Source: an uncultured Candidatus Saccharibacteria bacterium
GTDB lineage: Bacteria; Patescibacteriota; Minisyncoccia; Phycocordibacterales; UBA9973
DNA: 64,000 nucleotides
Assembly (NCBI GenBank): GCA_964553015.1
Contig: CAZKJE010000002.1
Span: 14,175 to 78,174 of the forward strand
Reading direction: 5' to 3'
Shown: piece by piece, positions 1 through 64,000 of the stretch
Layout of the letters: each line of letters starts with the position of its first letter
How positions within the stretch are numbered: the stretch's first letter is position 1
Made by a program: the position numbers and the translations under genes
The notes under the pieces: model-generated
Seen by the model: the letters and a program-made list of their open reading frames with translations, nothing else
What the model was told of the DNA's origin: nothing
The model's database searches: none

Positions 1-173
1 CCGGCAGTGACACTCTCTACAGTGTAGTTGTCATTATGCTTGTAAAACATTAAAAGAGTATAGCACTTGCTATGCGAAATTAAAATGCTATTATTGGTGC
101 ACATGTCCCGTACTAAATTTTTGATTACGGGATATAAACGATAAACATTATTAGTTAAAATTTTAGTACTGGG

Positions 174-530
174 ATGTTAGATAAGAAAAAAATAAAAGAA
201 AAATTGGAAAAAGAGCGCGATGTTTTGCTCGCCGAGATGAAAGACATGGGCAAGCTCAACACGGAGACTGAAGAATGGGAAGCAACTCCAGAAGAGCAGA
301 CTTTTCCTGAATCCGATCAGAATGATATGGCCGATCGCTTTGAAGATTTTGAAGCGCGAAGCTCCATGATGCGGACGCTCGAACCAAGGCTTAATAATAT
401 TTTAAAAGCGCTTAAGTCGCTAAACAACGACTCATTCGGCAAATGCAAAGTTTGTAAAAAAGATATTGAGATGGCGCGCCTCGAAGCGAATCCTGCGGCC
501 AGAACCTGTAAAAAACATTTAGAAGAGTAG
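174..530 (+). CDS. DksA/TraR-family C4 zinc-finger protein
   Basis: 118 aa. Acidic helical N-terminus. C-terminal CKVCKK...CKKH CxxC pair typical of DksA/TraR. Confidence 0.6.
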   Translation: MLDKKKIKEKLEKERDVLLAEMKDMGKLNTETEEWEATPEEQTFPESDQNDMADRFEDFEARSSMMRTLEPRLNNILKALKSLNNDSFGKCKVCKKDIEMARLEANPAARTCKKHLEE

Positions 531-547
531 AATAACAAAAAAATAAA

Positions 548-2140
548 GTGGCTTTTGCCAAAATATACTCAGCGCAAGTAAATTTACTTACCGGAGCTAT
601 CGTAACTATAGAAGTGGATCTCTCCCGAGGCCTGCATTCTTTTAGTGTCGTCGGCCTGCCGGACAAAGCAGTCGATGAATCTAAAGACAGGGTATCGGGC
701 GCGATAAAGAATTCCGGTTTCCAGTCCCCGAAGGCAAAAAATCAAAAAATAATTGTTTCTCTTTCACCGGCCGACTTAAAGAAAGAGGGGCCATTTTTTG
801 ATTTAGGAATTGCCATCTCGTACATGAAAGCAGCGGGAGATATTAAATTTGATTCCGAGAAAAAAATATTTTTAGGCGAGCTAGGCTTGGACGGCACACT
901 TCGCCCTATCCGCGGAGCTTTGCCTTTGGCGCAGGAAGCCAGACGGAAAGGATTTGAAGAAATATATCTGCCGAAAGAAAATGCCTCCGAGGCGGCCTTG
1001 GTGGAAGGTATTAAAATTTTTGGCGCTGAAAGTTTGCAGGAAGTCGTGGAGCATATCGATGAGTATAAAAGACCCCCTCTGTCCGATAAAAATAGGACAT
1101 CTCCCCCTTCGCAGGGGGCGAGGAATAAAATTCCGGTCCAGCCGCAGACAAAAGTAAATTACAAAAAAGAAACAAAGGGCGCAGACTTTTCTGATATTCG
1201 CGGACAGGAAGGCGCCAAGCGCGGGCTCGAGATCGCGGCCGCCGGCGGGCATAATATAGCGATGTATGGCCCGCCCGGCACAGGCAAGACGATGCTGGCC
1301 CGGGCTTTTTCGCAATTGTTGCCGGATCTGCCAATTGATGAAGTACTTGAGCTCACGGGAATACATTCTGTGTCCGGCAGCACGCAAGGGGAGCTTGTGT
1401 GCTTTCCCCCGTTTCGCGCCCCGCACCACACTTCTTCTTATGTTTCTATTATCGGCGGGGGAACGTATCCAAAGCCAGGAGAGGTTACACTCGCGCATCG
1501 CGGCGTTTTATTTCTAGACGAGTTTCCGGAATTTGAGAAGAGGGTTATAGAATCTTTACGGCAGCCGCTTGAAGACAATATCGTTTCCATTTCCCGCGCC
1601 AAGGGCACAGCAGTCTTCCCTTCAAATTTTATTTTAGTGGCCGCCATGAATCCCTGCCCGTGCGGAAACGCTGGGAACAAACAAAAGGCCTGCATCTGCA
1701 AGCCGTCCGATTTAGACAGATATAAAAGGAAACTTTCCGGTCCGATTATAGACCGTATTGACCTCTGGGTTTCAGTCGGCAACGTGGATTATAAAAAACT
1801 CGGCGCAAGTGACGATGAGCGGAACGCAGAGAAAAGTGAAAAAATAAAAGATAGAGTTACCCTAGCCAGAGAAATTCAAAAAAAGAGATTTCAAAAATTT
1901 ACAAAAAAAATCAGCACAAACAGTGAAATGAATGTGAAAGACTTAGGCACGATGGCAAAACTCGATGCAAAAGTTCGCGAACTCTTAGACAACAGTGCCG
2001 AAAATCTAGGCCTGTCCGCTCGCGCCTATCACCGCGTAATAAAAATAGCCCGCACTATTGCCGACTTGGAAAATTCTGAAAACGTAGAAGCGAATCATAT
2101 CTTAGAGGCCATTCAATATAGGCCAAAAGTTAACTCATAG
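548..2140 (+). CDS. comM: YifB/ComM-family Mg-chelatase-like AAA+ ATPase (competence protein ComM)
   Basis: 530 aa, GTG start. N-terminal Lon-like domain, Walker A GPPGTGKT and C-terminal ChlI-like domain. Carries an in-frame GC-rich hairpin insert at about 1101-1123. Confidence 0.85.
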   Translation: MAFAKIYSAQVNLLTGAIVTIEVDLSRGLHSFSVVGLPDKAVDESKDRVSGAIKNSGFQSPKAKNQKIIVSLSPADLKKEGPFFDLGIAISYMKAAGDIKFDSEKKIFLGELGLDGTLRPIRGALPLAQEARRKGFEEIYLPKENASEAALVEGIKIFGAESLQEVVEHIDEYKRPPLSDKNRTSPPSQGARNKIPVQPQTKVNYKKETKGADFSDIRGQEGAKRGLEIAAAGGHNIAMYGPPGTGKTMLARAFSQLLPDLPIDEVLELTGIHSVSGSTQGELVCFPPFRAPHHTSSYVSIIGGGTYPKPGEVTLAHRGVLFLDEFPEFEKRVIESLRQPLEDNIVSISRAKGTAVFPSNFILVAAMNPCPCGNAGNKQKACICKPSDLDRYKRKLSGPIIDRIDLWVSVGNVDYKKLGASDDERNAEKSEKIKDRVTLAREIQKKRFQKFTKKISTNSEMNVKDLGTMAKLDAKVRELLDNSAENLGLSARAYHRVIKIARTIADLENSENVEANHILEAIQYRPKVNS

Positions 2141-2160
2141 AGTTATCCACATCTGGCTTG

Positions 2161-2189
2161 TTGACAGTGAACGCTCGTTCACTTATACT
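2161..2189 (+). promoter_or_regulatory. sigma70-like promoter TTGACA-17-TATACT with embedded LexA operator
   Basis: TTGACA at 2161-2166, a 17-nt spacer, TATACT at 2184-2189. The spacer is the perfect inverted repeat AGTGAACG-CT-CGTTCACT. Confidence 0.6.
2166..2183. promoter_or_regulatory. LexA (Cheo/SOS-box-like) operator GAAC-N4-GTTC
   Basis: AGTGAACGCTCGTTCACT is an 8+8 perfect palindrome matching the Gram-positive-type LexA box CGAACnnnnGTTCG. It overlaps the promoter spacer upstream of the lexA operon. Confidence 0.6.
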
Positions 2190-2278
2190 AATTAAGTCGC
2201 AAATACCCCTACCCGGCCTCTCCCTAAAGTAGGGGGAGGAGAAAGGAGGGGGTAAATTATAAAATTAAAAACAAAGCT

Positions 2279-2479
2279 ATGAGTCAAACACAATATTTAA
2301 AAATGCTGGAGAGAGAAATCCAAGCAATAAATAAGAGGATAGATCTTAAAATTCTCAAGGGTCAGAATTATCACAAAGAGGCGATAGAACACAAGCTCCT
2401 AATTAGGAAAGTGCGATATCATTCCCGAAGTAACTTTTTGCGTAAATTTTTTCCCACTTTTGCGCAGTTTTCTTTTTAG
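2279..2479 (+). CDS. small basic helical hypothetical protein (66 aa), first gene of the LexA-box transcript
   Basis: ORF sits between the LexA-box promoter and lexA. No SD sequence, no recognisable domain. Confidence 0.3.
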   Translation: MSQTQYLKMLEREIQAINKRIDLKILKGQNYHKEAIEHKLLIRKVRYHSRSNFLRKFFPTFAQFSF

Positions 2480-2506
2480 TTTCTTTCTAAAAGATAAACA
2501 AAATAA

Positions 2507-3076
2507 ATGATAAGAAATCCCCATCAGATAAAAATAGAATCTTTCTACGGAGAGAATAAGAGGATGCCGACGTATTCGGAAATGATGAAGCTCTTCGGCT
2601 ACAAATCCAAGAATGCGGTTTTTAAAGTCGTGGAGAAATTGATTGACGCAGGGCTCGTCGCCAAAGATCATCTCGGCCGGTTAGTACCCACACAATCTTT
2701 TGGCGAAGTTCCGATGCTTGGGCTGGTGACTGCCGGTTTGCCTGCAAGTGTGGAAGAAGAGCTCGCAGATACTGTGAGCTTGGACGAATTTTTAATAGAA
2801 AAGAAAGCTTTTACATATATGCTAGAGGTGGACGGGGATTCTATGATAGATGCGCACATAGAAAAGGGGGATATGGTTCTCGTCGAGAAGGCAAACCAGG
2901 CTAAAGATATGCAGATAGTCATCGCCGAAGTGGATGGCGAATTTACGATGAAATATTTTAGGCGTGATGGGAATAAATGTTGGCTCGAGCCGGCCAACAA
3001 AAACTACAAACCGATCTATCCGGAACATTCTTTAAATATAAATGCAGTGGTGAAAGCGGTGATTAGGAAATACTAA
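2507..3076 (+). CDS. lexA: LexA repressor (S24 peptidase)
   Basis: N-terminal wHTH. Ala-Gly cleavage site in VTAGLP. Ser/Lys dyad in GDSM ... FTMKYF. Strong similarity to the LexA C-terminal domain. Confidence 0.85.
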   Translation: MIRNPHQIKIESFYGENKRMPTYSEMMKLFGYKSKNAVFKVVEKLIDAGLVAKDHLGRLVPTQSFGEVPMLGLVTAGLPASVEEELADTVSLDEFLIEKKAFTYMLEVDGDSMIDAHIEKGDMVLVEKANQAKDMQIVIAEVDGEFTMKYFRRDGNKCWLEPANKNYKPIYPEHSLNINAVVKAVIRKY

Positions 3077-3091
3077 ATAAGATAGGAAATC

Positions 3092-3118
3092 AAAAAATCC
3101 CCCGAATGGGGATTTTTT
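3092..3118. terminator. bidirectional intrinsic terminator between lexA and hup
   Basis: AAAAATCCCC-GAAT-GGGGATTTTT hairpin flanked by A and T runs between two convergent genes. Confidence 0.7.
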
Positions 3119-3166
3119 GATTTCCTAATTTCTCTCGAGAGAACCCCACTTGGCGGGGCAGGAATA

Positions 3167-3439
3167 TTACGCAACCATATCCTTCAAACCTTTTGCAGGT
3201 CGGAATTTTGGCACTTTCTTTGCAGCCACTTTGACTTGCTCCCCAGTCTTTGGATTGCGAGCCATGCGAGCAGCGCGAGATTTTACTGAAAAGATTCCAA
3301 AGCCGGCGATCGATACTTCCTGTCCCTTTTTCAAGGTCTGGATGATAGCATCAAACATTCCGTCTACGAGCTCTTCAGCCTGCACTTTTGTGCCGCCTAG
3401 TTTTCCGTGTACCCATTCAGCTAATGCTTGTTTATTCAT
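3167..3439 (-). CDS. hup: HU-family DNA-binding protein
   Basis: 90 aa. GFGIFSV ... RNPKTGE arm motifs of HU/IHF. Confidence 0.9.
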   Translation of the reverse strand: MNKQALAEWVHGKLGGTKVQAEELVDGMFDAIIQTLKKGQEVSIAGFGIFSVKSRAARMARNPKTGEQVKVAAKKVPKFRPAKGLKDMVA

Positions 3440-3530
3440 AATGTAAAAAAATTATTTTTGTAATTCTTTCGACCTTTTAACCCTTATTTTTGATACCTAT
3501 TCATTATATATCAAGGGTTTTTTAGCGCAA

Positions 3531-5057
3531 CTACCGGGCGTATTCCACAATTCTTGTCTCTCGGATCATAGTGACCTTGATTTCTCCCGGATATTTTAGT
3601 TCCTGCTCTATTTTTATAGCTATATCGCGTGCCATTATTTTAGCTTCGGCGTCAGATATCTTTTCCGGAGTTACAAATATGCGGATTTCGCGTCCGGCCT
3701 GCAGAGCATATGATTTTTCAACAGCAGGGAACTGGTTTACCAGAGCTTCGAGCTCCTGCAACCTCTTTAGGTAATTTTCAACAGAGTCTCGACGGGCTCC
3801 CGGACGGCCTCCGGATATCGCGTCTGCGGTCTGCACGATGATGGATTCAATAGTTTCGTATGGATAGTCCTCGTGGTGCGATTTCATTGCAGTCACGATG
3901 CGTTCGTCAGCGCCGAATTTCTGAAGGATACGCATGCCTATCTCCACATGCGTGCCCTGTACTTCGTGGTCGAGCGCTTTTCCGATGTCATGCACCAAGG
4001 CTCCAGCCTTGGCAATCTGTACATCGGCGCCGAGCTCTTCGGCAATCATGCCGGCAATGTGAGACATTTCCGTAGAGTGCTGTAGAACGTTCTGGCCATA
4101 GCTTGTTCGGAAATATAATCGGCCGATAATCGCTACGATGCGCGGATCAAAGTTAAATATTCCGCATTCATACACCGCCTGTTCTCCTTTTTCCTTAATT
4201 ATTTTATTTATATCTTCCTTCGCTTTTTCTACGAGCTCTTCAATTTTTGCCGGCTGAATGCGTCCGTCTAAGATTAGGTTCTCAAGCGCCAAGCGGGCTA
4301 CCTGTCTTCGGATAGGATCGAAACAGGAGATAACAATAGAGCCAGGAGTATCGTCCACGATGAGCTCCACTCCCGCTGCCCGTTCAAATGCGCGGATATT
4401 GCGGCCTTCTTTTCCGATAATTTTTCCTTTAATTTCATTGTTTGGAATAGAAACAACTGTCGTCATGAGTTCGGAAGCTGTACTCGCGGCTAAACGCTGA
4501 ATAGAAGTCGCCAGGATATCTTTTGCGTGCCTATCAAGCTTTTCCTCGTTACTATTTTCCAATTTCTGAATACGAATCATGATGTCTTCTTCATATTTTT
4601 TTTCTACATCTCGAAGAAGTTCTTCTTTGGCTTCGTTTTCTGTCAGCTCTGCGACTCTCTCCAGCTCTATTCTTTTTTCATCTTCTATTTTTAATATTTT
4701 TTCCTGTATTTTTTTAACCTCCTCAACTTTTAGCTTGATCACTTCGGCTTCCTTGTTTACTTCCACCTGCCGCGCGTCCAAGAACTCATCTTTTTTTATG
4801 AGTCTTTTTTCGGTTTCTTTCCATTCATCAGTCTTTCTCTTCTCTTCTTCTTTTAAGTTGCCGACCAGCTCTTCGGATTTTTTCTTGGCTTCATCCGTGA
4901 TCCTTTGCGCTTCTTCTTTCGCGCCGACCATCATCTGTTTTATGTCTATCTCAATAGACCTGCGTTTTCCGAGCGCGACCAAAAGGCGCAGATAGTATCC
5001 GACTATCACGCCCAAAAGGAGCACTCCGACTCCGACTAGAATTATTATTATGCTCAT
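3531..5057 (-). CDS. rny: ribonuclease Y
   Basis: N-terminal TM helix, coiled coil, KH domain (IIGKEGRNIR) and HD domain (HSxEV ... AMKSHHEDY ... DAISGGRPGAR). Confidence 0.9.
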   Translation of the reverse strand: MSIIIILVGVGVLLLGVIVGYYLRLLVALGKRRSIEIDIKQMMVGAKEEAQRITDEAKKKSEELVGNLKEEEKRKTDEWKETEKRLIKKDEFLDARQVEVNKEAEVIKLKVEEVKKIQEKILKIEDEKRIELERVAELTENEAKEELLRDVEKKYEEDIMIRIQKLENSNEEKLDRHAKDILATSIQRLAASTASELMTTVVSIPNNEIKGKIIGKEGRNIRAFERAAGVELIVDDTPGSIVISCFDPIRRQVARLALENLILDGRIQPAKIEELVEKAKEDINKIIKEKGEQAVYECGIFNFDPRIVAIIGRLYFRTSYGQNVLQHSTEMSHIAGMIAEELGADVQIAKAGALVHDIGKALDHEVQGTHVEIGMRILQKFGADERIVTAMKSHHEDYPYETIESIIVQTADAISGGRPGARRDSVENYLKRLQELEALVNQFPAVEKSYALQAGREIRIFVTPEKISDAEAKIMARDIAIKIEQELKYPGEIKVTMIRETRIVEYAR

Positions 5058-5248
5058 AAGCCTGTGTCAGCTTACAAGAACAAACCACTATATTTTAGAT
5101 TTTTCCTGCCTGCATGCCAAAGATTTGCAAACTTTCTCTTATCTTTTCTTTTGAAAACTTCATAATATATGGGATATTCCTGTGAACCAATGTAAAATAA
5201 ATTTTTAAAATTCAACGTACATAGTATAACAGAAAGGATAAAATTAGT

Positions 5249-5854
5249 CTAGTTTTCCTGTTTTGACCCTGGAGTTTTGGATTTGGTGACTATTTCGTCT
5301 ATTATTCCGTACTTCTGCGCCTCTTGCGCATCCATGAAGAAGTCCCTCTCCACGTCTTTTTCAATCTGGGTGAGGGATTTGCCGGTATTTTTTGCCAAAA
5401 GTTTGTTTAAATTATCTCTGGTCTTTAAAATATGCTTTGCCGTGATTGCAATATCGGTGGCTTGGCCTTCCACTCCGCCCAAGGGCTGGTGGATCATGAT
5501 CTCGGCGTTCGGCAAAATATAGCGCTTGCCACGCTTACCGGAAGACATGATGATAGCGGCGCCTGAAGCAGCGAGGCCGACACAGAAGGTAGAAATATCC
5601 GGACGGACATGATTCATGGTGTCCACTATGGCCATAGTAGAAGTCACCGATCCGCCCGGAGAATTTATATAAAGATGAATATCTTTTTTAGCATCTTCGG
5701 ATTCTAGAAATAGAAGCTGGGCGATGACGATATTTGCGGTGTTGTCGTCAATCGGTCCGGCTAAAAAGACTATCCGCTCGCGCAAAAGGCGGGAATATAT
5801 GTCGTAAGCGCGTTCTCCAAATTGCGATTTTTCTATTACTGTTGGTATTAACAT
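5249..5854 (-). CDS. clpP: ATP-dependent Clp protease proteolytic subunit
   Basis: Ser-His-Asp triad context ([17 protein letters not shown]). TATAAT lies 6 nt upstream of the ATG on the minus strand, so the transcript is probably leaderless. Confidence 0.9.
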
Positions 5855-5894
5855 GTAAATATTATATTCTAATTTTTAACTTTTTCAAGCTTGT

Positions 5895-5923
5895 TGACAT
5901 AAACCTACTTTAAGTGTATAATA
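5895..5923 (+). promoter_or_regulatory. consensus sigma70 promoter TTGACA-17-TATAAT
   Basis: TTGACA at 5895-5900, spacer taaacctactttaagtg, TATAAT at 5918-5923. It lies about 40 nt upstream of a strong SD (AAAGGAGGA). Confidence 0.6.
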
Positions 5924-5964
5924 CCAAACGAATAAAAATTGAACCAAAAGGAGGATTCCAATCA

Positions 5965-6144
5965 TGAAGTTTATTTTCTTGCAGAATACATCTGACGGGT
6001 GCAAGCCCATGTGGCTTACGCCCCCGTTTGATGCCCCGTCCGTAGAAAGAGCGGATCAGATCACCAAAGAGCGATACCTCCACGAGGGCGAGCTCTACAA
6101 AAAGGTTGAAAAAACCGAGACGATCGTGAGAGGAATCTGGTAGA
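5965..6144 (+). CDS. small hypothetical protein (59 aa) with strong SD and GC-rich, atypical codon usage
   Basis: Not in the ORF track because it is under 60 aa. AAAGGAGGA sits 7 nt upstream of the ATG. Sequence MKFIFLQNTSDGCKPMWLTPPFDAPSVERADQITKERYLHEGELYKKVEKTETIVRGIW. Terminator hairpin downstream. Confidence 0.45.
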
Positions 6145-6159
6145 GTAGCACAACAACAT

Positions 6160-6215
6160 CGCTCGCTCTGGGCAAGAAGACTCGTCTTCTGCTTCGGGCG
6201 AGTTTTCTTTTTACC
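6160..6215 (+). terminator. intrinsic terminator / possible attenuator upstream of the pyr operon
   Basis: Nested GC stems (GCAAGAAGAC-TCG-TCTTCTGC inside CGCTCGC...GCGAG) followed by TTTTCTTTTT. A second weaker hairpin lies at about 6222-6255. Confidence 0.5.
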
Positions 6216-6275
6216 TCCTTGCCCTGCTTAGCGGGGCTTGCTTCTCTTTTTTAAAGTGCTACTATTTTACCTAAT

Positions 6276-7523
6276 GTGTCTAATGAAATACGTAAAAATA
6301 TGCCAAGAAAAATGATAAGTGTAGAAGGCAACATAGTAAATAAAGATAAAGTTTTCCGCGGAAGAATTGAAATTGATCAGAGCGGAATGATAGATAAAAT
6401 CGGCGAACCGAAAGGTGACGCCGATTTTATTTTTGAGGATGAATTAATTTTTCCCGGATTCATAGATCTGCATGTGCATGCGCGGGAAGATGCAAGCCAC
6501 ACGCAAGATTACAAAGAAGATTTTATCTCCTCGGGAGTTGCGGCGATAAGCGGCGGAGTGACAGCATTTGCAGAAATGCCGAACAATCCAGTACCGCCGA
6601 TTGATGATAAAAGTTACGCAGAAAAAAAAGAATTAACTAAGAAATCTCCAGTTCCAGTTTTACTTTATGCAGGCATCGGCCCTAAGACAAAACCGCTTTC
6701 ATCAAAAGTTCCGTACAAAGTTTTTATGGGTAAATCTGTCGGCGATCTTTTTTTTACAACACTGGAAGAATTAGAATCAGTAATAAAAAATTACAAGGGA
6801 CAATACGTGAGTTTCCACTGCGAGGATCCGGAAATTCTGGAAGAAAAAACTCATGAGTTAACTCATGAGTTACAGCGCCCCAGAGAAGCTGAAATTTCCG
6901 GAATAGATTTCGCGCTCAAATTAATAGAAAAATATAATATTTTTGGAAAAATTTGTCATGTATCTACGATAGGAGGAATACAAAAAATTATTGAAGCAAA
7001 AAAAAGAGGGGTAAATGTAACAGTAGAAGTAACTCCGCATCATTTGTATTTTGCGAAAGCAAATAAAAATTTACAAGTCAATCCGCCCATACGTGATGTA
7101 GAAGATTGTGCGGCTTTAATAAAACTTTTGAAACGAGGCGATATTGATTTTCTTGCTACCGACCATGCTCCGCACACAAAAGAAGAGAAGAAAAAAGGAG
7201 TTTCAGGCATGCCGCATTTAGATACTTACGGACCGTTTATCGCATGGCTTATAAAAGAACACGGTTTTACGCAGGAAGAAATTGCGAGAGTATGCGCATA
7301 TAATCCGGGTGTTTTTTTAAATAGTTTTATGCCTGAGAAATATGGAGAAACAAAAGAAGGCTACGTTGGCTCGCTTACAGTAATAAATATGAACAAGCCA
7401 GTAAGGATAAAAAAAGAAATGCTTAAAACGAAATGCGGCTGGTCGCCTTTTCTGGGGGTGACATTTCCGGGAAGCGTTACTATGACAATAGTAAAAGGAG
7501 AAATTTATGAAAACAGAAAATAG
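6276..7523 (+). CDS. pyrC: dihydroorotase
   Basis: Amidohydrolase motifs DLHVHARE and DHAPH. GTG start preceded by the extended -10-like TGCTACTAT. Confidence 0.85.
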   Translation: MSNEIRKNMPRKMISVEGNIVNKDKVFRGRIEIDQSGMIDKIGEPKGDADFIFEDELIFPGFIDLHVHAREDASHTQDYKEDFISSGVAAISGGVTAFAEMPNNPVPPIDDKSYAEKKELTKKSPVPVLLYAGIGPKTKPLSSKVPYKVFMGKSVGDLFFTTLEELESVIKNYKGQYVSFHCEDPEILEEKTHELTHELQRPREAEISGIDFALKLIEKYNIFGKICHVSTIGGIQKIIEAKKRGVNVTVEVTPHHLYFAKANKNLQVNPPIRDVEDCAALIKLLKRGDIDFLATDHAPHTKEEKKKGVSGMPHLDTYGPFIAWLIKEHGFTQEEIARVCAYNPGVFLNSFMPEKYGETKEGYVGSLTVINMNKPVRIKKEMLKTKCGWSPFLGVTFPGSVTMTIVKGEIYENRK

Positions 7524-8565
7524 AACAGCAAAATTAATTCTGAAAGACGGTACTATTTTTGAGGCAAAAAGTTTCGGCGCTTCAAAATCTACTGCCGGCG
7601 AAGTGGTTTTTGCCACGGGAATGACCGGCTATCCCGAAGCGCTGACAGATCCATCCTTCAAGGGACAAATTTTAGTAATGACATATCCCTTGATCGGGAA
7701 TTATGGAGTTCCTAAAAAAGAAGACTGGGAATCGGACAAGATCCAAGTTTCCGGGCTTGTAGTGTGTAATTACATAGATACGCCGTCGCATCATGCAAGC
7801 GAGATGACTTTGGCCGAGTGGTTCAAAAAAGAAGGCGTGCCACTTCTTGAGATAAAAGACACAAGGCTGCTTACAGAAAAATTACGGGACGAGGGGGCAA
7901 CACTAGGCAAAATAATTATTGGAAGCAAAAATGTTAATTTTGCAGATCCGAATTTGAGAAACTTGGCTGGAGAAGTGAGTACGAAAGAAATTTATTTTAT
8001 GGGCGAGGGAAAAGATACGATTGTGCTTTTGGATTGTGGCGCCAAGAGGAATATAATTAGAAGCCTTGCAGAAAGAGGGCTTAGGGTTGCAGTAGTTCCG
8101 TGGAATACCGATGTAACCAAATTAGATTTTCAATTTAGCGCGGTAGTGATTTCAAACGGCCCCGGAGATCCAAAGAAAGTAACCGCTACTATCAATAATG
8201 TTAAAAAAATTATTGCTAAAAAAATCCCTACGCTGGGTATTTGTTTGGGAAACCAAATTTTAACTTTAGCCATGGGAGGCACAACGTATAAAATGAAATT
8301 CGGGCACCGAAGCCAGAATCAGCCAGTAGTGCAAACGGGTACAAATAAGTGTTATTTAACAACCCAAAATCATGGTTTTGCAGTTAAACAAATTCCCAAA
8401 AATTTCAGACAATGGTTTCATAATGCGAACGATAATACGAATGAGGGAGTTATTCATGAGACCCTGCCATTTATGTCTGTGCAGTTTCATCCGGAAAGTA
8501 CTCCGGGACCCGTGGACACTGATTGGGTATTTGATTATTTTTTGAAAAAAGCTGATGAAAAATAA
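7507..8565 (+). CDS. carA: carbamoyl-phosphate synthase small (glutaminase) subunit
   Basis: CPSase small-subunit N-domain plus class I GATase (GICLGNQ, HRSQNQPV, QFHPE). Confidence 0.9.
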   Translation: MKTENRTAKLILKDGTIFEAKSFGASKSTAGEVVFATGMTGYPEALTDPSFKGQILVMTYPLIGNYGVPKKEDWESDKIQVSGLVVCNYIDTPSHHASEMTLAEWFKKEGVPLLEIKDTRLLTEKLRDEGATLGKIIIGSKNVNFADPNLRNLAGEVSTKEIYFMGEGKDTIVLLDCGAKRNIIRSLAERGLRVAVVPWNTDVTKLDFQFSAVVISNGPGDPKKVTATINNVKKIIAKKIPTLGICLGNQILTLAMGGTTYKMKFGHRSQNQPVVQTGTNKCYLTTQNHGFAVKQIPKNFRQWFHNANDNTNEGVIHETLPFMSVQFHPESTPGPVDTDWVFDYFLKKADEK

Positions 8566-18957: not shown

Positions 18958-19707
18958 ATGCGGCGCAACATAATCGGTTGTCTCGTTGTTCTCTTGGTCT
19001 TGGCGTTCTCTGTTAACGCACAAGACTCTGAACTCTTAACGCTTGACCGTCGTCCAGACATTTTCTCAACGAAGATGGCGGTCCAACAGGGGGTGGGCGG
19101 AGTTTTCAACTCCGTTCAAATTCCGACTAGACGTCGCGGAGCACGTCGCCCTGTGCCAACTCCCACTTATATGACGCTCGAAATGGGAATCGGAGTAGTG
19201 GGGCCTGACGAGTTCGGGAAGTACAAGGTTCCTTTCTCCATTTGGTTTCCCGTTCCGGAGGGAACCACGTTCACAGGTTACTCTGTGGATGTGAATGGGA
19301 ACAGGAGTTACCTTGGGCACAACACGGTGACCAGCGAAACTGCGAACCTCGGTTGGGCGGGTAATCTCTGGGGTCCATATACGGGAGGTGCTCTCCTGCC
19401 AGAGAGCATCGTAGGGTTCGAGGTTGAGTTTACTGGTAACTTCCAGACCTACGGTATGCATACTCCGGCACCAGGGGCTACCAGACCTCCAGTGATAGTG
19501 GACGTGTACCCCAATGGGTTGCTCTTCCTCAAGGAGACGTTCGCAGTTCCACCGGTTATCTCTCTCAACGGAAGAGGCCATCCGATTCTGAACGGATGGG
19601 TGACTCCGATGGAGGGATATACGGGACCGGACGTTGTCGTAATTAGGTGCACAGGCTTTCCTCGTTCGGAGTGTCTGACCCAGGTCGTCGACATTCCGAC
19701 CTCATAA
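18958..19707 (+). CDS. secreted hypothetical protein with foreign (GC-rich) codon usage
   Basis: Start refined to the ATG after SD AGGAGGG. Signal peptide MRRNIIGCLVVLLVLAFSVNA. About 55% GC with G/C-ending codons (aag, gag, ttc, aac, tac), unlike neighbouring genes. Confidence 0.7.
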   Translation: MRRNIIGCLVVLLVLAFSVNAQDSELLTLDRRPDIFSTKMAVQQGVGGVFNSVQIPTRRRGARRPVPTPTYMTLEMGIGVVGPDEFGKYKVPFSIWFPVPEGTTFTGYSVDVNGNRSYLGHNTVTSETANLGWAGNLWGPYTGGALLPESIVGFEVEFTGNFQTYGMHTPAPGATRPPVIVDVYPNGLLFLKETFAVPPVISLNGRGHPILNGWVTPMEGYTGPDVVVIRCTGFPRSECLTQVVDIPTS

Positions 19708-19759
19708 CATTGAGAAGTTTAATAGAATCTGACCGAAAGGAAAGGTTCGAAGATCAACC

Positions 19760-19797
19760 GCCCCGGTTCCGCAAGGAATCCGGGGCATAACTTTTTA
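19760..19797 (+). terminator. intrinsic terminator
   Basis: GCCCCGGTTCC-GCAA-GGAATCCGGGGC hairpin followed by a T-rich tract. Confidence 0.6.
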
Positions 19798-19865
19798 TAC
19801 CAAAGTCTGAGTTATCCACATGCTTTCTTGATATTTTGTTTACTTTTTAAAGTATAATTGAGTAT

Positions 19866-22676
19866 ATGAACAAACTAAAATATTTTTTATTTGGCGCATT
19901 TTTTCTTTTAGCATTCGCTTTTTTATTTACTAATGTTAATCAAGTTTCCGCAGCTGGAAATTGTACGACAGATACTTGGAATCCTCCTAGTCTGGTTCCT
20001 TGGAAGACTACAGCCTCTACTCAAACATTTGACTTGACCCATACTTATAAGGATGGGTTTTTGCCTGGAGCCCCTTCTACAACTGAAACAGATTCTTGTA
20101 CAACAACAGCAAATCACGGCGCTACTTGCCAAGCGGGAGGTGTAACTGAATCATTACAAGGTCCACAGGATCCAGAATTTGGATATCCATGTAATCCAAG
20201 TGGATTAATAAACGTAACCAGTCCCATAAATAGAATAGATACACTTCTGCCAGTTTGCGGTACATGGAGTGGTTCGGGGCCGACATATACTCTCTCGGGT
20301 TCAACTGACCCGGCTGCAAGCGGGGGTAGTGGACAAAGTGGGATAAATGTTTCTGGTGGTTCTTGTACCGCTTCATCGGGGAGTTCTTGTACAGTAACTA
20401 TTTCAGATGTTGCGGGAAATCTAAAATCTTGTACCAGCCCGGTTTATGGTAATTATACAGTAGCCGCAGTTGCAAATAGTGGTGGCAGTGTTTCTCCAAT
20501 TTCTCAACCAAATGTAGCTTATGATTCTACGACAAATTTTACCGTTACCCCAAGTAATGGCTTTACTCATGCTGTTGGATCTCCAGGCTTTGGTCCTTCA
20601 GGGTGTGCTGATAATACAGGGACTTTTACTACTGGTACTAACTATCTTACTGGTAAGATTAAAAACAACTGCAACTACACTTTTAGTTTTACTCTTAGCG
20701 TTCCCGCTACTCCCACTGGTCTAACTGCCACACCTAGTTCTTGCGGAACAGGGAGAATAGATGTTTCGTGGAATGCATCCAGCGGCGCTACCAGCTACAC
20801 GCTTAAGGATGGAGCTGTTACTATTTATACCGGAGCTGCAACTTCTTTTGCTCACACTGGTCTAGTAGCGGGCTCGAGTCATAGTTACACCGTGAGTGCT
20901 ACAAATAGCGGCGGCACTTCTGCATACTCAAGCGCTGTTTCAGCGAGTGCGCCGATAGCGTGTGCTGCAGTTGTCAACGGCTCCTGTTCAGTAACCCACT
21001 ACGGTTGTACTGCAGGAACAAGCGCCAACAATGTAGACGGCGCTACTTCTTGGACTTGGGTTTGCAATGGTTCAAATGGCGGAACCAACGCATCCTGTTC
21101 TGAAGCGAAACCTTTACCCGATCTCACTGCTTCCTCTCCCACGCCAACGACAGCCACCACCGGCGTAGCGCAGACGTTCTCTTCAACTATCTCCAACATC
21201 GGCACCGCTTCAACTGGAGCTTCTTTCTCCAACTTCTTCCAGGTAGCCACAGCTGCCGGAGGAGGGGGAACTGTTACGGATCTTGCCTCTACTACAATGA
21301 CAACTCTGGCTGCCGGAGCCACTGGCACCAGCACCAAGGCCTACACCTTCCCATCTGCCGGCACATACTCTGTCCGAGCTTGCGCGGACAAGACTAACGC
21401 CGCTTCTACTGGAGTAATTACGGAATCAAATGAGGGTAACAATTGCAGTTCGTGGACAAATGTTTCAGTCACCAGCACCCCTGTCATGTCCGGCACCCTG
21501 ACTCCAAATCCTACTTCTTGTGTTATAGCTTCTGGTGCTTCAAGTTGTTCTGTCACTCTTAATTGGAGCATAGCAAATCCTGAAGGAATACCGACCGCTA
21601 TCACAGCCACAGGAATGACTAATGTGAATGTCACAAACACTCTGGCAACACCCCAATCCGGGAATCAATCTTTAACTGTTCCGTACAGTTCTAGAATATT
21701 TTATCTTTACAATAATGGAGTTCAGCTTGCTACCAGCAGTGCTACTGCCAGTTGTACAGGGGGGACTGCATGGAATGGAAGTATCTGCGCTCCCGCTATG
21801 TCCGGCACACTTACGTCTTCAGCTCCATCTTGCGTAATTGCTTCCGGAGCAAGCACTTGCATTGTAAATCTCACTTGGACTACGACAAATCCCGAAGCAA
21901 CTTCTGCGGTCACTTCTTCTTATCCTGCTCCTAACACTACTGTTTTCACTGGATTAAACGGCGGTCCTTCATCGGTTACCATTCCGTACAGTTCCAGAAC
22001 TTTCTATCTTTACAATAATGCAAAATCACTCGTGCCGACTTCTCCTAGCGGAGCCGGTATCGTCGTGACTGCAAGCTGTACAGGAGGAACAGCTTGGAAT
22101 GGAACAGTTTGCGCAAACGTTCCTCCCACGGTTAACGCCGGTCCCGATAAGGCCATAACTCTTCCTACTAGTTCTTCCGCTCCTACCGGCGCCTATGCTA
22201 CCGATGTCTCGCCTGGCACAATAAGCAGCAGATTGTGGACGAAAACTTCTGGCCCGAGTGCTACCATTACCAATGGGACGACGCTTACTCCTACGTTTTC
22301 TAATATGACAGCCGCCGGCACATACGTCTTCCGTCTCACTGCTACCGACAATCAGGGGGCTACAGGATTTGACGAAATGCAGGTTGTGGTTTCAGCTTCC
22401 GGCGGTGGAGAAGAATGCACTAATGGAGCAACGAATTATCCCGAGTGTACTATCGATGGCGGAGGATGCCTCAACGGCGCAACCAATCCGCCTCTTTGCA
22501 CCATCGGGGCAGGCACTAATGGCAACTGCGCAATCACGCCTAACACCTGTTCTTCTGGAACACCGACCGTTGGCGCATGGAATGCCTCTAACCATGTCTG
22601 GACTTGTACTGGAACGAACGGAGTGCCTGTATCATGTTCAGCCCCGAAGAGACAGCCGGACTTTATAGAAAATTAA
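19866..22676 (+). CDS. large Thr/Ser/Gly/Cys-rich cell-surface protein with an Fn3-like domain and tandem repeat modules (putative adhesin)
   Basis: 936 aa. N-terminal signal/anchor. Fn3-like segment (GLTATPSSCGTGRIDVSWNASSGATSYTL ... YTVSATNSGG). Two tandem repeats of about 105 aa. Repeated Cys modules (C..GC..G...W.W.C.G.NG...SCS). TATAAT lies 7 nt upstream of the ATG. Confidence 0.8.
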   Translation: MNKLKYFLFGAFFLLAFAFLFTNVNQVSAAGNCTTDTWNPPSLVPWKTTASTQTFDLTHTYKDGFLPGAPSTTETDSCTTTANHGATCQAGGVTESLQGPQDPEFGYPCNPSGLINVTSPINRIDTLLPVCGTWSGSGPTYTLSGSTDPAASGGSGQSGINVSGGSCTASSGSSCTVTISDVAGNLKSCTSPVYGNYTVAAVANSGGSVSPISQPNVAYDSTTNFTVTPSNGFTHAVGSPGFGPSGCADNTGTFTTGTNYLTGKIKNNCNYTFSFTLSVPATPTGLTATPSSCGTGRIDVSWNASSGATSYTLKDGAVTIYTGAATSFAHTGLVAGSSHSYTVSATNSGGTSAYSSAVSASAPIACAAVVNGSCSVTHYGCTAGTSANNVDGATSWTWVCNGSNGGTNASCSEAKPLPDLTASSPTPTTATTGVAQTFSSTISNIGTASTGASFSNFFQVATAAGGGGTVTDLASTTMTTLAAGATGTSTKAYTFPSAGTYSVRACADKTNAASTGVITESNEGNNCSSWTNVSVTSTPVMSGTLTPNPTSCVIASGASSCSVTLNWSIANPEGIPTAITATGMTNVNVTNTLATPQSGNQSLTVPYSSRIFYLYNNGVQLATSSATASCTGGTAWNGSICAPAMSGTLTSSAPSCVIASGASTCIVNLTWTTTNPEATSAVTSSYPAPNTTVFTGLNGGPSSVTIPYSSRTFYLYNNAKSLVPTSPSGAGIVVTASCTGGTAWNGTVCANVPPTVNAGPDKAITLPTSSSAPTGAYATDVSPGTISSRLWTKTSGPSATITNGTTLTPTFSNMTAAGTYVFRLTATDNQGATGFDEMQVVVSASGGGEECTNGATNYPECTIDGGGCLNGATNPPLCTIGAGTNGNCAITPNTCSSGTPTVGAWNASNHVWTCTGTNGVPVSCSAPKRQPDFIEN
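21478..22113 (+). repeat. two tandem coding repeats of about 318 bp inside the surface-protein gene
   Basis: Repeat 1 is PVMSGTLTPNPTSCVIASGASSCSVTLNW...CTGGTAWNGSICAPA. Repeat 2 is MSGTLTSSAPSCVIASGASTCIVNLTW...CTGGTAWNGTVCAN. Roughly 60% identity. Confidence 0.6.
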
Positions 22677-22747
22677 AAAATAAAATTATTCAGCAAAAAA
22701 ATCCCCCAGATAAACATTTGCGGGATTTTTTTGTTATAATAGAGAAG

Positions 22748-24511
22748 ATGCAGATCAATGAAGACAAGATAAAAAAATTTATTTTAGATTCAGGCCTCGT
22801 TTCTAAAACGGATCTCGAAGATGCTATGGAAAAAGCCGCGGAGAAAAATCAAAAGATCTCCGATTTTTTACTTTCCGAGGGAAAAATATCTGAAACGGAT
22901 ATGAGGCGGATGCAGGCTTTTGCCTTAGGCATTCCTTTTATAAGCTTAGCTGGAGAAAAAATAGAATTTTCCGTCTTGTCCCTCATTCCGGAGCCGATCG
23001 CCCGAAATTACAATATAGTTGCCTATAAAAAAAATGACGATAAATTGGAAGTCGCCATGCTGGACGCAGATGACCTGCCGGTAATTGATTTCATCAAGAA
23101 ACGCTCTGGGTTGAAAATATTGCCTCGGCTTACCGACGATGCTTCTATAAAGTCTGTACTGGTGCAATACAGGCAGAGTTTAAAGGCCGAATTTCAGAAT
23201 ATAATTCAAAAAGAAGCAAATGCACTTGCCAAAGCAGGGGGTGAAAAGACAGGAGATAAGGGAGCAGAAAAAACTGAAAGCGAACTCAAGAAAATGGCCG
23301 AAGATTTGCCGGTGGTCAAAATCGTCGACTCACTTATTTTTCATGCTATTCTCCAAAGTGCTTCAGATATTCACATAGAGCCGGGAGAAAAAGAACTGAC
23401 AGTGCGCTACAGGATAGACGGCATATTGCATGATGCCATGGTTCTGGACAAGACCGCCGGCGCCGGCATAACCGCCCGCATAAAAGTATTATCCAATTTA
23501 AAACTGGACGAAAAACGCTTGCCCCAAGACGGCAGATTTAAAATAGAGCAGAACGGAGAAAAAATTTCTTTCCGCGTTTCCACTCTGCCGACTTTTTACG
23601 GAGAAAAAACTGTTATCAGAATCCTCAAGGAAAACGCGCACGGCTTTTCTTTGGAGACGCTCGGCTTTCACGGGGAAGGACTGGAGCGGATCCACGCTTC
23701 GCTCAAACAAAAAACCGGAATGGTGCTCGCGACGGGACCGACGGGTTCAGGAAAGACGACGACGCTCTACACCATGCTCGATATTTTAAATAGGCCCGAA
23801 GTAAATATTTCTACGGTTGAAGATCCGATAGAGTATCAGATGCCGAGGGTGAATCAAACTCAAGTCAAACCCGAAATCGGGCTAACTTTTGCAAACGGCC
23901 TGCGCTCACTTTTGCGTCAGGATCCGGATATCGTGATGGTTGGGGAGATTCGCGATGGCGAAACGGCCGGCCTCGCCATCAACGCGTCTTTAACCGGACA
24001 CCTTGTACTCTCTACCATCCATACCAATTCCGCCGCCGGCGCGATACCTCGGCTCATAGACATGGGAGCTGAGCCGTTCCTCATAACCGCCACCGTCAAA
24101 ACTATCATCGCGCAGAGATTGGTGCGCAAGCTTACCCCGAATAAAGAAAAATATTTTTTGTCTCCGGCTGAGTTGAAAAATCTCGGAAACGTTGTTGACT
24201 TGGATCGCCTGCTTGGATTTCTAAAAGCTGAAAAAATAGTGGGCGCGAGCGATACTTGGGCGAAAATTCCTTTTTACAAGCCGGTAGCTTCAAGTGAATT
24301 TGAAGATGGATATTCCAGCCGAATAGGCATGCATGAGGTTCTAAAGGTTACGCCTACTATCAAGGAAATGATCATAAAAGGAAGCTCACAGGATGAAATG
24401 GAAGCGCAGGCAAAGAAAGAGGGAATGATGACCATGATAGAAGACGGAGTTTATCAGGCGGTCTTGGGAGTGACGACGCTTGAAGAAGTGTTCAGAGTAG
24501 TTTCAGAATAG
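22748..24511 (+). CDS. pilB: type IV pilus assembly ATPase PilB (GspE family)
   Basis: Start refined to MQINEDK, which gives an N-terminal GSPII domain. Walker A GPTGSGKTT. Asp and His boxes present. Confidence 0.9.
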   Translation: MQINEDKIKKFILDSGLVSKTDLEDAMEKAAEKNQKISDFLLSEGKISETDMRRMQAFALGIPFISLAGEKIEFSVLSLIPEPIARNYNIVAYKKNDDKLEVAMLDADDLPVIDFIKKRSGLKILPRLTDDASIKSVLVQYRQSLKAEFQNIIQKEANALAKAGGEKTGDKGAEKTESELKKMAEDLPVVKIVDSLIFHAILQSASDIHIEPGEKELTVRYRIDGILHDAMVLDKTAGAGITARIKVLSNLKLDEKRLPQDGRFKIEQNGEKISFRVSTLPTFYGEKTVIRILKENAHGFSLETLGFHGEGLERIHASLKQKTGMVLATGPTGSGKTTTLYTMLDILNRPEVNISTVEDPIEYQMPRVNQTQVKPEIGLTFANGLRSLLRQDPDIVMVGEIRDGETAGLAINASLTGHLVLSTIHTNSAAGAIPRLIDMGAEPFLITATVKTIIAQRLVRKLTPNKEKYFLSPAELKNLGNVVDLDRLLGFLKAEKIVGASDTWAKIPFYKPVASSEFEDGYSSRIGMHEVLKVTPTIKEMIIKGSSQDEMEAQAKKEGMMTMIEDGVYQAVLGVTTLEEVFRVVSE

Positions 24512-24533
24512 TTCTCACGAGCACCATAAATAA

Positions 24534-25751
24534 ATGTTATTTTCATACAGCGCAAAATCAAAAACGGGAGAAATCATGGAAGGAATTTTGGAGTTCCCGG
24601 ATCGTTTTTTGGCAGCGCGCGATTTGCGGTCTCGGGGCTACACGCCTATTTCTATTTCCGAAAAGGGCAAAAGTATTGCTGACAAACTTGGTTCCATGAA
24701 AGGCATGTTCTCAAAAGTAAGCGTAGGAGAGCAGATTATTTTTACAAAAAATTTAAGCGGTATGATAAAGGCGGGACTTTCGCTGTCGCGAGCGCTCTCG
24801 GTTTTACAAAAACAAACAAAGAACCCAAAACTTATTGATATTCTGACTTCGGTCTCAAGCGATATAAATTCCGGCGGAAACTTTTCCGCGGCGCTTGCAA
24901 ATTTTCCAGATGTATTTTCCAAACTTTTTACTTCCATGGTCCGTGCAGGAGAAGAGTCCGGAAATCTATCTGGCGCGCTTTCTGATATAGGAGTAAATCT
25001 GGAAAAAGCTTATTCGCTGACTAAAAAAGTTCGTGGAGCGCTCATATATCCAGGGGTAATAATGTCGGCCATGATAGTCATAGGCGTGCTCATGTTTGCT
25101 TTCGTGGTGCCGACCTTGGCGGGAACCTTTAGAGAGCTCGGGGTTACATTGCCGACTTCAACTCGTATTCTTGTATTCATCGGCAACTTTTTCTCAAACC
25201 ACCTCCTGCTAACTTTTTTGATACTAGTTTTGGCTTTCTCTGCCTTGTTTTTCTTTTTTCGCGCAAAGTTTATGGCAAAGTATATAGACTTCGTTATTTT
25301 AAAAATACCCGTTATAGGTGTTTTAGCAAAAGAAATAAATACGGCTCGTACCGCTCGCACTATCGCCTCTCTTTTGTCTTCTGGGGTTTCTATCGTTCGA
25401 GCGGTCGAGATAACGGAAGATGTCGTCCAGAATGTTTTTTATAAAAGAATTTTAAACGAAGCAAGAATTGCTATTGAAAAAGGCGCTCCTTTTTCCGCTG
25501 TATTTGAAGCGAACGAAAAGCTTTATCCGGTAATGATGGCGGAAATGGTAGCCGTCGGCGAGGAGACGGGAAAGCTATCGGACATGCTTCACGAAATCGC
25601 TCTTTTCTATGAAGAAGAAATAGAAAATAAGACAAAAAATCTTTCTACTATCATCGAGCCGGTACTGATGATCCTGATTGGCACAGCAGTGGGCTTCTTT
25701 GCTATTTCTATGATCTCTCCGCTTTATTCAATTTTGGGCAGCATAAATTAA
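24534..25751 (+). CDS. pilC: type IV pilus inner-membrane platform protein PilC (GspF family)
   Basis: Two GspF repeats. 405 aa. Confidence 0.9.
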   Translation: MLFSYSAKSKTGEIMEGILEFPDRFLAARDLRSRGYTPISISEKGKSIADKLGSMKGMFSKVSVGEQIIFTKNLSGMIKAGLSLSRALSVLQKQTKNPKLIDILTSVSSDINSGGNFSAALANFPDVFSKLFTSMVRAGEESGNLSGALSDIGVNLEKAYSLTKKVRGALIYPGVIMSAMIVIGVLMFAFVVPTLAGTFRELGVTLPTSTRILVFIGNFFSNHLLLTFLILVLAFSALFFFFRAKFMAKYIDFVILKIPVIGVLAKEINTARTARTIASLLSSGVSIVRAVEITEDVVQNVFYKRILNEARIAIEKGAPFSAVFEANEKLYPVMMAEMVAVGEETGKLSDMLHEIALFYEEEIENKTKNLSTIIEPVLMILIGTAVGFFAISMISPLYSILGSIN

Positions 25752-26219
25752 ATGAAAAATTTTTACAAAAAAGGAATAAGCGCTATTGAGATATTTGTGG
25801 TAGTGGCCATAGTAGCTCTTCTCGCTACTGTCGTTATTCCTCAGTTTTCTAAAATTCGCGAAAGACAGGTTTTAAAAAGCGCTGTCAGTGACATTTTATC
25901 CAGTATAAATAAAGCACAGATAAAAACTCTGGCCTCGGTCGACTCGTCTTCTTATGGCGTGCATTTTGAATCAGGTAAAGTTATAATTTTTAAAGGGATA
26001 GTTTTTTCTTCCAGCGACTTAAATAATGAAAATGTAGATCTGACCTCGCCGGCAAATATTTCTAATGTAACTTTGGCAGGAGTAAGCGCAAGTTCAGGGG
26101 AAATTTATTTCAATCGACTGTCCGGTGTTCCCAATAAATCCGGTACGGTGACGGTATCAACGACAAATTTTGTAAAAACCATTACTATTTCCGCCATAGG
26201 CCAGGCAAGCGCGAACTAA
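25752..26219 (+). CDS. type IV pilin-like protein (pseudopilin 1)
   Basis: Prepilin leader MKNFYKKG followed by ISAIEIFVVVAIVALLA, with Glu at +5 and a hydrophobic helix. Confidence 0.7.
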   Translation: MKNFYKKGISAIEIFVVVAIVALLATVVIPQFSKIRERQVLKSAVSDILSSINKAQIKTLASVDSSSYGVHFESGKVIIFKGIVFSSSDLNNENVDLTSPANISNVTLAGVSASSGEIYFNRLSGVPNKSGTVTVSTTNFVKTITISAIGQASAN

Positions 26220-26220
26220 A

Positions 26221-26640
26221 ATGAGAATAAATTTTAAAAATAAAGGCTTTATGATGGTGGAAGTATTGGTAGCAGTCTCAATTATTACTGCTGCTATATT
26301 GGCTACGATGGCCGTCGCCCAAAAGTCTGTGTATGTTTCCCGTCAAGCTCTGCATACTACACAGGCGGCATTTTTATTGGAAGAAGGGGCGGAAAATGCA
26401 CGAATCGCGCGAGACAATGCATGGAGCAATGTCGCTTCTTTGAACACCTCGGAACAAATAGGGATTTTTACCAGAACAGTTGCTGCTTCCGGTGTGAACC
26501 GAGACAATACCACTTCAGATATTAGTGCCGCTGGCACGGATGATCCGGATACAAAATTGATCACCGTTACCGTATATTGGCCGGAAGGAGGAAACGTAAT
26601 AACCAAGACTTTACAATTTTATATTATGAATATTTTTTAG
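26221..26640 (+). CDS. type IV pilin-like protein (pseudopilin 2)
   Basis: Leader MRINFKNKG followed by FMMVEVLVAVSII, with Glu at +5. Confidence 0.7.
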   Translation: MRINFKNKGFMMVEVLVAVSIITAAILATMAVAQKSVYVSRQALHTTQAAFLLEEGAENARIARDNAWSNVASLNTSEQIGIFTRTVAASGVNRDNTTSDISAAGTDDPDTKLITVTVYWPEGGNVITKTLQFYIMNIF

Positions 26641-26648
26641 TTGTTACA

Positions 26649-27152
26649 ATGCTTACAATTTATAAAAATAAGAATAAAAACGGTTATGCGCTTCTCGAGC
26701 TTTTGTTTTACATAGCTTTTTTCTCACTGCTTTCGATTATAGTTATAAACGCCATGATAACCATGGCGCAATCTTTCAAAGAAACAGAAATCCAAACAGA
26801 ACTTTTGCGAAGCGGATCAATAATGGAAAGGATCTCGCGAGAAGTAAGAGGAGCGATTAACATAAGCTCAATAACTACGACTGACCTCAAATTAAATACA
26901 ACAGACAGTGCCGGAACAGCAAAAACCGTAGAATTTTTAATGTCCGGTTCAAATCTGCAGCTTTTAGAGAATGAAATCCTTACCGGAAATTTAAATAGTG
27001 CGAATATAATCATTTCTGGCCTTACTTTTACGCAAATAACCACCACAGAAGGAGTCGGAGTTAAAATTGTTTTAACTGTGCAGTCTCCAAGCGATAAATA
27101 TAGCAGAACAGTGGATTTTTACGACACTGTCATTTTACGAGGAAATTATTAA
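26649..27152 (+). CDS. type IV pilin-like protein (pseudopilin 3)
   Basis: Start refined to MLTIYKNKNKNG followed by YALLELLFYIAFF, with Glu at +5. The longer upstream ORF extension would give an implausible 36-aa leader. Confidence 0.65.
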   Translation: MLTIYKNKNKNGYALLELLFYIAFFSLLSIIVINAMITMAQSFKETEIQTELLRSGSIMERISREVRGAINISSITTTDLKLNTTDSAGTAKTVEFLMSGSNLQLLENEILTGNLNSANIIISGLTFTQITTTEGVGVKIVLTVQSPSDKYSRTVDFYDTVILRGNY

Positions 27153-27158
27153 TCAAAC

Positions 27159-28439
27159 ATGAAAAAAGATTTCAAAAAAATTAATAATCAGTCCCTGCCT
27201 GCCGGCCGGCAGGGCGGAGCAGCGATGCTGATAGCCGTAGTTTTTTTTCTGTTTATTTCTTTAGCAATAATTTCCGGCCTCGTGTCGCCGTCTGTGCGCG
27301 AATTCAAAAATGCCAATGATGCGGTCAGATCGAGACAAAGTTTATTTTTGTCCGAATCGGGAACAGAGGACGCCTATTTTAGATTGAAAAATGCAAAAAC
27401 TATAAGCTCTCCGGTGGTGCTGGTTTTAAACGGTAATACTGCGACAACCACTATCACAGATTCCGGATATAACGAAAAAACTGTAACGGCGCTTGGAGAT
27501 GTTTCAGCGCGGCAGAGAAAAAGTGAAATTGTTCTGACCACGGGCGACGGGGTTTCTTTCAGCTATGGTATCCAGTCAGGGGTCGGCGGATTTGTTATAG
27601 GTAACGCTGTCGTGAATGGTAATGTATATTCAAACGGAAATATCACAGGGGCTAATGGCGCTACTATTACCGGTTCGGCTTTTGCCGCCGGAGCGACGGG
27701 GGTTATTGATAATATAGATGTGGGACAGGGAGGCATAGGGGACATAAAAGCGCATACTGTGAATGATTCTACTGCTGCCGGCAATTTATATTGCCAAGTT
27801 GGCTCGAACAATAATAAATCCTGCAATACATCTCAGGCTGATCCGGAAATAGCGCCGATGCCAATCACGGAAGAGATGATTAATAAATGGAAAGCAGATG
27901 CAGAACTTGGCGGAATTTTTACTGGAAACATGATTATATCCGAGCAGACGAGCCTAGGGCCGAAAAAAATTACAGGCAATTTGTCTATTGAGGCTGATGT
28001 AGTTATTACGGGTACTGTTTATGTAACAGGGAATATTACGACTAATAACGGCGCAGAGGTTTCTTTGAGCAGTTCTTATGGGGCTCTCGGCGGAATTATT
28101 GTTGCTGACGGAAGAGTAACTCTTTCCAATAACGTTAAATTTTTTGGATCTGGCACTGCAGGCACATACATATTATTAGTCACTACAAGCGCGTGCCCGA
28201 CGGACTGTTCAGGCTTGAATGCTCTGGAAATTTTAAACAACGTAGGCGCAATACTGGTGAATGCTCAAAATGGCACGGTGCACCTCAACAATAATGTTAC
28301 CCTGAACGAAGTTGTGGGAAATACAATTATTGTAGACAATAGCGCGGTGATAAATTATCTTTCGGGGCTTGCTAACCAAAATTTTTCTTCCGGACCTTCG
28401 GGAGGATGGAACATTGATAGCTGGAAGGAGGTGGAATAA
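27159..28439 (+). CDS. PilX-N-like pilus-associated protein with a Gly/Asn-rich beta-helix-like repeat region
   Basis: N-terminus RQGGAAMLIAVVFFLFISLAIISGL resembles the PilX N-terminal domain. Repetitive GNxxVNGNVYSNGNITGANGATITG tracts. Contains the perfect 16-bp palindrome CCTGCCGGCCGGCAGG in-frame. Confidence 0.5.
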   Translation: MKKDFKKINNQSLPAGRQGGAAMLIAVVFFLFISLAIISGLVSPSVREFKNANDAVRSRQSLFLSESGTEDAYFRLKNAKTISSPVVLVLNGNTATTTITDSGYNEKTVTALGDVSARQRKSEIVLTTGDGVSFSYGIQSGVGGFVIGNAVVNGNVYSNGNITGANGATITGSAFAAGATGVIDNIDVGQGGIGDIKAHTVNDSTAAGNLYCQVGSNNNKSCNTSQADPEIAPMPITEEMINKWKADAELGGIFTGNMIISEQTSLGPKKITGNLSIEADVVITGTVYVTGNITTNNGAEVSLSSSYGALGGIIVADGRVTLSNNVKFFGSGTAGTYILLVTTSACPTDCSGLNALEILNNVGAILVNAQNGTVHLNNNVTLNEVVGNTIIVDNSAVINYLSGLANQNFSSGPSGGWNIDSWKEVE

Positions 28440-28458
28440 GGTGTGTTATACTGTACTC

Positions 28459-29229
28459 ATGGCAATGAAAAAGCTCGTAATAGGCAACTGGAAAATGAAT
28501 CCGCTCACCTTAAAAGAAGCGGAAAAACTTTTTAGTGATATCGCTTTTGGAGTATCGCGCACTAAACATACTGATGTCGTAGTATGTCCTCCAGTTTTAT
28601 ATCTTGAAAAATTAACCAAAATCAGAACGAGTAAAATAAAACTCGGCGCGCAGGACAGTTTTTGGGGAGATACTGGCGCTTTTACCGGCGAAGTTTCCTC
28701 GGAAATGCTGTATGAAATTGGAGCACGGTATGTGATATTAGGGCATTCAGAAAGGCGGGCCTTGGGTGAAAGCAATGTTGATGTAAATAAAAAATTAAAA
28801 GGCGCTCTGGCATCAGGTCTTCGCCCCGTGTTGTGCGTAGGTGAAACCGTTCGGGACGAGAATCACGGCTATTTCAGCTTGGTAAAAACACAGCTGGAAG
28901 AATGCCTTGCCGGCATTTCAAAAAACTCAATTTCTAAAATTGTTATTGCCTATGAGCCAGTGTGGGCGATATCCAGCACCGTAAATCGCAAAGATGCCAC
29001 CGCCGATGATTCCAGAGAAATGAGTATTTTTATTAAAAAAATTCTGTCAGACAAATTCGGGAAAGGAGCCTCGGCTGTGAAAATAATATACGGCGGATCT
29101 GCCAATGAAAAAGATGCGGAAGATTTTCTCTCAAACGGAGGAGTGGACGGACTTCTTGCGGGTCGGGCCAGCTTGAGTGCCAAAAAATTCACGGAAATTG
29201 TAAAAATATGCGAAACATTAAGTCGTTAA
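28459..29229 (+). CDS. tpiA: triose-phosphate isomerase
   Basis: Start refined to MAMKKLVIGNWKMN. Motifs AYEPVWAI and GGS. Confidence 0.85.
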   Translation: MAMKKLVIGNWKMNPLTLKEAEKLFSDIAFGVSRTKHTDVVVCPPVLYLEKLTKIRTSKIKLGAQDSFWGDTGAFTGEVSSEMLYEIGARYVILGHSERRALGESNVDVNKKLKGALASGLRPVLCVGETVRDENHGYFSLVKTQLEECLAGISKNSISKIVIAYEPVWAISSTVNRKDATADDSREMSIFIKKILSDKFGKGASAVKIIYGGSANEKDAEDFLSNGGVDGLLAGRASLSAKKFTEIVKICETLSR

Positions 29230-30350
29230 AGTCTGCAAAAAATTTAAAAGGAAAAACAATACTCCTGCGGGTAGATTTTAATGTGCCGGTTAAGGATGGC
29301 AGAGTTCAGGATGACTTCAGAATCGCTAGAGCGCTCCCCACCATAAAATTTTTGCAGAAAAAAGGAGCGAAAATAATTTTAATCACCCACTTGGGCAGAG
29401 GCGGGGATACGCTTCTGCCCGTTCATAAAGTTTTAAATAAATATCTAAAAACAAAATTTATTCCCAAAATTCTTGGGCCGGAAGTTTCGGCTGCAATTTC
29501 AGGCATGAAAAATGGAGATGTGATTTTACTTGAAAATTTACGCAATAACACAGGCGAAAAAGAGTGCAGTAAAATTTTCGCTCTTGAGTTGTCAGAACTA
29601 GCTGAAATGTATGTGAATGAAGCTTTTCCCGTTTCCCACAGAGGAGACGCTTCAATTGTTCTATTGCCCAAAATATTACCTGCGTATGCAGGACTCCAGC
29701 TTGAAGAAGAAGTAAAAAATCTGTCTCACGCCTTGAAAAAGCCCAAGCATCCGTTTTTGTTTATCTTGGGCGGCGCAAAATTTTCAACTAAAATGCCGTT
29801 AATCAAAAAATACCTAAAACTTGCTGACCATGTTTTTATCGGCGGAGCTTTGGCAAATGACTTTTTGAAAGCTAAAGGCTATGAAATAGGGCAGTCTCTG
29901 GTAAGCGACACAAGTTTTGAAATTGCAGAAATTTTAAAAAGTAAACTTGCCCGCCATGGCGGAAAATTAATAATACCCTCCGATTTTTTGGTAAAATCCG
30001 GCGACAAGCTGATTAATAAAAAAGCTGATCAGGTAAAAAGCGATGAAATTATTTTAGATATTGGAAAAGAAACGATAGAAAATCTTGCCCCCCTGATTAA
30101 AAAGTCAAAACTTATTTTATGGAACGGACCACTGGGCAAATATGAAGATGGCGGCGCACAAGGCACAAAAGAAATACTAAAAATCACTGCAGCATCAAAA
30201 GCTGAGACAATCATAGGCGGAGGAGACACGGTCGCTTTAATTTCTGAAATGAAATTAGAAAAAAAGTTTTCCTTTGTTTCTACAGGGGGAGGCGCTACGC
30301 TGGATTTTCTTGCAAACGGAACCTTGCCGGGAATCAAAGCGCTTCTATAA
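29208..30350 (+). CDS. pgk: phosphoglycerate kinase
   Basis: RVDFNVP N-terminal motif. 380 aa. Overlaps the tpiA 3' end by 22 nt. Confidence 0.9.
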   Translation: MRNIKSLKSAKNLKGKTILLRVDFNVPVKDGRVQDDFRIARALPTIKFLQKKGAKIILITHLGRGGDTLLPVHKVLNKYLKTKFIPKILGPEVSAAISGMKNGDVILLENLRNNTGEKECSKIFALELSELAEMYVNEAFPVSHRGDASIVLLPKILPAYAGLQLEEEVKNLSHALKKPKHPFLFILGGAKFSTKMPLIKKYLKLADHVFIGGALANDFLKAKGYEIGQSLVSDTSFEIAEILKSKLARHGGKLIIPSDFLVKSGDKLINKKADQVKSDEIILDIGKETIENLAPLIKKSKLILWNGPLGKYEDGGAQGTKEILKITAASKAETIIGGGDTVALISEMKLEKKFSFVSTGGGATLDFLANGTLPGIKALL

Positions 30351-30693
30351 TCTTCTGTGCGTTTCCTGCTAAATCTTTTTCGTCGCCGACGGTTTCCGGC
30401 CAGACCCAGATATGCGCATGATGTATTTCTTCGCCGTATACTTGCGAGCGGACTATGTCCGCATTAAAAGCTTTCTTTTGCGCGAGCGCAATTTTTCTGG
30501 CAACTTCGAAATATTCTCCTATGTTTGGCACTTCCCATACCCAGCGGAAATGTTTCTTTGGAATGATCTGCACGTGCCCCGGAGCTATAGGCCGTATATC
30601 TAGAAAGGCTAAAAAATTGCTGTCTTCATATATCTTTGTAGCAGGTATCTCACCTTTTACAATTTTGCAGAAAATACAATTTTGTTCATTCAT
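30334..30693 (-). CDS. HIT-family (histidine triad) nucleotide hydrolase
   Basis: HIT motif HHAHIWV. 119 aa. Confidence 0.8.
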   Translation of the reverse strand: MNEQNCIFCKIVKGEIPATKIYEDSNFLAFLDIRPIAPGHVQIIPKKHFRWVWEVPNIGEYFEVARKIALAQKKAFNADIVRSQVYGEEIHHAHIWVWPETVGDEKDLAGNAQKIIEAL

Positions 30694-30729
30694 AAGAATA
30701 TTATATCAAATTATGCTAGAATTTCACCT

Positions 30730-32388
30730 ATGCATCAGTATGGCGAGCTGCTAAGGAGTCTTTTAGAGAAAAGGGGAATTTCTGATCTGGAAAAAGCGGA
30801 TATTTTCCTGAACCCCAGCTATGAACGCGATTTGCATGACCCTTTTTTAATGCGCGACATGGAGCGTGCCTGTGTTCGACTGCTTGAAGCCATTGAAAAA
30901 AAAGAGAAAATAGTGATATATGCAGACTACGACTGCGATGGCATACCGGGGGCTGTAATATTAAACGACCTGTTTAAATTACTGAATTATAAAAACTATG
31001 AAGTATATATACCACAGAGAAATTCTGAAGGCTATGGACTAAACATCGAAGCCATAGATAAGTTTAGAGATTCTGGCATCAAACTTATAATAACTATAGA
31101 CTTGGGGATCACGGCAGTAGAAGAAGTTGCTAAAGCAAAAACTTACGGCATTGATACGATAATAACCGATCACCATATTCCTCATGCGGTTCTGCCGGAG
31201 GCGTTTGCAATTCTAAATCCAAAAGTAGATGATTATCCGGAAAAAATGCTCTGTGGGGCGGGGGTAGCTTTTAAGTTTGCGCAGGGAATGATAAAGATGG
31301 CAAATGGTGATTTTGCCTTTAAAATAAAGCCCGGCGCCGAAAAATGGATGCTAGATATGGCAGGGCTCGCCACTCTTTCCGATATGGTGCCGTTAACGGG
31401 GGAGAACAGAGCTATTGCATATTTCGGAATGAAAGTTATGAAAAAATCTCCGCGCCCGGGTCTGCAAAAACTGCTTGCAAAAATGAATATTGATCAGCGA
31501 TATTTGTCTGAAGACGATATCGGTTTTATGGTTACCCCGAGATTAAACGCGGCCTCGCGCATGGATGATCCGATGCGGGCGTACGAACTTCTTTCCACTG
31601 ATGATGAGGTAGAAGCCGGAAGACTTGCTAGCCATCTGTCAAAAATAAACGACGACAGAAAAAGTTTGGTAAAAGGAATCATGCGGGAAGTTAATAAACA
31701 CTTTGAGGAGAGAAAGGAGACGGATGTGATAGTGATCGGGAATCCGGGGTGGCGCGTGGGCATACTCGGGCTTGTGGCCGGTAAAATATGCGACGAATAC
31801 GAAAAACCGGTTTTCGTGTGGGGGAAAGATGAAAATGACTGCATAAAAGGCTCCTGCCGAAGCGATGGATCGGTATCTGTGGTGGAGCTTATGACCGAAG
31901 CCAAAGATTCGTTCGTAGATTTTGGAGGACACGAGCTTGCCGGAGGATTTACAGTACGGAATGAAAAGATCCATTTTCTGGAAGAAGCATTGTCTGTATC
32001 TTTTCAAAAAGTAAAAAGGGCAGTAGCGGAAAATAAAGCTCTGCATGATGTTAAAACGGAATTAGGCGCGGTCAATATAAAAAACTGGAGAGATATAGAA
32101 AAAATGTCGCCCTTCGGACTCGCTAATCATAAGCCGGTTTTTCTATTTGAGAAAGCAAAAATTGAAAAAATAAAAAAATTCGGCAAAAATGGTTCCGGTG
32201 AGCATTTGGAAATAGTTTTTTCAGACGAAAGCAGCAAAAAAGCCACAGCCGTTTCTTTCTTTTCTGGGATTGATTCATTTGGCAAGCTATTGGAGGAAGC
32301 AAAAAATGTAAATGTTCTGGCGACTTTTGATCTGTCTAGGTTTAGAGGCAGAGAGGAGCTTCGTTTGAGAATTGTTGATATAATATAG
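30730..32388 (+). CDS. recJ: single-stranded-DNA-specific exonuclease RecJ
   Basis: DHH motifs (DYDCDGI, ITDHH) and DHHA1 domain. Start refined to MHQYGELL. Confidence 0.8.
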   Translation: MHQYGELLRSLLEKRGISDLEKADIFLNPSYERDLHDPFLMRDMERACVRLLEAIEKKEKIVIYADYDCDGIPGAVILNDLFKLLNYKNYEVYIPQRNSEGYGLNIEAIDKFRDSGIKLIITIDLGITAVEEVAKAKTYGIDTIITDHHIPHAVLPEAFAILNPKVDDYPEKMLCGAGVAFKFAQGMIKMANGDFAFKIKPGAEKWMLDMAGLATLSDMVPLTGENRAIAYFGMKVMKKSPRPGLQKLLAKMNIDQRYLSEDDIGFMVTPRLNAASRMDDPMRAYELLSTDDEVEAGRLASHLSKINDDRKSLVKGIMREVNKHFEERKETDVIVIGNPGWRVGILGLVAGKICDEYEKPVFVWGKDENDCIKGSCRSDGSVSVVELMTEAKDSFVDFGGHELAGGFTVRNEKIHFLEEALSVSFQKVKRAVAENKALHDVKTELGAVNIKNWRDIEKMSPFGLANHKPVFLFEKAKIEKIKKFGKNGSGEHLEIVFSDESSKKATAVSFFSGIDSFGKLLEEAKNVNVLATFDLSRFRGREELRLRIVDII

Positions 32389-32390
32389 AA

Positions 32391-32882
32391 GTGACAGAGA
32401 AAACTATTAAAATTTATACTGACGGTTCAGCCAGAGGAAATCCGGGAAAAGCAGGCTGGGGAGCTGTTTTTCTTTTAGGCGATAAAGTTTTTGAAATGGG
32501 CGGGCGGTCCGATCACGCGACAAATAATCAGATGGAGCTCACTGCGCCAATAGAAGCGCTTAAATATTTAAAAAAATCCCCTAGGCAAGGTCTAGGGGAA
32601 AAAATTACACAGGGGAGTTCTGTGCAAATCGTGTCTGACTCAAAGTATGTTATTTTAGGTATTACCGAGTGGATCTTAAACTGGCAGAAAAATAATTGGC
32701 GAAATGCCGCAAAAAAGCCTGTTATGAATCGAGAACTTTGGGAAGAGCTGTACAAGCTTACGGAAGAATTAAAAACAACATGGGAATATGTAAAAGGCCA
32801 CAACGGCGACAAATATAATGACCGAGCAGATGAAATAGCGACAAGCTTTGCAGACAATGAGCCAGTGGAGTTGAAAAAATAA
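32391..32882 (+). CDS. rnhA: ribonuclease HI
   Basis: YTDGS...GWG and NQMEL motifs plus a C-terminal D. GTG start. Confidence 0.8.
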   Translation: MTEKTIKIYTDGSARGNPGKAGWGAVFLLGDKVFEMGGRSDHATNNQMELTAPIEALKYLKKSPRQGLGEKITQGSSVQIVSDSKYVILGITEWILNWQKNNWRNAAKKPVMNRELWEELYKLTEELKTTWEYVKGHNGDKYNDRADEIATSFADNEPVELKK

Positions 32883-32890
32883 ATATTTCA

Positions 32891-34456
32891 ATGCAAGATA
32901 AAATTTTTCATACGGTTTGTTTTGGATTTTTATTCGGAGTGCTGTTGCGCTCCTTCTTTTTTATAAGTATATATTTTTCGCTATTAGCCGGAATTATAAC
33001 GCTCGCTTTAATTTTATTTTTTACTCTTATATCCTTCGGCCATAGCCCTACCCTCGGGCGTAGTCCTACGGGCGAGCCGGGTGAGGCAAAAAGCAAATGG
33101 GGAGTTCTGATATCTGTTTTTATTTTTGCCTTTAGTTTTGGAGTTTTTAGATTTGGTCTTGCAGATGTGCCAAATCCTGTCGCCTTTGAATCTCAAGTAG
33201 GCGAAAAAATAACTCTCTCTGGGGAAATTGTAGATGAGTCCAGTATTAGAGAAAATAATCAGCAATTGATTATCGAAACAGAAAAAGAAGCGAGTATAGA
33301 TAGTAAGACAGGAATTTTATTATCAGTAAGTTTGAGTGAGAGTTATAAATACGGTGATAAGATAAATTTTACAGGAACTCTGAAAAAACCGGAAAATTTT
33401 ATCACGGATACCGGCAAAGAGTTTGATTATATAAATTATCTGCGCAAGGACGGCATTTTATACGTCATGAGTTATCCCAAAGTTGAAATTATTTCGCGCG
33501 GCAATGGTAATTTAATAAAAAAATATTTATTTCTCATAAAAGAAAAATTTCTAAATAAAGTGAATTTAGTTATAGCAAGTCCGGAAAATTTATTAATGGG
33601 TGGATTGATCTTGGGGGAGAAATCATCTTTTAGCAAAGATCTCCGGCAGGATTTCGTAGACACCGGCACGATACACATCGTCGCTCTGTCTGGCTACAAT
33701 ATCACCATAGTCGCTGAATGGTTTATGAAACTTTTCGCTCAACTGCCATACCTGTCTAAAAATTTTGGCATAGGCATGGGTGTTTTTGCTATTATATTAT
33801 TTATTTTGATGACGGGCGGAAGTTCGACGGCAGTCCGCGCCGGCATTATGGCAACTCTCGCTCTCGTGGCTAGGGCGACGGGAAGAAATTATGATGTGGC
33901 GCGGGCATTAATTCTTGCCGGAGTCGGCATGATACTTATTAATCCATTTATTTTAGCCTTTGATGTTTCTTTCGAACTTTCTTTTATCGCAACCGTTGCC
34001 GTGATATTCCTAGCGCCAAGAATAGAAAAATATTTTCTATGGGTCACCGAAAGTTTTGGCCTGCGGGACATAGTGTCTGTAACTTGTGCTGCATACATTT
34101 TTGTCTTCCCTTTTATTCTATACAAAATGGGCAATTTATCTCTCGTAGCTCTGCCGGCAAACATTTTAATACTTCCCTTTATTCCGTTTACTATGATGCT
34201 TGGATTTCTGACTGGTATCGCCGGTCTTGTTTTGCCGATATTGTCCCTGCCCATTGGCTATATATCTTATCTTTTTTTACATTATGAGCTATGGGTTATT
34301 AAATTTTTTGCAAATTTGCCGTTTGCGTCATTTTCTTTTCCGAATTTCCCGCTTTTCCTCACTTTGCTAATTTATGCCTATTTTGTCTACTATCTTTTCG
34401 GCAGAAATATAAAAGATTTTTTTAATATGGATAAAGACGAAATAGAAATATTGTAA
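32891..34456 (+). CDS. comEC: ComEC/Rec2 competence channel protein (DUF4131 plus competence domain)
   Basis: Polytopic membrane protein with a competence domain (HIVALSGYNITIV). Encoded separately from the MBL domain. Confidence 0.75.
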   Translation: MQDKIFHTVCFGFLFGVLLRSFFFISIYFSLLAGIITLALILFFTLISFGHSPTLGRSPTGEPGEAKSKWGVLISVFIFAFSFGVFRFGLADVPNPVAFESQVGEKITLSGEIVDESSIRENNQQLIIETEKEASIDSKTGILLSVSLSESYKYGDKINFTGTLKKPENFITDTGKEFDYINYLRKDGILYVMSYPKVEIISRGNGNLIKKYLFLIKEKFLNKVNLVIASPENLLMGGLILGEKSSFSKDLRQDFVDTGTIHIVALSGYNITIVAEWFMKLFAQLPYLSKNFGIGMGVFAIILFILMTGGSSTAVRAGIMATLALVARATGRNYDVARALILAGVGMILINPFILAFDVSFELSFIATVAVIFLAPRIEKYFLWVTESFGLRDIVSVTCAAYIFVFPFILYKMGNLSLVALPANILILPFIPFTMMLGFLTGIAGLVLPILSLPIGYISYLFLHYELWVIKFFANLPFASFSFPNFPLFLTLLIYAYFVYYLFGRNIKDFFNMDKDEIEIL

Positions 34457-34457
34457 T

Positions 34458-35327
34458 ATGCCAAAAAATTCTAAAAACTACAACTTGCTGATCCTGACTA
34501 TTTTCCTCGTAGTAATAAATATTTTTCTCGCACATGCTGACTGGCAGAATTCGCACAGGGTTCTGACTTTTGCTATGCTTGATGTGGGGCAGGGGGATGC
34601 GCTTTTTATAGAATCACCAACGGGTACGCAAATTCTTTTTGACGCCGGATCTGTGCGGAAAATTTTAGGACCGCTTAAGCGCCTGATGTCTCCCATTGAT
34701 AAAACAATAGATGCTATCGTGATAACAAATCCAGATGCGGATCATATCGGCGGATTTTCTGATATTATAAAAAATTATAAAGTAGGGGCTGTCTTGGAGC
34801 CGGGGACGCTGAACGATTCAAAAACTTTTCAAAATTTAAAAGAAGAAATAGACAGGCAAAAAATTCCGAATATATTAGCAATGCGAGGCATGAGAATTGA
34901 TATGAGCGGGGGAGTAATGATAGAAATTTTATTTCCGGATCGCGAAGTGAGAGAATGGAGCACAAACGACGGCTCAATAGTCGCGCGCCTTACTTACGGC
35001 AATACTTCTATTATGCTTACCGGAGACTCTACTACAAAAACAGAAGAAATAATTCTAAAGAAAAATAATATTTCAGAGCTTAAAAGCGCGGTATTAAAAG
35101 TGGGGCATCATGGCTCGCGCACCTCTACTTCATCTTCATTTGCCGAAGCGGTTTTGCCCGCGTATGCTCTTATATCAGACGGCGTAGACAATAAATATGG
35201 TCATCCGCATAAGGAAACTCTGGACACATTAACGAAGGTTGGCGCAAAAATCTTGCGCACTGATTTGCTTGGCACGATAATCATGAAATCAGATGGTAAA
35301 AATGAGACCTTTTCATTCCACAAGTAA
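34458..35327 (+). CDS. ComEC C-terminal metallo-beta-lactamase domain protein (separate ORF)
   Basis: N-terminal TM helix. MBL motifs MLDVGQGDA ... HHGSR ... H. Starts 2 nt after the comEC stop. Confidence 0.75.
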   Translation: MPKNSKNYNLLILTIFLVVINIFLAHADWQNSHRVLTFAMLDVGQGDALFIESPTGTQILFDAGSVRKILGPLKRLMSPIDKTIDAIVITNPDADHIGGFSDIIKNYKVGAVLEPGTLNDSKTFQNLKEEIDRQKIPNILAMRGMRIDMSGGVMIEILFPDREVREWSTNDGSIVARLTYGNTSIMLTGDSTTKTEEIILKKNNISELKSAVLKVGHHGSRTSTSSSFAEAVLPAYALISDGVDNKYGHPHKETLDTLTKVGAKILRTDLLGTIIMKSDGKNETFSFHK

Positions 35328-35346
35328 CTTGTGATAGTATATAAAG

Positions 35347-36591
35347 ATGAAAGATAAAAAAATAGAAATGCTAATTAAAGGGGAGGAAAAAAGGCAACGG
35401 GAAGGGCTGGAGTTGATACCTTCAGAAAACTATGTTTCAGAAGACGTGCTTAAGGCGAATGGGTCAGTTTTTACAAACAAATATTCAGAAGGCTATCCGG
35501 GCAGGCGGTATTATGGTGGGCAGGATTTTACCGATCAGGTGGAAAGGCTAGCTATAGAAAGGATTTGCAAGCTTTTTAAATGTAAATTTGCGAATGTGCA
35601 GCCTCATTCCGGCGCGCCGGCAAACTTGGCAGTATACGCTGCGCTTCTGGAACCGGGCGATACCGTCCTAGGCATGGATCTCTCTCACGGCGGACACCTG
35701 ACCCACGGCCACCCGATGACTCTGCCGGCAAAGATATATAAATTCGTCACCTATAAAATGAAAAATCCGGATACCGGAGAAATTGATTACGAAGATATGC
35801 GAAAAGTGGCGCTTGCGACCAAACCGAAATTAATTATCGCCGGATTTTCTGCATATCCAAGAACTCTGGACTACAAAAAATTCGTGGATATTGCGCATGA
35901 AGTAGGGGCGATAACCATGGCCGACATGGCGCACATCGCCGGACTCATTGCTGCAGGCGTACTTCGTAATCCTTTTGATGATGGTTTTGATATTATTACT
36001 TCCACGACACACAAAACTCTCCGTGGTCCGCGCGGAGGAATAATTCTTACCCGCGAGAGCGAAGAAATAGCAAAGAAAATAGATAAATCAATTTTCCCCG
36101 GTATTCAGGGCGGCCCGCACATGCACACAATCGCGGCCAAAGCTGTCGCCTTTGGAGAAGCTATGACTCCAAAATATAAAACATATGCCAAGCAGATTCT
36201 GAAAAATGCGAAAGCCATGGCAGAAATTTTCAAGAAAAATAAAGTTCGCATGATCGGCGGCGGCACGGATAATCACCTAATTTTGGCAGATGTGTTTGGC
36301 TCGCTCGGAGTAACCGGCAAAGAAGCGCAGACTGTGCTGGACGAAGTAGGCATTACTTTGAACATGAATTCCATTGCGGGGGATACCAGAAAACCGCTTG
36401 ATCCTTCCGGTATCAGGTTTGGAACTCCGGCTATAACAACCAGAGGATTTAAAGAAAAAGAATGCAAAAAAGTTGCAGAAATGATGATCACAGTGCTAAA
36501 AAATAAAGACGATAAAAAGATAAAAGAATCAATCCACCAAGAAATCAAAAAACTTGCCAAAAAGTTTCCGATCCCAAAGAAGTTTGTATAA
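35347..36591 (+). CDS. glyA: serine hydroxymethyltransferase
   Basis: PLP site TSTTHKTLRGPRGG. 414 aa. Confidence 0.9.
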   Translation: MKDKKIEMLIKGEEKRQREGLELIPSENYVSEDVLKANGSVFTNKYSEGYPGRRYYGGQDFTDQVERLAIERICKLFKCKFANVQPHSGAPANLAVYAALLEPGDTVLGMDLSHGGHLTHGHPMTLPAKIYKFVTYKMKNPDTGEIDYEDMRKVALATKPKLIIAGFSAYPRTLDYKKFVDIAHEVGAITMADMAHIAGLIAAGVLRNPFDDGFDIITSTTHKTLRGPRGGIILTRESEEIAKKIDKSIFPGIQGGPHMHTIAAKAVAFGEAMTPKYKTYAKQILKNAKAMAEIFKKNKVRMIGGGTDNHLILADVFGSLGVTGKEAQTVLDEVGITLNMNSIAGDTRKPLDPSGIRFGTPAITTRGFKEKECKKVAEMMITVLKNKDDKKIKESIHQEIKKLAKKFPIPKKFV

Positions 36592-36595
36592 AATT

Positions 36596-37003
36596 ATGGA
36601 ATTACAAGTCGGAGTGAAAATTTTATTGAAGAATAAAGACGGCAAGTATCTCACAGTTTGTCGTAGTGCAGAGAAATACCCCGATGCTGGCCGGCAATGG
36701 GAAATTCCCGGCGGACGCATAAATCCGGGCGTATCTTTAATGGAAAATTTAAGGAGGGAAGTACTTGAAGAAACTGGACTTGAAATTACAGATGAACCAA
36801 AGTTGGTAGCTGCGCAAGATATCCCAAGACCACAGAGAAACAGACACATTGTTCGCTTGACCTATTTAGGCTTTGCAAACGGGGAAGTGAAATTGAGCGA
36901 CGAGCATACAGAGTACAAATGGCTGAGCCTAGAAGAAATTTCTAAACTGGATCCAATAGATTTATATTTCAAAGAAGTTTTAGCACATTTTGATCTAGAT
37001 TAA
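36596..37003 (+). CDS. NUDIX hydrolase
   Basis: Nudix box GGRINPGVSLMENLRREVLEETGL. Start refined to MELQVGV. Confidence 0.75.
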   Translation: MELQVGVKILLKNKDGKYLTVCRSAEKYPDAGRQWEIPGGRINPGVSLMENLRREVLEETGLEITDEPKLVAAQDIPRPQRNRHIVRLTYLGFANGEVKLSDEHTEYKWLSLEEISKLDPIDLYFKEVLAHFDLD

Positions 37004-37006
37004 TTT

Positions 37007-37564
37007 ATGATTGAAGTTGAAAAACAATTTCAGCCAACAGAAGAACAACTTAGGGTTCTAATTGAAAATGCGAAGTTTGTGAATGAAGTTATAAATCATG
37101 ATGTTTATTATGACTATCCAGATTACAGGCTTTTTAAAAAAGATATAAGATTGCGCATTAGAAATGGAACTTTCGAATTAAAGATTGGAAAATCTTCAGG
37201 GGTAAGTCAAGAATTAGAAATAAAAGAGGAAATAGCGAAATATTTTAACGTTAATTCTCTGGAAGAATTTATAAAAAATAACCTTATTGTAATAATAGAT
37301 TTTAATAATAAAAGAAAAAAGTACAAAAAAGAAAATTTTAATATTGATATAGATGAAACAAGTTTTGGATATAAACTTTGCGAAATTGAGCTTATGGTTG
37401 AGACAGAAGATAAAGTAAAAGAGGCCGAAGGTAGAATAATTGATTTAGCAAAAAAATATAATTTTGAGATTAAAAGAATACCATCTAAGCGCTCTGAATA
37501 TTTTCGTTTAGTTAAACCAGAAGTGTACAAGCAACTGTATGGAGAAAGAAACCTAGACTCGTAA
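37007..37564 (+). CDS. CYTH-domain (triphosphate tunnel metalloenzyme / class IV adenylyl-cyclase-like) protein
   Basis: N-terminal IEVEKQF matches the ExExK CYTH signature. 185 aa. Confidence 0.65.
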   Translation: MIEVEKQFQPTEEQLRVLIENAKFVNEVINHDVYYDYPDYRLFKKDIRLRIRNGTFELKIGKSSGVSQELEIKEEIAKYFNVNSLEEFIKNNLIVIIDFNNKRKKYKKENFNIDIDETSFGYKLCEIELMVETEDKVKEAEGRIIDLAKKYNFEIKRIPSKRSEYFRLVKPEVYKQLYGERNLDS

Positions 37565-37565
37565 C

Positions 37566-37591
37566 AAAAAATCCCCGTTACTGGGATTTTA
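37566..37591. terminator. bidirectional hairpin terminator
   Basis: AAAATCCC-CGTTACT-GGGATTTT between convergent genes. Confidence 0.55.
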
Positions 37592-37608
37592 TTATGTATT
37601 CATAACTT

Positions 37609-37950
37609 TTAGAAACTAATGCCAGGAGTGGTGTTGGTAGTCCAAAAGAAAACTGGGAAAAATAGAAAGATAATTATTGACAGTACTAAAAGTAATATAT
37701 AAGTATTTCTTAAAATACCAGGATTGTCTTTTCTGTAAAGTTTCTTAACTGATAAAAAAGTTCCAATCATTCCAAATAATAGAGATGAAGGTAAACATAT
37801 GAATAATAGATAAGCTGCTTCATCTATATATTCCATACTTTTTGGGAGAAGAATTAAAGTAACAGAACCACCAAAAATAATAATTTCTAAAATAAATAAA
37901 AGAGTTAATGACGAAATACTATCTTTTGTTTGAGGTGGTGTTGATTCCAT
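37609..37950 (-). CDS. small polytopic membrane protein, hypothetical
   Basis: 113 aa, 3 predicted TM helices. Confidence 0.5.
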   Translation of the reverse strand: MESTPPQTKDSISSLTLLFILEIIIFGGSVTLILLPKSMEYIDEAAYLLFICLPSSLLFGMIGTFLSVKKLYRKDNPGILRNTYILLLVLSIIIFLFFPVFFWTTNTTPGISF

Positions 37951-37978
37951 TAATTTATTTGCAATTCATTACGATTTT

Positions 37979-38323
37979 TTATCTTACAGTTTCCAGAATT
38001 CTTTTGAAAGTTGCGGGATGATGTTCTGCAAAGTCGGCCATAATCTTTCTATCAAGCATTATATTTTTCTTTTTGAGGGCATCAATAAGTTTGGAATAAG
38101 TCATGCCGAGCTCTCTACTTCCAGCATTTATTTTTATATTCCAAAGCTTTCTGTTGTGAGATTTTTTATCCTTTCTATGCGCGAAAGAGTAATTTCCTGC
38201 GTGCAGAAGCGCATCTTTTGCCTGGCGCTCTTTCTTGCTTCTGCCGTGGCGCATTCCCTTTGTCTGCTTCAATACGCTTCTCCTTCTCTTTAACGCATGT
38301 ACCCCCTTTTTTACTCTGGTCAT
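37979..38323 (-). CDS. rplT: 50S ribosomal protein L20
   Basis: MTRVKKGVHALKRRR ... typical L20. Confidence 0.9.
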   Translation of the reverse strand: MTRVKKGVHALKRRRSVLKQTKGMRHGRSKKERQAKDALLHAGNYSFAHRKDKKSHNRKLWNIKINAGSRELGMTYSKLIDALKKKNIMLDRKIMADFAEHHPATFKRILETVR

Positions 38324-38365
38324 AAAATCAATTACGAATTATAGATTATTAATTACAAATTTAAA

Positions 38366-38560
38366 TTAACTGAAAGGCAGCAAGTAACTCTTTGGCTTGT
38401 TTTTGATCACGAAGTTTACTCCCTTTCGCCCTGCAAGCTGTGAATTTCGCGACTGTTTTGCATTAAAATGGTTAAAGCCAGCCTTGCGAGAAAGAACCTT
38501 GCCGTTTTTGGTAAGCTTTAATCTTTTGCTGTATGACTTGTTTGTCTTCATTCCTTTCAT
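38366..38560 (-). CDS. rpmI: 50S ribosomal protein L35
   Basis: MKTNKSYSKRLKLTKNGKV ... typical L35. Confidence 0.9.
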   Translation of the reverse strand: MKGMKTNKSYSKRLKLTKNGKVLSRKAGFNHFNAKQSRNSQLAGRKGVNFVIKNKPKSYLLPFS

Positions 38561-38566
38561 AAAATT

Positions 38567-39070
38567 TTATTTTTTCTCTATTGTTATGGTTAAACCCTTC
38601 GGACCCTTTTTATAACTGTCTGAAACTTTGTAATCTTCGGTAATTAAATGCAATACTCTATCTAAGCGCTCCCTTAAAAATTTTTCATCCATATACTTCG
38701 CGCGTCCCGCGAGGAAAAGTTCTACTTTGATCCTATGGCCTTCCTTGATCCACCTGGATGCCGTTTTGGCTTTTAGTTCGAGGTCGTGATCTCCGGTGCC
38801 TATTTTTATCTGAATGGATTTCGTCTCGGTCTTGTTTGCTCCGGCTTTGGCCTTTTTTAATTTCTTTGCGGCTTCGTACTGATATTTGCCAAAATCCATT
38901 ATCTTGGCAACCGGCGGATTGCCGGTAGGACCAATCTCAATTAAGTCTAAACCCTTACTTTGCGCTAATTCCAAAGCATCTCTTATGCTTAAAACACCTA
39001 AATTTTTATTTTCACTATCCAGAACCCGAAGTTCCTTGGCCCGTATTTGGTTGTTTATTCGTTCGCGCAA
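38567..39070 (-). CDS. infC: translation initiation factor IF-3
   Basis: IF3 N and C domains. Forms the infC-rpmI-rplT operon. Confidence 0.9.
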   Translation of the reverse strand: MRERINNQIRAKELRVLDSENKNLGVLSIRDALELAQSKGLDLIEIGPTGNPPVAKIMDFGKYQYEAAKKLKKAKAGANKTETKSIQIKIGTGDHDLELKAKTASRWIKEGHRIKVELFLAGRAKYMDEKFLRERLDRVLHLITEDYKVSDSYKKGPKGLTITIEKK

Positions 39071-39145
39071 TTGATATTAGTAGCAAAATAGACTTATGAA
39101 ACTACAAGAAGGATAATAGCGTAACTAAACCATAAAGTCAATTTG

Positions 39146-39535
39146 TGGAGATGGGGGAAATTGAATCCCCGTGCAGAAGGTTTTTGCAAAGAAGTCTACA
39201 TGCGTAGCGCGCTTTTTGTTTTAAATTAAAAAATTATGAAACGCGCCAAATATTTTTTAACCGAGTTCTTTTGTTTTGCGAGAGCGTCAGAACAGGCGTT
39301 CAAGCTATCCCGATAATGTTATGCCTCGTCTTATATATCGGAAGTCTATAAGAGAGACACCACCTCAGGCTTACGCGAAAGATGGAGCGAAAGCGAGCGC
39401 ATTACCGAAGTAAGGCGAACGCATTGCTGTGAAAGCTGATTTTGCAATTAGCTGTTGAACGAATTTTTACGAGATTACGTTCATTCTCGGCATGCATCAA
39501 TAACAAATGGCCAACTGTCTATGCCTTGCATCCCC
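39146..39535 (-). ncRNA. ssrA: transfer-messenger RNA (tmRNA)
   Basis: 5' end GGGGAUGCAAGG...GCAUGCCGAG...CUCGUAAAAA shares the PK1-region strings with E. coli tmRNA. 3' tRNA-like end with T-arm GGGGA-UUCAAUU-UCCCC and acceptor CAUCUCC-A pairing with the 5' GGGGAUG. Lies next to smpB. Predicted tag ORF is GCA AAA ... GCG UAA. Confidence 0.75.
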
Positions 39536-39546
39536 ATATTTACTTT

Positions 39547-39993
39547 TCAACGTCCTTTAAAATCTCGGCGAATCTCGCGATCAGTGTCACGCTTTTTTAG
39601 AGTTTCGCGTTTATCAAATTTTTTCTTGCCTTTCACCAGGGCAATTTCCAATTTGATTTTCCTGCCTTTATTATACACTGAAATCGGCACTATTGTCAAA
39701 CTTTTATTCTTCTCGCTGCCTTGTAGCTCATTAATTTCTTTTTTGGTCAGCAAAAGTTTCCTATTGCGCAGAGGATCATAATCTTTTGGCGCATTTTTTG
39801 CCTGATATGGAGGTATGTTGGCATTGATCAGGTATGCTTCGCCGCCGCGTATAATTACAAAAGCCCCCTCGAGCGACATCTGACCCGTTCGTACAGCTTT
39901 TACTTCTGTTCCCAAAAGCTCAATACCGGTTTCGTGCTTTTCTAGGAATTCATAATTGAATCGCGCTTTGCGGTTTTCTGTATAACTAGCCAT
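39547..39993 (-). CDS. smpB: SsrA-binding protein SmpB
   Basis: 148 aa, typical SmpB sequence (GIELLGTEVK ... ). Confidence 0.9.
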   Translation of the reverse strand: MASYTENRKARFNYEFLEKHETGIELLGTEVKAVRTGQMSLEGAFVIIRGGEAYLINANIPPYQAKNAPKDYDPLRNRKLLLTKKEINELQGSEKNKSLTIVPISVYNKGRKIKLEIALVKGKKKFDKRETLKKRDTDREIRRDFKGR

Positions 39994-40129
39994 AGCTTTA
40001 TCTTAACATAACTTTTCTTTATTTTATGATGACTATGATTCTATGTGCTTAATTGATAGTAAATTTGACTCAAATTTTCTAAAGTGTATAATCTAGGTAT
40101 TATTTTTATAATTAAATCTTGAAAAAACT

Positions 40130-40642
40130 ATGAAAAATATAGAGAACGCGGGGCGTCTTTCCGAGGAAAAAGCTCAAAAGGAAGCCAAAGCAATTCAAGG
40201 TATGTCAGAGTTTAGGTCTTACGAGGAAGGCTACAAGAATCCAACAGCAGAACATTATGAAAAATCCTCAAAACATTTGGATAATCTAAAAGGGATAAGT
40301 TCTAAAGTTGCAGAGCTTTTTATAGAAGCAGCCGGACTAGGAAAGGATTTGAGAGATGAAATGGGTCCTGAAACACATAGGATATTTGAAATAGCCCAAA
40401 GAGATATTGTCCAACGCCTCAGATTAGAGGGTCTTTTTCTAAGATTGGGTAGTGAAGATCCAGAAGAAGAAAAAGAGAATATGGATTATATTCTTTCCAG
40501 ATGGGACAATGAGATTCGTTCAGATGAACGCATTAAGGATGTTTTCTTAGGGAAAGAGGAATTACTTAATAGGACAATAGAGTTTACTAAAAAGCACACC
40601 TTTCAACTTCTTGCTGGTATTAAGATAGAGATAGGAGAGTAA
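40130..40642 (+). CDS. hypothetical protein
   Basis: 170 aa, charged and helical, no recognisable motif. Confidence 0.55.
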   Translation: MKNIENAGRLSEEKAQKEAKAIQGMSEFRSYEEGYKNPTAEHYEKSSKHLDNLKGISSKVAELFIEAAGLGKDLRDEMGPETHRIFEIAQRDIVQRLRLEGLFLRLGSEDPEEEKENMDYILSRWDNEIRSDERIKDVFLGKEELLNRTIEFTKKHTFQLLAGIKIEIGE

Positions 40643-40716
40643 TATAAAAATTTTATAATTAAATCTCGCTTTTCGGTGTAATGAGACATAACTTTATATT
40701 AACATAGATTTTTATT

Positions 40717-40849
40717 CCCCTCTTGAGGGGTGGCTCGCGTGCAAGACGGGGTGGATAATTTACCTCACCCTGCTGCCCTCTCCTGTAAAGGGGAGGGGAA
40801 AATTCATCCACCTCCCTCCGACCCATGTCGGAGTACTCCTCAAGAGGAG
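40717..40849. repeat. GC-rich hairpin cluster / miniature element related to the CCCT-loop-AGGG family
   Basis: Bounded by CCCCTC-TT-GAGGGG (40717-40730) and CTCCTC-AA-GAGGAG (40836-40849). Internal hairpins include CCCTCTCC-TGTAAAG-GGGAGGG. About 55% GC in AT-rich intergenic DNA. Confidence 0.45.
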
Positions 40850-40926
40850 AATTTTTTACTCATATACTACTCTAATCCTATAAATAAGGGTTTTTTGACT
40901 TTGCTAGCAACAAAGTGTAAAAATGC

Positions 40927-40954
40927 TTGACAAAAAATGTAGATATGCTATGAT
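40927..40954 (+). promoter_or_regulatory. sigma70-like promoter TTGACA-16-TATGAT
   Basis: TTGACA at 40927-40932 and TATGAT at 40949-40954. Confidence 0.5.
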
Positions 40955-40960
40955 ATAAGC

Positions 40961-41250
40961 ATCTCATAGATTTTATTTGATTTAATATGAGGTCAAGAGA
41001 TTGTTTCGTATAGTCTCTTGCATATCCCTAAATCAAATGTAGTTTCTCAAAAACGATTAGCGAATTGAGAGATTTTCGCTAAAAACGCTTGAGAAATGAA
41101 GAGCTGAAATCTCTCTGGGTCTGGAGCGCTCGGGTTACCTTTAGCTCTTTGATCCATCTGTTGGTAAAAACCCGAACATCATCGCCGTCGGTTCGAAACA
41201 ACCCTCGGCACCCCACCCAAAGCTTCGGCCGCGGGTGGGTTTTTATTTTT
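40961..41250 (+). ncRNA. candidate structured ncRNA of unknown class (about 290 nt) with its own promoter and terminator
   Basis: Long imperfect inverted repeat at 40972-41045. Nested stems TTTCTCAA...[GCGAA-TTGAGAGATT-TTCGC]...TTGAGAAA. Terminal GC stem CCCACCC...GGGTGGG followed by TTTTTATTTTT. No ORF with a plausible start. Confidence 0.35.
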
Positions 41251-41301
41251 ATACTGAATTTTTTATTTCACATTTTGGGTTTTTTGTGCTATTATCTCAA
41301 A

Positions 41302-43230
41302 ATGGATTTAAATTTTCTTAACAATAAAACTGGCGACAAAGGGCGAAAGAAACTTCCGAAGCCGACGAAGTTCAGTGGGAATATTTTAGGCGCGATAATT
41401 TTTTTCATGCTCATCACTGCGCTTTACTTGGTGGTAGCAGGAGACCAAAAAACGGTTCCAGAAATTCCAATTTCCGACCTGGCGCAAAGCGTATCTGCGG
41501 GAGAGGTAAAAAATATTTTAGTTTCCGGAGACAAGCTCACCATCACGTACAAAAACGATCAAGTTAAGACATCCAAGAAAGAAGTGGGCTCGGCGCTGTC
41601 GCAGACACTTTTTAATTATGGGGTGCCGCCGGAAGCACTTGCGCAGACAGAAATAGAAATAAAAAACGAAAGTGGATTTGCGTACTGGCTCGTAAATATT
41701 CTGCCGTTTCTTCTGCCGGTAATTTTTATTCTGTTGTTTTTCTGGTATTTATCACGCCAGGTAAAAGGCGCAGGCATGCAGGCGTTTACTTTCGGACAAT
41801 CCAAGGCCCGCATCACAGATCCGAATGATAAAAATAATAAAGTTACTTTCAAAGACGTGGCCGGAGCCAAAGAAGCGAAGGAAGAATTGAAAGAGATTGT
41901 AGACTTTTTGAAAAGTCCGAAAAAATTTCTGGATATTGGCGCAAGGATTCCAAAAGGTGTAATGCTGACAGGAGCCCCGGGTACAGGAAAGACGCTGCTC
42001 GCTCGCGCTGTAGCAGGCGAGGCCTCCGTGCCGTTCTTTCATTTATCCGGCAGCGAATTCGTGGAAATGTTCGTTGGTGTCGGGGCTTCGCGTGTGCGTG
42101 ACCTATTTAAAATGGCTAAAAAAGCTGCACCGGCCATCATATTCGTGGATGAAATAGACGCTATCGGGCGCACGAGAGGGGGAGGCTTTGGCGGCGGGAA
42201 TGATGAACGCGAGCAAACCTTGAACCAGATTTTGGTGGAGATGGACGGCTTTGAACCGAACGATAAAGTGATAGTCATGGCGGCTACAAACAGGCCGGAC
42301 GTCCTCGATCCGGCGCTCATTCGCCCGGGACGTTTTGATAGAAAAGTAATGATAGATCTTCCGGATCGCGCTGACCGCGAAGAAATTTTAAAAATTCACG
42401 CTGTTAAAAAACCTCTCGCCGAAGATATAAATTTGAAATTAATTGCCGAACGTACACCTGGTTTTTCTGGCGCCGACCTGTATTCGCTCATGAACGAAGG
42501 TGCGATACTCGCCGCACGCGAGAACCGCAAGAAAGTTTTTCAATTTGATCTCATACGCGCGATAGAAAAAGTAATGCTCGGTCCTGAGAGGAAGAGCCAT
42601 TTGCTTTCCAAAAAAGAAAAAGAAATTACTGCGTACCATGAAGCGGGTCATGCGATCGTCGCATCAGTTTTACCTCACGCAGATCCCGTTCATAAAGTTT
42701 CTATCATCTCCCGCGGAAACGCCGGAGGATACACTTTGAAGCTTCCGCTTGAAGAAAGGCGATTGCAATCTAAAAAAGAATTTATAGATGACATTGCGAT
42801 GTCGCTCGGAGGATATGTGGCCGAGCAGATGATGTTCGGAGATATCACGACTGGTCCGTCAAGCGATTTGCAGGCAGCAACAAACATTGCGCGCGCCATG
42901 GTGACGCGCTGGGGCATGTCGGACATTATCGGACCGATAGCCTTGAACGATTCTCCCGGCCGTTCTATGTATGGAGGAGAAACAGTAGAAAAAGAATTTT
43001 CCGAAAGTGTTTCTACTAAAGTAGATGCTGAAGTTTCAAGAATAATTAGTGATGGGCTAAAGTCTGCGCAAATCGTAATTACCGAAAACAAAAAAGCCTT
43101 TGAGGCTATAGCACAAAAACTCATAGAAGTTGAAACCATAGAACAGGAGGAATATGAAAAAATTCTCATAGCGCACGGAATTATCTTAAAAAAGAAAGAA
43201 GTCATAGCTCCACCGGAAGGTACAAAGTAA
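41302..43230 (+). CDS. ftsH: ATP-dependent zinc metalloprotease FtsH
   Basis: Start refined to MDLNFLNNK. Two TM helices, AAA+ module (GPPGTGKT) and HEAGH zinc motif. Extended -10 TGCTATTAT lies 6 nt from the ATG. Confidence 0.9.
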
Positions 43231-43323
43231 AAACCAAAGCGCTTTTCTGACTGTTTATATTATATGCGAACTATGGTATGCTATACTAGTACTAACTATT
43301 TGTAAGTTCATAAATAAAAAGAA

Positions 43324-43998
43324 ATGGCGAGAAAACAAGATAAACAAAGCGTTTTGGCTATGCGCAAGAGAGGAATGAGCTACAGCCAGATCAAAGGGAA
43401 AATAAAAATAAGCAAAAGCACTTTGAGTGTCTGGCTTAAAGATTTACCACTCGATGAAAAACGGATAAGAGAATTAAGAGACAATAGCCCTATTCGTATT
43501 GAAAAATTCAGAAATACAATGCGAGCAAAAAAAGAGATGAGACTTTATGAGGTATATAAAAAAGTCGCAAATGATATTTGTGATCTCTCAAAAAGAGATT
43601 TATTTTTAACAGGCTTGTTCTTATATTGGGGAGAAGGCACGAAATCACAAAATTCTTTAGTTGCCCTCACAAATACAAATCCAGCCATGGTTAAGTTTTT
43701 CATACAATGGCTAAAATTGTTTGGAGTAAAAAGCAAAGATTTGAAAATTAAACTACATTTATACTCCGATATGAAAATTAAAGAAAGTCTTGATTTTTGG
43801 TCAAAAGAGCTTAATATTCCGATAAGCCAGTTTTATAAGCCGTATGTTAAGAAAAATACTCTCAAATCTATCTCGTATAAAAATGGCTTTGGAAAAGGAA
43901 CATGTAGTGTTATATTTGGGAGTAGAGATCTTTGGGAATATATAACAATGGGATTGAAATATATTTCTGAAATTAGTAATGAAAATTTCCGCCCCTAG
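43324..43998 (+). CDS. hypothetical protein with N-terminal helix-turn-helix
   Basis: N-terminus RKRGMSYSQIKGKIKISKSTLSVWLK is HTH-like. The C-terminal 150 aa are unassigned. The stop overlaps the tRNA 5' end. Confidence 0.55.
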   Translation: MARKQDKQSVLAMRKRGMSYSQIKGKIKISKSTLSVWLKDLPLDEKRIRELRDNSPIRIEKFRNTMRAKKEMRLYEVYKKVANDICDLSKRDLFLTGLFLYWGEGTKSQNSLVALTNTNPAMVKFFIQWLKLFGVKSKDLKIKLHLYSDMKIKESLDFWSKELNIPISQFYKPYVKKNTLKSISYKNGFGKGTCSVIFGSRDLWEYITMGLKYISEISNENFRP

Positions 43999-44061
43999 CT
44001 CAGTTGGTAGAGCAATCCGCTTATACCGGATCGGTCCTTGGTTCGAGTCCAAGGGGGCGGA
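43989..44061 (+). tRNA. tRNA-Ile with anticodon UAU
   Basis: 73-nt cloverleaf. Acceptor CCGCCCC/GGGGCGG, D-arm GCTC-AGTTGGTA-GAGC, anticodon arm ATCCG-CTTATAC-CGGAT with U33 and A37, variable loop CGGTC, T-arm CTTGG-TTCGAGT-CCAAG, discriminator A. CCA is not encoded. Confidence 0.75.
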
Positions 44062-44063
44062 CA

Positions 44064-44624
44064 ATGAAAGATAATTTGAACGAAAAATTAATTTCTGTTC
44101 CCCAACCACCCGTATTCCATACCTCAAGCCGTTTTTTATACGACGAATGGGTGCGCCTGAGTAAGCGTCTGGAAATAGAAGAGTTAAACGAAGAGGAGCG
44201 TGTTATAATAGAACAAAAGAGATCTGCGCTATTTAAAGAATATGAAGTTGCGTCTAATCGTGAGCAAGCCGAACCCGAAGCCATAGGCTTAGAATTTCTA
44301 GAAAACTTGAAATACGCTATTAAACAGAAAGACAAAGCTTTGTTACGAAAAACAATCCTTATGATTCAAGAGTTTGTTAATCGCCCTAACTTTTATAAAG
44401 ATTTAGATTTTATCAGATTTGCTGATGATGAATTAGATAAGATTTTAAATAATCGAATTGCCGCTATTATTGTCGGATCAGGTACTTATGGTCAAAGAAT
44501 TTTGATTTCTTCCAGCCGCTTGCGCATGAGCGGAGATAGACACGGACAGGAGTATAGAAACCGTTTTGCTAAACTTTTCGGTCTCAAATTCGATCCTAAC
44601 ATTGATTTAAGTATTGAATTTTAA
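44064..44624 (+). CDS. hypothetical protein
   Basis: Start refined to MKDNLNEKL, immediately after the tRNA. No motif recognised. Confidence 0.5.
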   Translation: MKDNLNEKLISVPQPPVFHTSSRFLYDEWVRLSKRLEIEELNEEERVIIEQKRSALFKEYEVASNREQAEPEAIGLEFLENLKYAIKQKDKALLRKTILMIQEFVNRPNFYKDLDFIRFADDELDKILNNRIAAIIVGSGTYGQRILISSSRLRMSGDRHGQEYRNRFAKLFGLKFDPNIDLSIEF

Positions 44625-44829
44625 ATCTAATCCAGCTTATAGATACTCGGTTTCTGGAAGTCGCTCTTGTGTTCTCTTTTTCGGTGTTTTCTTTTGCGAA
44701 ATTTGCAAAAAAATGGCGGTTATCCACTTGCTATGGGTGTGTAAAATGGATTATTATTATAGTCCAACCAAGCTGAACAAAAATTATCTAAAATGTTCAC
44801 TTTTAATCCAAAAATAATTTAAAAAACTC

Positions 44830-47124
44830 ATGAAACCAACTGCAAAAATTTCAAAAAGCGAATTAGCAAAAATAAAAACTATCCGAAGGAGAACCGGAGA
44901 AGTGGTTCCGTTTGATCTCGACAGGGTAGCCCGCGCTACATTCAAGGCTTTTGAAGTTACCAGAGAGGGGGGAGAAAAGGAATCGGAAAAAGTTGCTACG
45001 AATGTTTTCAAAATGCTGCTTGACCTTCGGGAAGGCCTTTTGAAATCAAACAAGAGCGCAAAATTTCTGCCGACCGTGGAACTTGTGCAGGATTTTGTTG
45101 AAAAAGAATTGATGAAAGACGGGTTTACGGATACCGCGAAAAAATATATTTTATACCGAAACAAGCGTTCAGAGCTTCGCGCTACTTTCGGGCCGGTGTC
45201 AGAAGCAGTCCGCACCGCGGTTGAAGAATCCAGTAAATATTTCGGAAGCGCGTACTCTGAATATATTTTCTATCAATTTTATTCGCGCTGGGTGCCGGAG
45301 CTTGGCCGCCGCGAGACATGGATAGAAACTGTTGATCGCTACATGGCTTACATGAAAGAAAATCTGGCAAATAAACTTACCGCAAAAGAATATTCAGATG
45401 TGAGACAAGCTATCTTAAATCAGGATATTTGTCCTTCCATGAGGCTTCTCTGGTCTGCGGGCAAGGCCTGCAGACAATCGAACGTCTGGGCATACAACTG
45501 TTCCTACATCGCGCCTACGTGTCCGCAAGATCTAGGAGAGATAATGTATGTTTCAATGTGCGGAGCAGGCTTGGGGTTTGCCGTTGAATGGGAAAATGTT
45601 CAGCAGTTTCCGCAAATCCAAAAGCAAACAAATGAAAAGCCGATCACTCACGTAGTTATAGACAGCAAAGAAGGCTGGGCAGATGCTTTTGTTCTCGGGC
45701 TAACATCTTGGTTTGACGGCAAGGATGCAAAATTTGATTATTCGGGGATCAGGCCGGCCGGCGCACGACTGGAAACAGCAGGCGGTAAAGCATCCGGACC
45801 GCAGCCGCTGATGGATCTAATGGAGTTTGCAAAAAGAAAAATTTTAGCAAAACAGGGACGCAGACTTTCAAACATAGACATGCATGACATCATCTGCCAG
45901 ATCGGCATGATCGTCGTAGCCGGCGGAGTTCGCCGAAGCGCCCTCATCTCCTTGTCAGAACTGGAGGACACAGAGATGCGCGACGCAAAGAAGGGACAAT
46001 TTTATCTGACCGAAGGTCAGCGCAGCATGGCAAACAATTCTGCGGTGTACAACGCAAAGCCGGGAGCAGAAGAATTTCTTGATGAATGGACTTCTCTTGT
46101 AAAATCAAAATCCGGCGAACGCGGAATTTTCAATCGCGCGGGGCTGGAAAAACAAGTGCCGGCTCGCAGATGGGCAGCGATCAAAAATGAAAGACAGATG
46201 GGATTAAATCCTTGCGGAGAAATTTATCTTCGTTCAAAACAATTTTGTAATTTGACCAGCATTGTAATCCGTCCGAAGGACACCGCGGAAACTCTGAAGA
46301 GAAAAATGGAGCTGGCGACACTTCTCGGAACGTATCAGTCCACCCTTACCAATTTCGGATATCTTTCAAAGAAGTGGAAAGAGAACTGCGAAGAAGAAAG
46401 ATTGCTCGGCGTATCGCTCACTGGCTACTATGACAATCCTCTTATACGAACCGATAAAGTTTTGGATATGTTAAAAAAGGATTCAGTAGAAACAAATAAA
46501 AAATATGCAAAACGCTTTGGCATAAATCCTTCTACGGCTATCACCTGCGTAAAACCTCATGGAAATTCCGGGCAGCTCCTCGGCGTCGGCTCCGGCATGC
46601 ACCCTTGGTTTGCTCCTTATTTCATCCGCCGTGTGCGCATTTCTCACACTGATACTCTTTTAAAGATGGCCCGAGATCAGGGAGTGCCATGTGTCCCAGA
46701 AGTAGGACAGGCAGAAGGAAGCGCCACTACGTATGTACTCGAATTTCCAGTCAAGGCGCCGCAGGGAGCAATATTCAAAGATGAAGTTTCCGCTCTTGAT
46801 CTCATGAAAGAATGGAAGAGGCTAAAAGAGCATTTTGTGGAGCACAATCCTTCGGCTACCATATATGTCGGCCCTGACGAATGGATCGCCGTAGGAAACT
46901 TTGTCTACGAAAATTGGGACTGGATCGGCGGACTTTCCTTTCTTCCTCGCTCGGAACACGTGTATCAGCTCGCTCCATACGAGCCCATAACAAAAGAACA
47001 GTACGAACGCCGCACAAGGGCAATCGGCAAGATTGACTTCTCAAAACTTTCTCAATATGAGGCGCAGGATAATACTACCGGCGCCAAAGAATTCGCGTGC
47101 GTTTCAGGCGTCTGTGAAATATAA
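44830..47124 (+). CDS. nrdJ: class II (adenosylcobalamin-dependent) ribonucleotide reductase, NrdJ-like, with N-terminal ATP-cone
   Basis: ATP-cone (KTIRRRTGEVVPFD). Active-site NPCGEI and Cys-containing loop FCNLTS. C-terminal CVSGVCEI cysteine pair. Confidence 0.7.
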   Translation: MKPTAKISKSELAKIKTIRRRTGEVVPFDLDRVARATFKAFEVTREGGEKESEKVATNVFKMLLDLREGLLKSNKSAKFLPTVELVQDFVEKELMKDGFTDTAKKYILYRNKRSELRATFGPVSEAVRTAVEESSKYFGSAYSEYIFYQFYSRWVPELGRRETWIETVDRYMAYMKENLANKLTAKEYSDVRQAILNQDICPSMRLLWSAGKACRQSNVWAYNCSYIAPTCPQDLGEIMYVSMCGAGLGFAVEWENVQQFPQIQKQTNEKPITHVVIDSKEGWADAFVLGLTSWFDGKDAKFDYSGIRPAGARLETAGGKASGPQPLMDLMEFAKRKILAKQGRRLSNIDMHDIICQIGMIVVAGGVRRSALISLSELEDTEMRDAKKGQFYLTEGQRSMANNSAVYNAKPGAEEFLDEWTSLVKSKSGERGIFNRAGLEKQVPARRWAAIKNERQMGLNPCGEIYLRSKQFCNLTSIVIRPKDTAETLKRKMELATLLGTYQSTLTNFGYLSKKWKENCEEERLLGVSLTGYYDNPLIRTDKVLDMLKKDSVETNKKYAKRFGINPSTAITCVKPHGNSGQLLGVGSGMHPWFAPYFIRRVRISHTDTLLKMARDQGVPCVPEVGQAEGSATTYVLEFPVKAPQGAIFKDEVSALDLMKEWKRLKEHFVEHNPSATIYVGPDEWIAVGNFVYENWDWIGGLSFLPRSEHVYQLAPYEPITKEQYERRTRAIGKIDFSKLSQYEAQDNTTGAKEFACVSGVCEI

Positions 47125-47157
47125 GCGCGAAATAGGAAAGCTCTAAAATAAAAGTTT

Positions 47158-47715
47158 ATGCTTTATACCAGAAAAGGGGATGGAGGCACGACCAAGACTT
47201 TTGGATGCGATCAGCGCATTTCAAAAAGCTCTTTGGTGGCGGAAGCACTCGGTTCGCTGGATGAGACTAATTCTTTTTTAGGCATTGCGCGAGCTAAAAC
47301 TGAAGGCTTGAGTTTTAAAGTTGGAACAGGGGAAATAAAATTTTCAGAACTGATTTTAGAAACCCAGCAGAATTTATTTATCGTGCAGGCAGAAGTCGCA
47401 GGTTCTACTCTTTTCATCACGCAGGATAAAATAACTCGAGTTGAAAATATAGTTGATGAAATAGAAAAAGTTCTACCGCCGATTAAAAGTTTCTTCATCA
47501 GCGGGGCGACAGAGCTAGGTGGAATTTTTGATTTCGCGCGAACGCTTTCAAGGCGGGCGGAGAGGAGAGTAGTCGCCGCCAAAGAAGAAGGTAAAATAAC
47601 TGTGAGCGCAGAAACAATGTCTTATTTAAACAGACTTTCAAGTTTACTGTATGCTCTAGCAAGAATCTCAAGCCACATTGAGGGCGTAGAAGAAGTAAAA
47701 CCAGAATATAAATAA
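47158..47715 (+). CDS. ATP:cob(I)alamin adenosyltransferase, PduO type
   Basis: N-terminal YTRKGDGGTTK, matching the PduO/MMAB motif. 185 aa. Confidence 0.8.
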   Translation: MLYTRKGDGGTTKTFGCDQRISKSSLVAEALGSLDETNSFLGIARAKTEGLSFKVGTGEIKFSELILETQQNLFIVQAEVAGSTLFITQDKITRVENIVDEIEKVLPPIKSFFISGATELGGIFDFARTLSRRAERRVVAAKEEGKITVSAETMSYLNRLSSLLYALARISSHIEGVEEVKPEYK

Positions 47716-47749
47716 CACTATATTTTGACGGCCGTCTAAAAGTGACGCT

Positions 47750-49957
47750 TTACTCGAAGTGAAACTCTCCGGCTTTGGTGCGGACTTTTTGTTTTAGGAG
47801 AGGATATTTACTTAGTTCGGGGTCAGATTCTATCATGCTAATAGCTTCAGTTCTAGCCGCTTCTACCATTTTTATATTTTTTATAGCTTCCATGCCGAGA
47901 TCAGTGATGCCCCACTGCTTTGTACCGCCAAGCTCTCCGGCGCCTCGGAGTGTGAGATCTAGCTCTGCCAATTCAAAACCATTTTTTGCAGTCTTGAGCG
48001 CTTTAAGGCGGTCTACGGTTTTTGCGCTTTTGGCTTCAGCAAAAATATAACAATATGCCTGATGCGAACTTCGGATCACCCGTCCGCGGAGCTGATGCAA
48101 TTGGGCCAATCCAAAACGCTCCGCACCTTCTATGATAATTATTGTCGCATTTGGAACATTCACTCCGACTTCTACCACGGACGTAGCGCATAAGATATGT
48201 ATCTTGCCTTCGGTAAATTCCTGCATTACCTCTTCTTTTTTTTCTCTGCTCATCTTGGAATGAAGTACGCCTATTTCATACTCTTTGAACACTCGCTCTT
48301 TTAATATTTTAGCTTCAGCTACGGCAGATTTTACATTTAAAGCCATTTCTTTTTCAGGATCAGGCTCAAAAATTCGCGGGCAGATGACGTAGAGCTGTCT
48401 ACCGGCCTCCAATTCTTTTCTGATTGCTTCGTAAGTGTTAGTCCTCTTGTCCGGAGTAATAATCTCTGTAATTATTTGTTTTCTTCCTACCGGCATTTCG
48501 TCTAAAAGCGACAGATCCAAATCTCCGTATATCGTGAGCGCGAGCGTGCGGGGGATAGGAGTTGCGGTCATGGATAGCAGGTGCGGAGCGATGTTATCTT
48601 TGCGCACTAACTTTCTTCTTTGTGCTGTGCCGAAGCGATGCTGTTCGTCTATCACCACAAGTGCAAGATTTTTAAATTTAACAGTTTTTTGAATGAGCGC
48701 ATGTGTACCGATAAGTATAGGTATCTCGCCGTTTCCGATCCATTTCAAAAGTTGTGCTCGGGAAATTGTTGTCCAGCTTGCCCCGTCCTTGGCGGGACCG
48801 ATTGTTTTTGATGGAAATTTTCTGCAGCCACTTCCAGTGATCAAGCCTATGTTTATCGGCAAATGCTTGAAATATTCTATGAAAGATTCAAAATGTTGCG
48901 TTGCTAATATTTCTGTCGGCGCCATGTATGCCACTTGCAAATTACCAAAATTTTGTGGTTTACCCTGGGTGTAATCGAAGGGCCTTTGCTGTACTGTCAC
49001 ATAGCTTGCAGTCGCAGCTACAGCAGTTTTACCGGAGCCGACATCGCCTTCGAGTAATCGCGACATCGGAAAATTCTTTGCCAGATCAGCAAGTATCGTT
49101 GCGATGGATTTTTCTTGTGATTTTGTCGGTTTAAAAGGGAAGCGCTTCAGAAATTCTTCTGCACTTTTCTTTTCAGGTTTTATTTGAAAAGATTTATTTT
49201 TTCTATATTCAAATTTATCATGCTGGCGTTCCAGCTGAATACAGAATACTTCTTCAAAAGCGAATCGTTTGCGTGCCGACTGCGCATCGGCTTTATTTTT
49301 CGGTTTGTGTATCCAAATAAGCGCGGTTTTCAGAGTAGGCAAATGATATTTTTTTAAAATTTCGGCCGGAATATAATCTTCAATATTATCCAAAGTTTTT
49401 TCTTTAAATATTTTTTCAATTGCGTGGTAAAACCATTTGGAAGTGATACCTCGCGTCTCCGCATAAATTGGATAAGACAGACCCTCCCCCAACCCCTCCC
49501 TTCGCAGGGCGGGGCTTTTAAATAATGTGTCGTGCGAATCTATCGGCATATTCGGCAATTTTTCAAATTCCGGATTAGCAAGATACATGCCATTTTTGCC
49601 TTGCGTGACTTTGCCCGTCAGCTTCACATTTTCGCCGTCATGGATCATTTTTGCCAAGTAAGTCTGATTGAACCATGTGATTTTTATTTTTCCAGATAAA
49701 TCTTCTATTTCGCCTTCGCCCATGGGCATTTTTGAACGAAATCCTTTTTTGGTTTTCAATTTTGAAACTTTGCCATATACAGTAGCCATATCTCCGGCAA
49801 CTAATTCAGCAATATTCTTTACCTCGCTGATATCGCTGTAGCGGACAGGGAAGTGAAACAAGAGATCAGCCACAGAAAAAATCTTGAGCTTATGCAAAGC
49901 CCTTTTCTGGCTTTCATCCAGCCTGAATTTTAGTTCAAGCTTATCGCTTAAATTCAT
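47750..49957 (-). CDS. recG: ATP-dependent DNA helicase RecG
   Basis: Wedge domain plus helicase motifs (GDVGSGKT, DEQHRFG). Start refined to MNLSDKLELKF, since the longer ORF overlaps pilA. Carries an in-frame GC-rich hairpin insert at 49481-49515. Confidence 0.85.
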   Translation of the reverse strand: MNLSDKLELKFRLDESQKRALHKLKIFSVADLLFHFPVRYSDISEVKNIAELVAGDMATVYGKVSKLKTKKGFRSKMPMGEGEIEDLSGKIKITWFNQTYLAKMIHDGENVKLTGKVTQGKNGMYLANPEFEKLPNMPIDSHDTLFKSPALRREGLGEGLSYPIYAETRGITSKWFYHAIEKIFKEKTLDNIEDYIPAEILKKYHLPTLKTALIWIHKPKNKADAQSARKRFAFEEVFCIQLERQHDKFEYRKNKSFQIKPEKKSAEEFLKRFPFKPTKSQEKSIATILADLAKNFPMSRLLEGDVGSGKTAVAATASYVTVQQRPFDYTQGKPQNFGNLQVAYMAPTEILATQHFESFIEYFKHLPINIGLITGSGCRKFPSKTIGPAKDGASWTTISRAQLLKWIGNGEIPILIGTHALIQKTVKFKNLALVVIDEQHRFGTAQRRKLVRKDNIAPHLLSMTATPIPRTLALTIYGDLDLSLLDEMPVGRKQIITEIITPDKRTNTYEAIRKELEAGRQLYVICPRIFEPDPEKEMALNVKSAVAEAKILKERVFKEYEIGVLHSKMSREKKEEVMQEFTEGKIHILCATSVVEVGVNVPNATIIIIEGAERFGLAQLHQLRGRVIRSSHQAYCYIFAEAKSAKTVDRLKALKTAKNGFELAELDLTLRGAGELGGTKQWGITDLGMEAIKNIKMVEAARTEAISMIESDPELSKYPLLKQKVRTKAGEFHFE

Positions 49958-49971
49958 AAAACCATTATACC

Positions 49972-50424
49972 CTATCTGGTCAGTGTAATAGATTGGCCAA
50001 GTTCCGCATTTGGAGCGGCTATAGTGTAGCGGCCATTTGAATCCACTAATACAGTGTATTGCGTGTCTGCCGCTGTTCCCGCAGTCAATCCAGCTCCGCC
50101 GGGGTCCATAGGAATTACTGAAGGAATATATGTAGGTACCAGGCAGCTCAAGTCCATATTCCCTGCGCCGGTTCCAATATTTTCGGCAGTGGAAGTTATG
50201 GTAACGCCGGCACAAGTAAATATACCTTTGTTATCGGCAAGATTTTGCCCGATTGCATTTAAAATAGTCTCGACGTTGCTAATGCGTTGGCTGTTTCTCG
50301 CCTGCGCAAACTGACGAGCGGGATTTATAGCTACTACCACGATAGATGCCAATATCGCGATAATACCGATCACAACTAAAATTTCAATAAGCGTGAAACC
50401 TCTTTTCCTCGCAACTTTTTTCAT
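49972..50424 (-). CDS. pilA: type IV major pilin (PilA-like)
   Basis: Canonical prepilin leader MKKVARKRG followed by FTLIEILVVIGIIAILA. 150 aa. Confidence 0.85.
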   Translation of the reverse strand: MKKVARKRGFTLIEILVVIGIIAILASIVVVAINPARQFAQARNSQRISNVETILNAIGQNLADNKGIFTCAGVTITSTAENIGTGAGNMDLSCLVPTYIPSVIPMDPGGAGLTAGTAADTQYTVLVDSNGRYTIAAPNAELGQSITLTR

Positions 50425-50562
50425 ATTTAATTTTTGAAAACATTAGAGAACGTCGACGTTAATATAATTATAATTTTACGCTTCAATAATTATCTTGTAA
50501 AGATAAAATGTTTATAACTTAATCAATTTTTCATTTCTATCTTTTTCTGGTATATTTCCTGT

Positions 50563-51273
50563 ATGGCAAAAAAGTCAAAACGAGGTAAACTCATAGTCAT
50601 AGATGGCACGGACGGCAGCGGAAAAGCGACACAGATAGGCCTCCTCATAAAACATCTAAAAAAAGACGGCAAAAAAGTAAAGCTTGTCGATTTTCCGGAA
50701 TACTATTCAAACTTTTTTGGCGCATTCATAGGGCATTGTCTTTCCGAGCAATATTATAATTTCGTAAAAGTGCATCCCAAAATTGCTTCCGTGCTTTACG
50801 CCGCAGACCGCTTTGAATCAAAAGATAAAATACAAAAATGGCTAGCAGAGGGAAACATCGTAATTGCAAACAGGTACGCGAGCGCGAATCAGATCCATCA
50901 GGGCGGAAAGATTGCTAATACACAAAAAAGAGAAAATTTTTTAAAATGGCTTGCCGAGATGGAGTACGAGGTCTTTAAAATTCCAAGGCCGGATGCAGTT
51001 TTTTATTTAAGCGTGCCGATCCCGATAGTTATGAAGCTGATAAAAGAAAGAAATAAGGAAAGTAGGCGCGCCTACCTCGGCAAGAAAAAAGATGTGGTGG
51101 AAAAAGATAAAAATTATATGGAAAATTCCAGAAAAAGCGCACTCTGGCTCGCCAAGACCCAGAGGGGCTGGATAAAAATTGAATGCCTAAAAAATAGCGA
51201 ACTAGAAAGCCGTGAAGTTATTCACGATAAGATTTATGAAAAAGTTAAAAATATTTTGCTTGCCCGTCCATAG
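50563..51273 (+). CDS. tmk: thymidylate (dTMP) kinase
   Basis: P-loop IDGTDGSGKAT. LID region present. Confidence 0.8.
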   Translation: MAKKSKRGKLIVIDGTDGSGKATQIGLLIKHLKKDGKKVKLVDFPEYYSNFFGAFIGHCLSEQYYNFVKVHPKIASVLYAADRFESKDKIQKWLAEGNIVIANRYASANQIHQGGKIANTQKRENFLKWLAEMEYEVFKIPRPDAVFYLSVPIPIVMKLIKERNKESRRAYLGKKKDVVEKDKNYMENSRKSALWLAKTQRGWIKIECLKNSELESREVIHDKIYEKVKNILLARP

Positions 51274-51299
51274 CTTTAGCGAAGGAGGGGAATAAACCA

Positions 51300-51722
51300 A
51301 TGAAAATCAAAGTTAAAAAATTAAAAGAAAATGCAAAGCTGCCTACATATCATCACCCCGGAGATGTGGGCATGGATTTGTATTCTATGGAAGAAGTGAC
51401 AGTAAAACCCGGAGAGCACTATCGTTTCTGGCATGGCTTTGCTCTTGAATTTCCGGAAGGCTATGCGGCTCTTATAATGGATAAAGGAAGTATTTCCAGG
51501 GCTGGATTTGCGCATATGGGCGGAGTATATGATGCAGGCTACAGAGGCGAATACAATACACTATTGGTAAATTTGTCCGATCAGCCGTATACTTTTGAAG
51601 TAGGTGATAAAGTTTCCCAGCTTGTCATCACGCCGGTAGAAATTGCAGAATTGGAAGAAACAGATACTTTGAGCGAGTCTGCTCGCGGGGAAGGTAAATT
51701 TGGAAGTACCGGAAGAAAATAA
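51300..51722 (+). CDS. dut: dUTP diphosphatase
   Basis: dUTPase motifs (AGYDL-like GMDLYS, GVYDAGYRGE, GKFGSTG). Confidence 0.85.
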   Translation: MKIKVKKLKENAKLPTYHHPGDVGMDLYSMEEVTVKPGEHYRFWHGFALEFPEGYAALIMDKGSISRAGFAHMGGVYDAGYRGEYNTLLVNLSDQPYTFEVGDKVSQLVITPVEIAELEETDTLSESARGEGKFGSTGRK

Positions 51723-51770
51723 GCGCCGCGCTTTAATTGACGATTACGCGGCATGATTTCGTAAAATCAT

Positions 51771-53486
51771 ATGCAAACCAGAATAAAAAATTTAATAAGA
51801 GATGCGCTGAAAAATCTCAACATTGAAGTGAGCGAAATTTCCCTGGAGCATCCGGAAGATTTGAAAAACGGGGATTATTCTACAAATGTTGCCCTAGCTA
51901 TTGCAAAAAATATGGGAGAAAAACCGAAACATCTTGCCGAAAAAATAGTAAAAGAATTAGAAAGATTAAATACAGACAAAAATATAGAAAAATTTCAAGT
52001 TGCAGGCGCTGGATTTATAAATTTTTATTTATCGCGCAGATATTTTGCCGGCAGCATAGAGGAAATTGTAAACAAAGGGGGTAATATCGGCAAAAACGAC
52101 GTGCTTTCTGGAAAAAAAATAATGGTGGAATACACCGACCCAAATCCTTTTAAGCCTTTTCATATAGGCCACCTCATGACAAATGCCATCGGTGAATCTT
52201 TGGCAAGAATCTTAGAACACTCGGGCGCCGAAATTTCCCGCGCAAATTATTATGGAGATGTGGGGTTGCATGTGGCAAAAGCGATCTACGGCCTATTAAA
52301 AGATACTGATCTTCAAAGCAAAGCAGGTTCACACAACGAACAGGCTTCTAATATAGGCAAAGCATACGTTCTCGGCGCGGAAGTCTATGATAGTAATGAT
52401 TTTTCTAAAAAAGACATTGATGAAATAAATAAAAAAATTTATGCTCGAAGCGACCAGGAAATAAATGACATATATGACTGGGGATATAAAGTGACGATGG
52501 AGGCGTTTGAAGATTTATATAAAATGCTTGGCACGAAGTTTGATTTTTATTTTCCAGAAAGCCAAATGGCGCCCATTGGTGAAGATATTGTTCGTGCTAA
52601 TGTTGGTAAAATTTTTGACAAATCGGACGGCGCTATTGTGTTTAAAGCTGAAAAACATGACCCAAAACTGCATACTAGAGTTTTTATAACCTCCCAGGGA
52701 CTACCTACTTACGAGACAAAAGAATTCGGGTTAACTGAAGAAAAATTTAAAACGGAGCCAGATATGGATATTTCTGTTGTGGTTACGGCAAACGAGCAGG
52801 CAGATTATATGAAAGTTGTTGCCAAAGCCATTTCTCTTATTAAACCCGAACATGAGAAAAAAATGCTGCATATAACTCACGGCATGATGCGCTTGGAAGG
52901 CGGCAAAATGAGTTCCAGAAAAGGAAATGTAGTAACGGGTGAATCTCTAATTCGCGATACCATAGCCCTCATAGGTGAAAAAATCAAAGATAAAGACTGG
53001 AATAATGCAGAAAAAAATAAAATTGCCGAGATTGTCGGCGTCGCAGCGATAAAATATTCCATACTTCGCTCCAGAGCGGGAAGTGATATTGTGTATAACG
53101 CCGAAGAATCAGTTTCCACCGAAGGGGACTCTGGTCCATACCTGCAATATTCCTATGCCCGCGCAAATTCTGTCTTAGAAAAAGCGCAAAAGGAAAACAT
53201 ACTGCCGGATTTTGAAAAATTGCCGGAAGAAATTTTTGAAATAGAAAAATTTCTGTACAAATTTCCAGAAGTTGTCCTGCGCTCTTCATCGCTGTATGAG
53301 CCGCATCATATTACAGGCTACTTAGTAGAAATCGCTCGCGCATTTAACAGTTTTTATGGCAACAATTTGATCGTAAAAAAAGAAGACGACACCTCTCCGT
53401 ACAAAGTCGCCCTGACGTACGCCTTTTCTTTTGTAATGAAAACCGGTCTGCACCTCCTCGGCATCGAAGCCCCGAAGCAAATGTAG
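51771..53486 (+). CDS. argS: arginine--tRNA ligase
   Basis: Class I HIGH (FHIGHLM) and KMSSRKG motifs. DALR anticodon-binding C-terminus. Confidence 0.85.
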   Translation: MQTRIKNLIRDALKNLNIEVSEISLEHPEDLKNGDYSTNVALAIAKNMGEKPKHLAEKIVKELERLNTDKNIEKFQVAGAGFINFYLSRRYFAGSIEEIVNKGGNIGKNDVLSGKKIMVEYTDPNPFKPFHIGHLMTNAIGESLARILEHSGAEISRANYYGDVGLHVAKAIYGLLKDTDLQSKAGSHNEQASNIGKAYVLGAEVYDSNDFSKKDIDEINKKIYARSDQEINDIYDWGYKVTMEAFEDLYKMLGTKFDFYFPESQMAPIGEDIVRANVGKIFDKSDGAIVFKAEKHDPKLHTRVFITSQGLPTYETKEFGLTEEKFKTEPDMDISVVVTANEQADYMKVVAKAISLIKPEHEKKMLHITHGMMRLEGGKMSSRKGNVVTGESLIRDTIALIGEKIKDKDWNNAEKNKIAEIVGVAAIKYSILRSRAGSDIVYNAEESVSTEGDSGPYLQYSYARANSVLEKAQKENILPDFEKLPEEIFEIEKFLYKFPEVVLRSSSLYEPHHITGYLVEIARAFNSFYGNNLIVKKEDDTSPYKVALTYAFSFVMKTGLHLLGIEAPKQM

Positions 53487-53544
53487 TAATTATCCCCCTT
53501 TTGTCTGGCTATTGTTTTCAATCCTGTTATTATTAAGGATAGTT

Positions 53545-55965
53545 ATGAATCTCCGGCAAAACTTGTCGATTTTATTTATTCTAGCTATTTTTTCGTTTCT
53601 AGTATTTTTAGGCAGTTTCCCTTCTCTGGTTTTTGCCACTGTGTATACAGGATCTACGGGTATTGTGTACTCAGATTTTGATGAGGTTGGGTTAGGGCCT
53701 CATGGCTTTAAGGATGTAATTGCGGAATGTCCTCCCGGCATTGGGGCAGTAAACTCTTTGAAAGATAATATTACTCTCGGCAGTGCTGCTTCCTGCAGCA
53801 ATTCGTATTTTTGGTTACAAAATAACATGGCCGTGAATGGTAACAATAACGACGAGCAGATTGCGGACGGGCATTACTGTATTTATGTAAATGGTGGAAA
53901 CCAGAGTGAATGTACGCATGGAGAATTTGATATAGTAAACGGTCTTCTTGTAGGTTCGCCTTGCTTAGAAAATTGTTTCTCAAATGTGCTTTTCTTGCCG
54001 GGGCTTGAATCAAGCCGTTTGTATACCCAAAGAACTGATGGCAGCGAAGACCAGCTCTGGGAGCCAAATGGCAATAGCGATGTTGAAGACATATATTTAA
54101 ATACAGACGGCACAAGCAAAAATCCTGATATTTACACACGAGATATTATTAAAGAAACAAATACGCCATTTCCATCAGGCTCTGCCGGCCAAAATATTTA
54201 TAAAAGCTTTTCCGACACTATGAATCAGCTTGTCGATGATTTTAAAATTGCGGACTGGCAACCTTACGCCTATGACTGGCGGCAAGATGTAAATGATATT
54301 GTGAATAACGGAACAAAATATCAGGATGGCAGTAAATCTCTCATTGAAACCCTGCAGTCGCTTGTCGATTCGTCAAAAAATGGAAAGGTGACAATAGTAG
54401 CTCACAGCAACGGCGGACTTTTAGCGAAAGCTCTGCTCAAAAAATTACAGAATGATAAAGCTGCCGGAATTAATAATTTAATTGATAGTGTAGATGTGTT
54501 GATTTTAGTCGCTGTTCCGGAAATAGGGACGGCAAAATCAGTGTCAGCAATACTGCATGGATACGATCAGCAAATATTGGGAGGTCTGCTCATGAATGAA
54601 ACTCATGTGCGCGAACTCGGCAGAAATATGAACGGAGCTTACGGACTTTTGCCAAGCCGGGAATATATAAATAGAGTGAGTGCGTCGCCGGCGACTTTCG
54701 TGGATACAGCGCTTCCTTCAAATGTCACAACTTCATTTGTGCAAAAATATGGGAATGTAATAGATTCGTATGCTGAATACAAAGATTTTCTCTTTGGCGC
54801 AGAAGGCAGGACAGATCCAGCGATAAGCCAAACAAATTTACCGATTAATTTATCTCAAAATTTATTTTCAAAAGCTGAAAATTTGCACGACAGCATAGAC
54901 AACTTTACTCCACCCACAAGCTTGCGAGTGATAGAAGTAGCCGGTTGGGGCTTGGACACGGTGGCGAGTTTTGAATACTATCCGAAAAAACAACAATGCG
55001 GGCAATTGATTTGTCCTTTCACTTTAGACGAAAGACCTCGTTTTACGTCGGATGGAGATAAAACTGTTGTGGTGCCGAGTGCACATTATATGAGCCTTGG
55101 CGGGGCGGAGAAATATTGGGTAAATCTTCCATTTTATAATGATGGATTAACGAAAAATAGAGAACATAAAGATATATTGGAAGTTGATCCAATTTTGAAT
55201 TTAATATCAAGTACAATTCAGAATTTGTCGTTAGATAATTCACCTTATTTATCTTCCGCGGCACCAACAGATTCTTCAAATCGTTTTCGAATTTCAATTC
55301 ACTCGCCCGTAACCATAGATGCATACGATGAAGAAGGAAATCACACCGGGAAAATTTGTCCTCAAAATTCTGACTTCTGTTATGCAGAAGAAAATATACT
55401 AAATAGCTCATATCTTGAATTCGGAGAAGGGAAGTACATTAATCTGCCAGAAGACCAAATGGCAAAAGTCATACTTCAGGGAACCGATATTGGAACTTTT
55501 ACCTATGAATCTGAAAAAGTTTTACCCGACGAAACATCAACCACTTCTTCCTTTATAGATATTCCAGTGACGACGCAGACACAAGGAGAAATAACGCTTG
55601 ATCAAGATGGTATGCCACAACTGGCATTAGACGTGACAGGAGATGGGGTTATTGATTTCAATATTTTACCAAATACTGCTTTTGACCCTGTTTTATATTT
55701 ACAGATCATGAAAACTACCATTGATTCCCTTGATTTAAACCAAGGCCAGATCAAAGCCTTTGATAATCGGGTTGATATCATAATTAAATCCATACAAGAA
55801 GGAAAATCTGACAACACTAAACTAAAAGCAGAGATATTCAAATCTGCTATTCAAAAGACATTATCTAAACCCGATTTGAAAACTCCAAAACCCAAAAAGT
55901 TATCTAAAACAGACGCACAATTATTGCTTGATATAATGAATAAATTATTAGATAATATTAGTTAA
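53545..55965 (+). CDS. secreted alpha/beta-hydrolase (PGAP1/LCAT-like lipase/esterase) with large C-terminal extension
   Basis: Start refined to MNLRQNL after AAGGA. Signal peptide. Nucleophile elbow VAHSNGG (GHSxG type). Confidence 0.55.
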   Translation: MNLRQNLSILFILAIFSFLVFLGSFPSLVFATVYTGSTGIVYSDFDEVGLGPHGFKDVIAECPPGIGAVNSLKDNITLGSAASCSNSYFWLQNNMAVNGNNNDEQIADGHYCIYVNGGNQSECTHGEFDIVNGLLVGSPCLENCFSNVLFLPGLESSRLYTQRTDGSEDQLWEPNGNSDVEDIYLNTDGTSKNPDIYTRDIIKETNTPFPSGSAGQNIYKSFSDTMNQLVDDFKIADWQPYAYDWRQDVNDIVNNGTKYQDGSKSLIETLQSLVDSSKNGKVTIVAHSNGGLLAKALLKKLQNDKAAGINNLIDSVDVLILVAVPEIGTAKSVSAILHGYDQQILGGLLMNETHVRELGRNMNGAYGLLPSREYINRVSASPATFVDTALPSNVTTSFVQKYGNVIDSYAEYKDFLFGAEGRTDPAISQTNLPINLSQNLFSKAENLHDSIDNFTPPTSLRVIEVAGWGLDTVASFEYYPKKQQCGQLICPFTLDERPRFTSDGDKTVVVPSAHYMSLGGAEKYWVNLPFYNDGLTKNREHKDILEVDPILNLISSTIQNLSLDNSPYLSSAAPTDSSNRFRISIHSPVTIDAYDEEGNHTGKICPQNSDFCYAEENILNSSYLEFGEGKYINLPEDQMAKVILQGTDIGTFTYESEKVLPDETSTTSSFIDIPVTTQTQGEITLDQDGMPQLALDVTGDGVIDFNILPNTAFDPVLYLQIMKTTIDSLDLNQGQIKAFDNRVDIIIKSIQEGKSDNTKLKAEIFKSAIQKTLSKPDLKTPKPKKLSKTDAQLLLDIMNKLLDNIS

Positions 55966-55966
55966 T

Positions 55967-56344
55967 ATGAAGAAAATTATTAGTTTGTCCTTGTTTATAT
56001 TATCCTTAGCAATATTCTTTTGGTTGTCATCTTATACTAATGAATGGCCATTTAATTACCATGTATCAGAATTTGTTAGCTACTTGTTTTATTGGAGTAG
56101 CGTGTTATTTATAGTAAGTCTACTAGCCTTAACTCTTAATCAAAAAAAATATAAAATTTGGCTTTTTGTAACTATTATTTATATTGCAATATCTGTTTTA
56201 ATTGCTTGGGCTACAGGAGATGGAAATGGTGCTATTGTAAGCTTTGACGGAGAATTAACTACATGGTTTTTAATAGGGTTGTATTCTTTAATTTCAATAA
56301 TTTATTTTATTGCTCAATTCTTCAAGGAAAACAAATCCAACTAA
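55967..56344 (+). CDS. small polytopic membrane protein, hypothetical
   Basis: 125 aa, 4 predicted TM helices. Confidence 0.5.
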   Translation: MKKIISLSLFILSLAIFFWLSSYTNEWPFNYHVSEFVSYLFYWSSVLFIVSLLALTLNQKKYKIWLFVTIIYIAISVLIAWATGDGNGAIVSFDGELTTWFLIGLYSLISIIYFIAQFFKENKSN

Positions 56345-56396
56345 TTACGTAGCAAATTACGTAATTAAATAATTACATAGAGCGGCGTTAGTTTTC

Positions 56397-56570
56397 TTAG
56401 TCGTCTCCTACGTGATCGTTATGGTCTATGGGCGTGATATCGTATGGTGATTTTGGTTTTTCGCCGGGTGGCGGTGGTTCGGGAAGAATACCTATTCGTA
56501 GTTCTTCCTGTATCTCTCGGAACGGCTTTCTCTGGGGAGTTGGTTCCCATTCTTCTTGGTGGTTTTTCAT
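56397..56570 (-). CDS. possible small leaderless ORF (57 aa, Pro-rich, acidic tail)
   Basis: On the minus strand the extended -10 TGCTATAAT lies 6 nt upstream of the internal ATG (MKNHQEEW...). No SD. Confidence 0.25.
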   Translation of the reverse strand: MKNHQEEWEPTPQRKPFREIQEELRIGILPEPPPPGEKPKSPYDITPIDHNDHVGDD

Positions 56571-56613
56571 GTTTTTATTATAGCACAAAAAGTTATGCAC
56601 TTTGGCAAGTACT

Positions 56614-56640
56614 TGACTTTGTTTATAGGTATATAATTAT
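56614..56640 (+). promoter_or_regulatory. promoter-like TTGACT ... TATATAAT upstream of a GC-rich structured region
   Basis: The sequence is ACTTGACTTTGTTTATAGGTATATAATTAT. Confidence 0.35.
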
Positions 56641-56883
56641 AGTGGAGTCAAATTGCACGCCTGAGTAGTTTGAAAGGAAATCCAAATGAGCTCTGAGTCA
56701 CGGTCACCCAATTTCCCAAGGCAGATGAAGCGGTATTGGTGGATGCGAAGGACACCACCGCCTCCATACCCCGTTCTCCGGCGCTTGCGCCTAGTGTTTC
56801 AGAACCACAACAGCGCAGTGTCACTTTCGGTCAAGGGAGTGATTCAGAGACATCTCGTGCGAGGCTAATCACTCCGCAGACCC

Positions 56884-56920
56884 GCGGGCACACCCGAGTG
56901 CCCGCTTCGTTTTTTCTTTT
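56884..56920 (+). terminator. intrinsic terminator 28 nt upstream of ileS
   Basis: GCGGGCAC-ACCCGA-GTGCCCGC hairpin followed by TTCGTTTTTTCTTTT. The extended -10 TGGTATATT at 56927-56935 follows. Confidence 0.6.
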
Positions 56921-56947
56921 GATATATGGTATATTTTCTTTACATAT

Positions 56948-64000: not shown

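Follow-up and report, generated by a model that had tools for sequence, protein, structure and literature searches.

Rickettsia palindromic elements (RPEs) are dispersed palindromic repeats of about 100-150 bp found in non-coding DNA and, for many copies, in frame within unrelated housekeeping genes, where they are translated as extra peptide segments at fold-compatible positions; they are not known to be associated with a transposase (PMC10969869). Yeast and other fungal mitochondria have GC clusters, which are short palindromes richer in GC than the genome around them and are regarded as transposable. They are mostly intergenic with occasional in-frame insertions (var1), their loops are fast-evolving, and they merge or nest (PMC8811140). 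REP/REPIN elements, which are mobilised by RAYT (IS200/IS605-like Y1 transposases), are imperfect GC-rich palindromes of 20-60 nt that are non-autonomous and lineage-persistent and whose doublets form longer hairpins (PMC3116915, PMC3337134). Bacterial MITEs such as Correia, ERIC and Nezha are small and non-autonomous, have inverted-repeat ends and can form in-frame fusions with ORFs of the host (PMC10969869).

The DNA analyzed here (the window, 64 kb in total) is part of a Paceibacteria/Nomurabacteria-like Patescibacteria (CPR) genome. The original prediction described a dispersed family of GC-rich hairpins, several of them in frame in conserved genes in the manner of RPEs, and this was supported by our comparisons with orthologues and sister genomes. 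We interpret the hairpins as copies of several related families of tiny non-autonomous palindromic mobile elements in Paceibacteria/Nomurabacteria-type Patescibacteria, with a probability of about 0.8. Parts of the earlier description have to be amended. The window is AT-rich only to a moderate degree (GC of about 41-42%), and although paired or clustered hairpins do recur, they fall into several related sub-families and do not share one near-identical core. The families comprise type A (a nested hairpin of 51 nt), type B (about 34-47 nt), type C (a double hairpin of about 66 nt) and type F (about 97 nt), the sub-family assignments being based on few copies.

All hairpin sequences listed by the original prediction were recovered in place, and the 12-mer CCCTTCGCAGGG has exactly three copies in the window (at 1105, 12198 and 49498) against none in 100 dinucleotide shuffles. 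Perfect hairpins (stem of at least 6) whose 5' arm is C-rich and all pyrimidine and whose 3' arm is G-rich and purine occur four times in the window against 0.2 in shuffles. Simple counts of C-tracts and G-tracts are not enriched in the window (86 versus 82.6 +/- 8.5), where only paired or clustered sites stand out. As these counts and those of generic GC-hairpins were too noisy, a test of arm polarity was used instead, in which C-arm-first hairpins outnumber G-arm-first hairpins by 50 to 4 in the 1.45 Mb made up of the window and related loci (binomial p = 3.8e-11). A direct-repeat finder run on the window returned low-complexity families only. The Rfam scan of the window returned tmRNA and tRNA only, with no family for the cluster at 40.7 kb, and Rfam has no family for related viral elements either. 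Type A and type F copies were absent from the viral contigs scanned; type B-like hairpins are present in two viral contigs, and the hits of the hpA hairpin motif in high-GC viral contigs belong to a separate, mostly intergenic family. Matches to the model R1 are limited to a subset of Paceibacteria loci, with none in the nearest sisters or in distant Microgenomates-like loci. Loops are alike within one genome, with TT(C/G)GCA occurring three times in the window, TTAGCA twice in L020 and TTATCA twice in L019.

A complete type A element was found at 2204-2254 (plus strand), a 51-nt nested hairpin reading TACCCCTACCCGG-CCTCTCCCT-AAAGT-AGGGGGAGG-AGAAAGGAGGGGGTA with an R1 score of 59 bits. The intergenic hairpin reported earlier at 2217-2239 is part of this unit, which is missing at that place from the sister genome L001, and the matching spot in L003 has a different palindrome. 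This copy is non-coding and is located between a promoter (2161-2189) and a small ORF/lexA-like operon; a type A site in the 5'UTR downstream of the same promoter was observed in the window (W), L019, L047 and L090. The type A consensus is TACCCCYACCCRR-CCTCCCCCT-ACA(K)T-AGGGGGAGG-AGNRAGGAGGGGGTA, with terminal inverted repeats TACCCCYACC ... GGAGGGGGTA and with TA at both ends, which may be a target duplication or may belong to the repeat itself. The consensus starts of type A and type B are TACCCC and GACCCC, respectively. Sharp ends and unrelated flanks were found at 34 distinct type A sites in 41 metagenome contigs plus genome loci. About 20 of these 34 sites are intragenic, and most hairpin copies in the window likewise lie inside genes. 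All coding type A copies (20/20) lie in sense orientation, and most contribute 17 in-frame codons, even though two frames without stops are also available on the other strand. Pairing in the inner stem reaches 98.7% over 51 copies, and ten pairs were altered on both sides, compared to 3.2 in shuffles (0 of 500).

Type B copies were found in carB and recG. The carB copy at 9413-9446 (plus strand; R1 score of 44 bits) consists of a 5' arm and the hairpin CCTCCCCT-TGGC-AGGGGAGG at 9425-9444. It is in frame and in sense orientation, and encodes ..SPNPPLGRGGA.. in a beta-turn of CarB. The insert is absent from E. coli CarB, as had been claimed, leaving an eight-residue gap there and a ten-residue gap against human CPS1. 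Of 119 orthologues, 80 (the four nearest among them) have a uniform loop of 12 residues here, against 18 residues in the window; when the carB DNA is aligned with the sisters L001 and L003, removing 18 nt gives back the sister pattern. A low-confidence AlphaFold model of CarB 1-420 (pLDDT 51), which served for strand-coil-strand context only, suggests that the insert is a coil between strands 278-284 and 301-308. The recG copy at 49479-49515 lies on the plus strand, antisense to recG, and comprises the 5' arm GACCCTCCCCCAA and the hairpin CCCCTCCC-TTCGCA-GGGCGGGG (R1 score of 50.5 bits). The encoded residues, SPALRREGLGEGL, fall in a loop of RecG immediately before the conserved PIYxETRG block on its N-terminal side, the position being set relative to 1gm5. 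Of the 24 nearest orthologues, 21 have the native loop K-x4-N-x-GFSY, in agreement with the proposed insertion relative to homologues. The carB and recG copies and one in L014 can be aligned over about 35 nt, far past the 12-mer and including the 5' arm outside the hairpin.

The linker between the Lon-like and AAA+ domains of ComM contains an element-derived segment (1069-1123, plus strand) that encodes KRPPLSDKNRTSPPSQGAR and matches R1 at 1099-1126 (18.7 bits, E 0.005). Its hairpin is CCCCCT-TCGC-AGGGGG at 1103-1118, preceded on the 5' side by an arm rich in C (GACCCCCTC) and by a small hairpin of AT-rich sequence (TGTCC-GATAAAAATA-GGACA). The residues PPSQGA fall in a gap when aligned to the solved ComM 8rxd. 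An in-frame insertion had been proposed for comM, and it was found present in P0242 and missing from P0243 (both 91% identical). It is not unique to this genome, however, as the 41-aa version of the linker is common to about 13 related species, the base state being about 30 aa. The linker between the N- and C-terminal domains of Tig is occupied by a type C double hairpin at 13250-13320 (minus strand; hairpins 13261-13279 and 13282-13302) encoding ATPPQTPPQEGGAPSPSGKAGEE. These tandem hairpins, also part of the original prediction, expand the linker to 32 aa from a base state of about 20 aa, and the sisters L001 and L003 are without the element. Homologous type C modules occur in carB, tig and another gene of L006 and in tig of L034 and L022, always in the same coding sense. 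A hairpin insert in rnhA (32577-32599, plus strand; TCCCCTAG-GCAAGGT-CTAGGGGA), absent from the earlier list, is either a possible member or a separate family. It is in frame (SPRQGLGE..) and gives 12 extra residues compared to the solved RNase HI structures 3h08 and 1f21; type A occupies this loop position in L086, L096, L109, L092 and L123. The rnhA hairpin is terminator-like on the antisense strand.

The intergenic cluster noted at 40717-40849 proved to be a type F composite hairpin of about 97 nt carrying a nested 43-nt unit. Type F occupies 40711-40853 (40711-40755 and 40799-40853, plus strand) in the spacer upstream of ftsH, has terminal inverted repeats TTCCCCTCTTGAGGGGT ... ACTCCTCAAGAGGAGAA and folds with an energy of -70.4 kcal/mol (z = -6.0). 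A copy about 95% identical with unrelated flanks was found between rplB and rpsS in L025, whereas the CarB proteins of the two genomes are only about 77% identical. The nested hairpin (40756-40798, plus strand; TAATTT-ACCTCACCC-TGCTG-CCCTCTCC-TGTAAA-GGGGAGGGG) is placed exactly in the apical loop of type F, as an exact 43-nt gap against the L025 copy, with no flanking bases lost and no obvious target duplication in that comparison.

One proposed copy was not upheld. The 12-mer CCCTTCGCAGGG in pyrB (12198-12209, plus strand) encodes the H-P-S-Q-G of the native HPxQ motif of aspartate carbamoyltransferase; HPSQGLLD is conserved with the same length in L001 and L003, where the matching stretches read CATCCTTCGCAGGGA and CACCCGTCACAAGGC, respectively. 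R1 gives this site 9 bits only (E 4). A 10-bp palindrome in a pyrC-like gene (6848-6871) was also rejected, being a THEL-THEL tandem repeat of the same length as in the sisters and not an insertion.

Taken across the orthologue and sister-genome comparisons, lineage-specific insertions were found in the CarB beta-turn, the RecG loop, the Tig and ComM interdomain linkers and the 5'UTR, and the inserts appear as alignment gaps against solved CPS1/CarB, ComM and RNase HI. In-frame copies occur across unrelated proteins, namely CarB, RecG, Tig, ComM, CarA, RNase HI and others, and those inside CarA, RNase HI or Tig encode peptides such as YPYPTSPYSRGR and PSPSGKAGEE. Which palindrome family occupies the CarB loop, the Tig linker or the ComM linker differs between lineages. 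Each unit joins a pyrimidine arm rich in C, through a short loop, to the G-rich purine arm that pairs with it, often within a second outer stem (ACCCCYxCC ... GGxGGGGT) or paired to a second hairpin. In our proposal, copies would land genome-wide, and intragenic survivors would be those that keep the frame, bring no stop codon and fall in a permissive place such as a surface beta-turn, an interdomain linker or a protein terminus, where they may be translated as short Pro/Ser...Gly/Arg/Glu coils. Elements in coding loops take the place of some native sequence, and most coding 'insertions' are not clean events. Because the net length gains are 12-30 nt below element size, we infer that a clean insertion was followed by trimming of native residues. 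Sites common to several species (ComM linker, 5'UTR, RNase H) do not have to mean repeated transposition, as they may have been inherited vertically from an old insertion or spread through homologous recombination.

No transposase, HUH nuclease or integrase was found among the ORFs of the 64-kb window by Pfam and NCBIfam scans, and no autonomous parent element was found. The sole yield of the window transposase search was a sub-threshold HTH match in ORF 43324-43998. Our best guess, which is a tentative one, is an enzyme of the HUH/Y1 kind (IS200/IS605 or RAYT-like) that acts in trans and is specific for single strands or hairpins, since the one clean event entered a hairpin loop with no duplication of the target and the copies are biased as to strand. 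Neither a target-site duplication nor a conserved target sequence was established. GC skew was too weak in the short loci to infer the replication strand, and transcription and replication could not be told apart by how the elements are oriented relative to the majority coding strand. It is possible, though we would not favour it, that Paceibacteria-type CPR hosts carry a so far unrecognised class of hairpin transposable elements, very small in size (34-66 nt), that enter single-stranded or hairpin-loop DNA cleanly without target duplication, with earlier insertions acting as hot spots. Such hot spots would account for the recurrent hits and the nesting. Surface loops and linkers of essential proteins would then have been remodelled systematically across hundreds of species, and the strict sense orientation of coding copies would come from a step coupled to transcription or replication and not only from peptide selection.

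The hairpins might instead not be selfish DNA but selected functional motifs that serve, as RNA or DNA, in mRNA stabilisation, ribosome pausing at domain boundaries for co-translational folding, host-protein binding or as competence DNA-uptake signals, having spread mainly by recombination and biased uptake. The uniform sense orientation of coding type A copies despite two stop-free frames on the opposite strand agrees with this, as do the compensatory changes that keep the hairpin, the cross-species sites in the ComM linker and in the 5'UTR below the shared promoter, the many copies exactly at domain linkers (Tig, ComM, CarA) and the presence of comEC, comM and type IV pilus genes in the window. 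The nearest sisters, however, are without elements at the same sites, unrelated palindromes in the same loops of other lineages fit tolerance better than a specific function, and the contexts of the copies are arbitrary, one even being nested within another element. Known uptake sequences are motifs of 9-12 nt arising by point mutation, whereas the insertions here are 34-97 nt. Selection for function is compatible with mobility, but as an explanation in its own right we consider it improbable.

Still less probable, and largely refuted, is an origin in place, through template switching that perfects quasi-palindromes or through slippage, combined with convergent selection for Pro/Gly-rich flexible loops and no copying between sites. 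Inserts do lie in hypervariable, indel-rich loops and linkers, the net length changes are small with native sequence partly replaced, and perfect hairpins of at least 7 bp are in twofold excess in the window generally (58 versus 26.6). Local formation does not predict the 50:4 polarity asymmetry, and is contradicted by near-identical, sharp-ended 51-nt units at 34 unrelated sites in coding and non-coding DNA, by the alignment of the carB, recG and L014 copies beyond the hairpin, and by the type F element that is nearly the same in two diverged genomes and in different contexts. That the hairpins are Rho-independent terminators or generic GC-rich stem-loops recurring by chance or composition is hardly credible and is refuted for the main copies. 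A GC-rich stem-loop followed by a T-tract was found only for the rnhA hairpin (antisense) and the type F 3' end, while the comM, type A, carB and tig hairpins have no T-tracts and were not called in a terminator scan. The absence of enrichment in C-tract and G-tract totals and the wide occurrence of hpA in unrelated high-GC viral contigs would suit a generic origin, but the majority of copies are intragenic, and the 12-mer and the hairpins far exceed shuffle expectation.

Selfish palindromic elements inside genes have so far been a curiosity of Rickettsia and fungal mitochondria, and the CPR bacteria would add a third, very large and poorly understood group. To our knowledge, the way in which the elements of Rickettsia and fungal mitochondria move has never been settled. 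The literature we searched contains no description from CPR bacteria, so the elements are apparently undescribed there, consistent with the earlier remark that RPE behaviour was not established for such genomes; a paper on a Gracilibacteria 'repeat' concerns a tandem PTD repeat and is unrelated. Tiny units, one of them exactly 17 codons, together with the many genomes sampled allow statistics on insertion sites, empty sites and host tolerance, and the elements show which enzyme loops accept 6-25 additional residues. Marker proteins such as CarB, RecG, RNase H and trigger factor acquire lineage-specific indels from the elements, and these indels can upset alignments, phylogenies and gene calling in metagenome-assembled CPR genomes.

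Among the known systems, REPs are extragenic by definition, have a conserved GTAG-type head and are associated with a single-copy RAYT gene flanked by REPs. The nested architecture of type A recalls their doublet hairpins, but a large share of the copies described here is intragenic, the palindromes have no 5' GTAG/GTGG head beside them, and no RAYT (Y1 HUH transposase) gene was found within the 64-kb window by Pfam and NCBIfam. MITEs generally measure 100-400 bp, can be traced to a recognisable IS and have target-site duplications. Type A and type F have terminal inverted repeats like those of MITEs, and the TA ends of type A recall TA-targeting elements, but here the whole unit is a hairpin, the single clean insertion shows no duplication, and the search of the window brought no parent IS to light.

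The likeness to RPEs is in dispersed palindromic repeats of a small genome that lie in frame in unrelated genes as well as in non-coding DNA. The units here are two to four times shorter (34-97 nt, the best-defined being 51 nt or 17 codons) and the hosts are Patescibacteria and not Alphaproteobacteria such as Rickettsia; length, host and poly-C/poly-G arms set them apart from the RPE descriptions and place them outside that family, to which they are probably not homologous. Further differences are the strict pyrimidine-then-purine order of the arms, the exclusive sense orientation of coding type A copies and the use of the same protein loops by several unrelated families.

Fungal mitochondrial GC clusters are the closest match in size and composition, a resemblance that is functional only and involves no shared sequence. 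Both sets of elements are short GC-rich palindromes regarded as mobile, occur in frame in coding DNA and nest. GC clusters are organellar and have AG/TAG terminal repeats that are read as target duplications, none of which were seen here. Coding insertions are rare among GC clusters and are bypassed in translation in Magnusiomyces, whereas dozens of essential bacterial genes are affected here and read-through is the simplest reading.

The window has a GC content of ~41-42% and a Paceibacteria/Nomurabacteria-like affinity within the Patescibacteria (CPR), judged from its CarB, RecG and ComM orthologues. All the sequences quoted in the original prediction were found in the window at their coordinates, including three occurrences of the 12-mer CCCTTCGCAGGG (none in 100 shuffles). 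Counts of plain C-rich or G-rich tracts in the window show no enrichment (86 vs 82.6); the features that stand out are hairpins with a C-rich pyrimidine 5' arm and a complementary G-rich purine 3' arm. Since this 'C arm first' polarity is identical on either strand of a palindrome, the mirror class with the G arm first could be used as a natural control. A total of 50 C-arm-first perfect hairpins with stems of at least 6 were found in the window and 83 related loci (1.45 Mb), compared to four with the G arm first (p = 3.8e-11), and the window alone contains four (0.2 in shuffles). Such an asymmetry is the prediction of a family of common descent, and neither composition nor local palindrome formation would yield it. 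Perfect hairpins of any composition with stems of at least 7 bp also show a roughly twofold excess in the window (58 vs 26.6 +/- 4.0 in shuffles), among them a bidirectional terminator with a 20-bp stem (3083-3127) and a hairpin with a 15-bp stem (13847-13880).

The single core originally proposed for all copies gave way to several sub-families, namely types A, B, C, D and F. Type A is a 51-nt nested hairpin, TACCCCYACCCRR-CCTCCCCCT-ACA(K)T-AGGGGGAGG-AGNRAGGAGGGGGTA, located at 2204-2254. Type B (GACCCYTCCCCAA-CCCTCCCC-TTNNCA-GGGGAGGG) occurs in carB (9413-9446) and recG (49479-49515) and has the 5' arm and inner hairpin of type A; its 3' arm is present in the related locus L014 and absent from both window copies, and the three copies can be aligned over ~35 nt, far past the 12-mer. 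Type C is a ~66-nt double hairpin in tig (13250-13320), enclosed by the arms ACCTCAYCCCC ... GGGGTGAGGT. It was also found in carB, tig and a third gene of L006 and in tig of L034 and L022, with a constant coding sense and the peptide ..P(L/S)PxGEGAPSPSGKAG(D/E)E. Type D occupies the carA/carB junction of L006, L034 and L047, and type F is a composite hairpin of ~97 nt at 40711-40853.

A covariance model built from types A and B gave strong matches to the three flanked copies in the window and weak ones to comM, tig and the 40.7-kb cluster, with no other convincing match in the window. Among the related loci, matches were confined to a subset of Paceibacteria genomes, and none was found in the nearest sisters (L001 and L003) or in distant Microgenomates-like loci. 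The inner stem is 98.7% paired across 51 copies, with 10 two-sided pair changes against 3.2 +/- 1.4 in shuffles (0/500) and 2-7 in slid controls, although these statistics are biased towards structure by an alignment fitted to the model. Loops are uniform within genomes (TT(C/G)GCA three times in the window, TTAGCA twice in L020, TTATCA twice in L019), as would be expected from within-genome amplification.

Orthologue alignments bear out the claimed in-frame insertions in carB, recG and comM. The window CarB has exactly 10 extra residues between NPTS and LDY compared to human CPS1, and eight compared to E. coli CarB. This loop is a uniform 12 residues long in 80 of 119 close orthologues, including the four nearest (82-88% identity), and longer in diverse ways in 37; at the DNA level, the window sequence reverts to the N-P-x-x-x-N-G-x-L-D of both nearest sisters once 18 nt are taken out. 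The window shares the pyrC-like/carA/carB/pyrB block itself (6276-12720) with L001 and L003. In a close relative whose ComM is 91% identical (the JGI contig of database protein P0243), clpP is directly followed by tig, and the block is therefore missing from that position. RecG retains a native K-x4-N-x-GFSY loop in 21 of the 24 nearest orthologues, where the window has SPALRREGLGEGL. The recG ORF as called mechanically (47750-50215, minus strand) spans 821 aa from a TTG at 50215 and probably begins too early; judged by the identical database protein of 735 aa, the start would lie at ~49957.

In Tig, the N- and C-terminal domains are joined by a linker with a base state of ~20 residues; in the window it comprises 32, every one encoded by the element, which is absent from L001 and L003. 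This trigger factor (12722-13810, minus strand) has only 362 aa, with Trigger_N and Trigger_C domains and no PPIase domain; the hairpin-bearing linker stands in its place, an architecture seen also in relatives. In ComM, the hairpin-encoded PPSQGA corresponds to a gap in the solved ComM 8rxd, within the Lon-like/AAA+ linker. The 41-residue linker of the window type is common to ~13 species and occurs in P0242 (91% identical) and not in P0243, and at least six other insert families take up this linker in other genomes. The pyrB copy of CCCTTCGCAGGG, also counted in the original prediction, was rejected as a family member, as it encodes an HPSQG motif that the sisters conserve at unchanged length and is thus native. 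A hairpin in rnhA (TCCCCTAG-GCAAGGT-CTAGGGGA, 32577-32599) lies within a 12-residue insertion relative to solved RNase HI, at the loop that holds a type A element in other genomes, and is terminator-like on the antisense strand.

The intergenic element at 2204-2254 is complete; L001 has none, and L003 has an unrelated palindrome at that spot. It lies near a promoter of near-consensus sequence (TTGACA-17-TATACT, 2161-2189) whose spacer palindrome AGTGAAC-GCTC-GTTCACT (2166-2183) resembles a GAAC-N4-GTTC LexA (Cheo) box. This promoter precedes a small ORF and a Peptidase_S24 (LexA-like) gene (2507-3076) and is conserved in L001, L003, L019, L047 and L090.

The cleanest insertion event is found in the 40.7-kb cluster. 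In L025, a ~97-nt element ~95% identical to the window type F copy lies between rplB and rpsS with unrelated flanks. In the window copy, the apical loop is split by an insert of exactly 43 nt that is a C-arm/G-arm hairpin unit in its own right, with no bases lost and no obvious duplication. Two other features of the window were annotated. The isoleucyl-tRNA synthetase (56948-60448, 1166 aa) carries a His_Phos_1 (histidine-phosphatase) domain at ~524-611 within its catalytic domain, as does the orthologue of a close relative (database record). A tRNA-Ile with anticodon TAT (43989-44062) overlaps the end of ORF 43324-43998, for which the sole similarity is to a transposase-type HTH (HTH_23/HTH_28), at a score below threshold.

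The type A core was found in 41 metagenome contigs with sharp ends and unrelated flanks, and metagenome contigs and genome loci together gave 34 distinct sites. Twenty of these lie clearly inside long open frames, all in sense orientation (p = 6e-5 on an estimate of ~15 independent sites). Stop codons alone are insufficient for this 20:0 bias because the opposite strand also offers two stop-free frames. Coding copies are mostly 51 nt long and in one phase, giving the peptide YPYP(T/A)SPYSRGR(S/R)(K/E)EGV, and among the positions they occupy are two separate sites in RNase HI, the linker between CarA domains and the C-terminus of CarA.

The CarB beta-turn elsewhere in Patescibacteria holds unrelated strong in-frame palindromes (a 72-nt palindrome with dG -58 in L043, 10838-10945; others in L065, L069, L071 and L075, with AT-rich ones in L069 and L075 and in Microgenomates-like genomes). 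The Tig linker does so too, as with the perfect 15-bp palindrome of L050. Hairpins inserted in frame at permissive sites are therefore widespread in these genomes, with the C/G-arm families as a prominent example. Another family, with the peptide ..PARNAS(S/G)IA(S/D)AGG.. or ..KPARPHDGSGAGG.. and hairpin DNA such as CCTGCCCGCAATGCTTC.AGCATAGCT.GTGCAGGCGGG, occurs in four host proteins: the ComM linker of L001, the Tig linker of L013, P0194 (RecG) and P0111 (CarB).

Viral contigs from IMG/VR (L125-L198, 50-68% GC) contain a coherent, apparently undescribed repeat family, (C-rich)AAAA-GCCTTCCCC-NNN-GGGGAAGGTG-[variable GC hairpin]-CGGATGAGGTCC, with 77 distinct sites and up to four copies per contig. 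It has the hpA hairpin motif and the ..GGATGAGGT arm in common with the window type C element, appears mostly intergenic without orientation bias, and has no Rfam family. Two viral contigs of ~50% GC that come from isolate genomes (L199, 11830-11853; L200, 228-251) hold type B-like hairpins AACCCTCCCCTT(T/C)GCAGGGGAGGG flanked 5' by TACCCC, which suggests that C-arm/G-arm elements also exist outside Patescibacteria.

The elements are discrete units that occur at many unrelated sites, differ in presence among relatives, nest in one another and are maintained as hairpins. Sharply bounded units common to many sites contradict an origin in place at each site, and a reading as terminators is excluded for the main copies. 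A functional role, be it in stabilising RNA, pausing ribosomes at domain borders, binding a protein or signalling uptake, could coexist with mobility and is hinted at by the sense bias and the conserved sites, but the nearest sisters do without the elements, and in other genomes unrelated palindromes take their place.

For mobile units, insertion itself was probably clean, as in the nested 43-nt case. The net gain in coding loops is 12-30 nt below element length (carB +18 nt vs at least 33 nt; recG +12 vs ~35; tig +36 vs ~66), so native residues were probably lost there, either at insertion or later, when loop length came under selection. The coding copies that survive are filtered by frame, freedom from stops, sense orientation and position, with beta-turns, interdomain linkers and termini being tolerated. 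No transposase or HUH nuclease is encoded in the 64-kb window. The carB strand carries all 12 flanked A/B copies from which the model was built, two of them inside opposite-strand genes, and 12 of 13 overall (the exception being L019, 16778); GC skew in the short loci is too weak to relate this bias to replication direction. A single-strand, hairpin-directed mechanism of the IS200/IS605/RAYT type fits the strand bias and the clean event into a hairpin loop without duplication, and is offered as a hypothesis that we consider rather doubtful.

The observation of dispersed GC-rich hairpins, several in frame in conserved genes, is confirmed and its interpretation supported. No account of such elements in CPR/Patescibacteria turned up in our search of open-access papers and preprints. 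They lack the extragenic location and GTAG head that define REP/RAYT systems, no RAYT gene was found in the 64-kb window, and they differ from typical MITEs, with no duplication seen and no parent IS in the window. The likeness to Rickettsia palindromic elements, which are in-frame, dispersed and tolerated (PMC10969869), holds for behaviour and not for membership of that family. Yeast mitochondrial GC clusters, which show in-frame var1 insertions, merging and nesting (PMC8811140), are closer in size and composition, although the elements described here are not members of that group either.

Follow-up and report, generated by a model that had tools for sequence, protein, structure and literature searches.

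A palindrome filling the promoter spacer of a lexA operon, a probable LexA operator in a Candidatus Nomurabacteria relative

That LexA represses its own gene by way of a GAAC-N4-GTTC palindrome is textbook knowledge, and in Firmicutes and Actinobacteria lexA (dinR) is autoregulated at its promoter through the Cheo box or SOS box (CGAACRNRYGTTYC; TCGAAC-N4-GTTCGA). A palindrome with this core lies between the -35 and -10 hexamers of the promoter ahead of lexA in the DNA studied here, a stretch of 64,000 nucleotides to which we refer as the window. The question that this locus raises is whether the palindrome is the operator of LexA, as an earlier note on this DNA had proposed, the operator of another regulator, or not an operator at all. 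The source organism is a relative of Candidatus Nomurabacteria (Patescibacteria), and homologues of its LexA at 73-92% identity are annotated as Candidatus Nomurabacteria or Paceibacterota.

The promoter and the transcription unit that it heads

Across positions 1900-3500, the top promoter-like site in a promoter scan was TTGACA-17-TATACT at 2161-2189, with a score of 11/12; it is present in the sequence exactly as the earlier note had read it. Judging from the promoter spacing, transcription of the lexA operon probably starts at ~2195-2197. The 17-nt spacer between the hexamers is GTGAACGCTCGTTCACT and had been described as a perfect palindrome. The inverted repeat is indeed perfect, since a repeat finder returned the arms AGTGAACG and CGTTCACT (2166-2173 and 2176-2183) as 100% complementary and 2 nt apart; however, the 8-nt left arm takes in the final A of the -35 hexamer, and the conserved arms are only 7 nt long (GTGAACG/CGTTCAC). 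Within this 16-bp repeat, which we call the box, the GAAC-N4-GTTC core is GAACGCTCGTTC at 2169-2180. The core also bears out part of the earlier description of the box as Cheo type, but the flanks read TGAAC and not CGAAC. Compared with the Cheo consensus C-GAAC-RNRY-GTTY-C, the flank is T in 81/81 sequences (TGAAC...GTTCA), and the centre, GCTC/GAGC, lies outside RNRY. Because the core is shared and the consensus flanks and centre are not, we regard the box as a variant, putative operator and not as a Cheo box in the strict sense.

Counting within the window does not by itself set the box apart, as GAAC-N4-GTTC has 2 matches in the 64 kb versus 0.64 expected, and 13/100 shuffles reach 2, which is not significant. 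The second match, at 39290-39301, was considered as an operator and rejected because it lies within the tmRNA gene. What places the box beyond chance is comparison: all 80 related loci described below have it at the same promoter position.

Table 1. Features of the lexA operon and of other genes in the window to which the text refers
Feature	Position	Strand	Basis or remark
comM	548-2140		Upstream of the lexA operon
Putative DnaA box, GTTATCCACA	2142..2151	+	Perfect DnaA-box consensus TTATCCACA at 2143-2151; 9 nt 5' of the -35 hexamer
-35 hexamer TTGACA	2161..2166	+	Promoter scan 11/12; TTGACA in 80/81 sequences
Putative LexA operator GTGAACG-CT-CGTTCAC	2167..2182	+	Perfect inverted repeat; core GAAC-N4-GTTC at 2169-2180
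-10 hexamer TATACT	2184..2189	+	Promoter scan; TATACT in 76/81 sequences
Leader RNA hairpin, C-rich/G-rich stem	2204..2254	+	Minimum free energy -30.3 kcal/mol, z = -3.0; ~82-nt 5' leader
Conserved 66-aa protein gene, first in operon	2279..2479	+	Predicted two-helix hairpin; orthologous ORF in 80/80 loci
lexA, 189 aa	2507..3076	+	Probable N-terminal winged helix-turn-helix, and S24 self-cleaving peptidase domain; TIGR00498, Peptidase_S24
Bidirectional intrinsic terminator hairpin closing the operon	3083..3127	.	20-pair stem, T runs on both strands
HU gene, convergent	3167-3439	-	Pfam Bac_DNA_binding
recJ	30682		
comEC	32891		
tmRNA gene	39143-39535	-	Rfam RF00023, 119.6 bits; contains the only other GAAC-N4-GTTC of the window
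Ribonucleotide reductase gene, class II	44830		
recG	47750-50215	-	

The gene that begins 317 nt past the -10 hexamer encodes LexA. Its product scored 118 bits against the NCBIfam lexA equivalog TIGR00498 (cut-off, 110.95; model positions 17-201 of 203), contains a Peptidase_S24 domain (E = 5e-27), and aligns with residues 23-196 of the solved E. coli LexA, through both the winged-helix and the catalytic domain. Ala76-Gly77 and Ser112, which correspond to E. coli A84-G85 and S119, are invariant in 87/87 aligned LexA sequences, and in the nine sequences inspected at that position, the dyad residue Lys149 lines up with E. coli K156. The N-terminal domain is more divergent. The Pfam LexA_DNA_bind model (PF01726) matched it with E = 0.12, short of significance, and pairwise alignments with the E. 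coli and T. maritima LexA structures enter it from query residues 18 and 9, respectively. The recognition helix, SKNAVFKVVEKL, is unlike that of E. coli LexA, for which the reference was confirmed by structure alignment, and presumably also unlike that of B. subtilis LexA. Since the helix differs from both, operator specificity is not readable from the protein.

The public gene call for LexA (P0001, 170 aa) begins at Met20 and thus loses 19 N-terminal residues (2507-2563). These residues are conserved and contain helix 1 of the DNA-binding domain. Because nearly all homologues are 188-189 aa long with this N-terminus included, we kept the long 189-aa form.

The earlier note was also right that a 66-aa ORF lies between the promoter and lexA, but missed that it is a real, conserved gene of the operon. 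An orthologue occupies this place in 80/80 loci, at ~62-100 aa and mostly 64-73 aa; the longest calls begin at upstream in-frame ATGs. Only 27 nt separate the small ORF from lexA, which leaves no room for a second promoter, and we therefore treat the two as one operon; by gene order, the small protein appears always to be co-transcribed with LexA. Its consensus is MSQxQYLKMLEREIQKINKKIDLKIL.G..Y.KEAR.HKLL..KVRYH, with the N-terminal 47 residues strongly conserved. All 297 homologues found are annotated 'hypothetical' and have no Pfam domain; clustering at 50% identity gave 289 representatives, and the 150 listed are all stand-alone proteins of 34-108 aa. AlphaFold predicted helices at residues 3-27 and 32-61 (pLDDT 85.6). 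A search of the predicted fold against the PDB returned generic helical hairpins only, none significant (best E = 0.8), and sequence searches gave no match in Pfam and nothing significant in NCBIfam or PHROGs.

The sequence element of the leader hairpin listed in Table 1 (CCCCTACCC.GCCTC.CCCT...) occurs once in the window and is found in about 8/81 promoter regions, that of the window included (the others are L001, L004, L010, L012, L014, L021, and L060), and inspection of the remaining loci revealed differing self-complementary stretches at the same position. An Rfam search of the leader gave no family match.

Conservation of the promoter block and the likely partner of the box

The comparison set comprised 80 species-level genome loci (L001-L080; 487 kb), or 81 sequences when the window is counted. 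All 80 loci carry TTGACA-(N0-1)-GTGAACGNNCGTTCAC-N-TATACT at 240-405 nt 5' of lexA, so that the operator candidate overlaps the core promoter of the LexA-encoding unit in every orthologous locus. The core GAAC-N4-GTTC is present in 81/81 sequences, and the 14 arm positions are the same in 80/81; the exception, L019, has the first G replaced by A. The centre of the box is CT in 48 sequences, AG in 29, and other in 4. CT and AG are reverse complements, and such a swap is the pattern expected of a site that is read symmetrically by a dimer. The columns of the box carry 2.0 bits, compared with about 0-0.5 bits in the flanking columns, and the sequence farther upstream of the block cannot be aligned across the 80 loci, because different genes sit there. 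The promoter and box thus form an unusually well-conserved block, although the switch that they suggest is of an ordinary kind.

The association of the box with lexA extends beyond this clade, over a LexA identity range from 36% to 86%. Two metagenome contigs (L261 and L240) encode LexA proteins 59% and 54% identical to that of the window and have the layout DnaA-like box, TTGCAT-N1-box-TATACT, small-ORF homologue, and lexA. Two others (L087 and L167; GC 0.51-0.55), filed as viral contigs, encode LexA proteins of 36-37% identity and have no small ORF. Immediately before lexA, they carry TTGCGC/TTGCAA-N1-GTGAACGNNCGTTCAC-TACAAT (L087, 2770-2830; L167, 370-440), and the 16-bp box again fills the spacer.

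These contigs bear on the strongest of the alternatives, which we nonetheless consider improbable: that the palindrome is the operator of some other regulator, for example the co-transcribed 66-aa protein acting as a self-repressor, while LexA binds another motif, such as a direct repeat. The small protein is always encoded in the same operon and, within the Nomurabacteria set, co-occurs with the box as tightly as LexA does. The divergence of the LexA N-terminal domain would fit such a reading, as would the passage of PMC7739468 that cites a study of the Patescibacteria SOS network among LexA cases with evolved direct-repeat motifs, from which it follows that some Patescibacteria LexA proteins may bind something else. 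However, L087 and L167 retain the box at their lexA promoters in the absence of the small ORF, which makes LexA, and not the small protein, the likely partner of the box. The predicted two-helix hairpin also has no recognizable DNA-binding fold, and in Gram-positive phyla the core of the LexA operator is well established as GAAC-N4-GTTC. The recurrence of the box at the promoters of lexA genes whose products are only 36-59% identical to LexA of the window makes self-repression by LexA the best reading.

A further point against a dedicated small-protein operator is that the box also stands 5' of a DinD homologue. It was found by a metagenome scan for the exact box, run with the pattern BN-box-NV, which skips lexA-type promoters and any promoter with the same-register -10. 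Most matches were high-GC chance matches, and a few AT-rich contigs were informative. Three of these share a second family of box promoters (L271, 3700-4870; L218, minus strand, ~1030-1045; L289, minus strand, ~664-679). In L271 and L218, the promoter reads TTATCCAC(A/C)-N1-TTGCA/ATTGTA-GTGAACGNNCGTTCAC-TATATAAT, whereas the upstream box of L289 is degenerate (CTTATTTGCT). The promoter in L271 and L218 drives two genes, of which the first encodes a zinc-ribbon protein of 57-59 aa. The second gene of L271 encodes the DinD homologue (NF008573, 362 bits versus a cut-off of 242), so by homology the box there precedes a classical damage-inducible gene, dinD; that of L218 is Fic-like by a weak match (E = 3e-4). 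The L289 promoter lies directly before a gene that we read as RhuM-like, with no match in NCBIfam. As regulon members, the 16-mer matches in viral contigs were rejected, since they are mostly high-GC chance matches and phage iteron arrays.

Less probable still is that the block is merely a very strong, selected promoter, with a palindrome that has no protein partner and is kept by spacer shape or by recent common descent. The -35 and -10 hexamers are indeed as invariant as the box, and the 80 loci all come from one order-level clade. Promoter spacers normally vary, however, whereas here 14 positions are fixed, the centre is either CT or its reverse complement AG in most sequences, and the adjoining intergenic DNA cannot be aligned. 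Promoter-like sites before the genes at 18958 and 19866 in the window have unrelated spacers, and distant lineages with different -35 and -10 hexamers retain the box.

The viral contig L151 carries, at 7880-8150 and within a 321-aa ORF that we read as a replication initiator, two DnaA boxes and a tandem array of five GTAGTGAACGA(G/C)CGTTCAC-like repeats; the repeats look like phage origin iterons in which the same 16-mer has an unrelated role. This resemblance is what favours the weakest alternative, that the DnaA box and the GTGAACG..CGTTCAC repeat at lexA form a replication element (an origin or iteron-like element) and not an operator, which we consider very improbable, since at lexA the box and the DnaA box each occur once, are placed exactly relative to consensus -35 and -10 hexamers, and are followed by an operon, with neither a tandem array nor an AT-rich unwinding element, in an arrangement tied to lexA in every genome.

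With these alternatives weighed, the autoregulated lexA operon promoter that the earlier note proposed gains support from the equivalog score of LexA, the conservation of the block in 80/80 loci, and the co-occurrence of box and lexA down to 36% LexA identity, all of which are consistent with LexA binding to the palindrome at its own promoter.

A putative DnaA box and the search for other candidate LexA targets

A feature of the lexA promoter that the earlier note missed is a conserved DnaA box upstream of the -35 hexamer. The 9-mer TTATCCACA is exact in 76/80 lexA loci and has 1 mismatch in the other 4, and its distance from the -35 hexamer is 7-10 nt across the loci, regardless of the upstream gene. 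DnaA may bind here. In the window, GTTATCCAC occurs 4 times versus 0.23 expected, and each copy lies between genes and points in the same direction as the gene that follows. DnaA can act on transcription, and in E. coli its classical targets include the gene for ribonucleotide reductase (PMC8203912). In three of four relatives (L307, L308, and L310), a similar DnaA-like box is semi-conserved before the promoter of the reductase operon. The uvrB promoter region of E. coli is co-regulated by LexA and DnaA (PMC6015884), and it shares with the present locus a DnaA box and a LexA box side by side in the promoter region of an SOS gene. In our case, the pair is located at lexA itself, with a single consensus putative DnaA box 7-10 nt from the -35 hexamer, and is found clade-wide.

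The other copies of GTTATCCAC(A/T) in the window lie at 18820-18829, before a gene for a secreted protein; at 19811-19820, before that for a 936-aa surface protein; and at 44719-44728, before that for the class II ribonucleotide reductase.

As candidate members of a wider regulon, comM, recG, recO, and recJ had been put forward. Of these, comM, recJ, and recG were located in the 64-kb window, whereas recO was not; none of the three has an upstream box, even at 3 mismatches, and at <=3 mismatches there is likewise no box in the window before comEC or the ribonucleotide reductase gene, nor beyond chance anywhere else in the window apart from lexA. The four loci that cover the reductase and recG genes in relatives (L307-L310; 89 kb) contain no box either. 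Within ~640 kb of Nomurabacteria DNA, the only box is that of lexA. The 487 kb of the 80 loci hold only 2 other core matches, compared with ~6 expected, and no further site with <=3 mismatches rose above the shuffled expectation in the 64-kb window and these 487 kb. The DNA covered, which includes about a tenth of the genome of the window, does not demonstrate a multi-gene SOS regulon in that genome or in the Nomurabacteria lineage.

The ribonucleotide reductase gene was considered as a LexA target and set aside, as neither the window nor the four relatives have a box ahead of it. Between its putative promoter and its start codon, at 44774-44799, lies an inverted repeat, TGAACA-N14-TGTTCA, whose half-sites resemble the LexA box but have the wrong spacing; in relatives, the reductase gene abuts the gene upstream.

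A model of the switch and its relation to known SOS systems

Positions 2142-3127 very probably constitute a self-contained, LexA-autoregulated transcription unit, with LexA bound at the palindrome in the promoter spacer. The observed architecture of the sequence, the identity and catalytic residues of LexA, the structure of the operon, the conservation of the block, and the co-occurrence of box and lexA fit the following model. The near-consensus sigma-70-type promoter would transcribe the hairpin leader, the gene for the 66-aa protein, and lexA, and transcription would stop at the strong terminator. A LexA dimer on the 16-bp palindrome would exclude RNA polymerase from the face that it requires, and its own operon would stay off. 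Upon DNA damage, RecA would stimulate the self-cleavage of LexA at Ala76-Gly77 by the Ser112/Lys149 dyad, and the promoter would become free. Synthesis of the small protein and of new LexA would follow, and this LexA would close the loop by repressing the operon again. The DnaA box 9 nt 5' of the -35 hexamer probably adds a second input, the replication status. Binding of LexA to the box, RecA-dependent induction, and the roles of DnaA and the small protein are what we infer. RecA-dependence is taken from the SOS response in general, since tblastn with E. coli RecA found no recA in the window or the comparison loci searched.

A broader reading, which we offer tentatively and consider on balance doubtful, is that the DnaA box, the LexA box, and the obligatory 64-73-aa protein travel together as a lineage-specific SOS module. 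The lexA operon would then integrate replication status with damage, the small protein would be the principal and perhaps the only conserved SOS effector of these very small genomes, and the classical repair genes would stand outside LexA control. In such a module, the small protein might be an inhibitor of division or replication or a modulator of RecA or LexA.

With the lexA (dinR) genes of Firmicutes and Actinobacteria, the operon shares the GAAC-N4-GTTC palindrome, here a putative operator, over the core promoter of lexA itself, as well as an S24 self-cleaving domain with its Ala-Gly site and Ser/Lys dyad. It differs in that the flanks of the box are G-T-GAAC-G and not C-GAAC, in that the centre is CT/AG, in that the box fills the spacer exactly, and in that lexA is the second gene, behind that of a lineage-specific small protein. 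Several bacteria have small SOS-induced proteins whose genes adjoin lexA or are controlled by LexA, such as YneA of B. subtilis, SosA of S. aureus, SidA of Caulobacter, and DinI and SulA of E. coli. By analogy, the 66-aa protein would resemble these in being short, in the position of its gene beside lexA, and in having its expression tied to LexA de-repression. We detected no relation in sequence or fold, however; the 66-aa protein has no transmembrane or LysM segment, and its gene is co-transcribed upstream of lexA, not divergent from it.

The SOS network of Patescibacteria has reportedly been analysed by comparative genomics by Sanchez-Osuna, Barbe, and Erill in 2017 (Environ Microbiol 19:3465), and the core finding may therefore already be in print, in part or in full. 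With such a network on record, its main value is to confirm that the Nomurabacteria clade retains a standard damage switch. That study is cited in PMC8565304 and PMC7739468, whose citing passages give no motif. It concerns the same superphylum, but the box of the window is palindromic and not, as in the direct-repeat cases among which the citing passage of PMC7739468 places the study, a direct repeat. Literature searches that were not aimed at the obligatory small protein or the pairing with a DnaA box found no earlier description of either.

As a putative clade-wide operator, GTGAACG-NN-CGTTCAC provides a defined seed for regulon reconstruction in hundreds of uncultured genomes. The uncharacterized small-protein family would be the first product of LexA de-repression and, in organisms whose genomes are minimal, is a candidate SOS effector; the pairing of DnaA box and LexA box would tie the SOS switch to the control of replication. 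The operator, the small protein, and the DnaA-box pairing are all approachable without culturing, by means of purified proteins and reporter fusions.

A gene unrelated to this operon also drew our attention in the window. The 1166-aa product of 56948-60448 is a class I tRNA synthetase (Ile/Leu/Val/Met type) whose catalytic domain comes in two stretches, and between these, at residues 524-611, it has a match to the histidine-phosphatase family (PF00300), an unusual insertion.

What the first reader, a model, noticed from the sequence alone, without database searches (positions are those of the whole stretch)
5895..6215. Self-contained expression module: consensus promoter, strong-SD GC-rich 59-aa ORF and terminator, immediately upstream of the pyr operon
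A perfect TTGACA-17-TATAAT promoter drives a 59-aa ORF at 5965-6144 that is not in the track. Its AAAGGAGGA SD and G/C-ending codons (about 52% GC) are unlike most native genes, which lack SD. A nested GC-rich terminator with a TTTTCTTTTT tail follows 16 nt after the stop, then pyrC-carA-carB-pyrB begins. There are two readings. One is a highly expressed, possibly horizontally acquired, small protein. The other is a leader peptide with a transcription attenuator controlling the pyrimidine operon, analogous to E. coli pyrBI. Against the second reading, pyrC also has its own TGCTACTAT -10.
Basis: partly seen in the sequence, partly recalled or inferred. Interest (0 to 1): 0.55.

Follow-up and report, generated by a model that had tools for sequence, protein, structure and literature searches.

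The report
Inserted orphan small-gene cassette
A roughly 310-base stretch carrying its own strong promoter, ribosome-binding site, 59-codon gene of unknown function and terminator hairpin was inserted between the clpP and pyrC promoters of one Nomurabacteria-like genome; it is a lineage-specific gene gain, not a regulator of the pyrimidine operon.

Summary
The sequence features are real, with 1-nt coordinate offsets. They are a perfect TTGACA-17-TATAAT promoter (5894-5922), AAAGGAGGA 9 nt before ATG, a 59-codon ORF (5964-6143), a -23 kcal/mol hairpin plus T-tract (6161-6212) and a second hairpin (6221-6237).

Twelve related Patescibacteria loci (11 distinct sequences) have clpP and pyrC back to back, 60-220 bp apart, without this segment. 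They keep the TG-extended -10 of pyrC (TTGCTT-16-TACTAT in the window). Removing 5894-6202 restores the ancestral spacer. The module is therefore an insertion upstream of the pyrC promoter, and the leader-peptide/attenuator reading fails.

The ORF is probably translated. Its initiation region is unstructured, and its GC is 3-periodic (p = 0.007). GC3 is 0.66 against 0.40 in native genes, and strong SD sites are rare in native genes.

The ORF has no homologue in about 15 billion proteins, in metagenome, viral, phage or plasmid DNA, or in Pfam, PHROGs, PADLOC, NCBIfam or PDB. Its function is unknown.

In one relative (L023), an unrelated promoter-to-terminator cassette, probably a DGR target gene, sits at the same point.

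Best description: a moron-like, autonomously expressed orphan gene cassette in a permissive gap between divergent promoters. Interest is modest.

The parts
5861..5888 (-). Native clpP promoter (TTGAAA-16-TATAAT). Its -10 ends 6 nt before the clpP ATG at 5854, so clpP looks leaderless. This is the left flank of the insertion.
   Evidence: 11/12 match. The sequence TTTTTCAAGC is shared with most of the relatives.
5894..6202 (+). Core inserted cassette, about 309 bp, running from the -35 hexamer to the end of the T1 stem. It is absent from related genomes.
   Evidence: Alignment A1, spacer lengths, spacer sequences, and the restored alignment after deleting this segment.
5894..5922 (+). Perfect sigma-70 consensus promoter, TTGACA-17-TATAAT. 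The inferred transcription start is near 5929-5930.
   Evidence: 0.01 expected by chance. The start site is inferred, not measured.
5947..5955 (+). Shine-Dalgarno sequence AAAGGAGGA, with GGAGG ending 9 nt before the ATG.
   Evidence: The 5929-5990 stretch is nearly unstructured (dG -3.1 kcal/mol; 197 of 200 shuffles fold at least as well).
5964..6143 (+). 59-codon ORF (p59): MKFIFLQNTSDGCKPMWLTPPFDAPSVERADQITKERYLHEGELYKKVEKTETIVRGIW. It is an orphan.
   Evidence: GC1/2/3 are 0.475/0.373/0.661, and the periodicity permutation gives p = 0.007. No homologues.
6161..6212 (+). Terminator T1: a nested hairpin at 6161-6203 followed by TTTTCTTTTT. The T-tract aligns with the ancestral T-rich spacer of relatives.
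   Evidence: dG -23.4 kcal/mol, z = -4.2. for the T-tract alignment.
6217..6237 (+). About 19-20 nt of extra sequence that forms hairpin T2 (GCCCTGC-TTA-GCGGGGC, 6221-6237). It sits just before the pyrC -35 and is followed by a T-rich run. It is probably a backup terminator or insulator.
   Evidence: dG -12.7 kcal/mol, z = -3.6. Relatives lack these bases.
6238..6265 (+). Native pyrC promoter: TTGCTT-16-TACTAT with a TG extension at 6257-6258. This is the right flank of the insertion.
   Evidence: The TG-extended -10 is present in all relatives whose spacer sequence was read. The -35 varies and is displaced in those with overlapping divergent promoters.
6300..7523 (+). pyrC (dihydroorotase), first gene of pyrC-carA-carB-pyrB. 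The ATG at 6300 aligns with the start codon in relatives.

Best explanation
The segment is a lineage-specific, self-contained single-gene cassette. It was inserted into the narrow gap between the back-to-back -35 elements of the divergent clpP and pyrC promoters of a Candidatus Nomurabacteria-like (Patescibacteria) chromosome.

Inferred mode of action:
1. Housekeeping RNA polymerase starts at a perfect consensus promoter, near 5929.
2. A 35-nt unstructured leader with a strong SD recruits ribosomes. This contrasts with the mostly SD-less or leaderless native genes.
3. A 59-aa soluble orphan protein is made.
4. Hairpin T1, placed in front of the pre-existing T-rich spacer, ends transcription. 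T2 serves as backup.
5. pyrC-carA-carB-pyrB therefore continues to be driven by its own promoter.

The DNA of the ORF came from outside the native compositional regime, so horizontal acquisition is likely, perhaps from an unsampled phage or mobile element. The protein's biochemical function cannot be assigned.

Shown here: the sequence elements, the insertion, the compositional anomaly and the lack of homologues. Inferred: transcription, translation, termination efficiency and foreign origin.
For: Insertion:
- Twelve related loci, 11 distinct sequences because L004 and L022 are the same contig, have clpP and pyrC divergent and 60-220 bp apart without the segment.
- The closest relative, L002 (PyrC 76%, ClpP 94% identity), lacks it.
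- Deleting 5894-6202 restores the alignment with the relatives' spacer.

Expression signals beyond chance:
- Perfect promoter, 0.01 expected.
- AAGGAGG-N9-ATG, 0.12 expected.
- T1 z = -4.2 and T2 z = -3.6.

Coding:
- The ORF fills the space from SD to terminator.
- GC is 3-periodic, p = 0.007.
- The initiation region is less structured than 197 of 200 shuffles.

Foreign composition: GC3 is 0.66 against 0.40, a value reached by 0.19% of native 59-codon windows. SD-like motifs precede only 4 of 45 native ORFs.

Precedent: in L023 an unrelated cassette is inserted at the same point, within about 3 bp. That cassette is conserved as a unit from its -35 to its terminator in four different genomic contexts.

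The contig is also present in a second assembly of a public run.
Against: - No homologue of the protein exists in about 15 billion predicted proteins, in metagenome or viral contigs, or in phages or plasmids. Purifying selection therefore cannot be shown and no donor can be named.
- The single-sequence AlphaFold2 model has low confidence (pLDDT 57).
- The GC periodicity is equally compatible with an antisense frame (5910-6083, 57 aa). That frame has no promoter or SD and also no homologues.
- There are no expression data.
- The right boundary is compound (T1 plus a separate roughly 19-nt segment), so more than one event occurred.
- No recombinase, terminal repeats or target duplication explain how the segment got in.
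Confidence: 0.68

Rival explanations
1. The transcript is a small non-coding, or dual-function, RNA. Promoter and terminator bracket a structured RNA of about 280 nt, and the ORF is incidental.
For: The whole transcript folds better than shuffles (z = -3.4 to -3.8). The ORF part alone gives z = -2.0. The region is a GC-rich island in an AT-rich spacer. The peptide has no homologues.
Against: - No Rfam family matches at E <= 10.
- Much of the fold signal comes from the terminator hairpins.
- A strong SD at ideal spacing, an ATG and an ORF that exactly fills the transcript are not expected of an sRNA.
- GC is 3-periodic.
- The 5' end is unstructured.
- No related sequences exist to test covariation.
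Confidence: 0.12
2. It is a leader peptide plus transcription attenuator controlling pyrC-carA-carB-pyrB. This would resemble E. coli pyrBI, or a PyrR-type attenuator.
For: It lies immediately upstream of and co-directional with the pyr operon. A small ORF is followed by a hairpin and T-tract.
Against: - The module lies upstream of pyrC's own promoter, whose TG-extended -10 is intact and shared with relatives. Twelve related loci have the operon without the module.
- The ORF ends 17 nt before the stem, so a terminating ribosome would not reach it.
- There is no U-rich pause tract before T1.
- No PyrR RNA hit.
- Several relatives carry a different terminator-like hairpin plus T7 between the promoter and the pyrC start. 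The window lacks that leader.
Confidence: 0.04
3. It is a small toxin of a type I toxin-antitoxin pair, or another addiction-type module. That would explain persistence of an orphan gene with strong expression signals.
For: The size class (59 aa), stand-alone expression signals, orphan status and insertion in an intergenic gap all fit.
Against: - The peptide is hydrophilic after residue 7 and has no transmembrane stretch (sequence).
- No antisense promoter lies inside the module.
- No PADLOC, Pfam or NCBIfam match.
- No second gene is present.
Confidence: 0.04
4. It is an assembly chimera or contaminating DNA rather than a real part of this chromosome.
For: The consensus promoter and SD look almost synthetic. 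There is no homologue anywhere.
Against: - The identical segment, with both junctions, occurs on a second contig assembled from a public run (L001, 4.7 kb).
- The flanks are perfectly syntenic with relatives.
- There is no similarity to the plasmid or phage collections.
- A 309-bp chimera placed exactly between two promoters is unlikely.
- The two assemblies may share reads, so this is not fully independent evidence.
Confidence: 0.03

Closest known systems
Phage 'morons' (Hendrix and colleagues; criteria as summarised in PMC2920897)
   Same: It is one extra gene inserted between two genes that are adjacent in relatives. It has its own promoter and terminator, its base composition differs from the surroundings, and different inserts occupy the same hot spot in different genomes.
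   Different: It sits in a core chromosomal region (RNase Y, clpP, pyr operon), not in a phage or prophage. It has not been seen in any second genome. No phage protein family matches it.
The 267-aa gene cassette of Patescibacteria seen in L023 (probable DGR target gene)
   Same: It has a TTGACA-17-TATACT promoter, an SD, a GC-rich ORF and a terminator hairpin. In L023 it is inserted at the same point of the clpP|pyrC spacer, and its homology across contexts runs from the -35 to the terminator.
   Different: The protein is unrelated. That family has more than 360 relatives at 60-100% identity, a conserved structured leader of about 150 nt, and bAvd plus reverse-transcriptase neighbours in L037 and L041. 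p59 has no relatives, and the only related pattern checked in the window, a p267 homologue, was not found.
E. coli pyrBI leader peptide and attenuator
   Same: A short ORF and an intrinsic-terminator-like hairpin lie upstream of pyrimidine biosynthesis genes.
   Different: In pyrBI (from my own knowledge) the leader ORF runs into the attenuator, a U-rich pause site couples transcription to UTP level, and the single promoter lies upstream of the leader. Here pyrC keeps its own promoter downstream of the hairpins, the ORF stops 17 nt short, and relatives lack the element.
Taxonomically restricted (ORFan) small protein genes
   Same: It has no detectable homologue, is short, and is confined to one lineage.
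   Different: Unlike ORFans thought to arise de novo from local non-coding DNA, this one has third-position GC far above the native level, and it arrived as an insertion with complete expression signals.

Membership tests
Moron-type autonomous gene cassette | The gene is present between two genes that are directly adjacent in related genomes. | tested here: met
   clpP and pyrC are adjacent, 60-220 bp apart, in 12 related loci (11 distinct sequences). The window has an extra 309 bp plus about 19 bp.
Moron-type autonomous gene cassette | It has its own promoter and terminator. | tested here: met
   Sequence-level evidence only: a 12/12 promoter and hairpin T1 with a T-tract. Activity was not measured.
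Moron-type autonomous gene cassette | Its base composition differs from the surrounding genome. | tested here: met
   GC3 is 0.66 against 0.40, placing it in the top 0.19% of native 59-codon windows.
Moron-type autonomous gene cassette | It resides in a phage or prophage genome. | tested here: not met
   The neighbours are RNase Y, ClpP and the pyr operon. There is no PHROG hit and no match in viral contigs or phage records. It resembles a moron in anatomy only.
Moron-type autonomous gene cassette | The same cassette is found in more than one genome or context. | tested here: not met
   Only self-hits were found.
pyrBI-type leader peptide attenuator | The element lies between the operon's promoter and its first gene. 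| tested here: not met
   The pyrC promoter (6238-6265) is downstream of both hairpins.
pyrBI-type leader peptide attenuator | The leader ORF overlaps or reaches the terminator, so a translating ribosome blocks hairpin formation; a U-rich pause site lies upstream. | tested here: not met
   The stop codon is at 6141-6143 and the stem starts at 6161. The intervening sequence AGTAGCACAACAACATC has no U run.
pyrBI-type leader peptide attenuator | Read-through depends on pyrimidine nucleotide supply. | not testable with these tools
   This needs transcript mapping under different pyrimidine supply.
PyrR-binding attenuator (Rfam PyrR) | It matches the PyrR-binding RNA covariance model. | tested here: not met
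   There is no hit at E <= 10 in 5000-7000 on either strand.
Type I toxin | A short hydrophobic, membrane-spanning peptide with an overlapping antisense RNA gene. | tested here: not met
   The peptide has no hydrophobic stretch beyond residues 2-6. No antisense promoter is found in 5894-6240.
Known structured RNA family (Rfam 15) | It matches any covariance model. | tested here: not met

The most novel reading that the evidence does not exclude
Promoter-to-terminator single-gene cassettes could be a distinct route of gene gain in Patescibacteria. Such cassettes would land repeatedly in the gap between back-to-back divergent promoters; here two unrelated cassettes sit at the same clpP|pyrC point in two lineages. 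Under this reading, p59 is a genuinely new, highly expressed microprotein, for example a host-interaction or anti-phage factor of an episymbiont, delivered in this way.
Probability: 0.12. Interest if true: 0.55.

Novelty: new member of a known kind. Interest (0 to 1): 0.28.

Why it matters
The practical value is mainly corrective. The pyr operon of this organism is not controlled by a leader peptide, and annotators should add a 59-codon gene at 5964-6143.

More broadly, it is a clean example of how a reduced-genome Patescibacteria lineage gains a gene. The unit arrives complete with expression signals and drops into the one spot of a short divergent-promoter spacer where it breaks neither promoter. 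It carries an SD-led initiation signal into a genome that mostly does without SD. An unrelated cassette at the same point in another lineage hints at a general permissive site.

The protein itself is an untestable orphan until expression or interaction data exist.

Tried and rejected
Searches for relatives of p59 that found nothing useful:
- Word-indexed search of 5.8 billion protein clusters: self only.
- Exhaustive phmmer of 1.84 billion representatives: self plus three tandem-repeat junk proteins, P0002-P0004, judged spurious after reading them.
- Back-translated scans of metagenome and viral contigs.
- blastn and tblastn against phage and plasmid collections.
- Pfam, PHROGs, PADLOC, NCBIfam and PDB sequences.

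Other checks:
- The antisense open frame has no homologues.
- Single-sequence AlphaFold2 gave pLDDT 57 and pTM 0.20. That is too poor for a fold search, so none was run.
- No Rfam family matches.
- No paralogue or repeat of the insert occurs elsewhere in the window or in the fetched loci.

Leads considered and dropped:
- A short resemblance, KPMWLTPPFD versus RPMWATPFFD, in an L003 open frame. It is 10 residues at E = 0.28 in a tiny database, so it counts as chance.
- A 5-bp GCTTG 'target duplication' at 5889 and 6236. The better-supported right boundary is about 6202, so it does not flank the core insert.
- The anti-SD-like ACCTCCTT at 6213-6220, which pairs with the SD in the read-through fold. 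It aligns with the ancestral spacer of relatives, so it is probably coincidental.
- No terminal inverted repeats were seen when the two ends were compared by eye.

A second metagenome scan with PyrC found no relative closer than 71% identity. The time of insertion therefore cannot be narrowed.

Full report
**The observation**

- TTGACA (5894-5899), a 17-nt spacer and TATAAT (5917-5922) make a 12/12 match. The exact pattern occurs once in 64 kb, against 0.01 expected from dinucleotide shuffles.
- AAAGGAGGA lies at 5947-5955, and its GGAGG ends 9 nt before the ATG at 5964. AAGGAGG-N9-ATG occurs once, against 0.12 expected.
- The ORF is 5964-6143, 59 codons plus TAG.
- Seventeen nt after the stop, a nested hairpin (6161-6203, dG -23.4 kcal/mol, z = -4.2) is followed by TTTTCTTTTT.
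- Downstream are dihydroorotase, carA, carB and pyrB. Upstream on the other strand are clpP and RNase Y.
- ORF GC is 50.0%, against 41.6% for the window.

**Organism and comparative evidence**

A PyrC-based scan of species-representative genomes returned Candidatus Nomurabacteria and other Patescibacteria MAGs. The best is L002, with 76% PyrC and 94% ClpP identity. A scan of metagenome contigs added more loci but none closer.

In twelve loci clpP and pyrC are divergent neighbours, 60-220 bp apart: L002, L003, L004, L005, L008, L014, L015, L018, L019, L020, L021 and L024. L022 is the same contig as L004, so it is not counted separately. The window has 445 bp between the two start codons.

The alignments show two features shared around the gap.
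- The clpP promoter flank, TTTTTCAAGC on the plus strand, which is the reverse of the -35 TTGAAA, is shared with most relatives.
- The pyrC promoter reads CTTGCTT ... TGcTACTAT and is followed by a conserved CAATGTGT-like start region. Its TG-extended -10 is present in all relatives whose spacer was read. The -35 varies.

The promoter-ORF-hairpin segment fills the gap between these two features and has no counterpart elsewhere. Deleting 5894-6202 from the window restores an alignment with the relatives' spacer. In that alignment the T-tract after T1 (6203-6212) and the following ACCTCC match the ancestral T-rich spacer. About 19 further nt (about 6217-6236), which form hairpin T2, remain window-specific.

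Every outgroup lacks the segment, including the closest. Gain in the window's lineage is therefore the parsimonious reading.

**Gene or RNA**

Evidence for a translated gene:
- The SD and ATG geometry is optimal, in a genome where only 4 of 45 long ORFs have an SD-like motif (a crude count at the longest start).
- Several native genes have a -10 element abutting the start codon. For clpP, TATAAT ends 6 nt before the ATG.
- The ORF spans almost exactly from SD to terminator.
- GC by codon position is 0.475/0.373/0.661, and a permutation test of the periodicity gives p = 0.007.
- The first 62 nt of the predicted mRNA are essentially unstructured (dG -3.1 kcal/mol; 197 of 200 shuffles fold at least as well).

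Evidence against, or neutral:
- The periodicity would also fit one antisense frame (5910-6083). That frame has no promoter or SD and no homologues.
- The whole transcript folds better than shuffles (z about -3.4 to -3.8), largely because of the terminators. The ORF alone gives z = -2.0.
- No Rfam family matches at E <= 10.

I put about 0.68 on a translated small-protein gene and about 0.12 on a non-coding or dual-function RNA.

**Origin**

A GC3 of 0.66 is reached by only 0.19% of 59-codon windows in native genes (mean 0.40, sd 0.10). The ORF's DNA is therefore unlikely to have arisen from local AT-rich spacer. This points to acquisition from outside, but no donor can be named.

The peptide has only itself as a hit in 5.8 billion protein clusters. 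An exhaustive phmmer of 1.84 billion representatives gave only itself plus three tandem-repeat artefacts. Nothing was found in metagenome or viral contigs, in phage or plasmid records by DNA or protein, or in Pfam, PHROGs, PADLOC, NCBIfam or PDB sequences.

The single-sequence structure model is unreliable (pLDDT 57). It weakly suggests an N-terminal beta hairpin followed by one long helix.

The identical segment with both junctions is present on a second, independently assembled contig (L001). That argues against a chimera.

**A parallel at the same site**

L023 comes from a Hainich groundwater contig and has 68% PyrC identity. It carries about 1.2 kb immediately after the same TTTTTCAAGC flank and before the same T-rich spacer. 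The segment holds a TTGACA-17-TATACT promoter, a leader of about 150 nt, an AGGAG SD, a 59% GC ORF of 267 aa and a strong terminator hairpin.

This protein is unrelated to p59. It belongs to a large, well-conserved Patescibacteria family with 366 hits. In L037 and L041 it lies next to bAvd and a reverse transcriptase, which makes it a probable target gene of a diversity-generating retroelement.

Across four genomic contexts, homology of that cassette runs from the -35 region to just past the terminator. In L023 it begins at the -35 hexamer itself, while L037, L039 and L041 share some further upstream sequence.

Complete promoter-to-terminator units therefore do relocate in this group, and two unrelated ones landed at the same point of the clpP|pyrC spacer. 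The simplest explanation is a permissive site, because the spacer is almost entirely promoter and leader. The gap between the two -35 elements may be the only place where an insertion breaks neither. A targeted mechanism cannot be excluded. No recombinase, terminal inverted repeat or convincing target duplication was found.

**The regulatory reading**

The leader-peptide/attenuator idea fails on position, since the module lies upstream of pyrC's own promoter. It fails on comparative grounds, since relatives run the operon without it. It also fails on anatomy: the ORF stops 17 nt before the stem, there is no U-rich pause tract, and there is no PyrR-type RNA.

Several relatives (L005, L008, L015, L018, L020, L023, L024) do carry a terminator-like hairpin followed by seven or more T directly before the pyrC start codon. 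It lies inside a leader of about 100 nt downstream of the conserved promoter, and its stem sequences differ between loci. That leader is the real attenuator candidate in this clade. The window, L002, L003, L004 and L019 lack it.

T1 and T2 most plausibly insulate pyrC from the strong inserted promoter. Some read-through into pyrC is possible but untested.

**Comparison with known systems**

In anatomy the module matches the criteria used for phage morons: insertion between otherwise adjacent genes, own promoter and terminator, deviant composition and shared hot spots (PMC2920897). It fails two moron features. It is not in a phage or prophage, and it has not been seen in a second genome. I therefore describe it as moron-like, not as a moron.

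It is also a taxonomically restricted small gene. Unlike a de novo ORFan, it arrived as an insertion with foreign composition.

**Verdict**

The second reading, a pyr attenuator, is rejected. The protein's function remains unknown.

This is a tidy but ordinary case of lineage-specific gene gain. The modest added interest comes from the recurrent insertion point and from the SD-led design in a largely SD-less genome. Interest is 0.28, and the novelty class is a new member of a known kind.

Noticed in passing
L005 2480-2580; L008 3940-4000; L015 2430-2500; L018 430-480; L020/L024 about 620-680 and 1235-1290; L023 2470-2500: In several relatives the pyrC leader (about 100 nt downstream of the conserved promoter) ends in a GC hairpin followed by TATTTTTTT a few nt before the start codon. 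The stems differ between loci (CCCCAGTCGGGG, GCCCCTGTCGGGGC, GTCCCTCACAAGGGGC). This is a candidate pyr attenuator with apparent compensatory changes. No Rfam family matches in the five of these loci that were scanned (L005, L008, L015, L020, L023). It is absent from the window, L002, L003, L004 and L019.
   Followed up: partly
L023 1122-2175; L037, L039 and L041 about 2830-3880: A conserved Patescibacteria cassette holds a TTGACA promoter, a structured leader of about 150 nt with a long conserved hairpin, a 260-270-aa GC-rich protein of unknown family (366 relatives) and a terminator. It lies next to bAvd plus reverse transcriptase in L037 and L041, so it is probably a DGR target gene that also occurs away from the DGR (L023, L039).
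   Followed up: partly
L037 2570-2702 (-); L041 2587-2716 (-): LOOT RNA (RF03000, 78-79 bits) lies directly upstream of the 267-aa family gene and near the DGR reverse transcriptase.
   Followed up: no
window 2143-2151, 18821-18829, 19812-19820: The perfect DnaA-box-like nonamer TTATCCACA (within GTTATCCACA) occurs three times against 0.47 expected. Each copy is intergenic and 10-25 nt upstream of a promoter-like -35. It may be a transcription-factor site.
   Followed up: partly
window 2161-2506: A TTGACA-17-TATACT promoter has a GAAC-N4-GTTC (Cheo/LexA-box-like) palindrome in its spacer. A GC-rich hairpin with GGAGG repeats and a 66-codon ORF (2279-2479) with no Pfam match follow, just upstream of a LexA-like gene (2507-3076). 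It looks like an SOS-regulated small gene plus lexA autoregulation.
   Followed up: no
window 18840-19790: This is a second SD-led, GC-richer module. It has an extended -10 promoter, a leader of about 70 nt, GAAAGGAGGG, a 249-aa ORF (18958-19707) with a signal-peptide-like N-terminus, GC3 of 0.58 and no Pfam match, and then a terminator hairpin (19760-19786).
   Followed up: partly
L004 3533-3814; L014 about 2033-2314; L022 2033-2314: A partial tandem duplicate of clpP codons 1-94 sits between the full-length clpP and pyrC. This is a further sign that the junction is structurally unstable.
   Followed up: no
window 39143-39535 (-) and 39670-39699 (-): The tmRNA gene (RF00023, 120 bits) is here. 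The only other 12/12 consensus promoter in the window (TTGACA-18-TATAAT) lies upstream on the same strand, inside or ahead of the 148-aa ORF 39547-39993.
   Followed up: no
window 5854-5866 (-) and other gene starts listed: Many genes have a TATAAT-like -10 ending 5-8 nt before the start codon (clpP, and the genes at 19866, 32391 and 35347). This suggests widespread leaderless mRNAs in this genome.
   Followed up: partly

What the first reader, a model, noticed from the sequence alone, without database searches (positions are those of the whole stretch)
19866..22676. 936-aa Thr/Cys-rich modular surface protein encoded immediately upstream of the type IV pilus operon
Signal/anchor N-terminus, an Fn3-like domain, two tandem repeats of about 105 aa and a repeated Cys module (C-x4-C-x2-G...W.W.C.G.NG...SCS) that brackets the variable region. 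There are also short NGATNxPxCTI repeats near the C-terminus. It is co-oriented with pilB-pilC-pseudopilins, consistent with an adhesin or pilus-associated attachment factor, possibly host-contact machinery. The repeat architecture predicts length variation.
Basis: partly seen in the sequence, partly recalled or inferred. Interest (0 to 1): 0.5.

Follow-up and report, generated by a model that had tools for sequence, protein, structure and literature searches.

The report
Modular surface protein beside pilus genes
A secreted, beads-on-a-string surface protein of an ultrasmall Patescibacteria bacterium sits in a fast-changing slot just before the type IV pilus genes, and it ends in a short conserved tail that may attach it to the pilus or the cell surface, which gives a testable lead on how such cells hold on to partners.

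Summary
It has a cleavable Sec signal peptide. The rest is about eight Ig-like beta-sandwich modules (three N-terminal ones, Fn3-like, CARDB, two ~105-aa repeats, PKD), two 4-Cys modules and two NGATN mini-repeats. There is no membrane anchor, LPXTG, lipobox or pilin signal.

It is not in the pilus operon. A strong terminator hairpin and an extended -10 promoter separate it from pilB, and this arrangement is conserved in relatives.

New here: the protein ends in a tail (PKRQPDFIEN; family consensus KKKPxFIE[ND], general form P-x-[FY]-x-E-x-COOH).
- In 80 species-level pilB loci, all 33 tail-bearing ORFs lie upstream of pilB and co-oriented, against 0 of 625 other ORFs.
- An unbiased DNA search for the tail gave 11 of 11 readable hits with pilB 23-103 nt downstream.
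- The domains before the tail are shuffled freely (312-2909 aa), and the tail codons vary synonymously.
- The last, GspK/PilX-like pilus protein ends in a similar aromatic-x-Glu motif.
- Three relatives with the tail lie away from pilB.

Best reading: an exchangeable adhesin cassette, with the tail as a docking or retention signal. Docking itself is untested. Slippage-driven length variation is not supported.

The parts
19828..19858 (+). Candidate own promoter: TTGATA (19828-19833), 19-nt spacer, TATAAT (19853-19858). The -10 box ends 7 nt before the ATG, which suggests a leaderless or near-leaderless mRNA.
   Evidence: Read from the sequence. Not reported by the scan because the spacer exceeds 18 nt. 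An upstream hairpin (gccccgg...ccggggc, 19760-19786) ends the preceding gene.
19866..22676 (+). Whole gene: 936-aa secreted modular surface protein.
   Evidence: An identical protein is in public collections (P0001; locus L001).
19866..19952 (+). Sec signal peptide (residues 1-29, predicted cleavage VSA|AG).
   Evidence: Maximum 13-residue hydropathy 2.63 at residue 8. No lipobox (AGN|C has Asn at -1) and no G-x4-E pilin motif.
19953..20705 (+). N-terminal 'head' (residues 30-280): three small Cys-containing Ig-like beta-sandwich modules. The last one resembles an InlB B-repeat (Flg_new_2-like).
20709..20951 (+). Fn3-like domain (residues 282-362).
   Evidence: Pfam fn3 E=0.034, below the cut-off. 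Beta-sandwich in the model. Shared with 56 homologues.
20961..21110 (+). 4-Cys module, copy A (residues 366-415; NG-C-x6-C-x2-G...W-x-W-x-C-x-G-x-N-G-G...C-S-E-x-K).
   Evidence: No Pfam or NCBIfam model matches. Modelled with low confidence.
21114..21461 (+). CARDB domain (residues 417-532).
   Evidence: Pfam PF07705, E=3.5e-10, 40.4 bits against a cut-off of 22.7. pLDDT about 95.
21477..22115 (+). Two tandem ~105-aa Ig-like repeats: R1 (538-642) and R2 (643-750). Each has two Cys pairs and an RxFYLYNN motif.
   Evidence: z=30.6. pLDDT about 85-95. 1-4 copies in 50 homologues. DNA copies are diverged.
22116..22400 (+). PKD domain, K319L-like (residues 751-845).
   Evidence: Pfam PF22352, E=4.9e-16. 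PDB sequence hits to KIAA0319L PKD domains, E=7e-9.
22407..22517 (+). Two NGATNxPxCTI mini-repeats (residues 848-884).
   Evidence: z=9.9. The same motif is seen near the C-termini of homologues.
22506..22652 (+). 4-Cys module, copy B (residues 881-929).
   Evidence: 18 homologues end with this module plus the tail.
22644..22673 (+). Conserved C-terminal tail PKRQPDFIEN-COOH (family consensus KKKPxFIE[ND]; general form P-x-[FY]-x-E-x-COOH).
22692..22735 (+). Intrinsic-terminator hairpin (A-tract/stem/U-tract) ending the gene's transcript.
   Evidence: MFE -21.1 kcal/mol, z=-5.8, 0 of 200 shuffles fold as well. The same CAAAAAATCCCC...GGGGATTTTTTG element follows the tail gene in most related loci.
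22711..22740 (+). pilB promoter: TAAACA, 18-nt spacer, TG-n-TATAAT (extended -10). The -10 box ends 7 nt before the pilB ATG at 22748.
   Evidence: Best promoter match in the region, 10 of 12 with TG. Conserved in relatives.
22748..28439 (+). Type IV pilus gene set:
- pilB 22748-24511
- pilC 24534-25751
- GspG/H-like pilin 25752-26219
- PilV/GspI-like pilin 26221-26640
- GspJ/ComGF-like pilin 26649-27152
- GspK/PilX-like 426-aa protein 27159-28439, ending ...SWKEVE-COOH

Best explanation
Shown:
- The gene encodes a Sec-exported, signal-peptide-cleaved, disulfide-rich string of Ig-like modules. Nothing in it resembles an enzyme and it has no known anchor.
- It belongs to a Paceibacterota/Nomurabacteria-type Patescibacteria genome.
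- It occupies a slot between nusA and pilB that holds 0-3 genes in different species. In this slot the domain content is reshuffled between even close species, while two things are kept: the N-terminal signal peptide and a C-terminal tail of about 10 residues (KKKPxFIE[ND]; more broadly P-x-[FY]-x-E-x-COOH).
- It is transcribed on its own. A terminator and then a promoter precede pilB.

Inferred mechanism:
- The protein is an exchangeable adhesin cassette. The N-terminal Ig-like head and the CARDB, PKD and repeat modules form a long stalk that binds a partner surface.
- The free C-terminal tail is a short linear docking signal. It holds the otherwise unanchored protein on the cell, most likely on the minor-pilin tip complex of the adjacent type IV pilus. 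The large GspK/PilX-like subunit of that pilus ends in a similar aromatic-x-Glu-x(1-2)-COOH motif.
- Pilus extension and retraction would then present and pull on the adhesin.
- Rapid domain shuffling in the slot would change binding specificity without touching the docking interface.
For: - Export and architecture.
- Conserved position, from homologue look-ups: P0007, P0021, P0026, P0027, P0044, P0010 and P0088 all lie 0-1 genes upstream of pilB, co-oriented.
- Conserved position, from 80 pilB loci: all 33 tail-bearing ORFs of at least 200 aa are upstream and co-oriented (33 of 179), against 0 of 625 elsewhere within +-10 kb (Fisher p=2.5e-23).
- How often the slot is filled: 22-25 of 33 loci with PilB 72-86% identical carry a tail ORF.
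- Unbiased search from the tail: the DNA pattern for KKKPIFIE[ND]-stop hit 14 metagenome stretches, and all 11 readable ones have pilB starting 23-103 nt downstream.
- The tail is independent of the preceding domain and of protein length (312-2909 aa).
- Tail codons vary synonymously (TTC/TTT 6:6, all four CCN, GAA/GAG 8:4), so selection acts on the peptide.
- The pilus operon's last protein ends [ST]-W-x-E-x-x in 43 of 46 family members, and so does the divergent family in the same operon position. Among unrelated families only trigger factor matches this loose pattern.
- Fast turnover: the closest species (PilB 86% identical) has a 1193-aa protein that shares only the head (55% identity) and one repeat type.
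- Precedents: terminal linear motifs dock secreted proteins to tip minor pilins (TcpF-TcpB, PMC9565799; CofJ-CofB, PMC6048534). Pilus-associated CagH, CagI and CagL share a C-terminal hexapeptide that they need for function and localisation (PMC3164655).
Against: - There is no direct evidence of binding. The tail is modelled with low confidence.
- The gene is insulated from pilB by a strong terminator, so co-expression is not implied.
- Three homologues with the ...Y-x-E-F tail variant (P0103, P0020, P0059) lie far from pilB, in arrays with small membrane-anchored proteins. The tail could therefore be a general surface-retention signal.
- One locus (L002) keeps the tail protein but has no pilus genes between it and tpiA.
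- 8 of 33 close loci and most of the more distant ones lack a tail gene near pilB.
- All pilB-linked cases share wider synteny (tig, H+-PPase, nusA | slot | pilB...tpiA, pgk), so part of the positional signal is inheritance within one clade.
- The similarity to the K-like protein's C-terminus rests on only two residues.
Confidence: 0.5

Rival explanations
1. The tail is a general, pilus-independent cell-surface retention or sorting signal of Paceibacterota secreted proteins. It would be recognised by a wall, S-layer or membrane-anchored receptor, such as the small N-terminally anchored 150-185-aa proteins often encoded beside tail proteins. The gene then sits next to pilB only by inherited gene order. 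The protein is still an adhesin or surface-coat component.
For: - At least 59 of 120 domain-level homologues end in the tail or a close variant.
- Three of them (P0103, P0020, P0059) lie in non-pilus loci, in arrays of tail proteins interleaved with small TM-anchored proteins.
- The same small-protein family flanks tail proteins in L026, L029, L057, L063, L065, L071 and L077. A 176-aa gene precedes P0088 in L106, but its family was not checked.
- L002 keeps the tail protein without pilus genes.
- A strong terminator insulates the gene from pilB.
Against: - Within +-10 kb of pilB the tail is found only upstream and co-oriented (33 against 0 of 625).
- All 11 readable hits from the tail-first search abut pilB.
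- No homologue of the small TM protein is present in this 64-kb window.
- A bona fide pilus-operon protein carries a similar C-terminal motif.
Confidence: 0.3
2. The protein has no functional link to the pilus and no special tail function. It is a freely released or loosely wall-associated extracellular protein (for example substrate-binding, coat or decoy) in a recombination-prone variable region. The conserved 3' end merely reflects its closeness to conserved flanking DNA.
For: - Wider synteny is conserved around the slot.
- Some species have no gene in the slot, with nusA directly next to pilB, as in L018, L024, L025, L058 and L059.
- The terminator and promoter element directly after the stop codon is conserved.
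Against: - The tail is conserved at the amino-acid level with free synonymous variation and different stop codons.
- It persists across PilB divergence down to about 65%, and in loci far from pilB.
- It is kept while everything upstream of it is replaced.
- This pattern indicates purifying selection on the peptide, not hitch-hiking of DNA.
Confidence: 0.12
3. The protein is itself a pilus subunit: a modular pilin or a PilY1-type tip adhesin assembled into the fibre.
For: It is adjacent to and co-oriented with pilB, pilC and the minor pilins. Modular pilins that carry adhesin domains exist in Streptococcus sanguinis (PMC8179133).
Against: - It has a Sec-type signal peptide with a VSA|AG site and no G|xxxxE class III signal.
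- There is no pilin or PilY1 hit in Pfam or NCBIfam.
- It lies outside the operon, behind a terminator.
- The operon already holds four pilin-like proteins in the H-I-J-K order.
Confidence: 0.03

Closest known systems
Large beta-rich repeat 'adhesin-like' proteins of Parcubacteria/OD1 and Ig-like/PKD signal-peptide proteins of Paceibacteria (Nelson & Stegen 2015, PMC4508563; Kuroda et al. 2024, PMC10936435)
   Same: Same phylum-level group and the same kind of protein: exported, all-beta, Ig-like/PKD/CARDB modules, proposed to mediate attachment to hosts.
   Different: Those reports do not describe the conserved C-terminal tail, the fixed slot 5' of pilB, or the domain shuffling at that slot. 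None of the four literature searches found these features.
TcpF (Vibrio cholerae) and CofJ (ETEC): secreted proteins of type IVb pili (PMC9565799, PMC6048534, PMC10120004)
   Same: Sec-exported, non-pilin proteins encoded with the pilus genes. A short flexible terminal peptide is the recognition signal for the tip minor pilin.
   Different: - Their signal is N-terminal; here the conserved peptide is the extreme C-terminus.
- They are small single-function proteins inside the operon; this is a 936-aa modular stalk in its own transcription unit.
- The organism is a monoderm Patescibacterium.
- Binding is not shown here.
CagH/CagI/CagL of the Helicobacter pylori cag T4SS (PMC3164655)
   Same: Several pilus-associated proteins share a conserved C-terminal hexapeptide encoded by divergent DNA. 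The motif is required for localisation and function.
   Different: Different secretion system (type IV secretion, not type IV pilus), a different motif and no sequence relationship.
PilY1/PilC tip adhesins with the FimU-PilVWX (GspH-I-J-K-like) minor pilins
   Same: A large non-pilin adhesin proposed to ride on the minor-pilin tip complex. The operon here has four pilin-like genes in the same order.
   Different: No PilY1 beta-propeller or vWA domain, and the gene is not inside the minor-pilin operon.
Sortase-anchored Gram-positive adhesins (MSCRAMM-like) and Aureispira GhpA 'grappling hook' (top Foldseek hit 9flw_A)
   Same: Long strings of Ig-like domains projecting a binding head from the cell surface.
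   Different: There is no LPXTG, TM or basic-tail sorting signal and no T9SS C-terminal domain. The structural resemblance is generic Ig-like stacking (TM-scores 0.1-0.2).

Membership tests
CARDB domain proteins (Pfam PF07705) | Match to the CARDB profile above the gathering score | tested here: met
   40.4 bits against a cut-off of 22.7, E=3.5e-10, residues 418-528. pLDDT about 95.
PKD domain proteins (K319L-like, PF22352) | Match to the profile above the gathering score | tested here: met
   59 bits against a cut-off of 27, E=4.9e-16, residues 758-842. PDB KIAA0319L PKD domains at E=7e-9.
Fibronectin type III (PF00041) | Match above the gathering score | tested here: inconclusive
   14.8 bits against a cut-off of 25. 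The model gives a beta-sandwich with block pLDDT 75-87 at 282-362.
Type IV pilins / modular pilins | Class III signal peptide: short basic leader, Gly at -1, hydrophobic helix with Glu at +5 | tested here: not met
   The N-terminus is a Sec signal with a VSA|AG site. No pilin model hit. The three downstream ORFs do show KKG|ISAIE, NKG|FMMVE and KNG|YALLE.
PilY1/PilC tip adhesins | C-terminal PilY1 beta-propeller domain; gene embedded in the minor-pilin operon | tested here: not met
   No such Pfam or NCBIfam hit. The gene is separated from the operon by a terminator.
Sortase substrates (LPXTG proteins) | C-terminal LPXTG-like motif, then a hydrophobic segment, then a basic tail | tested here: not met
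   The protein ends ...SCSAPKRQPDFIEN. The maximum 19-residue hydropathy after residue 40 is 1.40.
Known C-terminal sorting tags (PEP-CTERM, GlyGly-CTERM, MYXO-CTERM, PGF-CTERM, T9SS CTD) | Signature motif followed by a TM helix and a basic cluster, or a folded ~80-aa CTD; NCBIfam models exist | tested here: not met
   No NCBIfam hit at E<=1 except a 9-bit chance match. No TM segment. The tail is the very end of the protein.
Bacterial lipoproteins | Lipobox [LVI][ASTVI][GAS]-C at the end of the signal peptide | tested here: not met
   The sequence is ...VSAAGN-C33, with Asn at -1. Cys33 lies at the start of the first modelled strand of the head domain.
T4P-dependent secreted/tip-docked proteins (TcpF/CofJ type) | Sec-exported non-pilin encoded with the pilus genes | tested here: met
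   Signal peptide. Directly 5' of pilB in this and related genomes, though as a separate transcription unit.
T4P-dependent secreted/tip-docked proteins (TcpF/CofJ type) | Short conserved terminal peptide that binds the tip minor pilin | not testable with these tools
   A conserved terminal peptide exists, but at the C-terminus rather than the N-terminus. Binding needs complex prediction or experiments.

The most novel reading that the evidence does not exclude
P-x-[FY]-x-E-x-COOH is a previously undescribed C-terminal docking signal. It would load interchangeable, Sec-exported adhesin cassettes onto the GspK/PilX-like tip complex of the Paceibacterota type IV pilus. It would be a C-terminal counterpart of the type IVb pilus secretion signal, letting these host-dependent ultrasmall bacteria swap host-binding specificity by domain shuffling in one genomic slot.
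Probability: 0.3. Interest if true: 0.8.

Novelty: new variant of a known kind. Interest (0 to 1): 0.58.

Why it matters
Patescibacteria make up a large share of bacterial diversity, and the cultivated ones live attached to other cells. Outside Saccharibacteria, the molecules that make contact are largely unknown.

This locus offers a concrete, testable handle:
- a conserved 6-10-residue tail that marks a whole class of exported surface proteins;
- a fixed genomic slot next to the pilus motor genes;
- a hypervariable ectodomain.

If the tail docks adhesins to the pilus or to the cell surface, three things follow. It gives a simple sequence rule for finding host-contact proteins in thousands of uncultured genomes. 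It identifies a peptide to use as bait for the receptor. It explains how binding specificity can evolve quickly while the machinery stays constant.

If the tail turns out to be a general retention signal instead, it is still an undescribed sorting motif for a major bacterial lineage.

Tried and rejected
- Slippage or recombination between the two 105-aa repeats as a source of length variation. Rejected: DNA identity is at most 82% over 50 nt, and Tandem Repeats Finder reports nothing.
- Paralogues in the window. None: tblastn finds only the gene itself, and it is the only real gene in 64 kb that ends in the tail. The one other regex match is an 85-aa minus-strand ORF inside another gene.
- Tail conserved because of overlapping DNA signals. 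Rejected on synonymous variation.
- Homology search with the head alone. Only one hit, so nothing could be learned about its distribution.
- Whole-model Foldseek. Only generic Ig-string matches with TM-scores 0.1-0.2.
- The Cys modules, PKD and C-terminus are poorly modelled in the full-length job because the mosaic alignment is poor there. Their fold stays unknown.
- A partner small TM protein in the window. Only a spurious TM-segment match. Pfam finds no family for these small proteins, for the upstream 303-aa ORF, or for the 426-aa K-like protein.
- Two tail-pattern hits (L092, L095). These are 23-aa ORFs in apparently non-coding DNA and were set aside as chance AT-rich matches.
- A fused-chain docking model was not attempted.
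Full report
**1. What is at the coordinates**

An ATG-initiated ORF runs from 19866 to 22676 on the + strand and encodes 936 aa. Its composition is extreme: T 16.8%, S 13.2%, G 11.1%, A 10.8%, with 34 Cys and only 6.2% charged residues.

The N-terminus, MNKLKYFLFGAFFLLAFAFLFTNVNQVSA|AG, is a classical Sec signal peptide with an AxA-type cleavage site. It is not a lipobox, because Asn precedes Cys33, and it is not a prepilin signal. No other hydrophobic segment exists.

- the two ~105-aa repeats, z=30.6;
- the two 4-Cys modules, z=8.4;
- the two NGATNxPxCTI mini-repeats, z=9.9.

Pfam adds a CARDB domain (418-528, E=3.5e-10) and a K319L-like PKD domain (758-842, E=4.9e-16). The Fn3 call is only weak by sequence (E=0.034).

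**2. Structure**

- A full-length AlphaFold2 model has mean pLDDT 69.5. Outside the signal peptide it is essentially all-beta.
- Confident beta-sandwiches cover about 120-360 (head plus Fn3-like), 417-535 (CARDB, pLDDT about 95) and both repeats (about 85-95).
- The Cys modules, the PKD domain and the C-terminus are poorly modelled because the mosaic alignment is poor there.
- Foldseek returns only strings of Ig-like domains: the Aureispira grappling-hook protein GhpA, mastigonemes, alpha-2-macroglobulins and receptor ectodomains.
- Nothing resembles an enzyme. The protein is a secreted, disulfide-rich stalk of about eight Ig-like modules.

**3. Neighbourhood**

Downstream lie:
- PilB (true start 22748; T2SSE, E=4.8e-122) and PilC (T2SSF, E=4.1e-58);
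- three small proteins with visible prepilin motifs (KKG|ISAIE, NKG|FMMVE, KNG|YALLE) and weak GspG/H, PilV/GspI and GspJ/ComGF profile hits;
- a 426-aa protein with a pseudopilin-like N-terminus that lacks Glu+5, that is, in the GspK/PilX position.

After these come tpiA, pgk, recJ and comEC. Upstream, on the opposite strand, are a GNAT acetyltransferase, nusA and an H+-pyrophosphatase.

The gene is not in the pilus operon.
- The 71-nt spacer holds a hairpin of -21.1 kcal/mol (z=-5.8) flanked by A- and U-tracts.
- The hairpin is overlapped by TAAACA-18-TGTTATAAT, whose -10 box ends 7 nt before the pilB ATG.
- The same terminator-plus-extended-10 arrangement follows the equivalent gene in most related loci.
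- The gene's own TATAAT also ends 7 nt before its ATG.

**4. Relatives**

The identical protein is already in public data, unnamed. Significant homologues are almost all from Paceibacterota (Nomurabacteria, Zambryskibacteria, Kaiserbacteria and others). They are mosaics of the same module set: CARDB, Cys module, R repeat, Fn3, PKD and the head, in different numbers and orders.

Repeat copy number does vary between proteins: R 1-4, Cys module 1-7, CARDB 1-6. This is domain shuffling between species. Within this gene the repeats are diverged at the DNA level, so slippage-type length variation is not expected.

**5. The conserved tail**

- Eighteen homologues end, like this protein, with a Cys module followed by ...KKKPxFIE[ND]-COOH.
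- Relaxing the pattern shows that at least 59 of 120 homologues end in [PAG]-x-[FYIV]-x-[ED]-x, or in the variant ...Y-x-E-F, whatever domain precedes.
- Of the 58 tail-bearing homologues that start with Met, 49 have signal-peptide-like N-termini. The other 9 look like truncated gene calls. Only one has any additional TM-like segment.
- No Pfam or NCBIfam model covers the tail, and four literature searches found no description of it.

**6. Link to the pilus locus**

*a. From homologues.* Eight tail proteins, counting the window's own, lie 0-1 genes upstream of pilB and co-oriented with it: P0001, P0007, P0021, P0026, P0027, P0044, P0010 and P0088. One (P0004) sits in the same slot, but the pilus genes are missing. 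Three with the Y-x-E-F variant (P0103, P0020, P0059) lie elsewhere.

*b. From PilB.* Eighty species-representative loci were examined (PilB 65-86% identical).
- All 33 ORFs of at least 200 aa that end in the strict tail pattern lie upstream of pilB on the same strand (33 of 179).
- None of 625 other ORFs within +-10 kb has it (Fisher p=2.5e-23).
- 22-25 of 33 loci with PilB 72-86% identical have such a gene within 4 kb upstream.
- 7-11 of 35 more distant loci have one.

*c. From the tail.* A degenerate DNA pattern for KKKPIFIE[ND]-stop hit 14 metagenome stretches. In all 11 that could be read, pilB starts 23-103 nt downstream. One hit lies at a contig end, and two are 23-aa ORFs in apparently non-coding DNA.

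Three further points:
- The tail codons vary synonymously (TTC/TTT 6:6, all four CCN, GAA/GAG 8:4, TAA/TAG), so the peptide itself is under selection.
- Proteins in the slot range from 312 to 2909 aa.
- The closest species (PilB 86% identical) has a 1193-aa protein that shares only the head (55% identity) and one repeat type.

**7. A second carrier of a similar motif**

- The GspK/PilX-like last protein of the operon ends ...GPSGGWxIxSWKE[VI][EKQ]. 43 of 46 family members match aromatic-x-E-x(1-2)-COOH.
- The divergent family that takes the same operon position in other lineages ends ...ISW[QED]E[VI][KE].
- Among unrelated families in these loci, only trigger factor matches this loose pattern.
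- The resemblance rests on two residues and may be coincidence. It is nevertheless what a shared recognition site would look like.

**8. Interpretation**

Shown:
- an exported, unanchored, Ig-like modular protein;
- its own transcription unit;
- a hypervariable slot with a conserved position;
- a C-terminal peptide under selection.

Inferred:
- The protein is an exchangeable adhesin cassette.
- The tail is a docking or retention signal. My preferred receptor is the minor-pilin tip complex of the adjacent pilus.
- This is by analogy with TcpF-TcpB and CofJ-CofB, where a terminal peptide hooks a secreted protein to the tip pilin (PMC9565799, PMC6048534), and with the shared C-terminal hexapeptide of pilus-associated CagH, CagI and CagL (PMC3164655).

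The main rival is a pilus-independent surface-retention signal. It is supported by the three non-pilus loci, by the small TM-anchored proteins that often flank tail proteins, and by the locus that lacks pilus genes. A pilin or PilY1 identity is excluded by the N-terminus and the domain content.

Because comEC and recJ lie close by, the pilus may primarily serve DNA uptake. That would weaken a host-attachment reading but not the docking idea.

**9. Novelty and score**

Large beta-rich 'adhesin-like' proteins and Ig/PKD signal-peptide proteins are already noted in Parcubacteria/Paceibacteria (PMC4508563, PMC10936435). As such, the gene is a new member of a known kind.

The tail, its near-exclusive placement before pilB in this clade, the cassette-like turnover and the similar motif on the K-like pilin appear undescribed. 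They make a specific mechanism testable. I therefore rate the finding as a new variant of a known kind, with interest 0.58.

Noticed in passing
window 27159-28439 (+); homologues in L003-L088: The 426-aa last protein of the pilus operon has a pseudopilin-like N-terminus without Glu+5 and a Gly/Asn-rich repetitive middle region. It ends in a strongly conserved ...GPSGGWxIxSWKE[VI][EKQ]-COOH. 43 of 46 family members match aromatic-x-E-x(1-2)-COOH, and a divergent family in the same operon position ends ...ISW[QED]E[VI][KE].
   Followed up: partly
L026:7569-8036, L029:7316-7774, L057:4509-5021 and 5054-5560, L063:4698-5210, L065:4816-5313, L071:5643-6194, L077:5358-5882: A family of small (150-185 aa) proteins with one N-terminal TM helix and an alpha/beta C-domain is encoded directly beside tail-bearing large proteins in pilB loci. 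It has no Pfam family and no homologue in this window. Similar-looking small genes sit beside tail proteins in non-pilB loci (L090:5233-5700) and before P0088 (L106:8459-8989), but their family membership was not tested. It is a candidate receptor or chaperone for the tail.
   Followed up: partly
L089, L090, L091 (Zambryskibacteria-type loci): Arrays of two or three consecutive large secreted proteins each end in ...[FL]-x-Y-[IQ]-E-F-COOH (for example RAFNYIEF, RQFQYIEF, TKFNYQEF). They lie away from pilB, between small TM proteins.
   Followed up: partly
window 19853-19868 and 22732-22750; many loci: Both the surface-protein gene and pilB have their -10 box (TATAAT; TGTTATAAT) ending about 7 nt before the ATG, with no Shine-Dalgarno sequence. 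This suggests leaderless mRNAs. The pilB arrangement, with the terminator U-tract running into the extended -10, recurs across related species.
   Followed up: partly
window 18796-19707 (+): An upstream ORF (probably starting at the internal Met near 18958, with signal peptide MRRNIIGCLVVLLVLAFSVNA) encodes a secreted protein with no Pfam or NCBIfam family. Proteins with similar C-terminal ends (...C-x-T-Q-V-V-D-I-P...) occupy the same slot in L017, L006 and L008. In L031, L039 and L040, slot proteins of similar size (317-359 aa) carry a tail (...PTYIEH, ...PHYQEN, ...PHYIER). Only L017 was confirmed as a homologue by phmmer.
   Followed up: partly
L002 (contig_91641 of ERZ25039515): A tail-bearing 1106-aa homologue (P0004) is followed directly by tpiA and pgk. 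The whole pilB-to-K-like gene set is absent from the locus, and the nusA call there looks fused to ABC-transporter sequence. This could be a deletion, a rearrangement or an assembly artefact.
   Followed up: no
window 30682-35327 (+): recJ, then comEC (DUF4131 plus Competence domains, 32891-34456), then a separate metallo-beta-lactamase ORF (34458-35327), lie 2-7 kb downstream of the pilus genes. The MBL ORF may be a split-off ComEC C-terminal domain. The pilus may therefore be a DNA-uptake pilus.
   Followed up: no
window 56948-60448 (+): A 1166-aa class I aminoacyl-tRNA synthetase (probably IleRS) carries a histidine-phosphatase (His_Phos_1) domain inserted at residues about 524-611, inside the catalytic domain.
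   Followed up: no
homologues P0004, P0007, P0035, P0042, P0055, P0062; e.g. ...DGGWSGWS... in P0062 and P0007: Several Patescibacteria homologues carry thrombospondin type-1 repeat hits (PF00090, PF19028; WSxWS motif) next to the Cys modules. This domain is mostly known from eukaryotes. The window protein lacks it.
   Followed up: no
window 20961-21110 and 22506-22652; up to 7 copies in homologues (P0072, P0076, P0020): The ~48-aa 4-Cys module (NG-x-C-x3-H-Y-x-C-x2-G-T-S...W-T-W-x-C-x-G-x-N-G-G-T-N-A-S-C-S-E-x-K) is widespread in Paceibacterota surface proteins. It has no Pfam or NCBIfam model and was not confidently folded, so it may be an undescribed small disulfide domain.
   Followed up: partly
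L006:16030-19362: In one relative, a 1110-aa protein with NosD/beta-helix and LCAT-like lipase hits follows pilC where the usual small pilins would be. The window also encodes an 817-aa LCAT-like protein elsewhere (53512-55965).
   Followed up: no

What the first reader, a model, noticed from the sequence alone, without database searches (positions are those of the whole stretch)
40717..40849. 133-bp GC-rich miniature element with palindromic termini in an intergenic region
Its ends are CCCCTCTTGAGGGG and CTCCTCAAGAGGAG, each self-complementary and near-complementary to the other. Inside are CCCTCTCC-TGTAAAG-GGGAGGG and CCGAC-CCATG-TCGG hairpins. GC is about 55% in AT-rich spacer DNA. The 66-aa ORF that the track places here is almost certainly spurious. 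The element could be a MITE-like mobile unit or the intergenic, ancestral form of the hairpins seen in coding regions. It could also be a small structured RNA.
Basis: seen in the sequence. Interest (0 to 1): 0.5.

Follow-up and report, generated by a model that had tools for sequence, protein, structure and literature searches.

The report
Dispersed palindromic repeat of Patescibacteria
The 133-bp GC-rich piece is one copy of a repeat family apparently not described before, spread through the tiny genomes of Patescibacteria, often sitting in frame inside essential genes, and sharing its ends with a small nuclease gene (DUF559) that may be what spreads it.

Summary
By family boundaries the element runs 40714-40852 (ATT...AAT).

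It is not a one-off and matches no Rfam family. It is a clear member (covariance model 60.3 bits, E=4e-13) of a dispersed repeat family.

All copies share two nearly invariant stems, P1 (the two arms) and P2. They also carry two hairpins whose sequence changes freely while pairing is kept. Flanks are unrelated, and no variable target-site duplication was found.

43 of 102 non-redundant copies sit in frame inside housekeeping genes (UvrB, PurD, PheT, Tgt, RsmA, UvrD, TsaD, IF-2), as Rickettsia palindromic elements do.

The same arms bracket, and are partly translated in, a DUF559 (Vsr-like) nuclease gene family of Paceibacteria. This arrangement resembles REPIN-RAYT systems.

The window copy is intergenic and carries an extra 38-nt hairpin module. 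It is absent from the usual 50-93-nt smpB-ftsH spacer of relatives. The 66-aa ORF is spurious.

Family membership is firm. Mobilisation by DUF559 is inferred, not shown.

The parts
40714..40852 (+). Whole repeat element by family boundaries (ATT...AAT), 139 nt
   Evidence: Covariance model R1, built from 97 unique copies, scores 60.3 bits (E=4e-13) on the + strand and 17.8 bits on the - strand. The alignment of family copies gives the boundaries.
40714..40732 (+). 5' arm ATTCCCCTCTTGAGGGGTG (5' strand of stem P1; itself a 14-bp palindrome)
   Evidence: Conserved at 90% or more in 97 copies. Identical to the sequence that ends the DUF559 genes (...AAATTCCCCTCTTGA).
40733..40747 (+). P1a position: GG-CTCGCGTGCAAG-AC, a decayed copy of the commonest variant CTCG-CTTG-CGAG (one C.A mismatch)
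   Evidence: Compared with the family variants.
40748..40756 (+). P2 5' strand GGGGTGGAT
   Evidence: Nearly invariant in the family; pairs with 40806-40815.
40762..40799 (+). Extra 38-nt hairpin module ACCTCACCC-TGCTG-CCCTCTCC-TGTAAAG-GGGAGGG-GA inserted in the P2 loop
   Evidence: Absent from the orthologous copy in L014. The same kind of module sits in the P2 loop of L093, L110, L112, L114, L128, L129 and L198. It also flanks a DUF559 gene in L053 and in L086.
40806..40815 (+). P2 3' strand ATCCACCTCC
40816..40833 (+). P3 hairpin CTCCGAC-CCAT-GTCGGAG
   Evidence: One of 44 distinct P3 variants, all of which pair. L014 has CCCTGAGG-CAAGA-CCTCAGGG at the same place.
40834..40852 (+). 3' arm TACTCCTCAAGAGGAGAAT (3' strand of P1)
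40852..40857 (+). T-run after P1. At this copy it gives a terminator-like shape downstream of the 170-aa ORF
   Evidence: Terminator scan. The T-run is shared with L014 but is not a family feature: the flank after AAT varies.
40730..40930 (+). 66-aa ORF: spurious
   Evidence: No Pfam hit. It reads through a stop-free frame of the repeat.
40652..40716 (-). Context: decayed duplicate of the smpB 5' end plus promoter. It shows that the element originally lay 27 nt upstream of smpB, as in L014
   Evidence: Local alignment with 39949-40019, 7-nt deletion; BLAST to the smpB starts of many relatives.

Best explanation
The element is one intergenic copy of a family of about 85-140-bp, GC-rich, palindromic, non-coding repeats. 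The family is scattered through genomes of Paceibacteria/Nomurabacteria (Patescibacteria).

What is shown:
- Architecture. Arm (ATTCCCCTCTTGAGGGGTG), variable hairpin, GGGGTGGA, loop, TCCACCTCC, variable hairpin, arm (TACTCCTCAAGAGGAGAAT). As a single strand this folds into a four-way junction.
- Many copies exist with unrelated flanks.
- Copies lie both between genes and, in frame and free of stop codons, inside conserved housekeeping genes.
- The element is present or absent at orthologous sites.
- A DUF559 nuclease gene family in the same genomes is bracketed by the same arms. Its start region and its stop codon are encoded by them.

What is inferred:
- The repeats are non-autonomous selfish DNA.
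- They are copied with the help of the DUF559 (Vsr-like, PD-(D/E)XK) nuclease. It would recognise the 14-bp self-palindromic arms, or the G.T-containing stem formed when the arms pair. New copies would arise by repair or recombination, not by a cut-and-paste DDE reaction. This fits the absence of a variable target-site duplication.
- In ORFs the repeat is simply translated, as in Rickettsia palindromic elements.

At this locus the copy was inserted in the normally 50-93-nt smpB-ftsH spacer. It later received a 38-nt module of a second hairpin family in its P2 loop. Its P1 stem plus T-run now probably serves, at most, as a terminator for the 170-aa ORF inserted upstream.

My estimates: family membership about 0.95; mobile or selfish nature about 0.8; DUF559 as the cognate enzyme about 0.45.
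For: Membership: R1 scores 60.3 bits, E=4e-13.

Dispersal:
- 153 merged copies lie in 1.68 Mb, up to 3 per contig.
- L098 has two 100% identical copies with different flanks.
- Samples come from groundwater, lake, peat and sediment.

Empty site: 26 Nomurabacteria loci have a 50-93-nt smpB-ftsH spacer without the element. Only the window and L014 carry it.

Structure:
- P1 and P2 are 98.7% paired and almost invariant.
- There are 39 distinct P1a and 44 distinct P3 sequences; 92% and 100% of them form at least 3 pairs. Mean MFE is -4.9 and -8.9 kcal/mol against about -2 for shuffles.

Coding copies:
- 43 of 102 copies are spanned by frames open for at least 40 codons on both sides.
- The hosts are UvrB, PurN-PurD, PheT, Tgt, RsmA, UvrD, TsaD and IF-2.
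- TsaD residues 218-247 have no counterpart in PDB entry 8iey.

Constraint: orthologous host genes are 57-84% identical in the 120-nt flanks, but the arms are 95-100% identical.

DUF559 link:
- L162, L146 and L091 carry the gene between arms.
- On data not selected with the 20-mer, 93 of 120 homologues carry the arm-encoded HPSRGE peptide at the N-terminus, and nearly all of those inspected end ...KFPS*, encoded by AAATTCCCCTCTTGA.
- Four independent genomes show the same DNA arrangement, with further full copies nearby.
- Catalytic-type residues D83, E94, D96 and H100 are invariant. PDB entry 3hrl matches at E=2e-12.
- Other DUF559 paralogues are bracketed by other hairpin families, one family per paralogue clade.
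- DUF559 is classed with the Vsr T/G-mismatch nickase and a homing endonuclease (PMC3424549).
Against: - No act of transposition is shown, and no variable target-site duplication was found.
- In the nuclease unit the arms face inward (L'-ORF-L). In the small element they face outward (L-loop-L'). The small element is therefore not a simple internal-deletion derivative.
- The window itself holds a single copy and no DUF559 gene.
- The 80 smpB loci of species representatives (866 kb) hold only one copy, so abundance is very uneven between genomes.
- Most copies were ascertained through a perfectly conserved 20-mer. This inflates apparent conservation of the 3' arm.
- Copies in orthologous genes are not independent, so the statistics are optimistic.
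- The very high conservation of the arms could equally mean a host-level function.
- A peptide search of the protein database found only 3 hits, for reasons that are unclear.
Confidence: 0.8

Rival explanations
1. A host-beneficial repeat rather than selfish DNA. The conserved palindromic arms would be binding sites for a host protein, or the fold would act as an mRNA 3'-end stabiliser or insulator, as proposed for REP/BIME in enterobacteria. It would be maintained by selection at each site.
For: - The arms stay 95-100% identical while the flanks of orthologous host genes have drifted to 57-84%.
- Many intergenic copies sit 2-10 nt from the stop codon of the upstream gene.
- Orientation relative to genes is strongly biased: 37 against 6 in ORFs, and 22 against 5 between co-oriented genes.
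- Stem plus T-run at this copy.
Against: - A 3'-UTR or insulator role does not explain 43 in-frame copies inside essential genes.
- It does not explain the patchy presence among close relatives.
- It does not explain why the arms are built into a nuclease gene.
- The T-run is not a family feature.
Confidence: 0.15
2. A small structured RNA gene, or a cis-acting RNA element, that works as RNA on the + strand. It would be transcribed divergently from smpB and end at the P1 stem plus U-run.
For: - The + strand folds better than the - strand in the window and in L014 (-67.8 vs -64.3; -52.2 vs -44.8 kcal/mol).
- G.U pairs in P1 are conserved in 95 of 97 copies.
- The variable hairpins often close with UUCG or CUUG loops on the + strand.
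- U-run in the window and in L014.
Against: - No Rfam family matches, even at E<=10.
- No conserved promoter; flanks are unrelated among copies.
- 59 of 70 scorable copies lie antisense to the surrounding genes.
- In the variable hairpins, wobble pairs favour the - strand if anything: 11 against 4, not significant.
- P1 and P2 show sequence conservation, not covariation.
- A perfectly complementary 'type B' variant exists.
Confidence: 0.08
3. An intervening sequence removed after transcription or translation (a mini-intron, a bypass element or an intein-like insert), so that host proteins stay intact.
For: Copies lie inside essential genes such as tsaD, infB, pheT and uvrB. The fold is very stable.
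Against: - In-ORF copies are stop-free, and the host frame continues across them. Internal length changes in P3 are offset by changes in the P2 loop. That is needed only if the insert is translated.
- The unit is far too small and lacks the motifs of group I or II introns (no Rfam hit).
- The peptide NSPLEEYP...TPQEGN lacks the terminal Cys/Ser/Thr and His-Asn typical of inteins (my own knowledge).
- Intergenic copies are just as common.
Confidence: 0.03

Closest known systems
Rickettsia palindromic elements (RPEs)
   Same: Palindromic repeats of about 100-150 bp with stop-free frames. They are found between genes and, often, in frame inside unrelated housekeeping genes, where they are translated as peptide inserts (PMC10969869). 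Here 43 of 102 copies behave this way.
   Different: No sequence relationship, and a different phylum. This family has two almost invariant stems plus two freely varying hairpins, a marked antisense bias, and a nuclease gene that shares its ends. To my knowledge no such partner gene is known for RPEs.
REP/REPIN elements and their RAYT gene
   Same: Short palindromic hairpin repeats dispersed in the genome, with a nuclease-type gene flanked by the same repeats in inverted orientation. Different gene clades go with different repeat families (PMC3116915, PMC3337134; here). No target-site duplication.
   Different: The flanked gene here is DUF559 (PD-(D/E)XK, Vsr-like), not an HUH/Y1 transposase. 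The repeat sequence is translated as part of the gene. REPINs are extragenic, whereas these also sit in ORFs.
Classical bacterial MITEs (Correia/CREE, RUP, ERIC)
   Same: Small, non-coding, with terminal inverted repeats, multi-copy, with unrelated flanks, sometimes fused in frame to ORFs (PMC10969869).
   Different: No variable target-site duplication. No DDE-transposase parent was seen. Each arm is itself a palindrome. The parent-like unit carries the arms in the permuted, inward-facing order.
Vsr endonuclease / I-Bth0305I homing endonuclease clade (for the associated protein)
   Same: DUF559 is classed in the same PD-(D/E)XK clade as Vsr and I-Bth0305I (PMC3424549; PMC3239194). The nearest solved relative by sequence is 3hrl. 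When the type A arms pair, they contain two conserved G.T mismatches, the kind of lesion that Vsr nicks.
   Different: No activity data exist for this protein. It is not inside an intron or intein. Recognition of mismatches is my speculation.

Membership tests
The repeat family defined here (Paceibacteria palindromic element, type A) | 5' arm ATTCCCCTCTTGAGGGGTG, P2 GGGGTGGA/TCCACCTCC and 3' arm TACTCCTCAAGAGGAGAAT in that order, with two hairpin slots | tested here: met
   R1 scores 60.3 bits, E=4e-13. Both arms and both P2 strands are exact. P1a is decayed by one mismatch. P3 is a common variant.
The repeat family defined here | Multiple copies with unrelated flanks | tested here: met
   for the family. 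Within the window there is only this copy.
Classical MITE | Terminal inverted repeats, small size, no coding capacity of its own | tested here: met
   17-nt imperfect TIR. The ORFs over it have no family hit.
Classical MITE | Target-site duplication flanking each copy | tested here: not met
   No direct repeat above permutation expectation for k=1-7 under six boundary definitions, n=102.
Classical MITE | A full-length IS with a transposase sharing the same TIRs | tested here: inconclusive
   The only gene sharing the arms is a DUF559 nuclease, with the arms in inward-facing order. The fetched loci were not scanned exhaustively for transposases.
Rickettsia palindromic elements | In-frame, translated insertion in protein-coding genes | tested here: met
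   Met for the family but not for this intergenic copy. Translation itself is inferred from frame preservation.
Rickettsia palindromic elements | Sequence homology to an RPE family, in a Rickettsia host | not tested
   The host is Nomurabacteria. The element was not compared directly with RPE sequences, and no tool used here holds them. I see no resemblance to RPE consensus sequences from memory. I treat it as an analogue, not a member.
REPIN-RAYT system | Repeats flank a single nuclease or transposase gene in inverted orientation | tested here: met
REPIN-RAYT system | The flanked gene is an HUH/Y1 (IS200-like) transposase | tested here: not met
   The gene is PF04480 DUF559.
Any Rfam RNA family | Covariance-model match | tested here: not met
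   No hit at gathering score. Only chance-level miRNA and snoRNA models appear at E<=10.
Intrinsic terminator | GC-rich stem followed by a U-run | tested here: met
   Met at this copy and in L014. Not a family property, since the base after AAT varies. At most a local by-product.

The most novel reading that the evidence does not exclude
DUF559 nucleases are the missing 'transposase' of a previously unrecognised class of bacterial mobile DNA. Each DUF559 clade would propagate its own family of GC-rich palindromic hairpin repeats. It would do so by nicking the folded or mismatched palindrome (Vsr-like recognition of G.T in the paired arms) and letting repair copy the element. This would explain the hairpin peptides that pepper proteins of Patescibacteria, and perhaps the wide but unexplained distribution of DUF559 genes in bacteria.
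Probability: 0.35. Interest if true: 0.85.

Novelty: new variant of a known kind. Interest (0 to 1): 0.72.

Why it matters
Patescibacteria have some of the smallest and most streamlined bacterial genomes. Even so, they tolerate a repeat that writes 27-36 extra residues into proteins such as IF-2, PheT, TsaD and UvrB.

The family is a second, independent example of the Rickettsia-type 'selfish DNA inside genes'. Unlike RPEs, it comes with a candidate partner enzyme. If the DUF559 link holds, three things follow:
- a very common domain of unknown function gains a role;
- a non-HUH, non-DDE route for spreading palindromic repeats is added;
- there is a practical warning for annotation of CPR genomes, covering spurious small ORFs, odd low-complexity inserts in proteins and assembly breaks.

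The near-invariant arms also give a simple probe for finding these elements.

Tried and rejected
- Rfam at gathering score and at E<=10: no match.
- tRNA/tmRNA scan: nothing at the site.
- Repeat and pattern searches inside the window: single copy.
- BLAST against phage and plasmid collections: only chance matches or none.
- Two viral-contig scans: two chance hits in coding DNA, and none.
- Exact look-ups of the window's 170-aa ORF and of SmpB: not on record. The only homologue of the 170-aa ORF lies in a different context, next to adk and map, without the element.
- Target-site duplication: none under six boundary models.
- Deciding the folding strand from wobble pairs in the variable hairpins: 4 against 11, not significant.
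- Looking for full-length elements as '5' arm ... 3' arm' 0.2-3 kb apart: only adjacent separate copies, and genes lying between copies.
- Empty-site check of the coding insertions against the window and the 80 smpB loci: no orthologues there.
- Peptide census in the protein database: the first query was too short; the doubled query gave only 3 hits, which is uninformative.
- Whether the neighbouring promoter and RNA travel with the element: they do not. They are shared only by the window and L014.
- Whether tightly flanked intergenic copies split a gene: no. Examples lie between rpsO and a downstream gene, and between a membrane protein gene and rpsL.
- Literature: six searches found no description of this repeat, nor of DUF559 in CPR.

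Full report
**1. The observation**

- CCCCTCTTGAGGGG lies at 40717-40730 and CTCCTCAAGAGGAG at 40836-40849.
- The hairpin CCCTCTCC-TGTAAAG-GGGAGGG lies at 40776-40797.
- The hairpin CTCCGAC-CCAT-GTCGGAG lies at 40816-40833.
- GC is 0.53-0.55 in a 0.27-0.29 spacer.

The 14-mer is not expected by chance: 0.19 matches with up to 2 mismatches are expected, and none is found elsewhere in the window. The + strand folds into a multi-branch structure of -67.8 kcal/mol (z=-5.4). The - strand gives -64.3 kcal/mol (z=-4.2). No Rfam family matches, even at E<=10. The window holds no second copy.

**2. Context**

The window comes from a Candidatus Nomurabacteria (Patescibacteria) genome; its SmpB is up to 92% identical to named MAGs. 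The local gene order is:
- tmRNA, 39143-39535 (-);
- smpB, 39547-39993 (-);
- an orphan 170-aa ORF, 40130-40642 (+);
- the element;
- a strong promoter, 40927-40954;
- a GC-rich segment ending in a terminator-like hairpin plus T-run at about 41245;
- ftsH, starting at 41302.

In 26 related genomes smpB and ftsH are divergent neighbours only 50-93 nt apart. That spacer carries what look like two back-to-back extended -10 promoters set 6 nt from each ATG. Only the window and L014 carry the element there. In L014 it lies 27 nt upstream of the smpB ATG.

Window 40652-40716 is a decayed duplicate of the smpB start and promoter. The 170-aa ORF segment was therefore inserted later, between smpB and the element.

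The L014 copy is 102 nt (CCC...GAG, L014:5872-5973). It has the same arms and the same P2 stem, a different P3 hairpin, and lacks exactly 38 nt that the window carries in the P2 loop.

**3. A large family**

A 20-mer from the 3' arm (TACTCCTCAAGAGGAGAATT) gave two chance hits in viral contigs. Samples came from groundwater, lake hypolimnion, peat and sediment, and several contigs held 2-3 copies.

Every hit has the same layout:
- ATTCCCCTCTTGAGGGGTGG;
- a variable hairpin (P1a);
- (A)CGGGGTGGA;
- a variable loop;
- TCCACCTCCCC;
- a variable hairpin (P3);
- GGGTACTCCTCAAGAGGAGAAT.

A profile search finds 153 copies in the 1.68 Mb fetched. Of these, 25 lack the exact 20-mer. They include a 'type B' form whose 3' half is the perfect complement of the 5' half.

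A covariance model built from 97 unique copies scores the window element at 60.3 bits (E=4e-13) on the + strand. Membership is therefore not in doubt.

P1 and P2 are almost invariant: 98.7% of cells are paired, and two G.U pairs are fixed in 95 of 97 copies. This is sequence conservation and says little about structure. The two hairpin slots, by contrast, hold 39 and 44 distinct sequences, and nearly all of them pair. Something therefore selects for hairpins there in a single-stranded state.

Wobble pairs in those hairpins do not reveal which strand folds: 4 against 11, p=0.12.

**4. Behaviour of the family**

*Ends and target.* Flanks are unrelated. The ends ATT and AAT are constant, and the left flank is T-rich. 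No variable target-site duplication appears under six boundary definitions.

*Copies inside genes.* Of 102 non-redundant full copies, 43 are crossed by a frame open for at least 40 codons on both sides: 37 antisense and 6 sense. The usual peptide is NSPLEEYP...STPSRKRATPQEGN. Hosts with Pfam domains on both sides of the insert are UvrB, PurN-PurD, PheT, Tgt, RsmA/KsgA, UvrD, TsaD and IF-2. In TsaD the 30 inserted residues (218-247) have no counterpart in the solved homologue 8iey.

*Frame preservation.* Counted as ATT...AATT, the length is a multiple of three in 34 of 43 in-ORF copies, against 19 of 59 intergenic ones. This partly follows from how in-ORF copies were defined, and orthologous copies are not independent. 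I therefore treat it as consistency, not proof. In orthologous RsmA genes a 1-nt difference in P3 is offset in the P2 loop, so that the exit frame is restored. That argues for translation rather than removal.

*Intergenic copies.* These are also mostly antisense to their neighbours: 22 against 5. They often begin 2-10 nt from the upstream gene's stop codon. Two such cases checked are true intergenic sites, not split genes.

*Constraint on the arms.* In orthologous host genes the flanks are 57-84% identical while the arms are 95-100% identical. The 3' arm figure is biased by the search; the 5' arm figure is not.

**5. The DUF559 connection**

In three contigs a DUF559 gene lies between element halves. 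In gene orientation the order is:
- [TCCACCCCG - hairpin - CACCCCTCAAGAGGGGAAT];
- the ORF core;
- [AAATTCCCCTCTTGA|GGGGTG - hairpin - CGGGGTGGA].

Data not selected with the 20-mer confirm this:
- The family has 1592 members at E<=1e-10. The named ones are annotated Paceibacterota, Nomurabacteria or Parcubacteria.
- 93 of the top 120 carry the arm-encoded HPSRGE peptide near the N-terminus.
- Nearly all of those inspected end ...KFPS*, so the stop codon is the TGA inside the 5' arm.
- Four independent genome loci show the same DNA arrangement, with further full copies within a few kb.
- In L146 the ORF starts inside the long P2 loop of a full type B copy.

The protein keeps invariant D83, E94, D96 and H100. 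Its nearest solved relative is 3hrl. A published survey places VSR, DUF559 and DUF2726 in one PD-(D/E)XK clade, together with the Vsr T/G-mismatch nickase and the homing endonuclease I-Bth0305I (PMC3424549).

The other DUF559 paralogues in the fetched loci are each bracketed by inverted GC-rich hairpin modules of a different sequence family, one per paralogue clade. One of those families (CCTCACCCC..CCCTCTCC-loop-GGAGAGGG) is the 38-nt module sitting in the P2 loop of the window copy.

**6. Interpretation**

*Shown:* the element is a member of a dispersed, structured, palindromic repeat family that lives both between and inside genes.

*Inferred:* it is non-autonomous selfish DNA, and its propagation depends on the DUF559 nuclease whose gene carries the same ends. 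This parallels REPIN-RAYT systems (PMC3116915, PMC3337134), with a different enzyme.

Each arm is itself a 14-bp palindrome, which a mere stem does not require. That fits recognition of duplex DNA by a dimeric nuclease. The fixed G.T pairs in the paired arms recall the Vsr substrate. Both points are speculation.

The geometry is unresolved. The arms face inward around the gene and outward in the small element, so the small element is not a plain deletion derivative.

At this locus I see no evidence of a specific function beyond a possible terminator for the upstream ORF.

**7. Comparison and novelty**

In behaviour the family is closest to Rickettsia palindromic elements (PMC10969869). In organisation it is closest to REPIN-RAYT. 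It fails the MITE criterion of a target-site duplication and the RAYT criterion of an HUH enzyme.

Six literature searches, including searches for the sequence itself, found no description of it. The library lacks most subscription journals, so earlier description cannot be excluded.

I rate it a new variant of a known kind, with interest 0.72.

**8. Limits**

- Most copies were found through one conserved 20-mer.
- The metagenome contigs are not taxonomically assigned.
- Coding status was inferred from open frames and Pfam matches.
- There are no transcript, protein or activity data.
- The DUF559 link is an association, although a very consistent one.

Noticed in passing
window 39949-40019 and 40652-40716: A direct repeat of about 70 nt (smpB 5' end plus promoter, about 80% identical, 7-nt deletion in the second copy) brackets the segment carrying the orphan 170-aa ORF (40130-40642). 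This looks like a gene insertion with duplication of the smpB start. The only homologue found, at 57% identity, sits next to adk and map in another organism.
   Followed up: partly
window 40927-41245 (and L014:5590-5800, - strand): A near-consensus promoter (TTGACA-16-TGcTATGAT), 88.6% identical between the window and L014, is followed by 230-280 nt ending in a GC-rich structured part and a terminator-like hairpin plus T-run. It lies just upstream of ftsH's own promoter. There is no Rfam match and no convincing ORF: an unidentified small RNA candidate.
   Followed up: partly
L008, L009, L013, L015, L022 and other loci: smpB-ftsH spacer: In most Nomurabacteria, smpB and ftsH are divergent and 50-93 nt apart. 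An extended -10-like box (TGnTAnnAT) lies about 6 nt before each ATG, which suggests leaderless mRNAs for both genes.
   Followed up: no
window 13250-13315 (in tig, 12722-13810 -) and 49480-49515 (in recG, 47750-50215 -): GC-rich hairpin modules lie in frame inside trigger factor (peptide ATPPQTPPQEGGAPSPSGKAGEE) and RecG (SPALRREGLGEGLS). In style they resemble the 38-nt module in the element and the modules that flank DUF559 genes.
   Followed up: partly
L010, L039, L042: between the smpB stop and the tmRNA 5' end: An insert of about 80 nt made of the same hairpin modules (CCTCACCC, CTCCGAC..GTCGGAG, CCCTCTCC..GGAGAGGG) separates smpB from tmRNA in three relatives. In the window the gap is 11 nt.
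   Followed up: no
window 43989-44062: A tRNA-Ile with anticodon TAT (UAU) was called by ARAGORN. To my knowledge most bacteria read AUA with a lysidine-modified CAU tRNA, so this may be worth a look.
   Followed up: no
window 39143-39535 (-): The tmRNA is found by Rfam (119.6 bits) but not by ARAGORN.
   Followed up: no
L146:2420-3225: A 5' half-copy and a full inverted copy of the repeat flank a small ORF downstream of the DUF559 gene. By eye it looks like a uracil-DNA-glycosylase-type protein, but it was not tested. Genes lying between repeat copies may be carried along.
   Followed up: no

Follow-up and report, generated by a model that had tools for sequence, protein, structure and literature searches.

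Stand-alone small RNAs (sRNAs) of bacteria commonly have a narrow phylogenetic distribution, and prophages carry 'moron' cassettes, which are promoter-gene-terminator units inserted between conserved genes. Here we describe a segment that can be set beside both, found in a 64-kb stretch of DNA (the window) from a genome of Candidatus Nomurabacteria (Paceibacterota, candidate phyla radiation). This segment, which we call unit B, lies between smpB and ftsH and runs from a promoter to an intrinsic terminator; ssrA proper lies about 1.4 kb upstream on the opposite strand (Table 1). In the reading that we prefer, and that we hold about as firmly as we doubt it, unit B is an independent, self-terminating, orphan sRNA-like cassette. 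Because it sits in an insertion seen only in this Nomurabacteria genome, it can be no more than an orphan small-RNA gene; it is neither a conserved class of RNA nor a leader of ftsH. Should it be both transcribed and functional, it would join the very few candidate small RNAs from reduced genomes of the candidate phyla radiation, and it would be an RNA-only 'moron-like' cassette gained by insertion beside essential quality-control genes.

Table 1. Coordinates in the window of unit B, its parts and the neighbouring features.
Feature	Position	Strand	Remarks
infC	38567-39070	-	
tmRNA (ssrA)	39143-39535	-	Rfam match, 119.6 bits; intact
smpB	39547-39993	-	
Lineage-specific insertion	40017-41264		1,248 bp, between smpB and the ftsH promoter; replaces 13 nt of L083
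ORF170 (orphan, 170 aa)	40130-40642	+	Own promoter TTGACT-16-TATAAT at 40065-40092
smpB 5' remnant	40648-40712		About 65 nt; degenerate direct duplicate of the smpB 5' end and upstream region (original at about 39948-40016)
GC-rich element A	40714-40858	+	
Unit B (promoter to terminator)	40927-41250	+	
Unit B promoter	40927-40954	+	-35 TTGACA 40927-40932; 16-nt spacer; TG 40946-40947; -10 TATGAT 40949-40954
Hairpin P1	40974-41039	+	AT-rich; 27 bp in three segments; -22.1 kcal/mol; z = -5.31; 0/200 shuffles as good
Hairpin P2	41042-41097	+	19 bp; -17.6 kcal/mol; z = -3.82
GC-rich tail of unit B	41098-41211	+	About 50% GC; small predicted hairpins P3-P5
Predicted hairpin P3	41116-41156	+	
Predicted hairpin P4	41159-41178	+	
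Predicted hairpin P5	41184-41209	+	
Unit B intrinsic terminator	41212-41250	+	CCCACCC/GGGTGGG 7-bp stem 41212-41239; inner GC-UUCG-GC
ftsH promoter and ATG	41267-41304	+	TTCACA-17-TGnTATTAT 41267-41295; ATG 41302
ftsH	41302-43230	+	
Helix-turn-helix ORF	43324-43998	+	
tRNA-Ile	43989-44062	+	Rfam match 43989-44061

Promoter, hairpins and terminator of unit B

An earlier note on this DNA had proposed a TTGACA-16-TATGAT promoter followed by about 290 nt of nested inverted repeats that close on a GC stem and a U-run, and all of these elements are present. The promoter scores 11/12 and carries an extended -10 (TGn), with a predicted transcription start near 40960. Over both strands of the window six sites score at least 11/12, as against 1.7 ± 1.2 in composition-preserving shuffles, and the other five all lie upstream of genes or of the tmRNA; in this genome, a match of at least 11/12 is therefore highly predictive.

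The stretch from 40960 to 41250 folds as a whole at -91.9 kcal/mol (z = -4.72), a value that none of 200 shuffles equalled, and its minus strand folds more weakly (z = -3.96). In a scan with 150-nt sliding windows (1704 windows, mean z = -0.28, sd 1.25), those of unit B ranked second (z = -7.36) and tenth (z = -5.06). The minimum free energy (MFE) shape is a row of separate hairpins, P1 to P5, followed by the terminator, and the individually significant pieces are only the AT-rich P1 and P2. P1 is the hairpin that the note had placed at 40972-41045 with 26 bp, here slightly shifted and with 27 bp; it is more stable on the plus than on the minus strand (-22.1 versus -15.4 kcal/mol) because of its 7 G-U pairs. 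P2, with arms TTTCTCAA..TTAGCGAA and TTCGCTAA..TTGAGAAA, contains the GCGAA/TTCGC pairing that had also been noticed, and since it folds equally on both strands it may be an inverted repeat at the DNA level. Pieces of the GC-rich tail folded alone gave z values of -1.3 and -2.0, without significant structure in the shuffle test. The terminator stem is followed by TTTTTATTTTT (T5AT5) at 41240-41250; it folds at -16.2 kcal/mol and accounts for 84% of the ensemble, and the terminator piece taken alone gave z = -1.9. Direct repeats within the region pair 41040-41058 with 41290-41308 and 40918-40934 with 41080-41096, and by a rough estimate they are compatible with chance in AT-rich sequence.

Promoter, hairpins and terminator can be read directly in the DNA, and the lack of coding signal, the borders of the insertion and the conserved ftsH promoter beyond it are likewise shown by the analysis; transcription, the stability of the RNA and any function are inferred. 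The near-consensus sigma-70-type promoter, with its extended -10, would give a transcript of about 285 nt that folds into two long AT-rich hairpins (P1 and P2) and a GC-rich tail, and that would end at the intrinsic terminator, about 20 nt short of the -35 element that belongs to ftsH. The product would most likely be a small RNA that stands alone as an orphan and may act in trans or bind protein, and the terminator would shield the ftsH promoter from read-through from the two strong promoters upstream. When duplex energies were computed between unit B and 48 translation-start regions of the window, no pairing target stood out (best z = -1.8).

Several other spots in the window are structured. 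A near-consensus promoter lies at 2161-2189 (TTGACA-17-TATACT); after it, within 2161-2260, comes the GC-rich pyrimidine/purine hairpin ACCCCTACCCGGCCTCTCCCTAAAGTAGGGGGAGGAGAAAGGAGGGGGT, which precedes a small ORF starting at about 2279. The core of this hairpin, CTCTCC..TAAA..GGGGAGG, looks like the hairpin in the middle of element A (40778-40796), and a perfect DnaA-box-like TTATCCACA lies just upstream of the promoter, at about 2143-2151. Perfect long hairpins at about 13845-13880 (within 13840-13885) and about 3080-3122 (within 3080-3125) look like bidirectional terminators. A 279-nt stretch of 51% GC at 56669-56947 (within 56660-56960) ends in a GC hairpin and a T-run upstream of a 1166-aa ORF; strongly structured windows occur at 6151-6450, and a very stable local fold at 49126-49275. 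None of these long hairpins, stretches and folds has a match in Rfam.

The insertion and the ftsH promoter in related loci

FtsH-based retrieval yielded 80 GTDB ftsH loci together with the three closest relatives, whose FtsH proteins are 90-92% identical; one of the three was judged from its gene map only, and the searches for homologues of unit B covered 86 related loci. In DNA alignments to two relatives (L083 and L091), homology ends at about 40009-40016 and resumes exactly at 41265, level with the -35 of ftsH, so that the 1,248 bp in between are an insertion. ORF170, the remnant of smpB, element A and unit B all lie within it. Unit B would have been gained in this lineage-specific event, which may also have brought, or later received, ORF170 and element A. 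The two junctions of the insertion both carry ATTTTT(T)AT, which is AT-rich and ambiguous as a target-site duplication. The smpB remnant retains an apparent extended -10 promoter and an ATG on the minus strand, antisense toward ORF170.

ORF170 encodes an all-helical protein whose AlphaFold model (pLDDT 81) is a helical bundle without a significant match in the PDB, and the protein belongs to no Pfam, NCBIfam, PADLOC or PHROG family. Its single homologue among about 5.8 billion protein clusters, P0002, comes from a Logan assembly and is 57% identical. The gene for this homologue (L081, L082) lies beside adk/map, not near ftsH, and has no RNA-like neighbour; a link between ORF170 and unit B was accordingly dropped. 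Element A has a GC content of 53-55% and a three-way-junction fold (-70.4 kcal/mol, z = -5.05), and is bounded by two similar palindromes, CCCCTCTTGAGGGG and CTCCTCAAGAGGAG, with a T-run after the second. It probably serves the ORF170 unit as structured 3' end and terminator, although an RNA or a MITE-like element of its own is another possibility. Rfam gave no match for it, and no homologue turned up in the related loci, the window, the phage and plasmid collections or the pattern scans of IMG/VR and JGI metagenomes.

In 84 related ftsH loci, those of the three closest relatives among them, the syntenic site lacks unit B. Searches of the 80 GTDB loci, L081-L083 and L091 by blastn and nhmmer, with element A, unit B and the whole insertion as queries, matched only ORF170 and the smpB remnant; this comparison covers the loci themselves, and homologues of unit B may exist elsewhere in the genomes of relatives. 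The earlier note had made conservation in relatives a condition of its own proposal, and on this point the proposal fails.

What adjoins the ftsH promoter upstream varies among the relatives: the start of smpB in L083, L005, L010 and L036, the 3' end of the tmRNA in L001-L003, L006 and L091, and unrelated cargo in some others, with other unrelated ORFs at the junction in L004, L011, L012, L015 and L017. In L009 (2700-3000), and probably in L047, a small ORF that by eye looks GIY-YIG-like in translation lies directly upstream of ftsH and replaces the usual promoter block. Between infC and ftsH, the smpB-tmRNA cassette points either way, also among relatives whose FtsH proteins are 90-92% identical: tmRNA(-) smpB(-) in the window (39140-40009) and in L083, smpB(+) tmRNA(+) in L091 and the P0003 contig. 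This suggests that the cassette has been inverted repeatedly. In L091 an rve-family transposase lies beside smpB. By these comparisons, the smpB-ftsH junction is a hotspot of lineage-specific insertions and cassette inversion.

Such a setting bears on a second reading, in which unit B is an inert relic of inserted or rearranged DNA: its hairpins would be DNA-level inverted repeats from a mobile element or from illegitimate recombination at such a hotspot, its promoter and terminator would be fortuitous or left from a lost gene, and any RNA made from it would be functionless. We entertain this reading tentatively and consider it nearly as likely as the orphan-sRNA reading. It agrees with the restriction of unit B to this lineage, inside an insertion that holds a 65-nt duplicate of the smpB 5' end, at a spot where L009, probably L047, and five further relatives carry unrelated cargo, where a transposase adjoins smpB in one relative and where the cassette is inverted between close ones. 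The strand symmetry of P2, the lack of significant structure in the GC-rich tail and the lack of a homologue of unit B in any collection searched also fit it. It fits less well with a near-consensus promoter, given that such matches are rare here and otherwise always associated with genes, with the clean promoter-to-terminator architecture, or with a P1 that folds clearly better on the plus strand. Also against it is the lack of terminal inverted repeats, of a clear target-site duplication and of a further copy within the window, and the insertion encodes neither transposase nor integrase. Set against the features of a MITE or IS-derived element, namely terminal inverted repeats or subterminal hairpins, a target-site duplication and multiple copies, unit B is single-copy in the window and the related loci, and element A is bounded by similar palindromes.

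Only 6 nt separate the end of the ftsH promoter from the ATG, and the unit B terminator lies upstream of this promoter. The promoter is ancestral and outside the insertion, and most of about 25 relatives inspected keep it, whatever adjoins it upstream. Since it ends so close to the ATG and is conserved in this way, the ftsH mRNA is probably leaderless or nearly so. Read by eye in the window and in L083, smpB too appears to have an extended -10 (about 39994-40016, minus strand); the promoters of both genes (TGnTAnnAT) end 6-8 nt before the ATG, which implies leaderless or nearly leaderless mRNAs. The FtsH proteins of relatives begin at the equivalent of the ATG at 41302, and DNA homology begins at 41265; the ORF starting at 41089, a 713-aa ftsH call, is an over-extension of ftsH. 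The earlier note had anticipated both this over-extension and an extended -10 of ftsH's own six nt from its ATG. As the evidence stands, it is for annotation that unit B mainly matters, through this over-extended call, the conserved promoter that drives ftsH and a junction prone to insertion and inversion.

That note had also allowed for an unusually long regulatory leader, in which the terminator at 41212-41250 would be modulated, by attenuation or as a riboswitch, with read-through into ftsH. Unit B does lie directly upstream of ftsH on the same strand, and alternative pairings exist within it (41067-41080 with 41102-41115, and 41165-41173 with 41237-41245). However, none of them provides a convincing antiterminator that overlaps the 5' arm of the terminator, and no riboswitch, T-box or leader family of Rfam matches. 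A leader would lie within the 5' UTR, below the gene's only promoter, and would be conserved upstream of orthologues. Instead, ftsH has its own conserved extended -10 promoter downstream of unit B, and the relatives, in which that promoter abuts smpB or the tmRNA 3' end, have no such leader. We therefore regard a leader as very unlikely and do not retain this part of the note.

Coding tests and searches for homologues

Small ORFs are present in unit B, at 41079-41216 (minus strand, 45 aa) and 41047-41157 (minus strand, 36 aa), together with the open frame at 41089-41301 (plus strand), and they could suggest that unit B is no non-coding RNA but codes for a small protein or holds a type I toxin-antitoxin pair. 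Searches with the small ORFs of both strands found no Pfam or PHROG match, and their peptides are hydrophilic and not toxin-like, so that the small hydrophobic toxin ORF that a type I pair combines with an antisense RNA is not found here. Each of the six frames of unit B has a coding score under the 5th percentile of windows that are truly coding. The minus-strand ORFs have no promoter, and the plus-strand frame has no ATG and crosses both the unit B terminator and the ftsH promoter. We consider this reading extremely unlikely, in agreement with the earlier note, which had seen no credible ORF. Nor is there a sign of a decayed gene: the GC-rich tail scores negative in six of six frames and has no tblastx remnant, and tblastx of element A and unit B against the related loci and the window gave no match.

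Searches for a known or conserved RNA were likewise negative. Among the 4227 models of Rfam 15, at gathering thresholds, the only matches were the tmRNA and the tRNA of Table 1, with none in unit B. At E ≤ 10, queries of 801 nt and 301 nt returned only sub-threshold noise from eukaryotic miRNA, snoRNA and scaRNA families, the best at 23.4 bits against a gathering score of 49; the earlier note had seen no obvious RNase P P4 or SRP domain IV strings. Phage and plasmid collections gave no match to element A or unit B (blastn, distant mode). Scans of the collections pick up near-exact matches, and homologues at about 80% identity may exist beyond them. In IMG/VR, 16-21-mers from unit B and element A found nothing or chance 16-18-mers. 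In JGI metagenomes, two patterns of exact bases and R/Y positions, which would miss relatives below about 90% identity, found nothing in one case and two chance matches in the other. A single-sequence covariance model of the unit B 3' domain, run over 648 kb, had only one match, of 21 bits, in L007. We rejected it as a homologue: it is a look-alike terminator with a UUCG loop (1351-1390, minus strand), made of the hairpin TTCACTCAGAGCTTCGGCTTTGGGTGAA and a T-run, and it shares the AGCUUCGGC UUCG-loop design with the unit B terminator. Terminators of this style may recur in Nomurabacteria without homology.

A conserved structured non-coding RNA would be recognised by homologues with compensatory changes, and none appeared in the 86 related loci, the phage and plasmid collections, IMG/VR or the JGI patterns. 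What weighs against the sRNA reading is the lack of homologues in the collections searched, and with it of covariation and evidence of selection, together with the absence of unit B from the three closest relatives, a GC-rich tail without significant structure, the strand symmetry of P2 and the lack of a standout pairing target among the 48 start regions. Of the independent sRNA gene that the earlier note had put forward, the independent promoter-to-terminator unit stands, and a conserved structured RNA class does not. A bolder form of the proposal would make unit B the first of an undescribed class of structured RNAs in Patescibacteria: a mobile promoter-RNA-terminator cassette, alone or with ORF170, that inserts between smpB-ssrA and ftsH, perhaps acts on the genes of trans-translation or on FtsH, and has homologues elsewhere in Nomurabacteria. 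We regard this as very unlikely.

We also considered whether unit B is a highly diverged and relocated housekeeping RNA, such as a tmRNA pseudogene, 6S RNA, RNase P, SRP RNA or an intron-containing tRNA. Two observations could suggest it, namely that relatives whose cassette is turned the other way have the tmRNA directly before the ftsH promoter, and that GGTTCGAAAC at 41190-41199 is superficially T-loop-like. Yet none of these families matched in Rfam, even at E ≤ 10 with relaxed filters, ARAGORN was negative at unit B, local alignment of unit B to the tmRNA of the same genome and to that of L001 stayed within the range of shuffles, and the real tmRNA is intact at its own position. The fold, moreover, is a string of hairpins and not a 6S-type rod with a central bubble. 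A housekeeping origin is scarcely credible on these grounds. As individual candidates, tmRNA and tmRNA pseudogene, which would show a tRNA-like domain, a tag reading frame and similarity to ssrA, were rejected on ARAGORN, alignment and Rfam. 6S RNA, for which a rod of about 180 nt around a large central bubble would be expected, was rejected on the different MFE fold of unit B and the lack of a 6S match at E ≤ 10.

Unit B beside known systems

With the tmRNA, unit B has its place in common, in that it too would be a structured RNA gene immediately upstream of the ftsH promoter, as in relatives arranged smpB(+)-ssrA(+)-ftsH, but it has no similarity to tmRNA in sequence or by covariance model. 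An attenuation leader or riboswitch would show the same succession, with a promoter, about 250 nt of structured sequence and then a terminator, all on the strand of the next gene; unit B differs in that ftsH has its own promoter after the terminator, in that no aptamer matches, and in that it is not conserved at orthologous loci.

Compared with stand-alone sRNA genes, unit B is longer, at about 285 nt, than typical base-pairing sRNAs, and it comes without a homologue, an identified target or seed, or a known chaperone context. It nonetheless has what marks such a gene, namely its own promoter and intrinsic terminator around a non-coding stretch, and it resembles these genes in its near-consensus promoter, its lack of an ORF, its 5' stem-loops, its 3' GC hairpin with U-run, and its intergenic position between unrelated genes.

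The comparison with moron cassettes concerns the insertion as a whole. Here the host locus is chromosomal housekeeping DNA, free of phage genes and of matches in PHROG or phage databases, and the second cassette, unit B, has no protein gene. The likeness lies in two back-to-back autonomous units, ORF170 with element A and then unit B, set between the conserved smpB and ftsH. A strong promoter opens each unit and a terminator-like end closes it, their composition is unlike that of the surroundings, and close relatives lack them.
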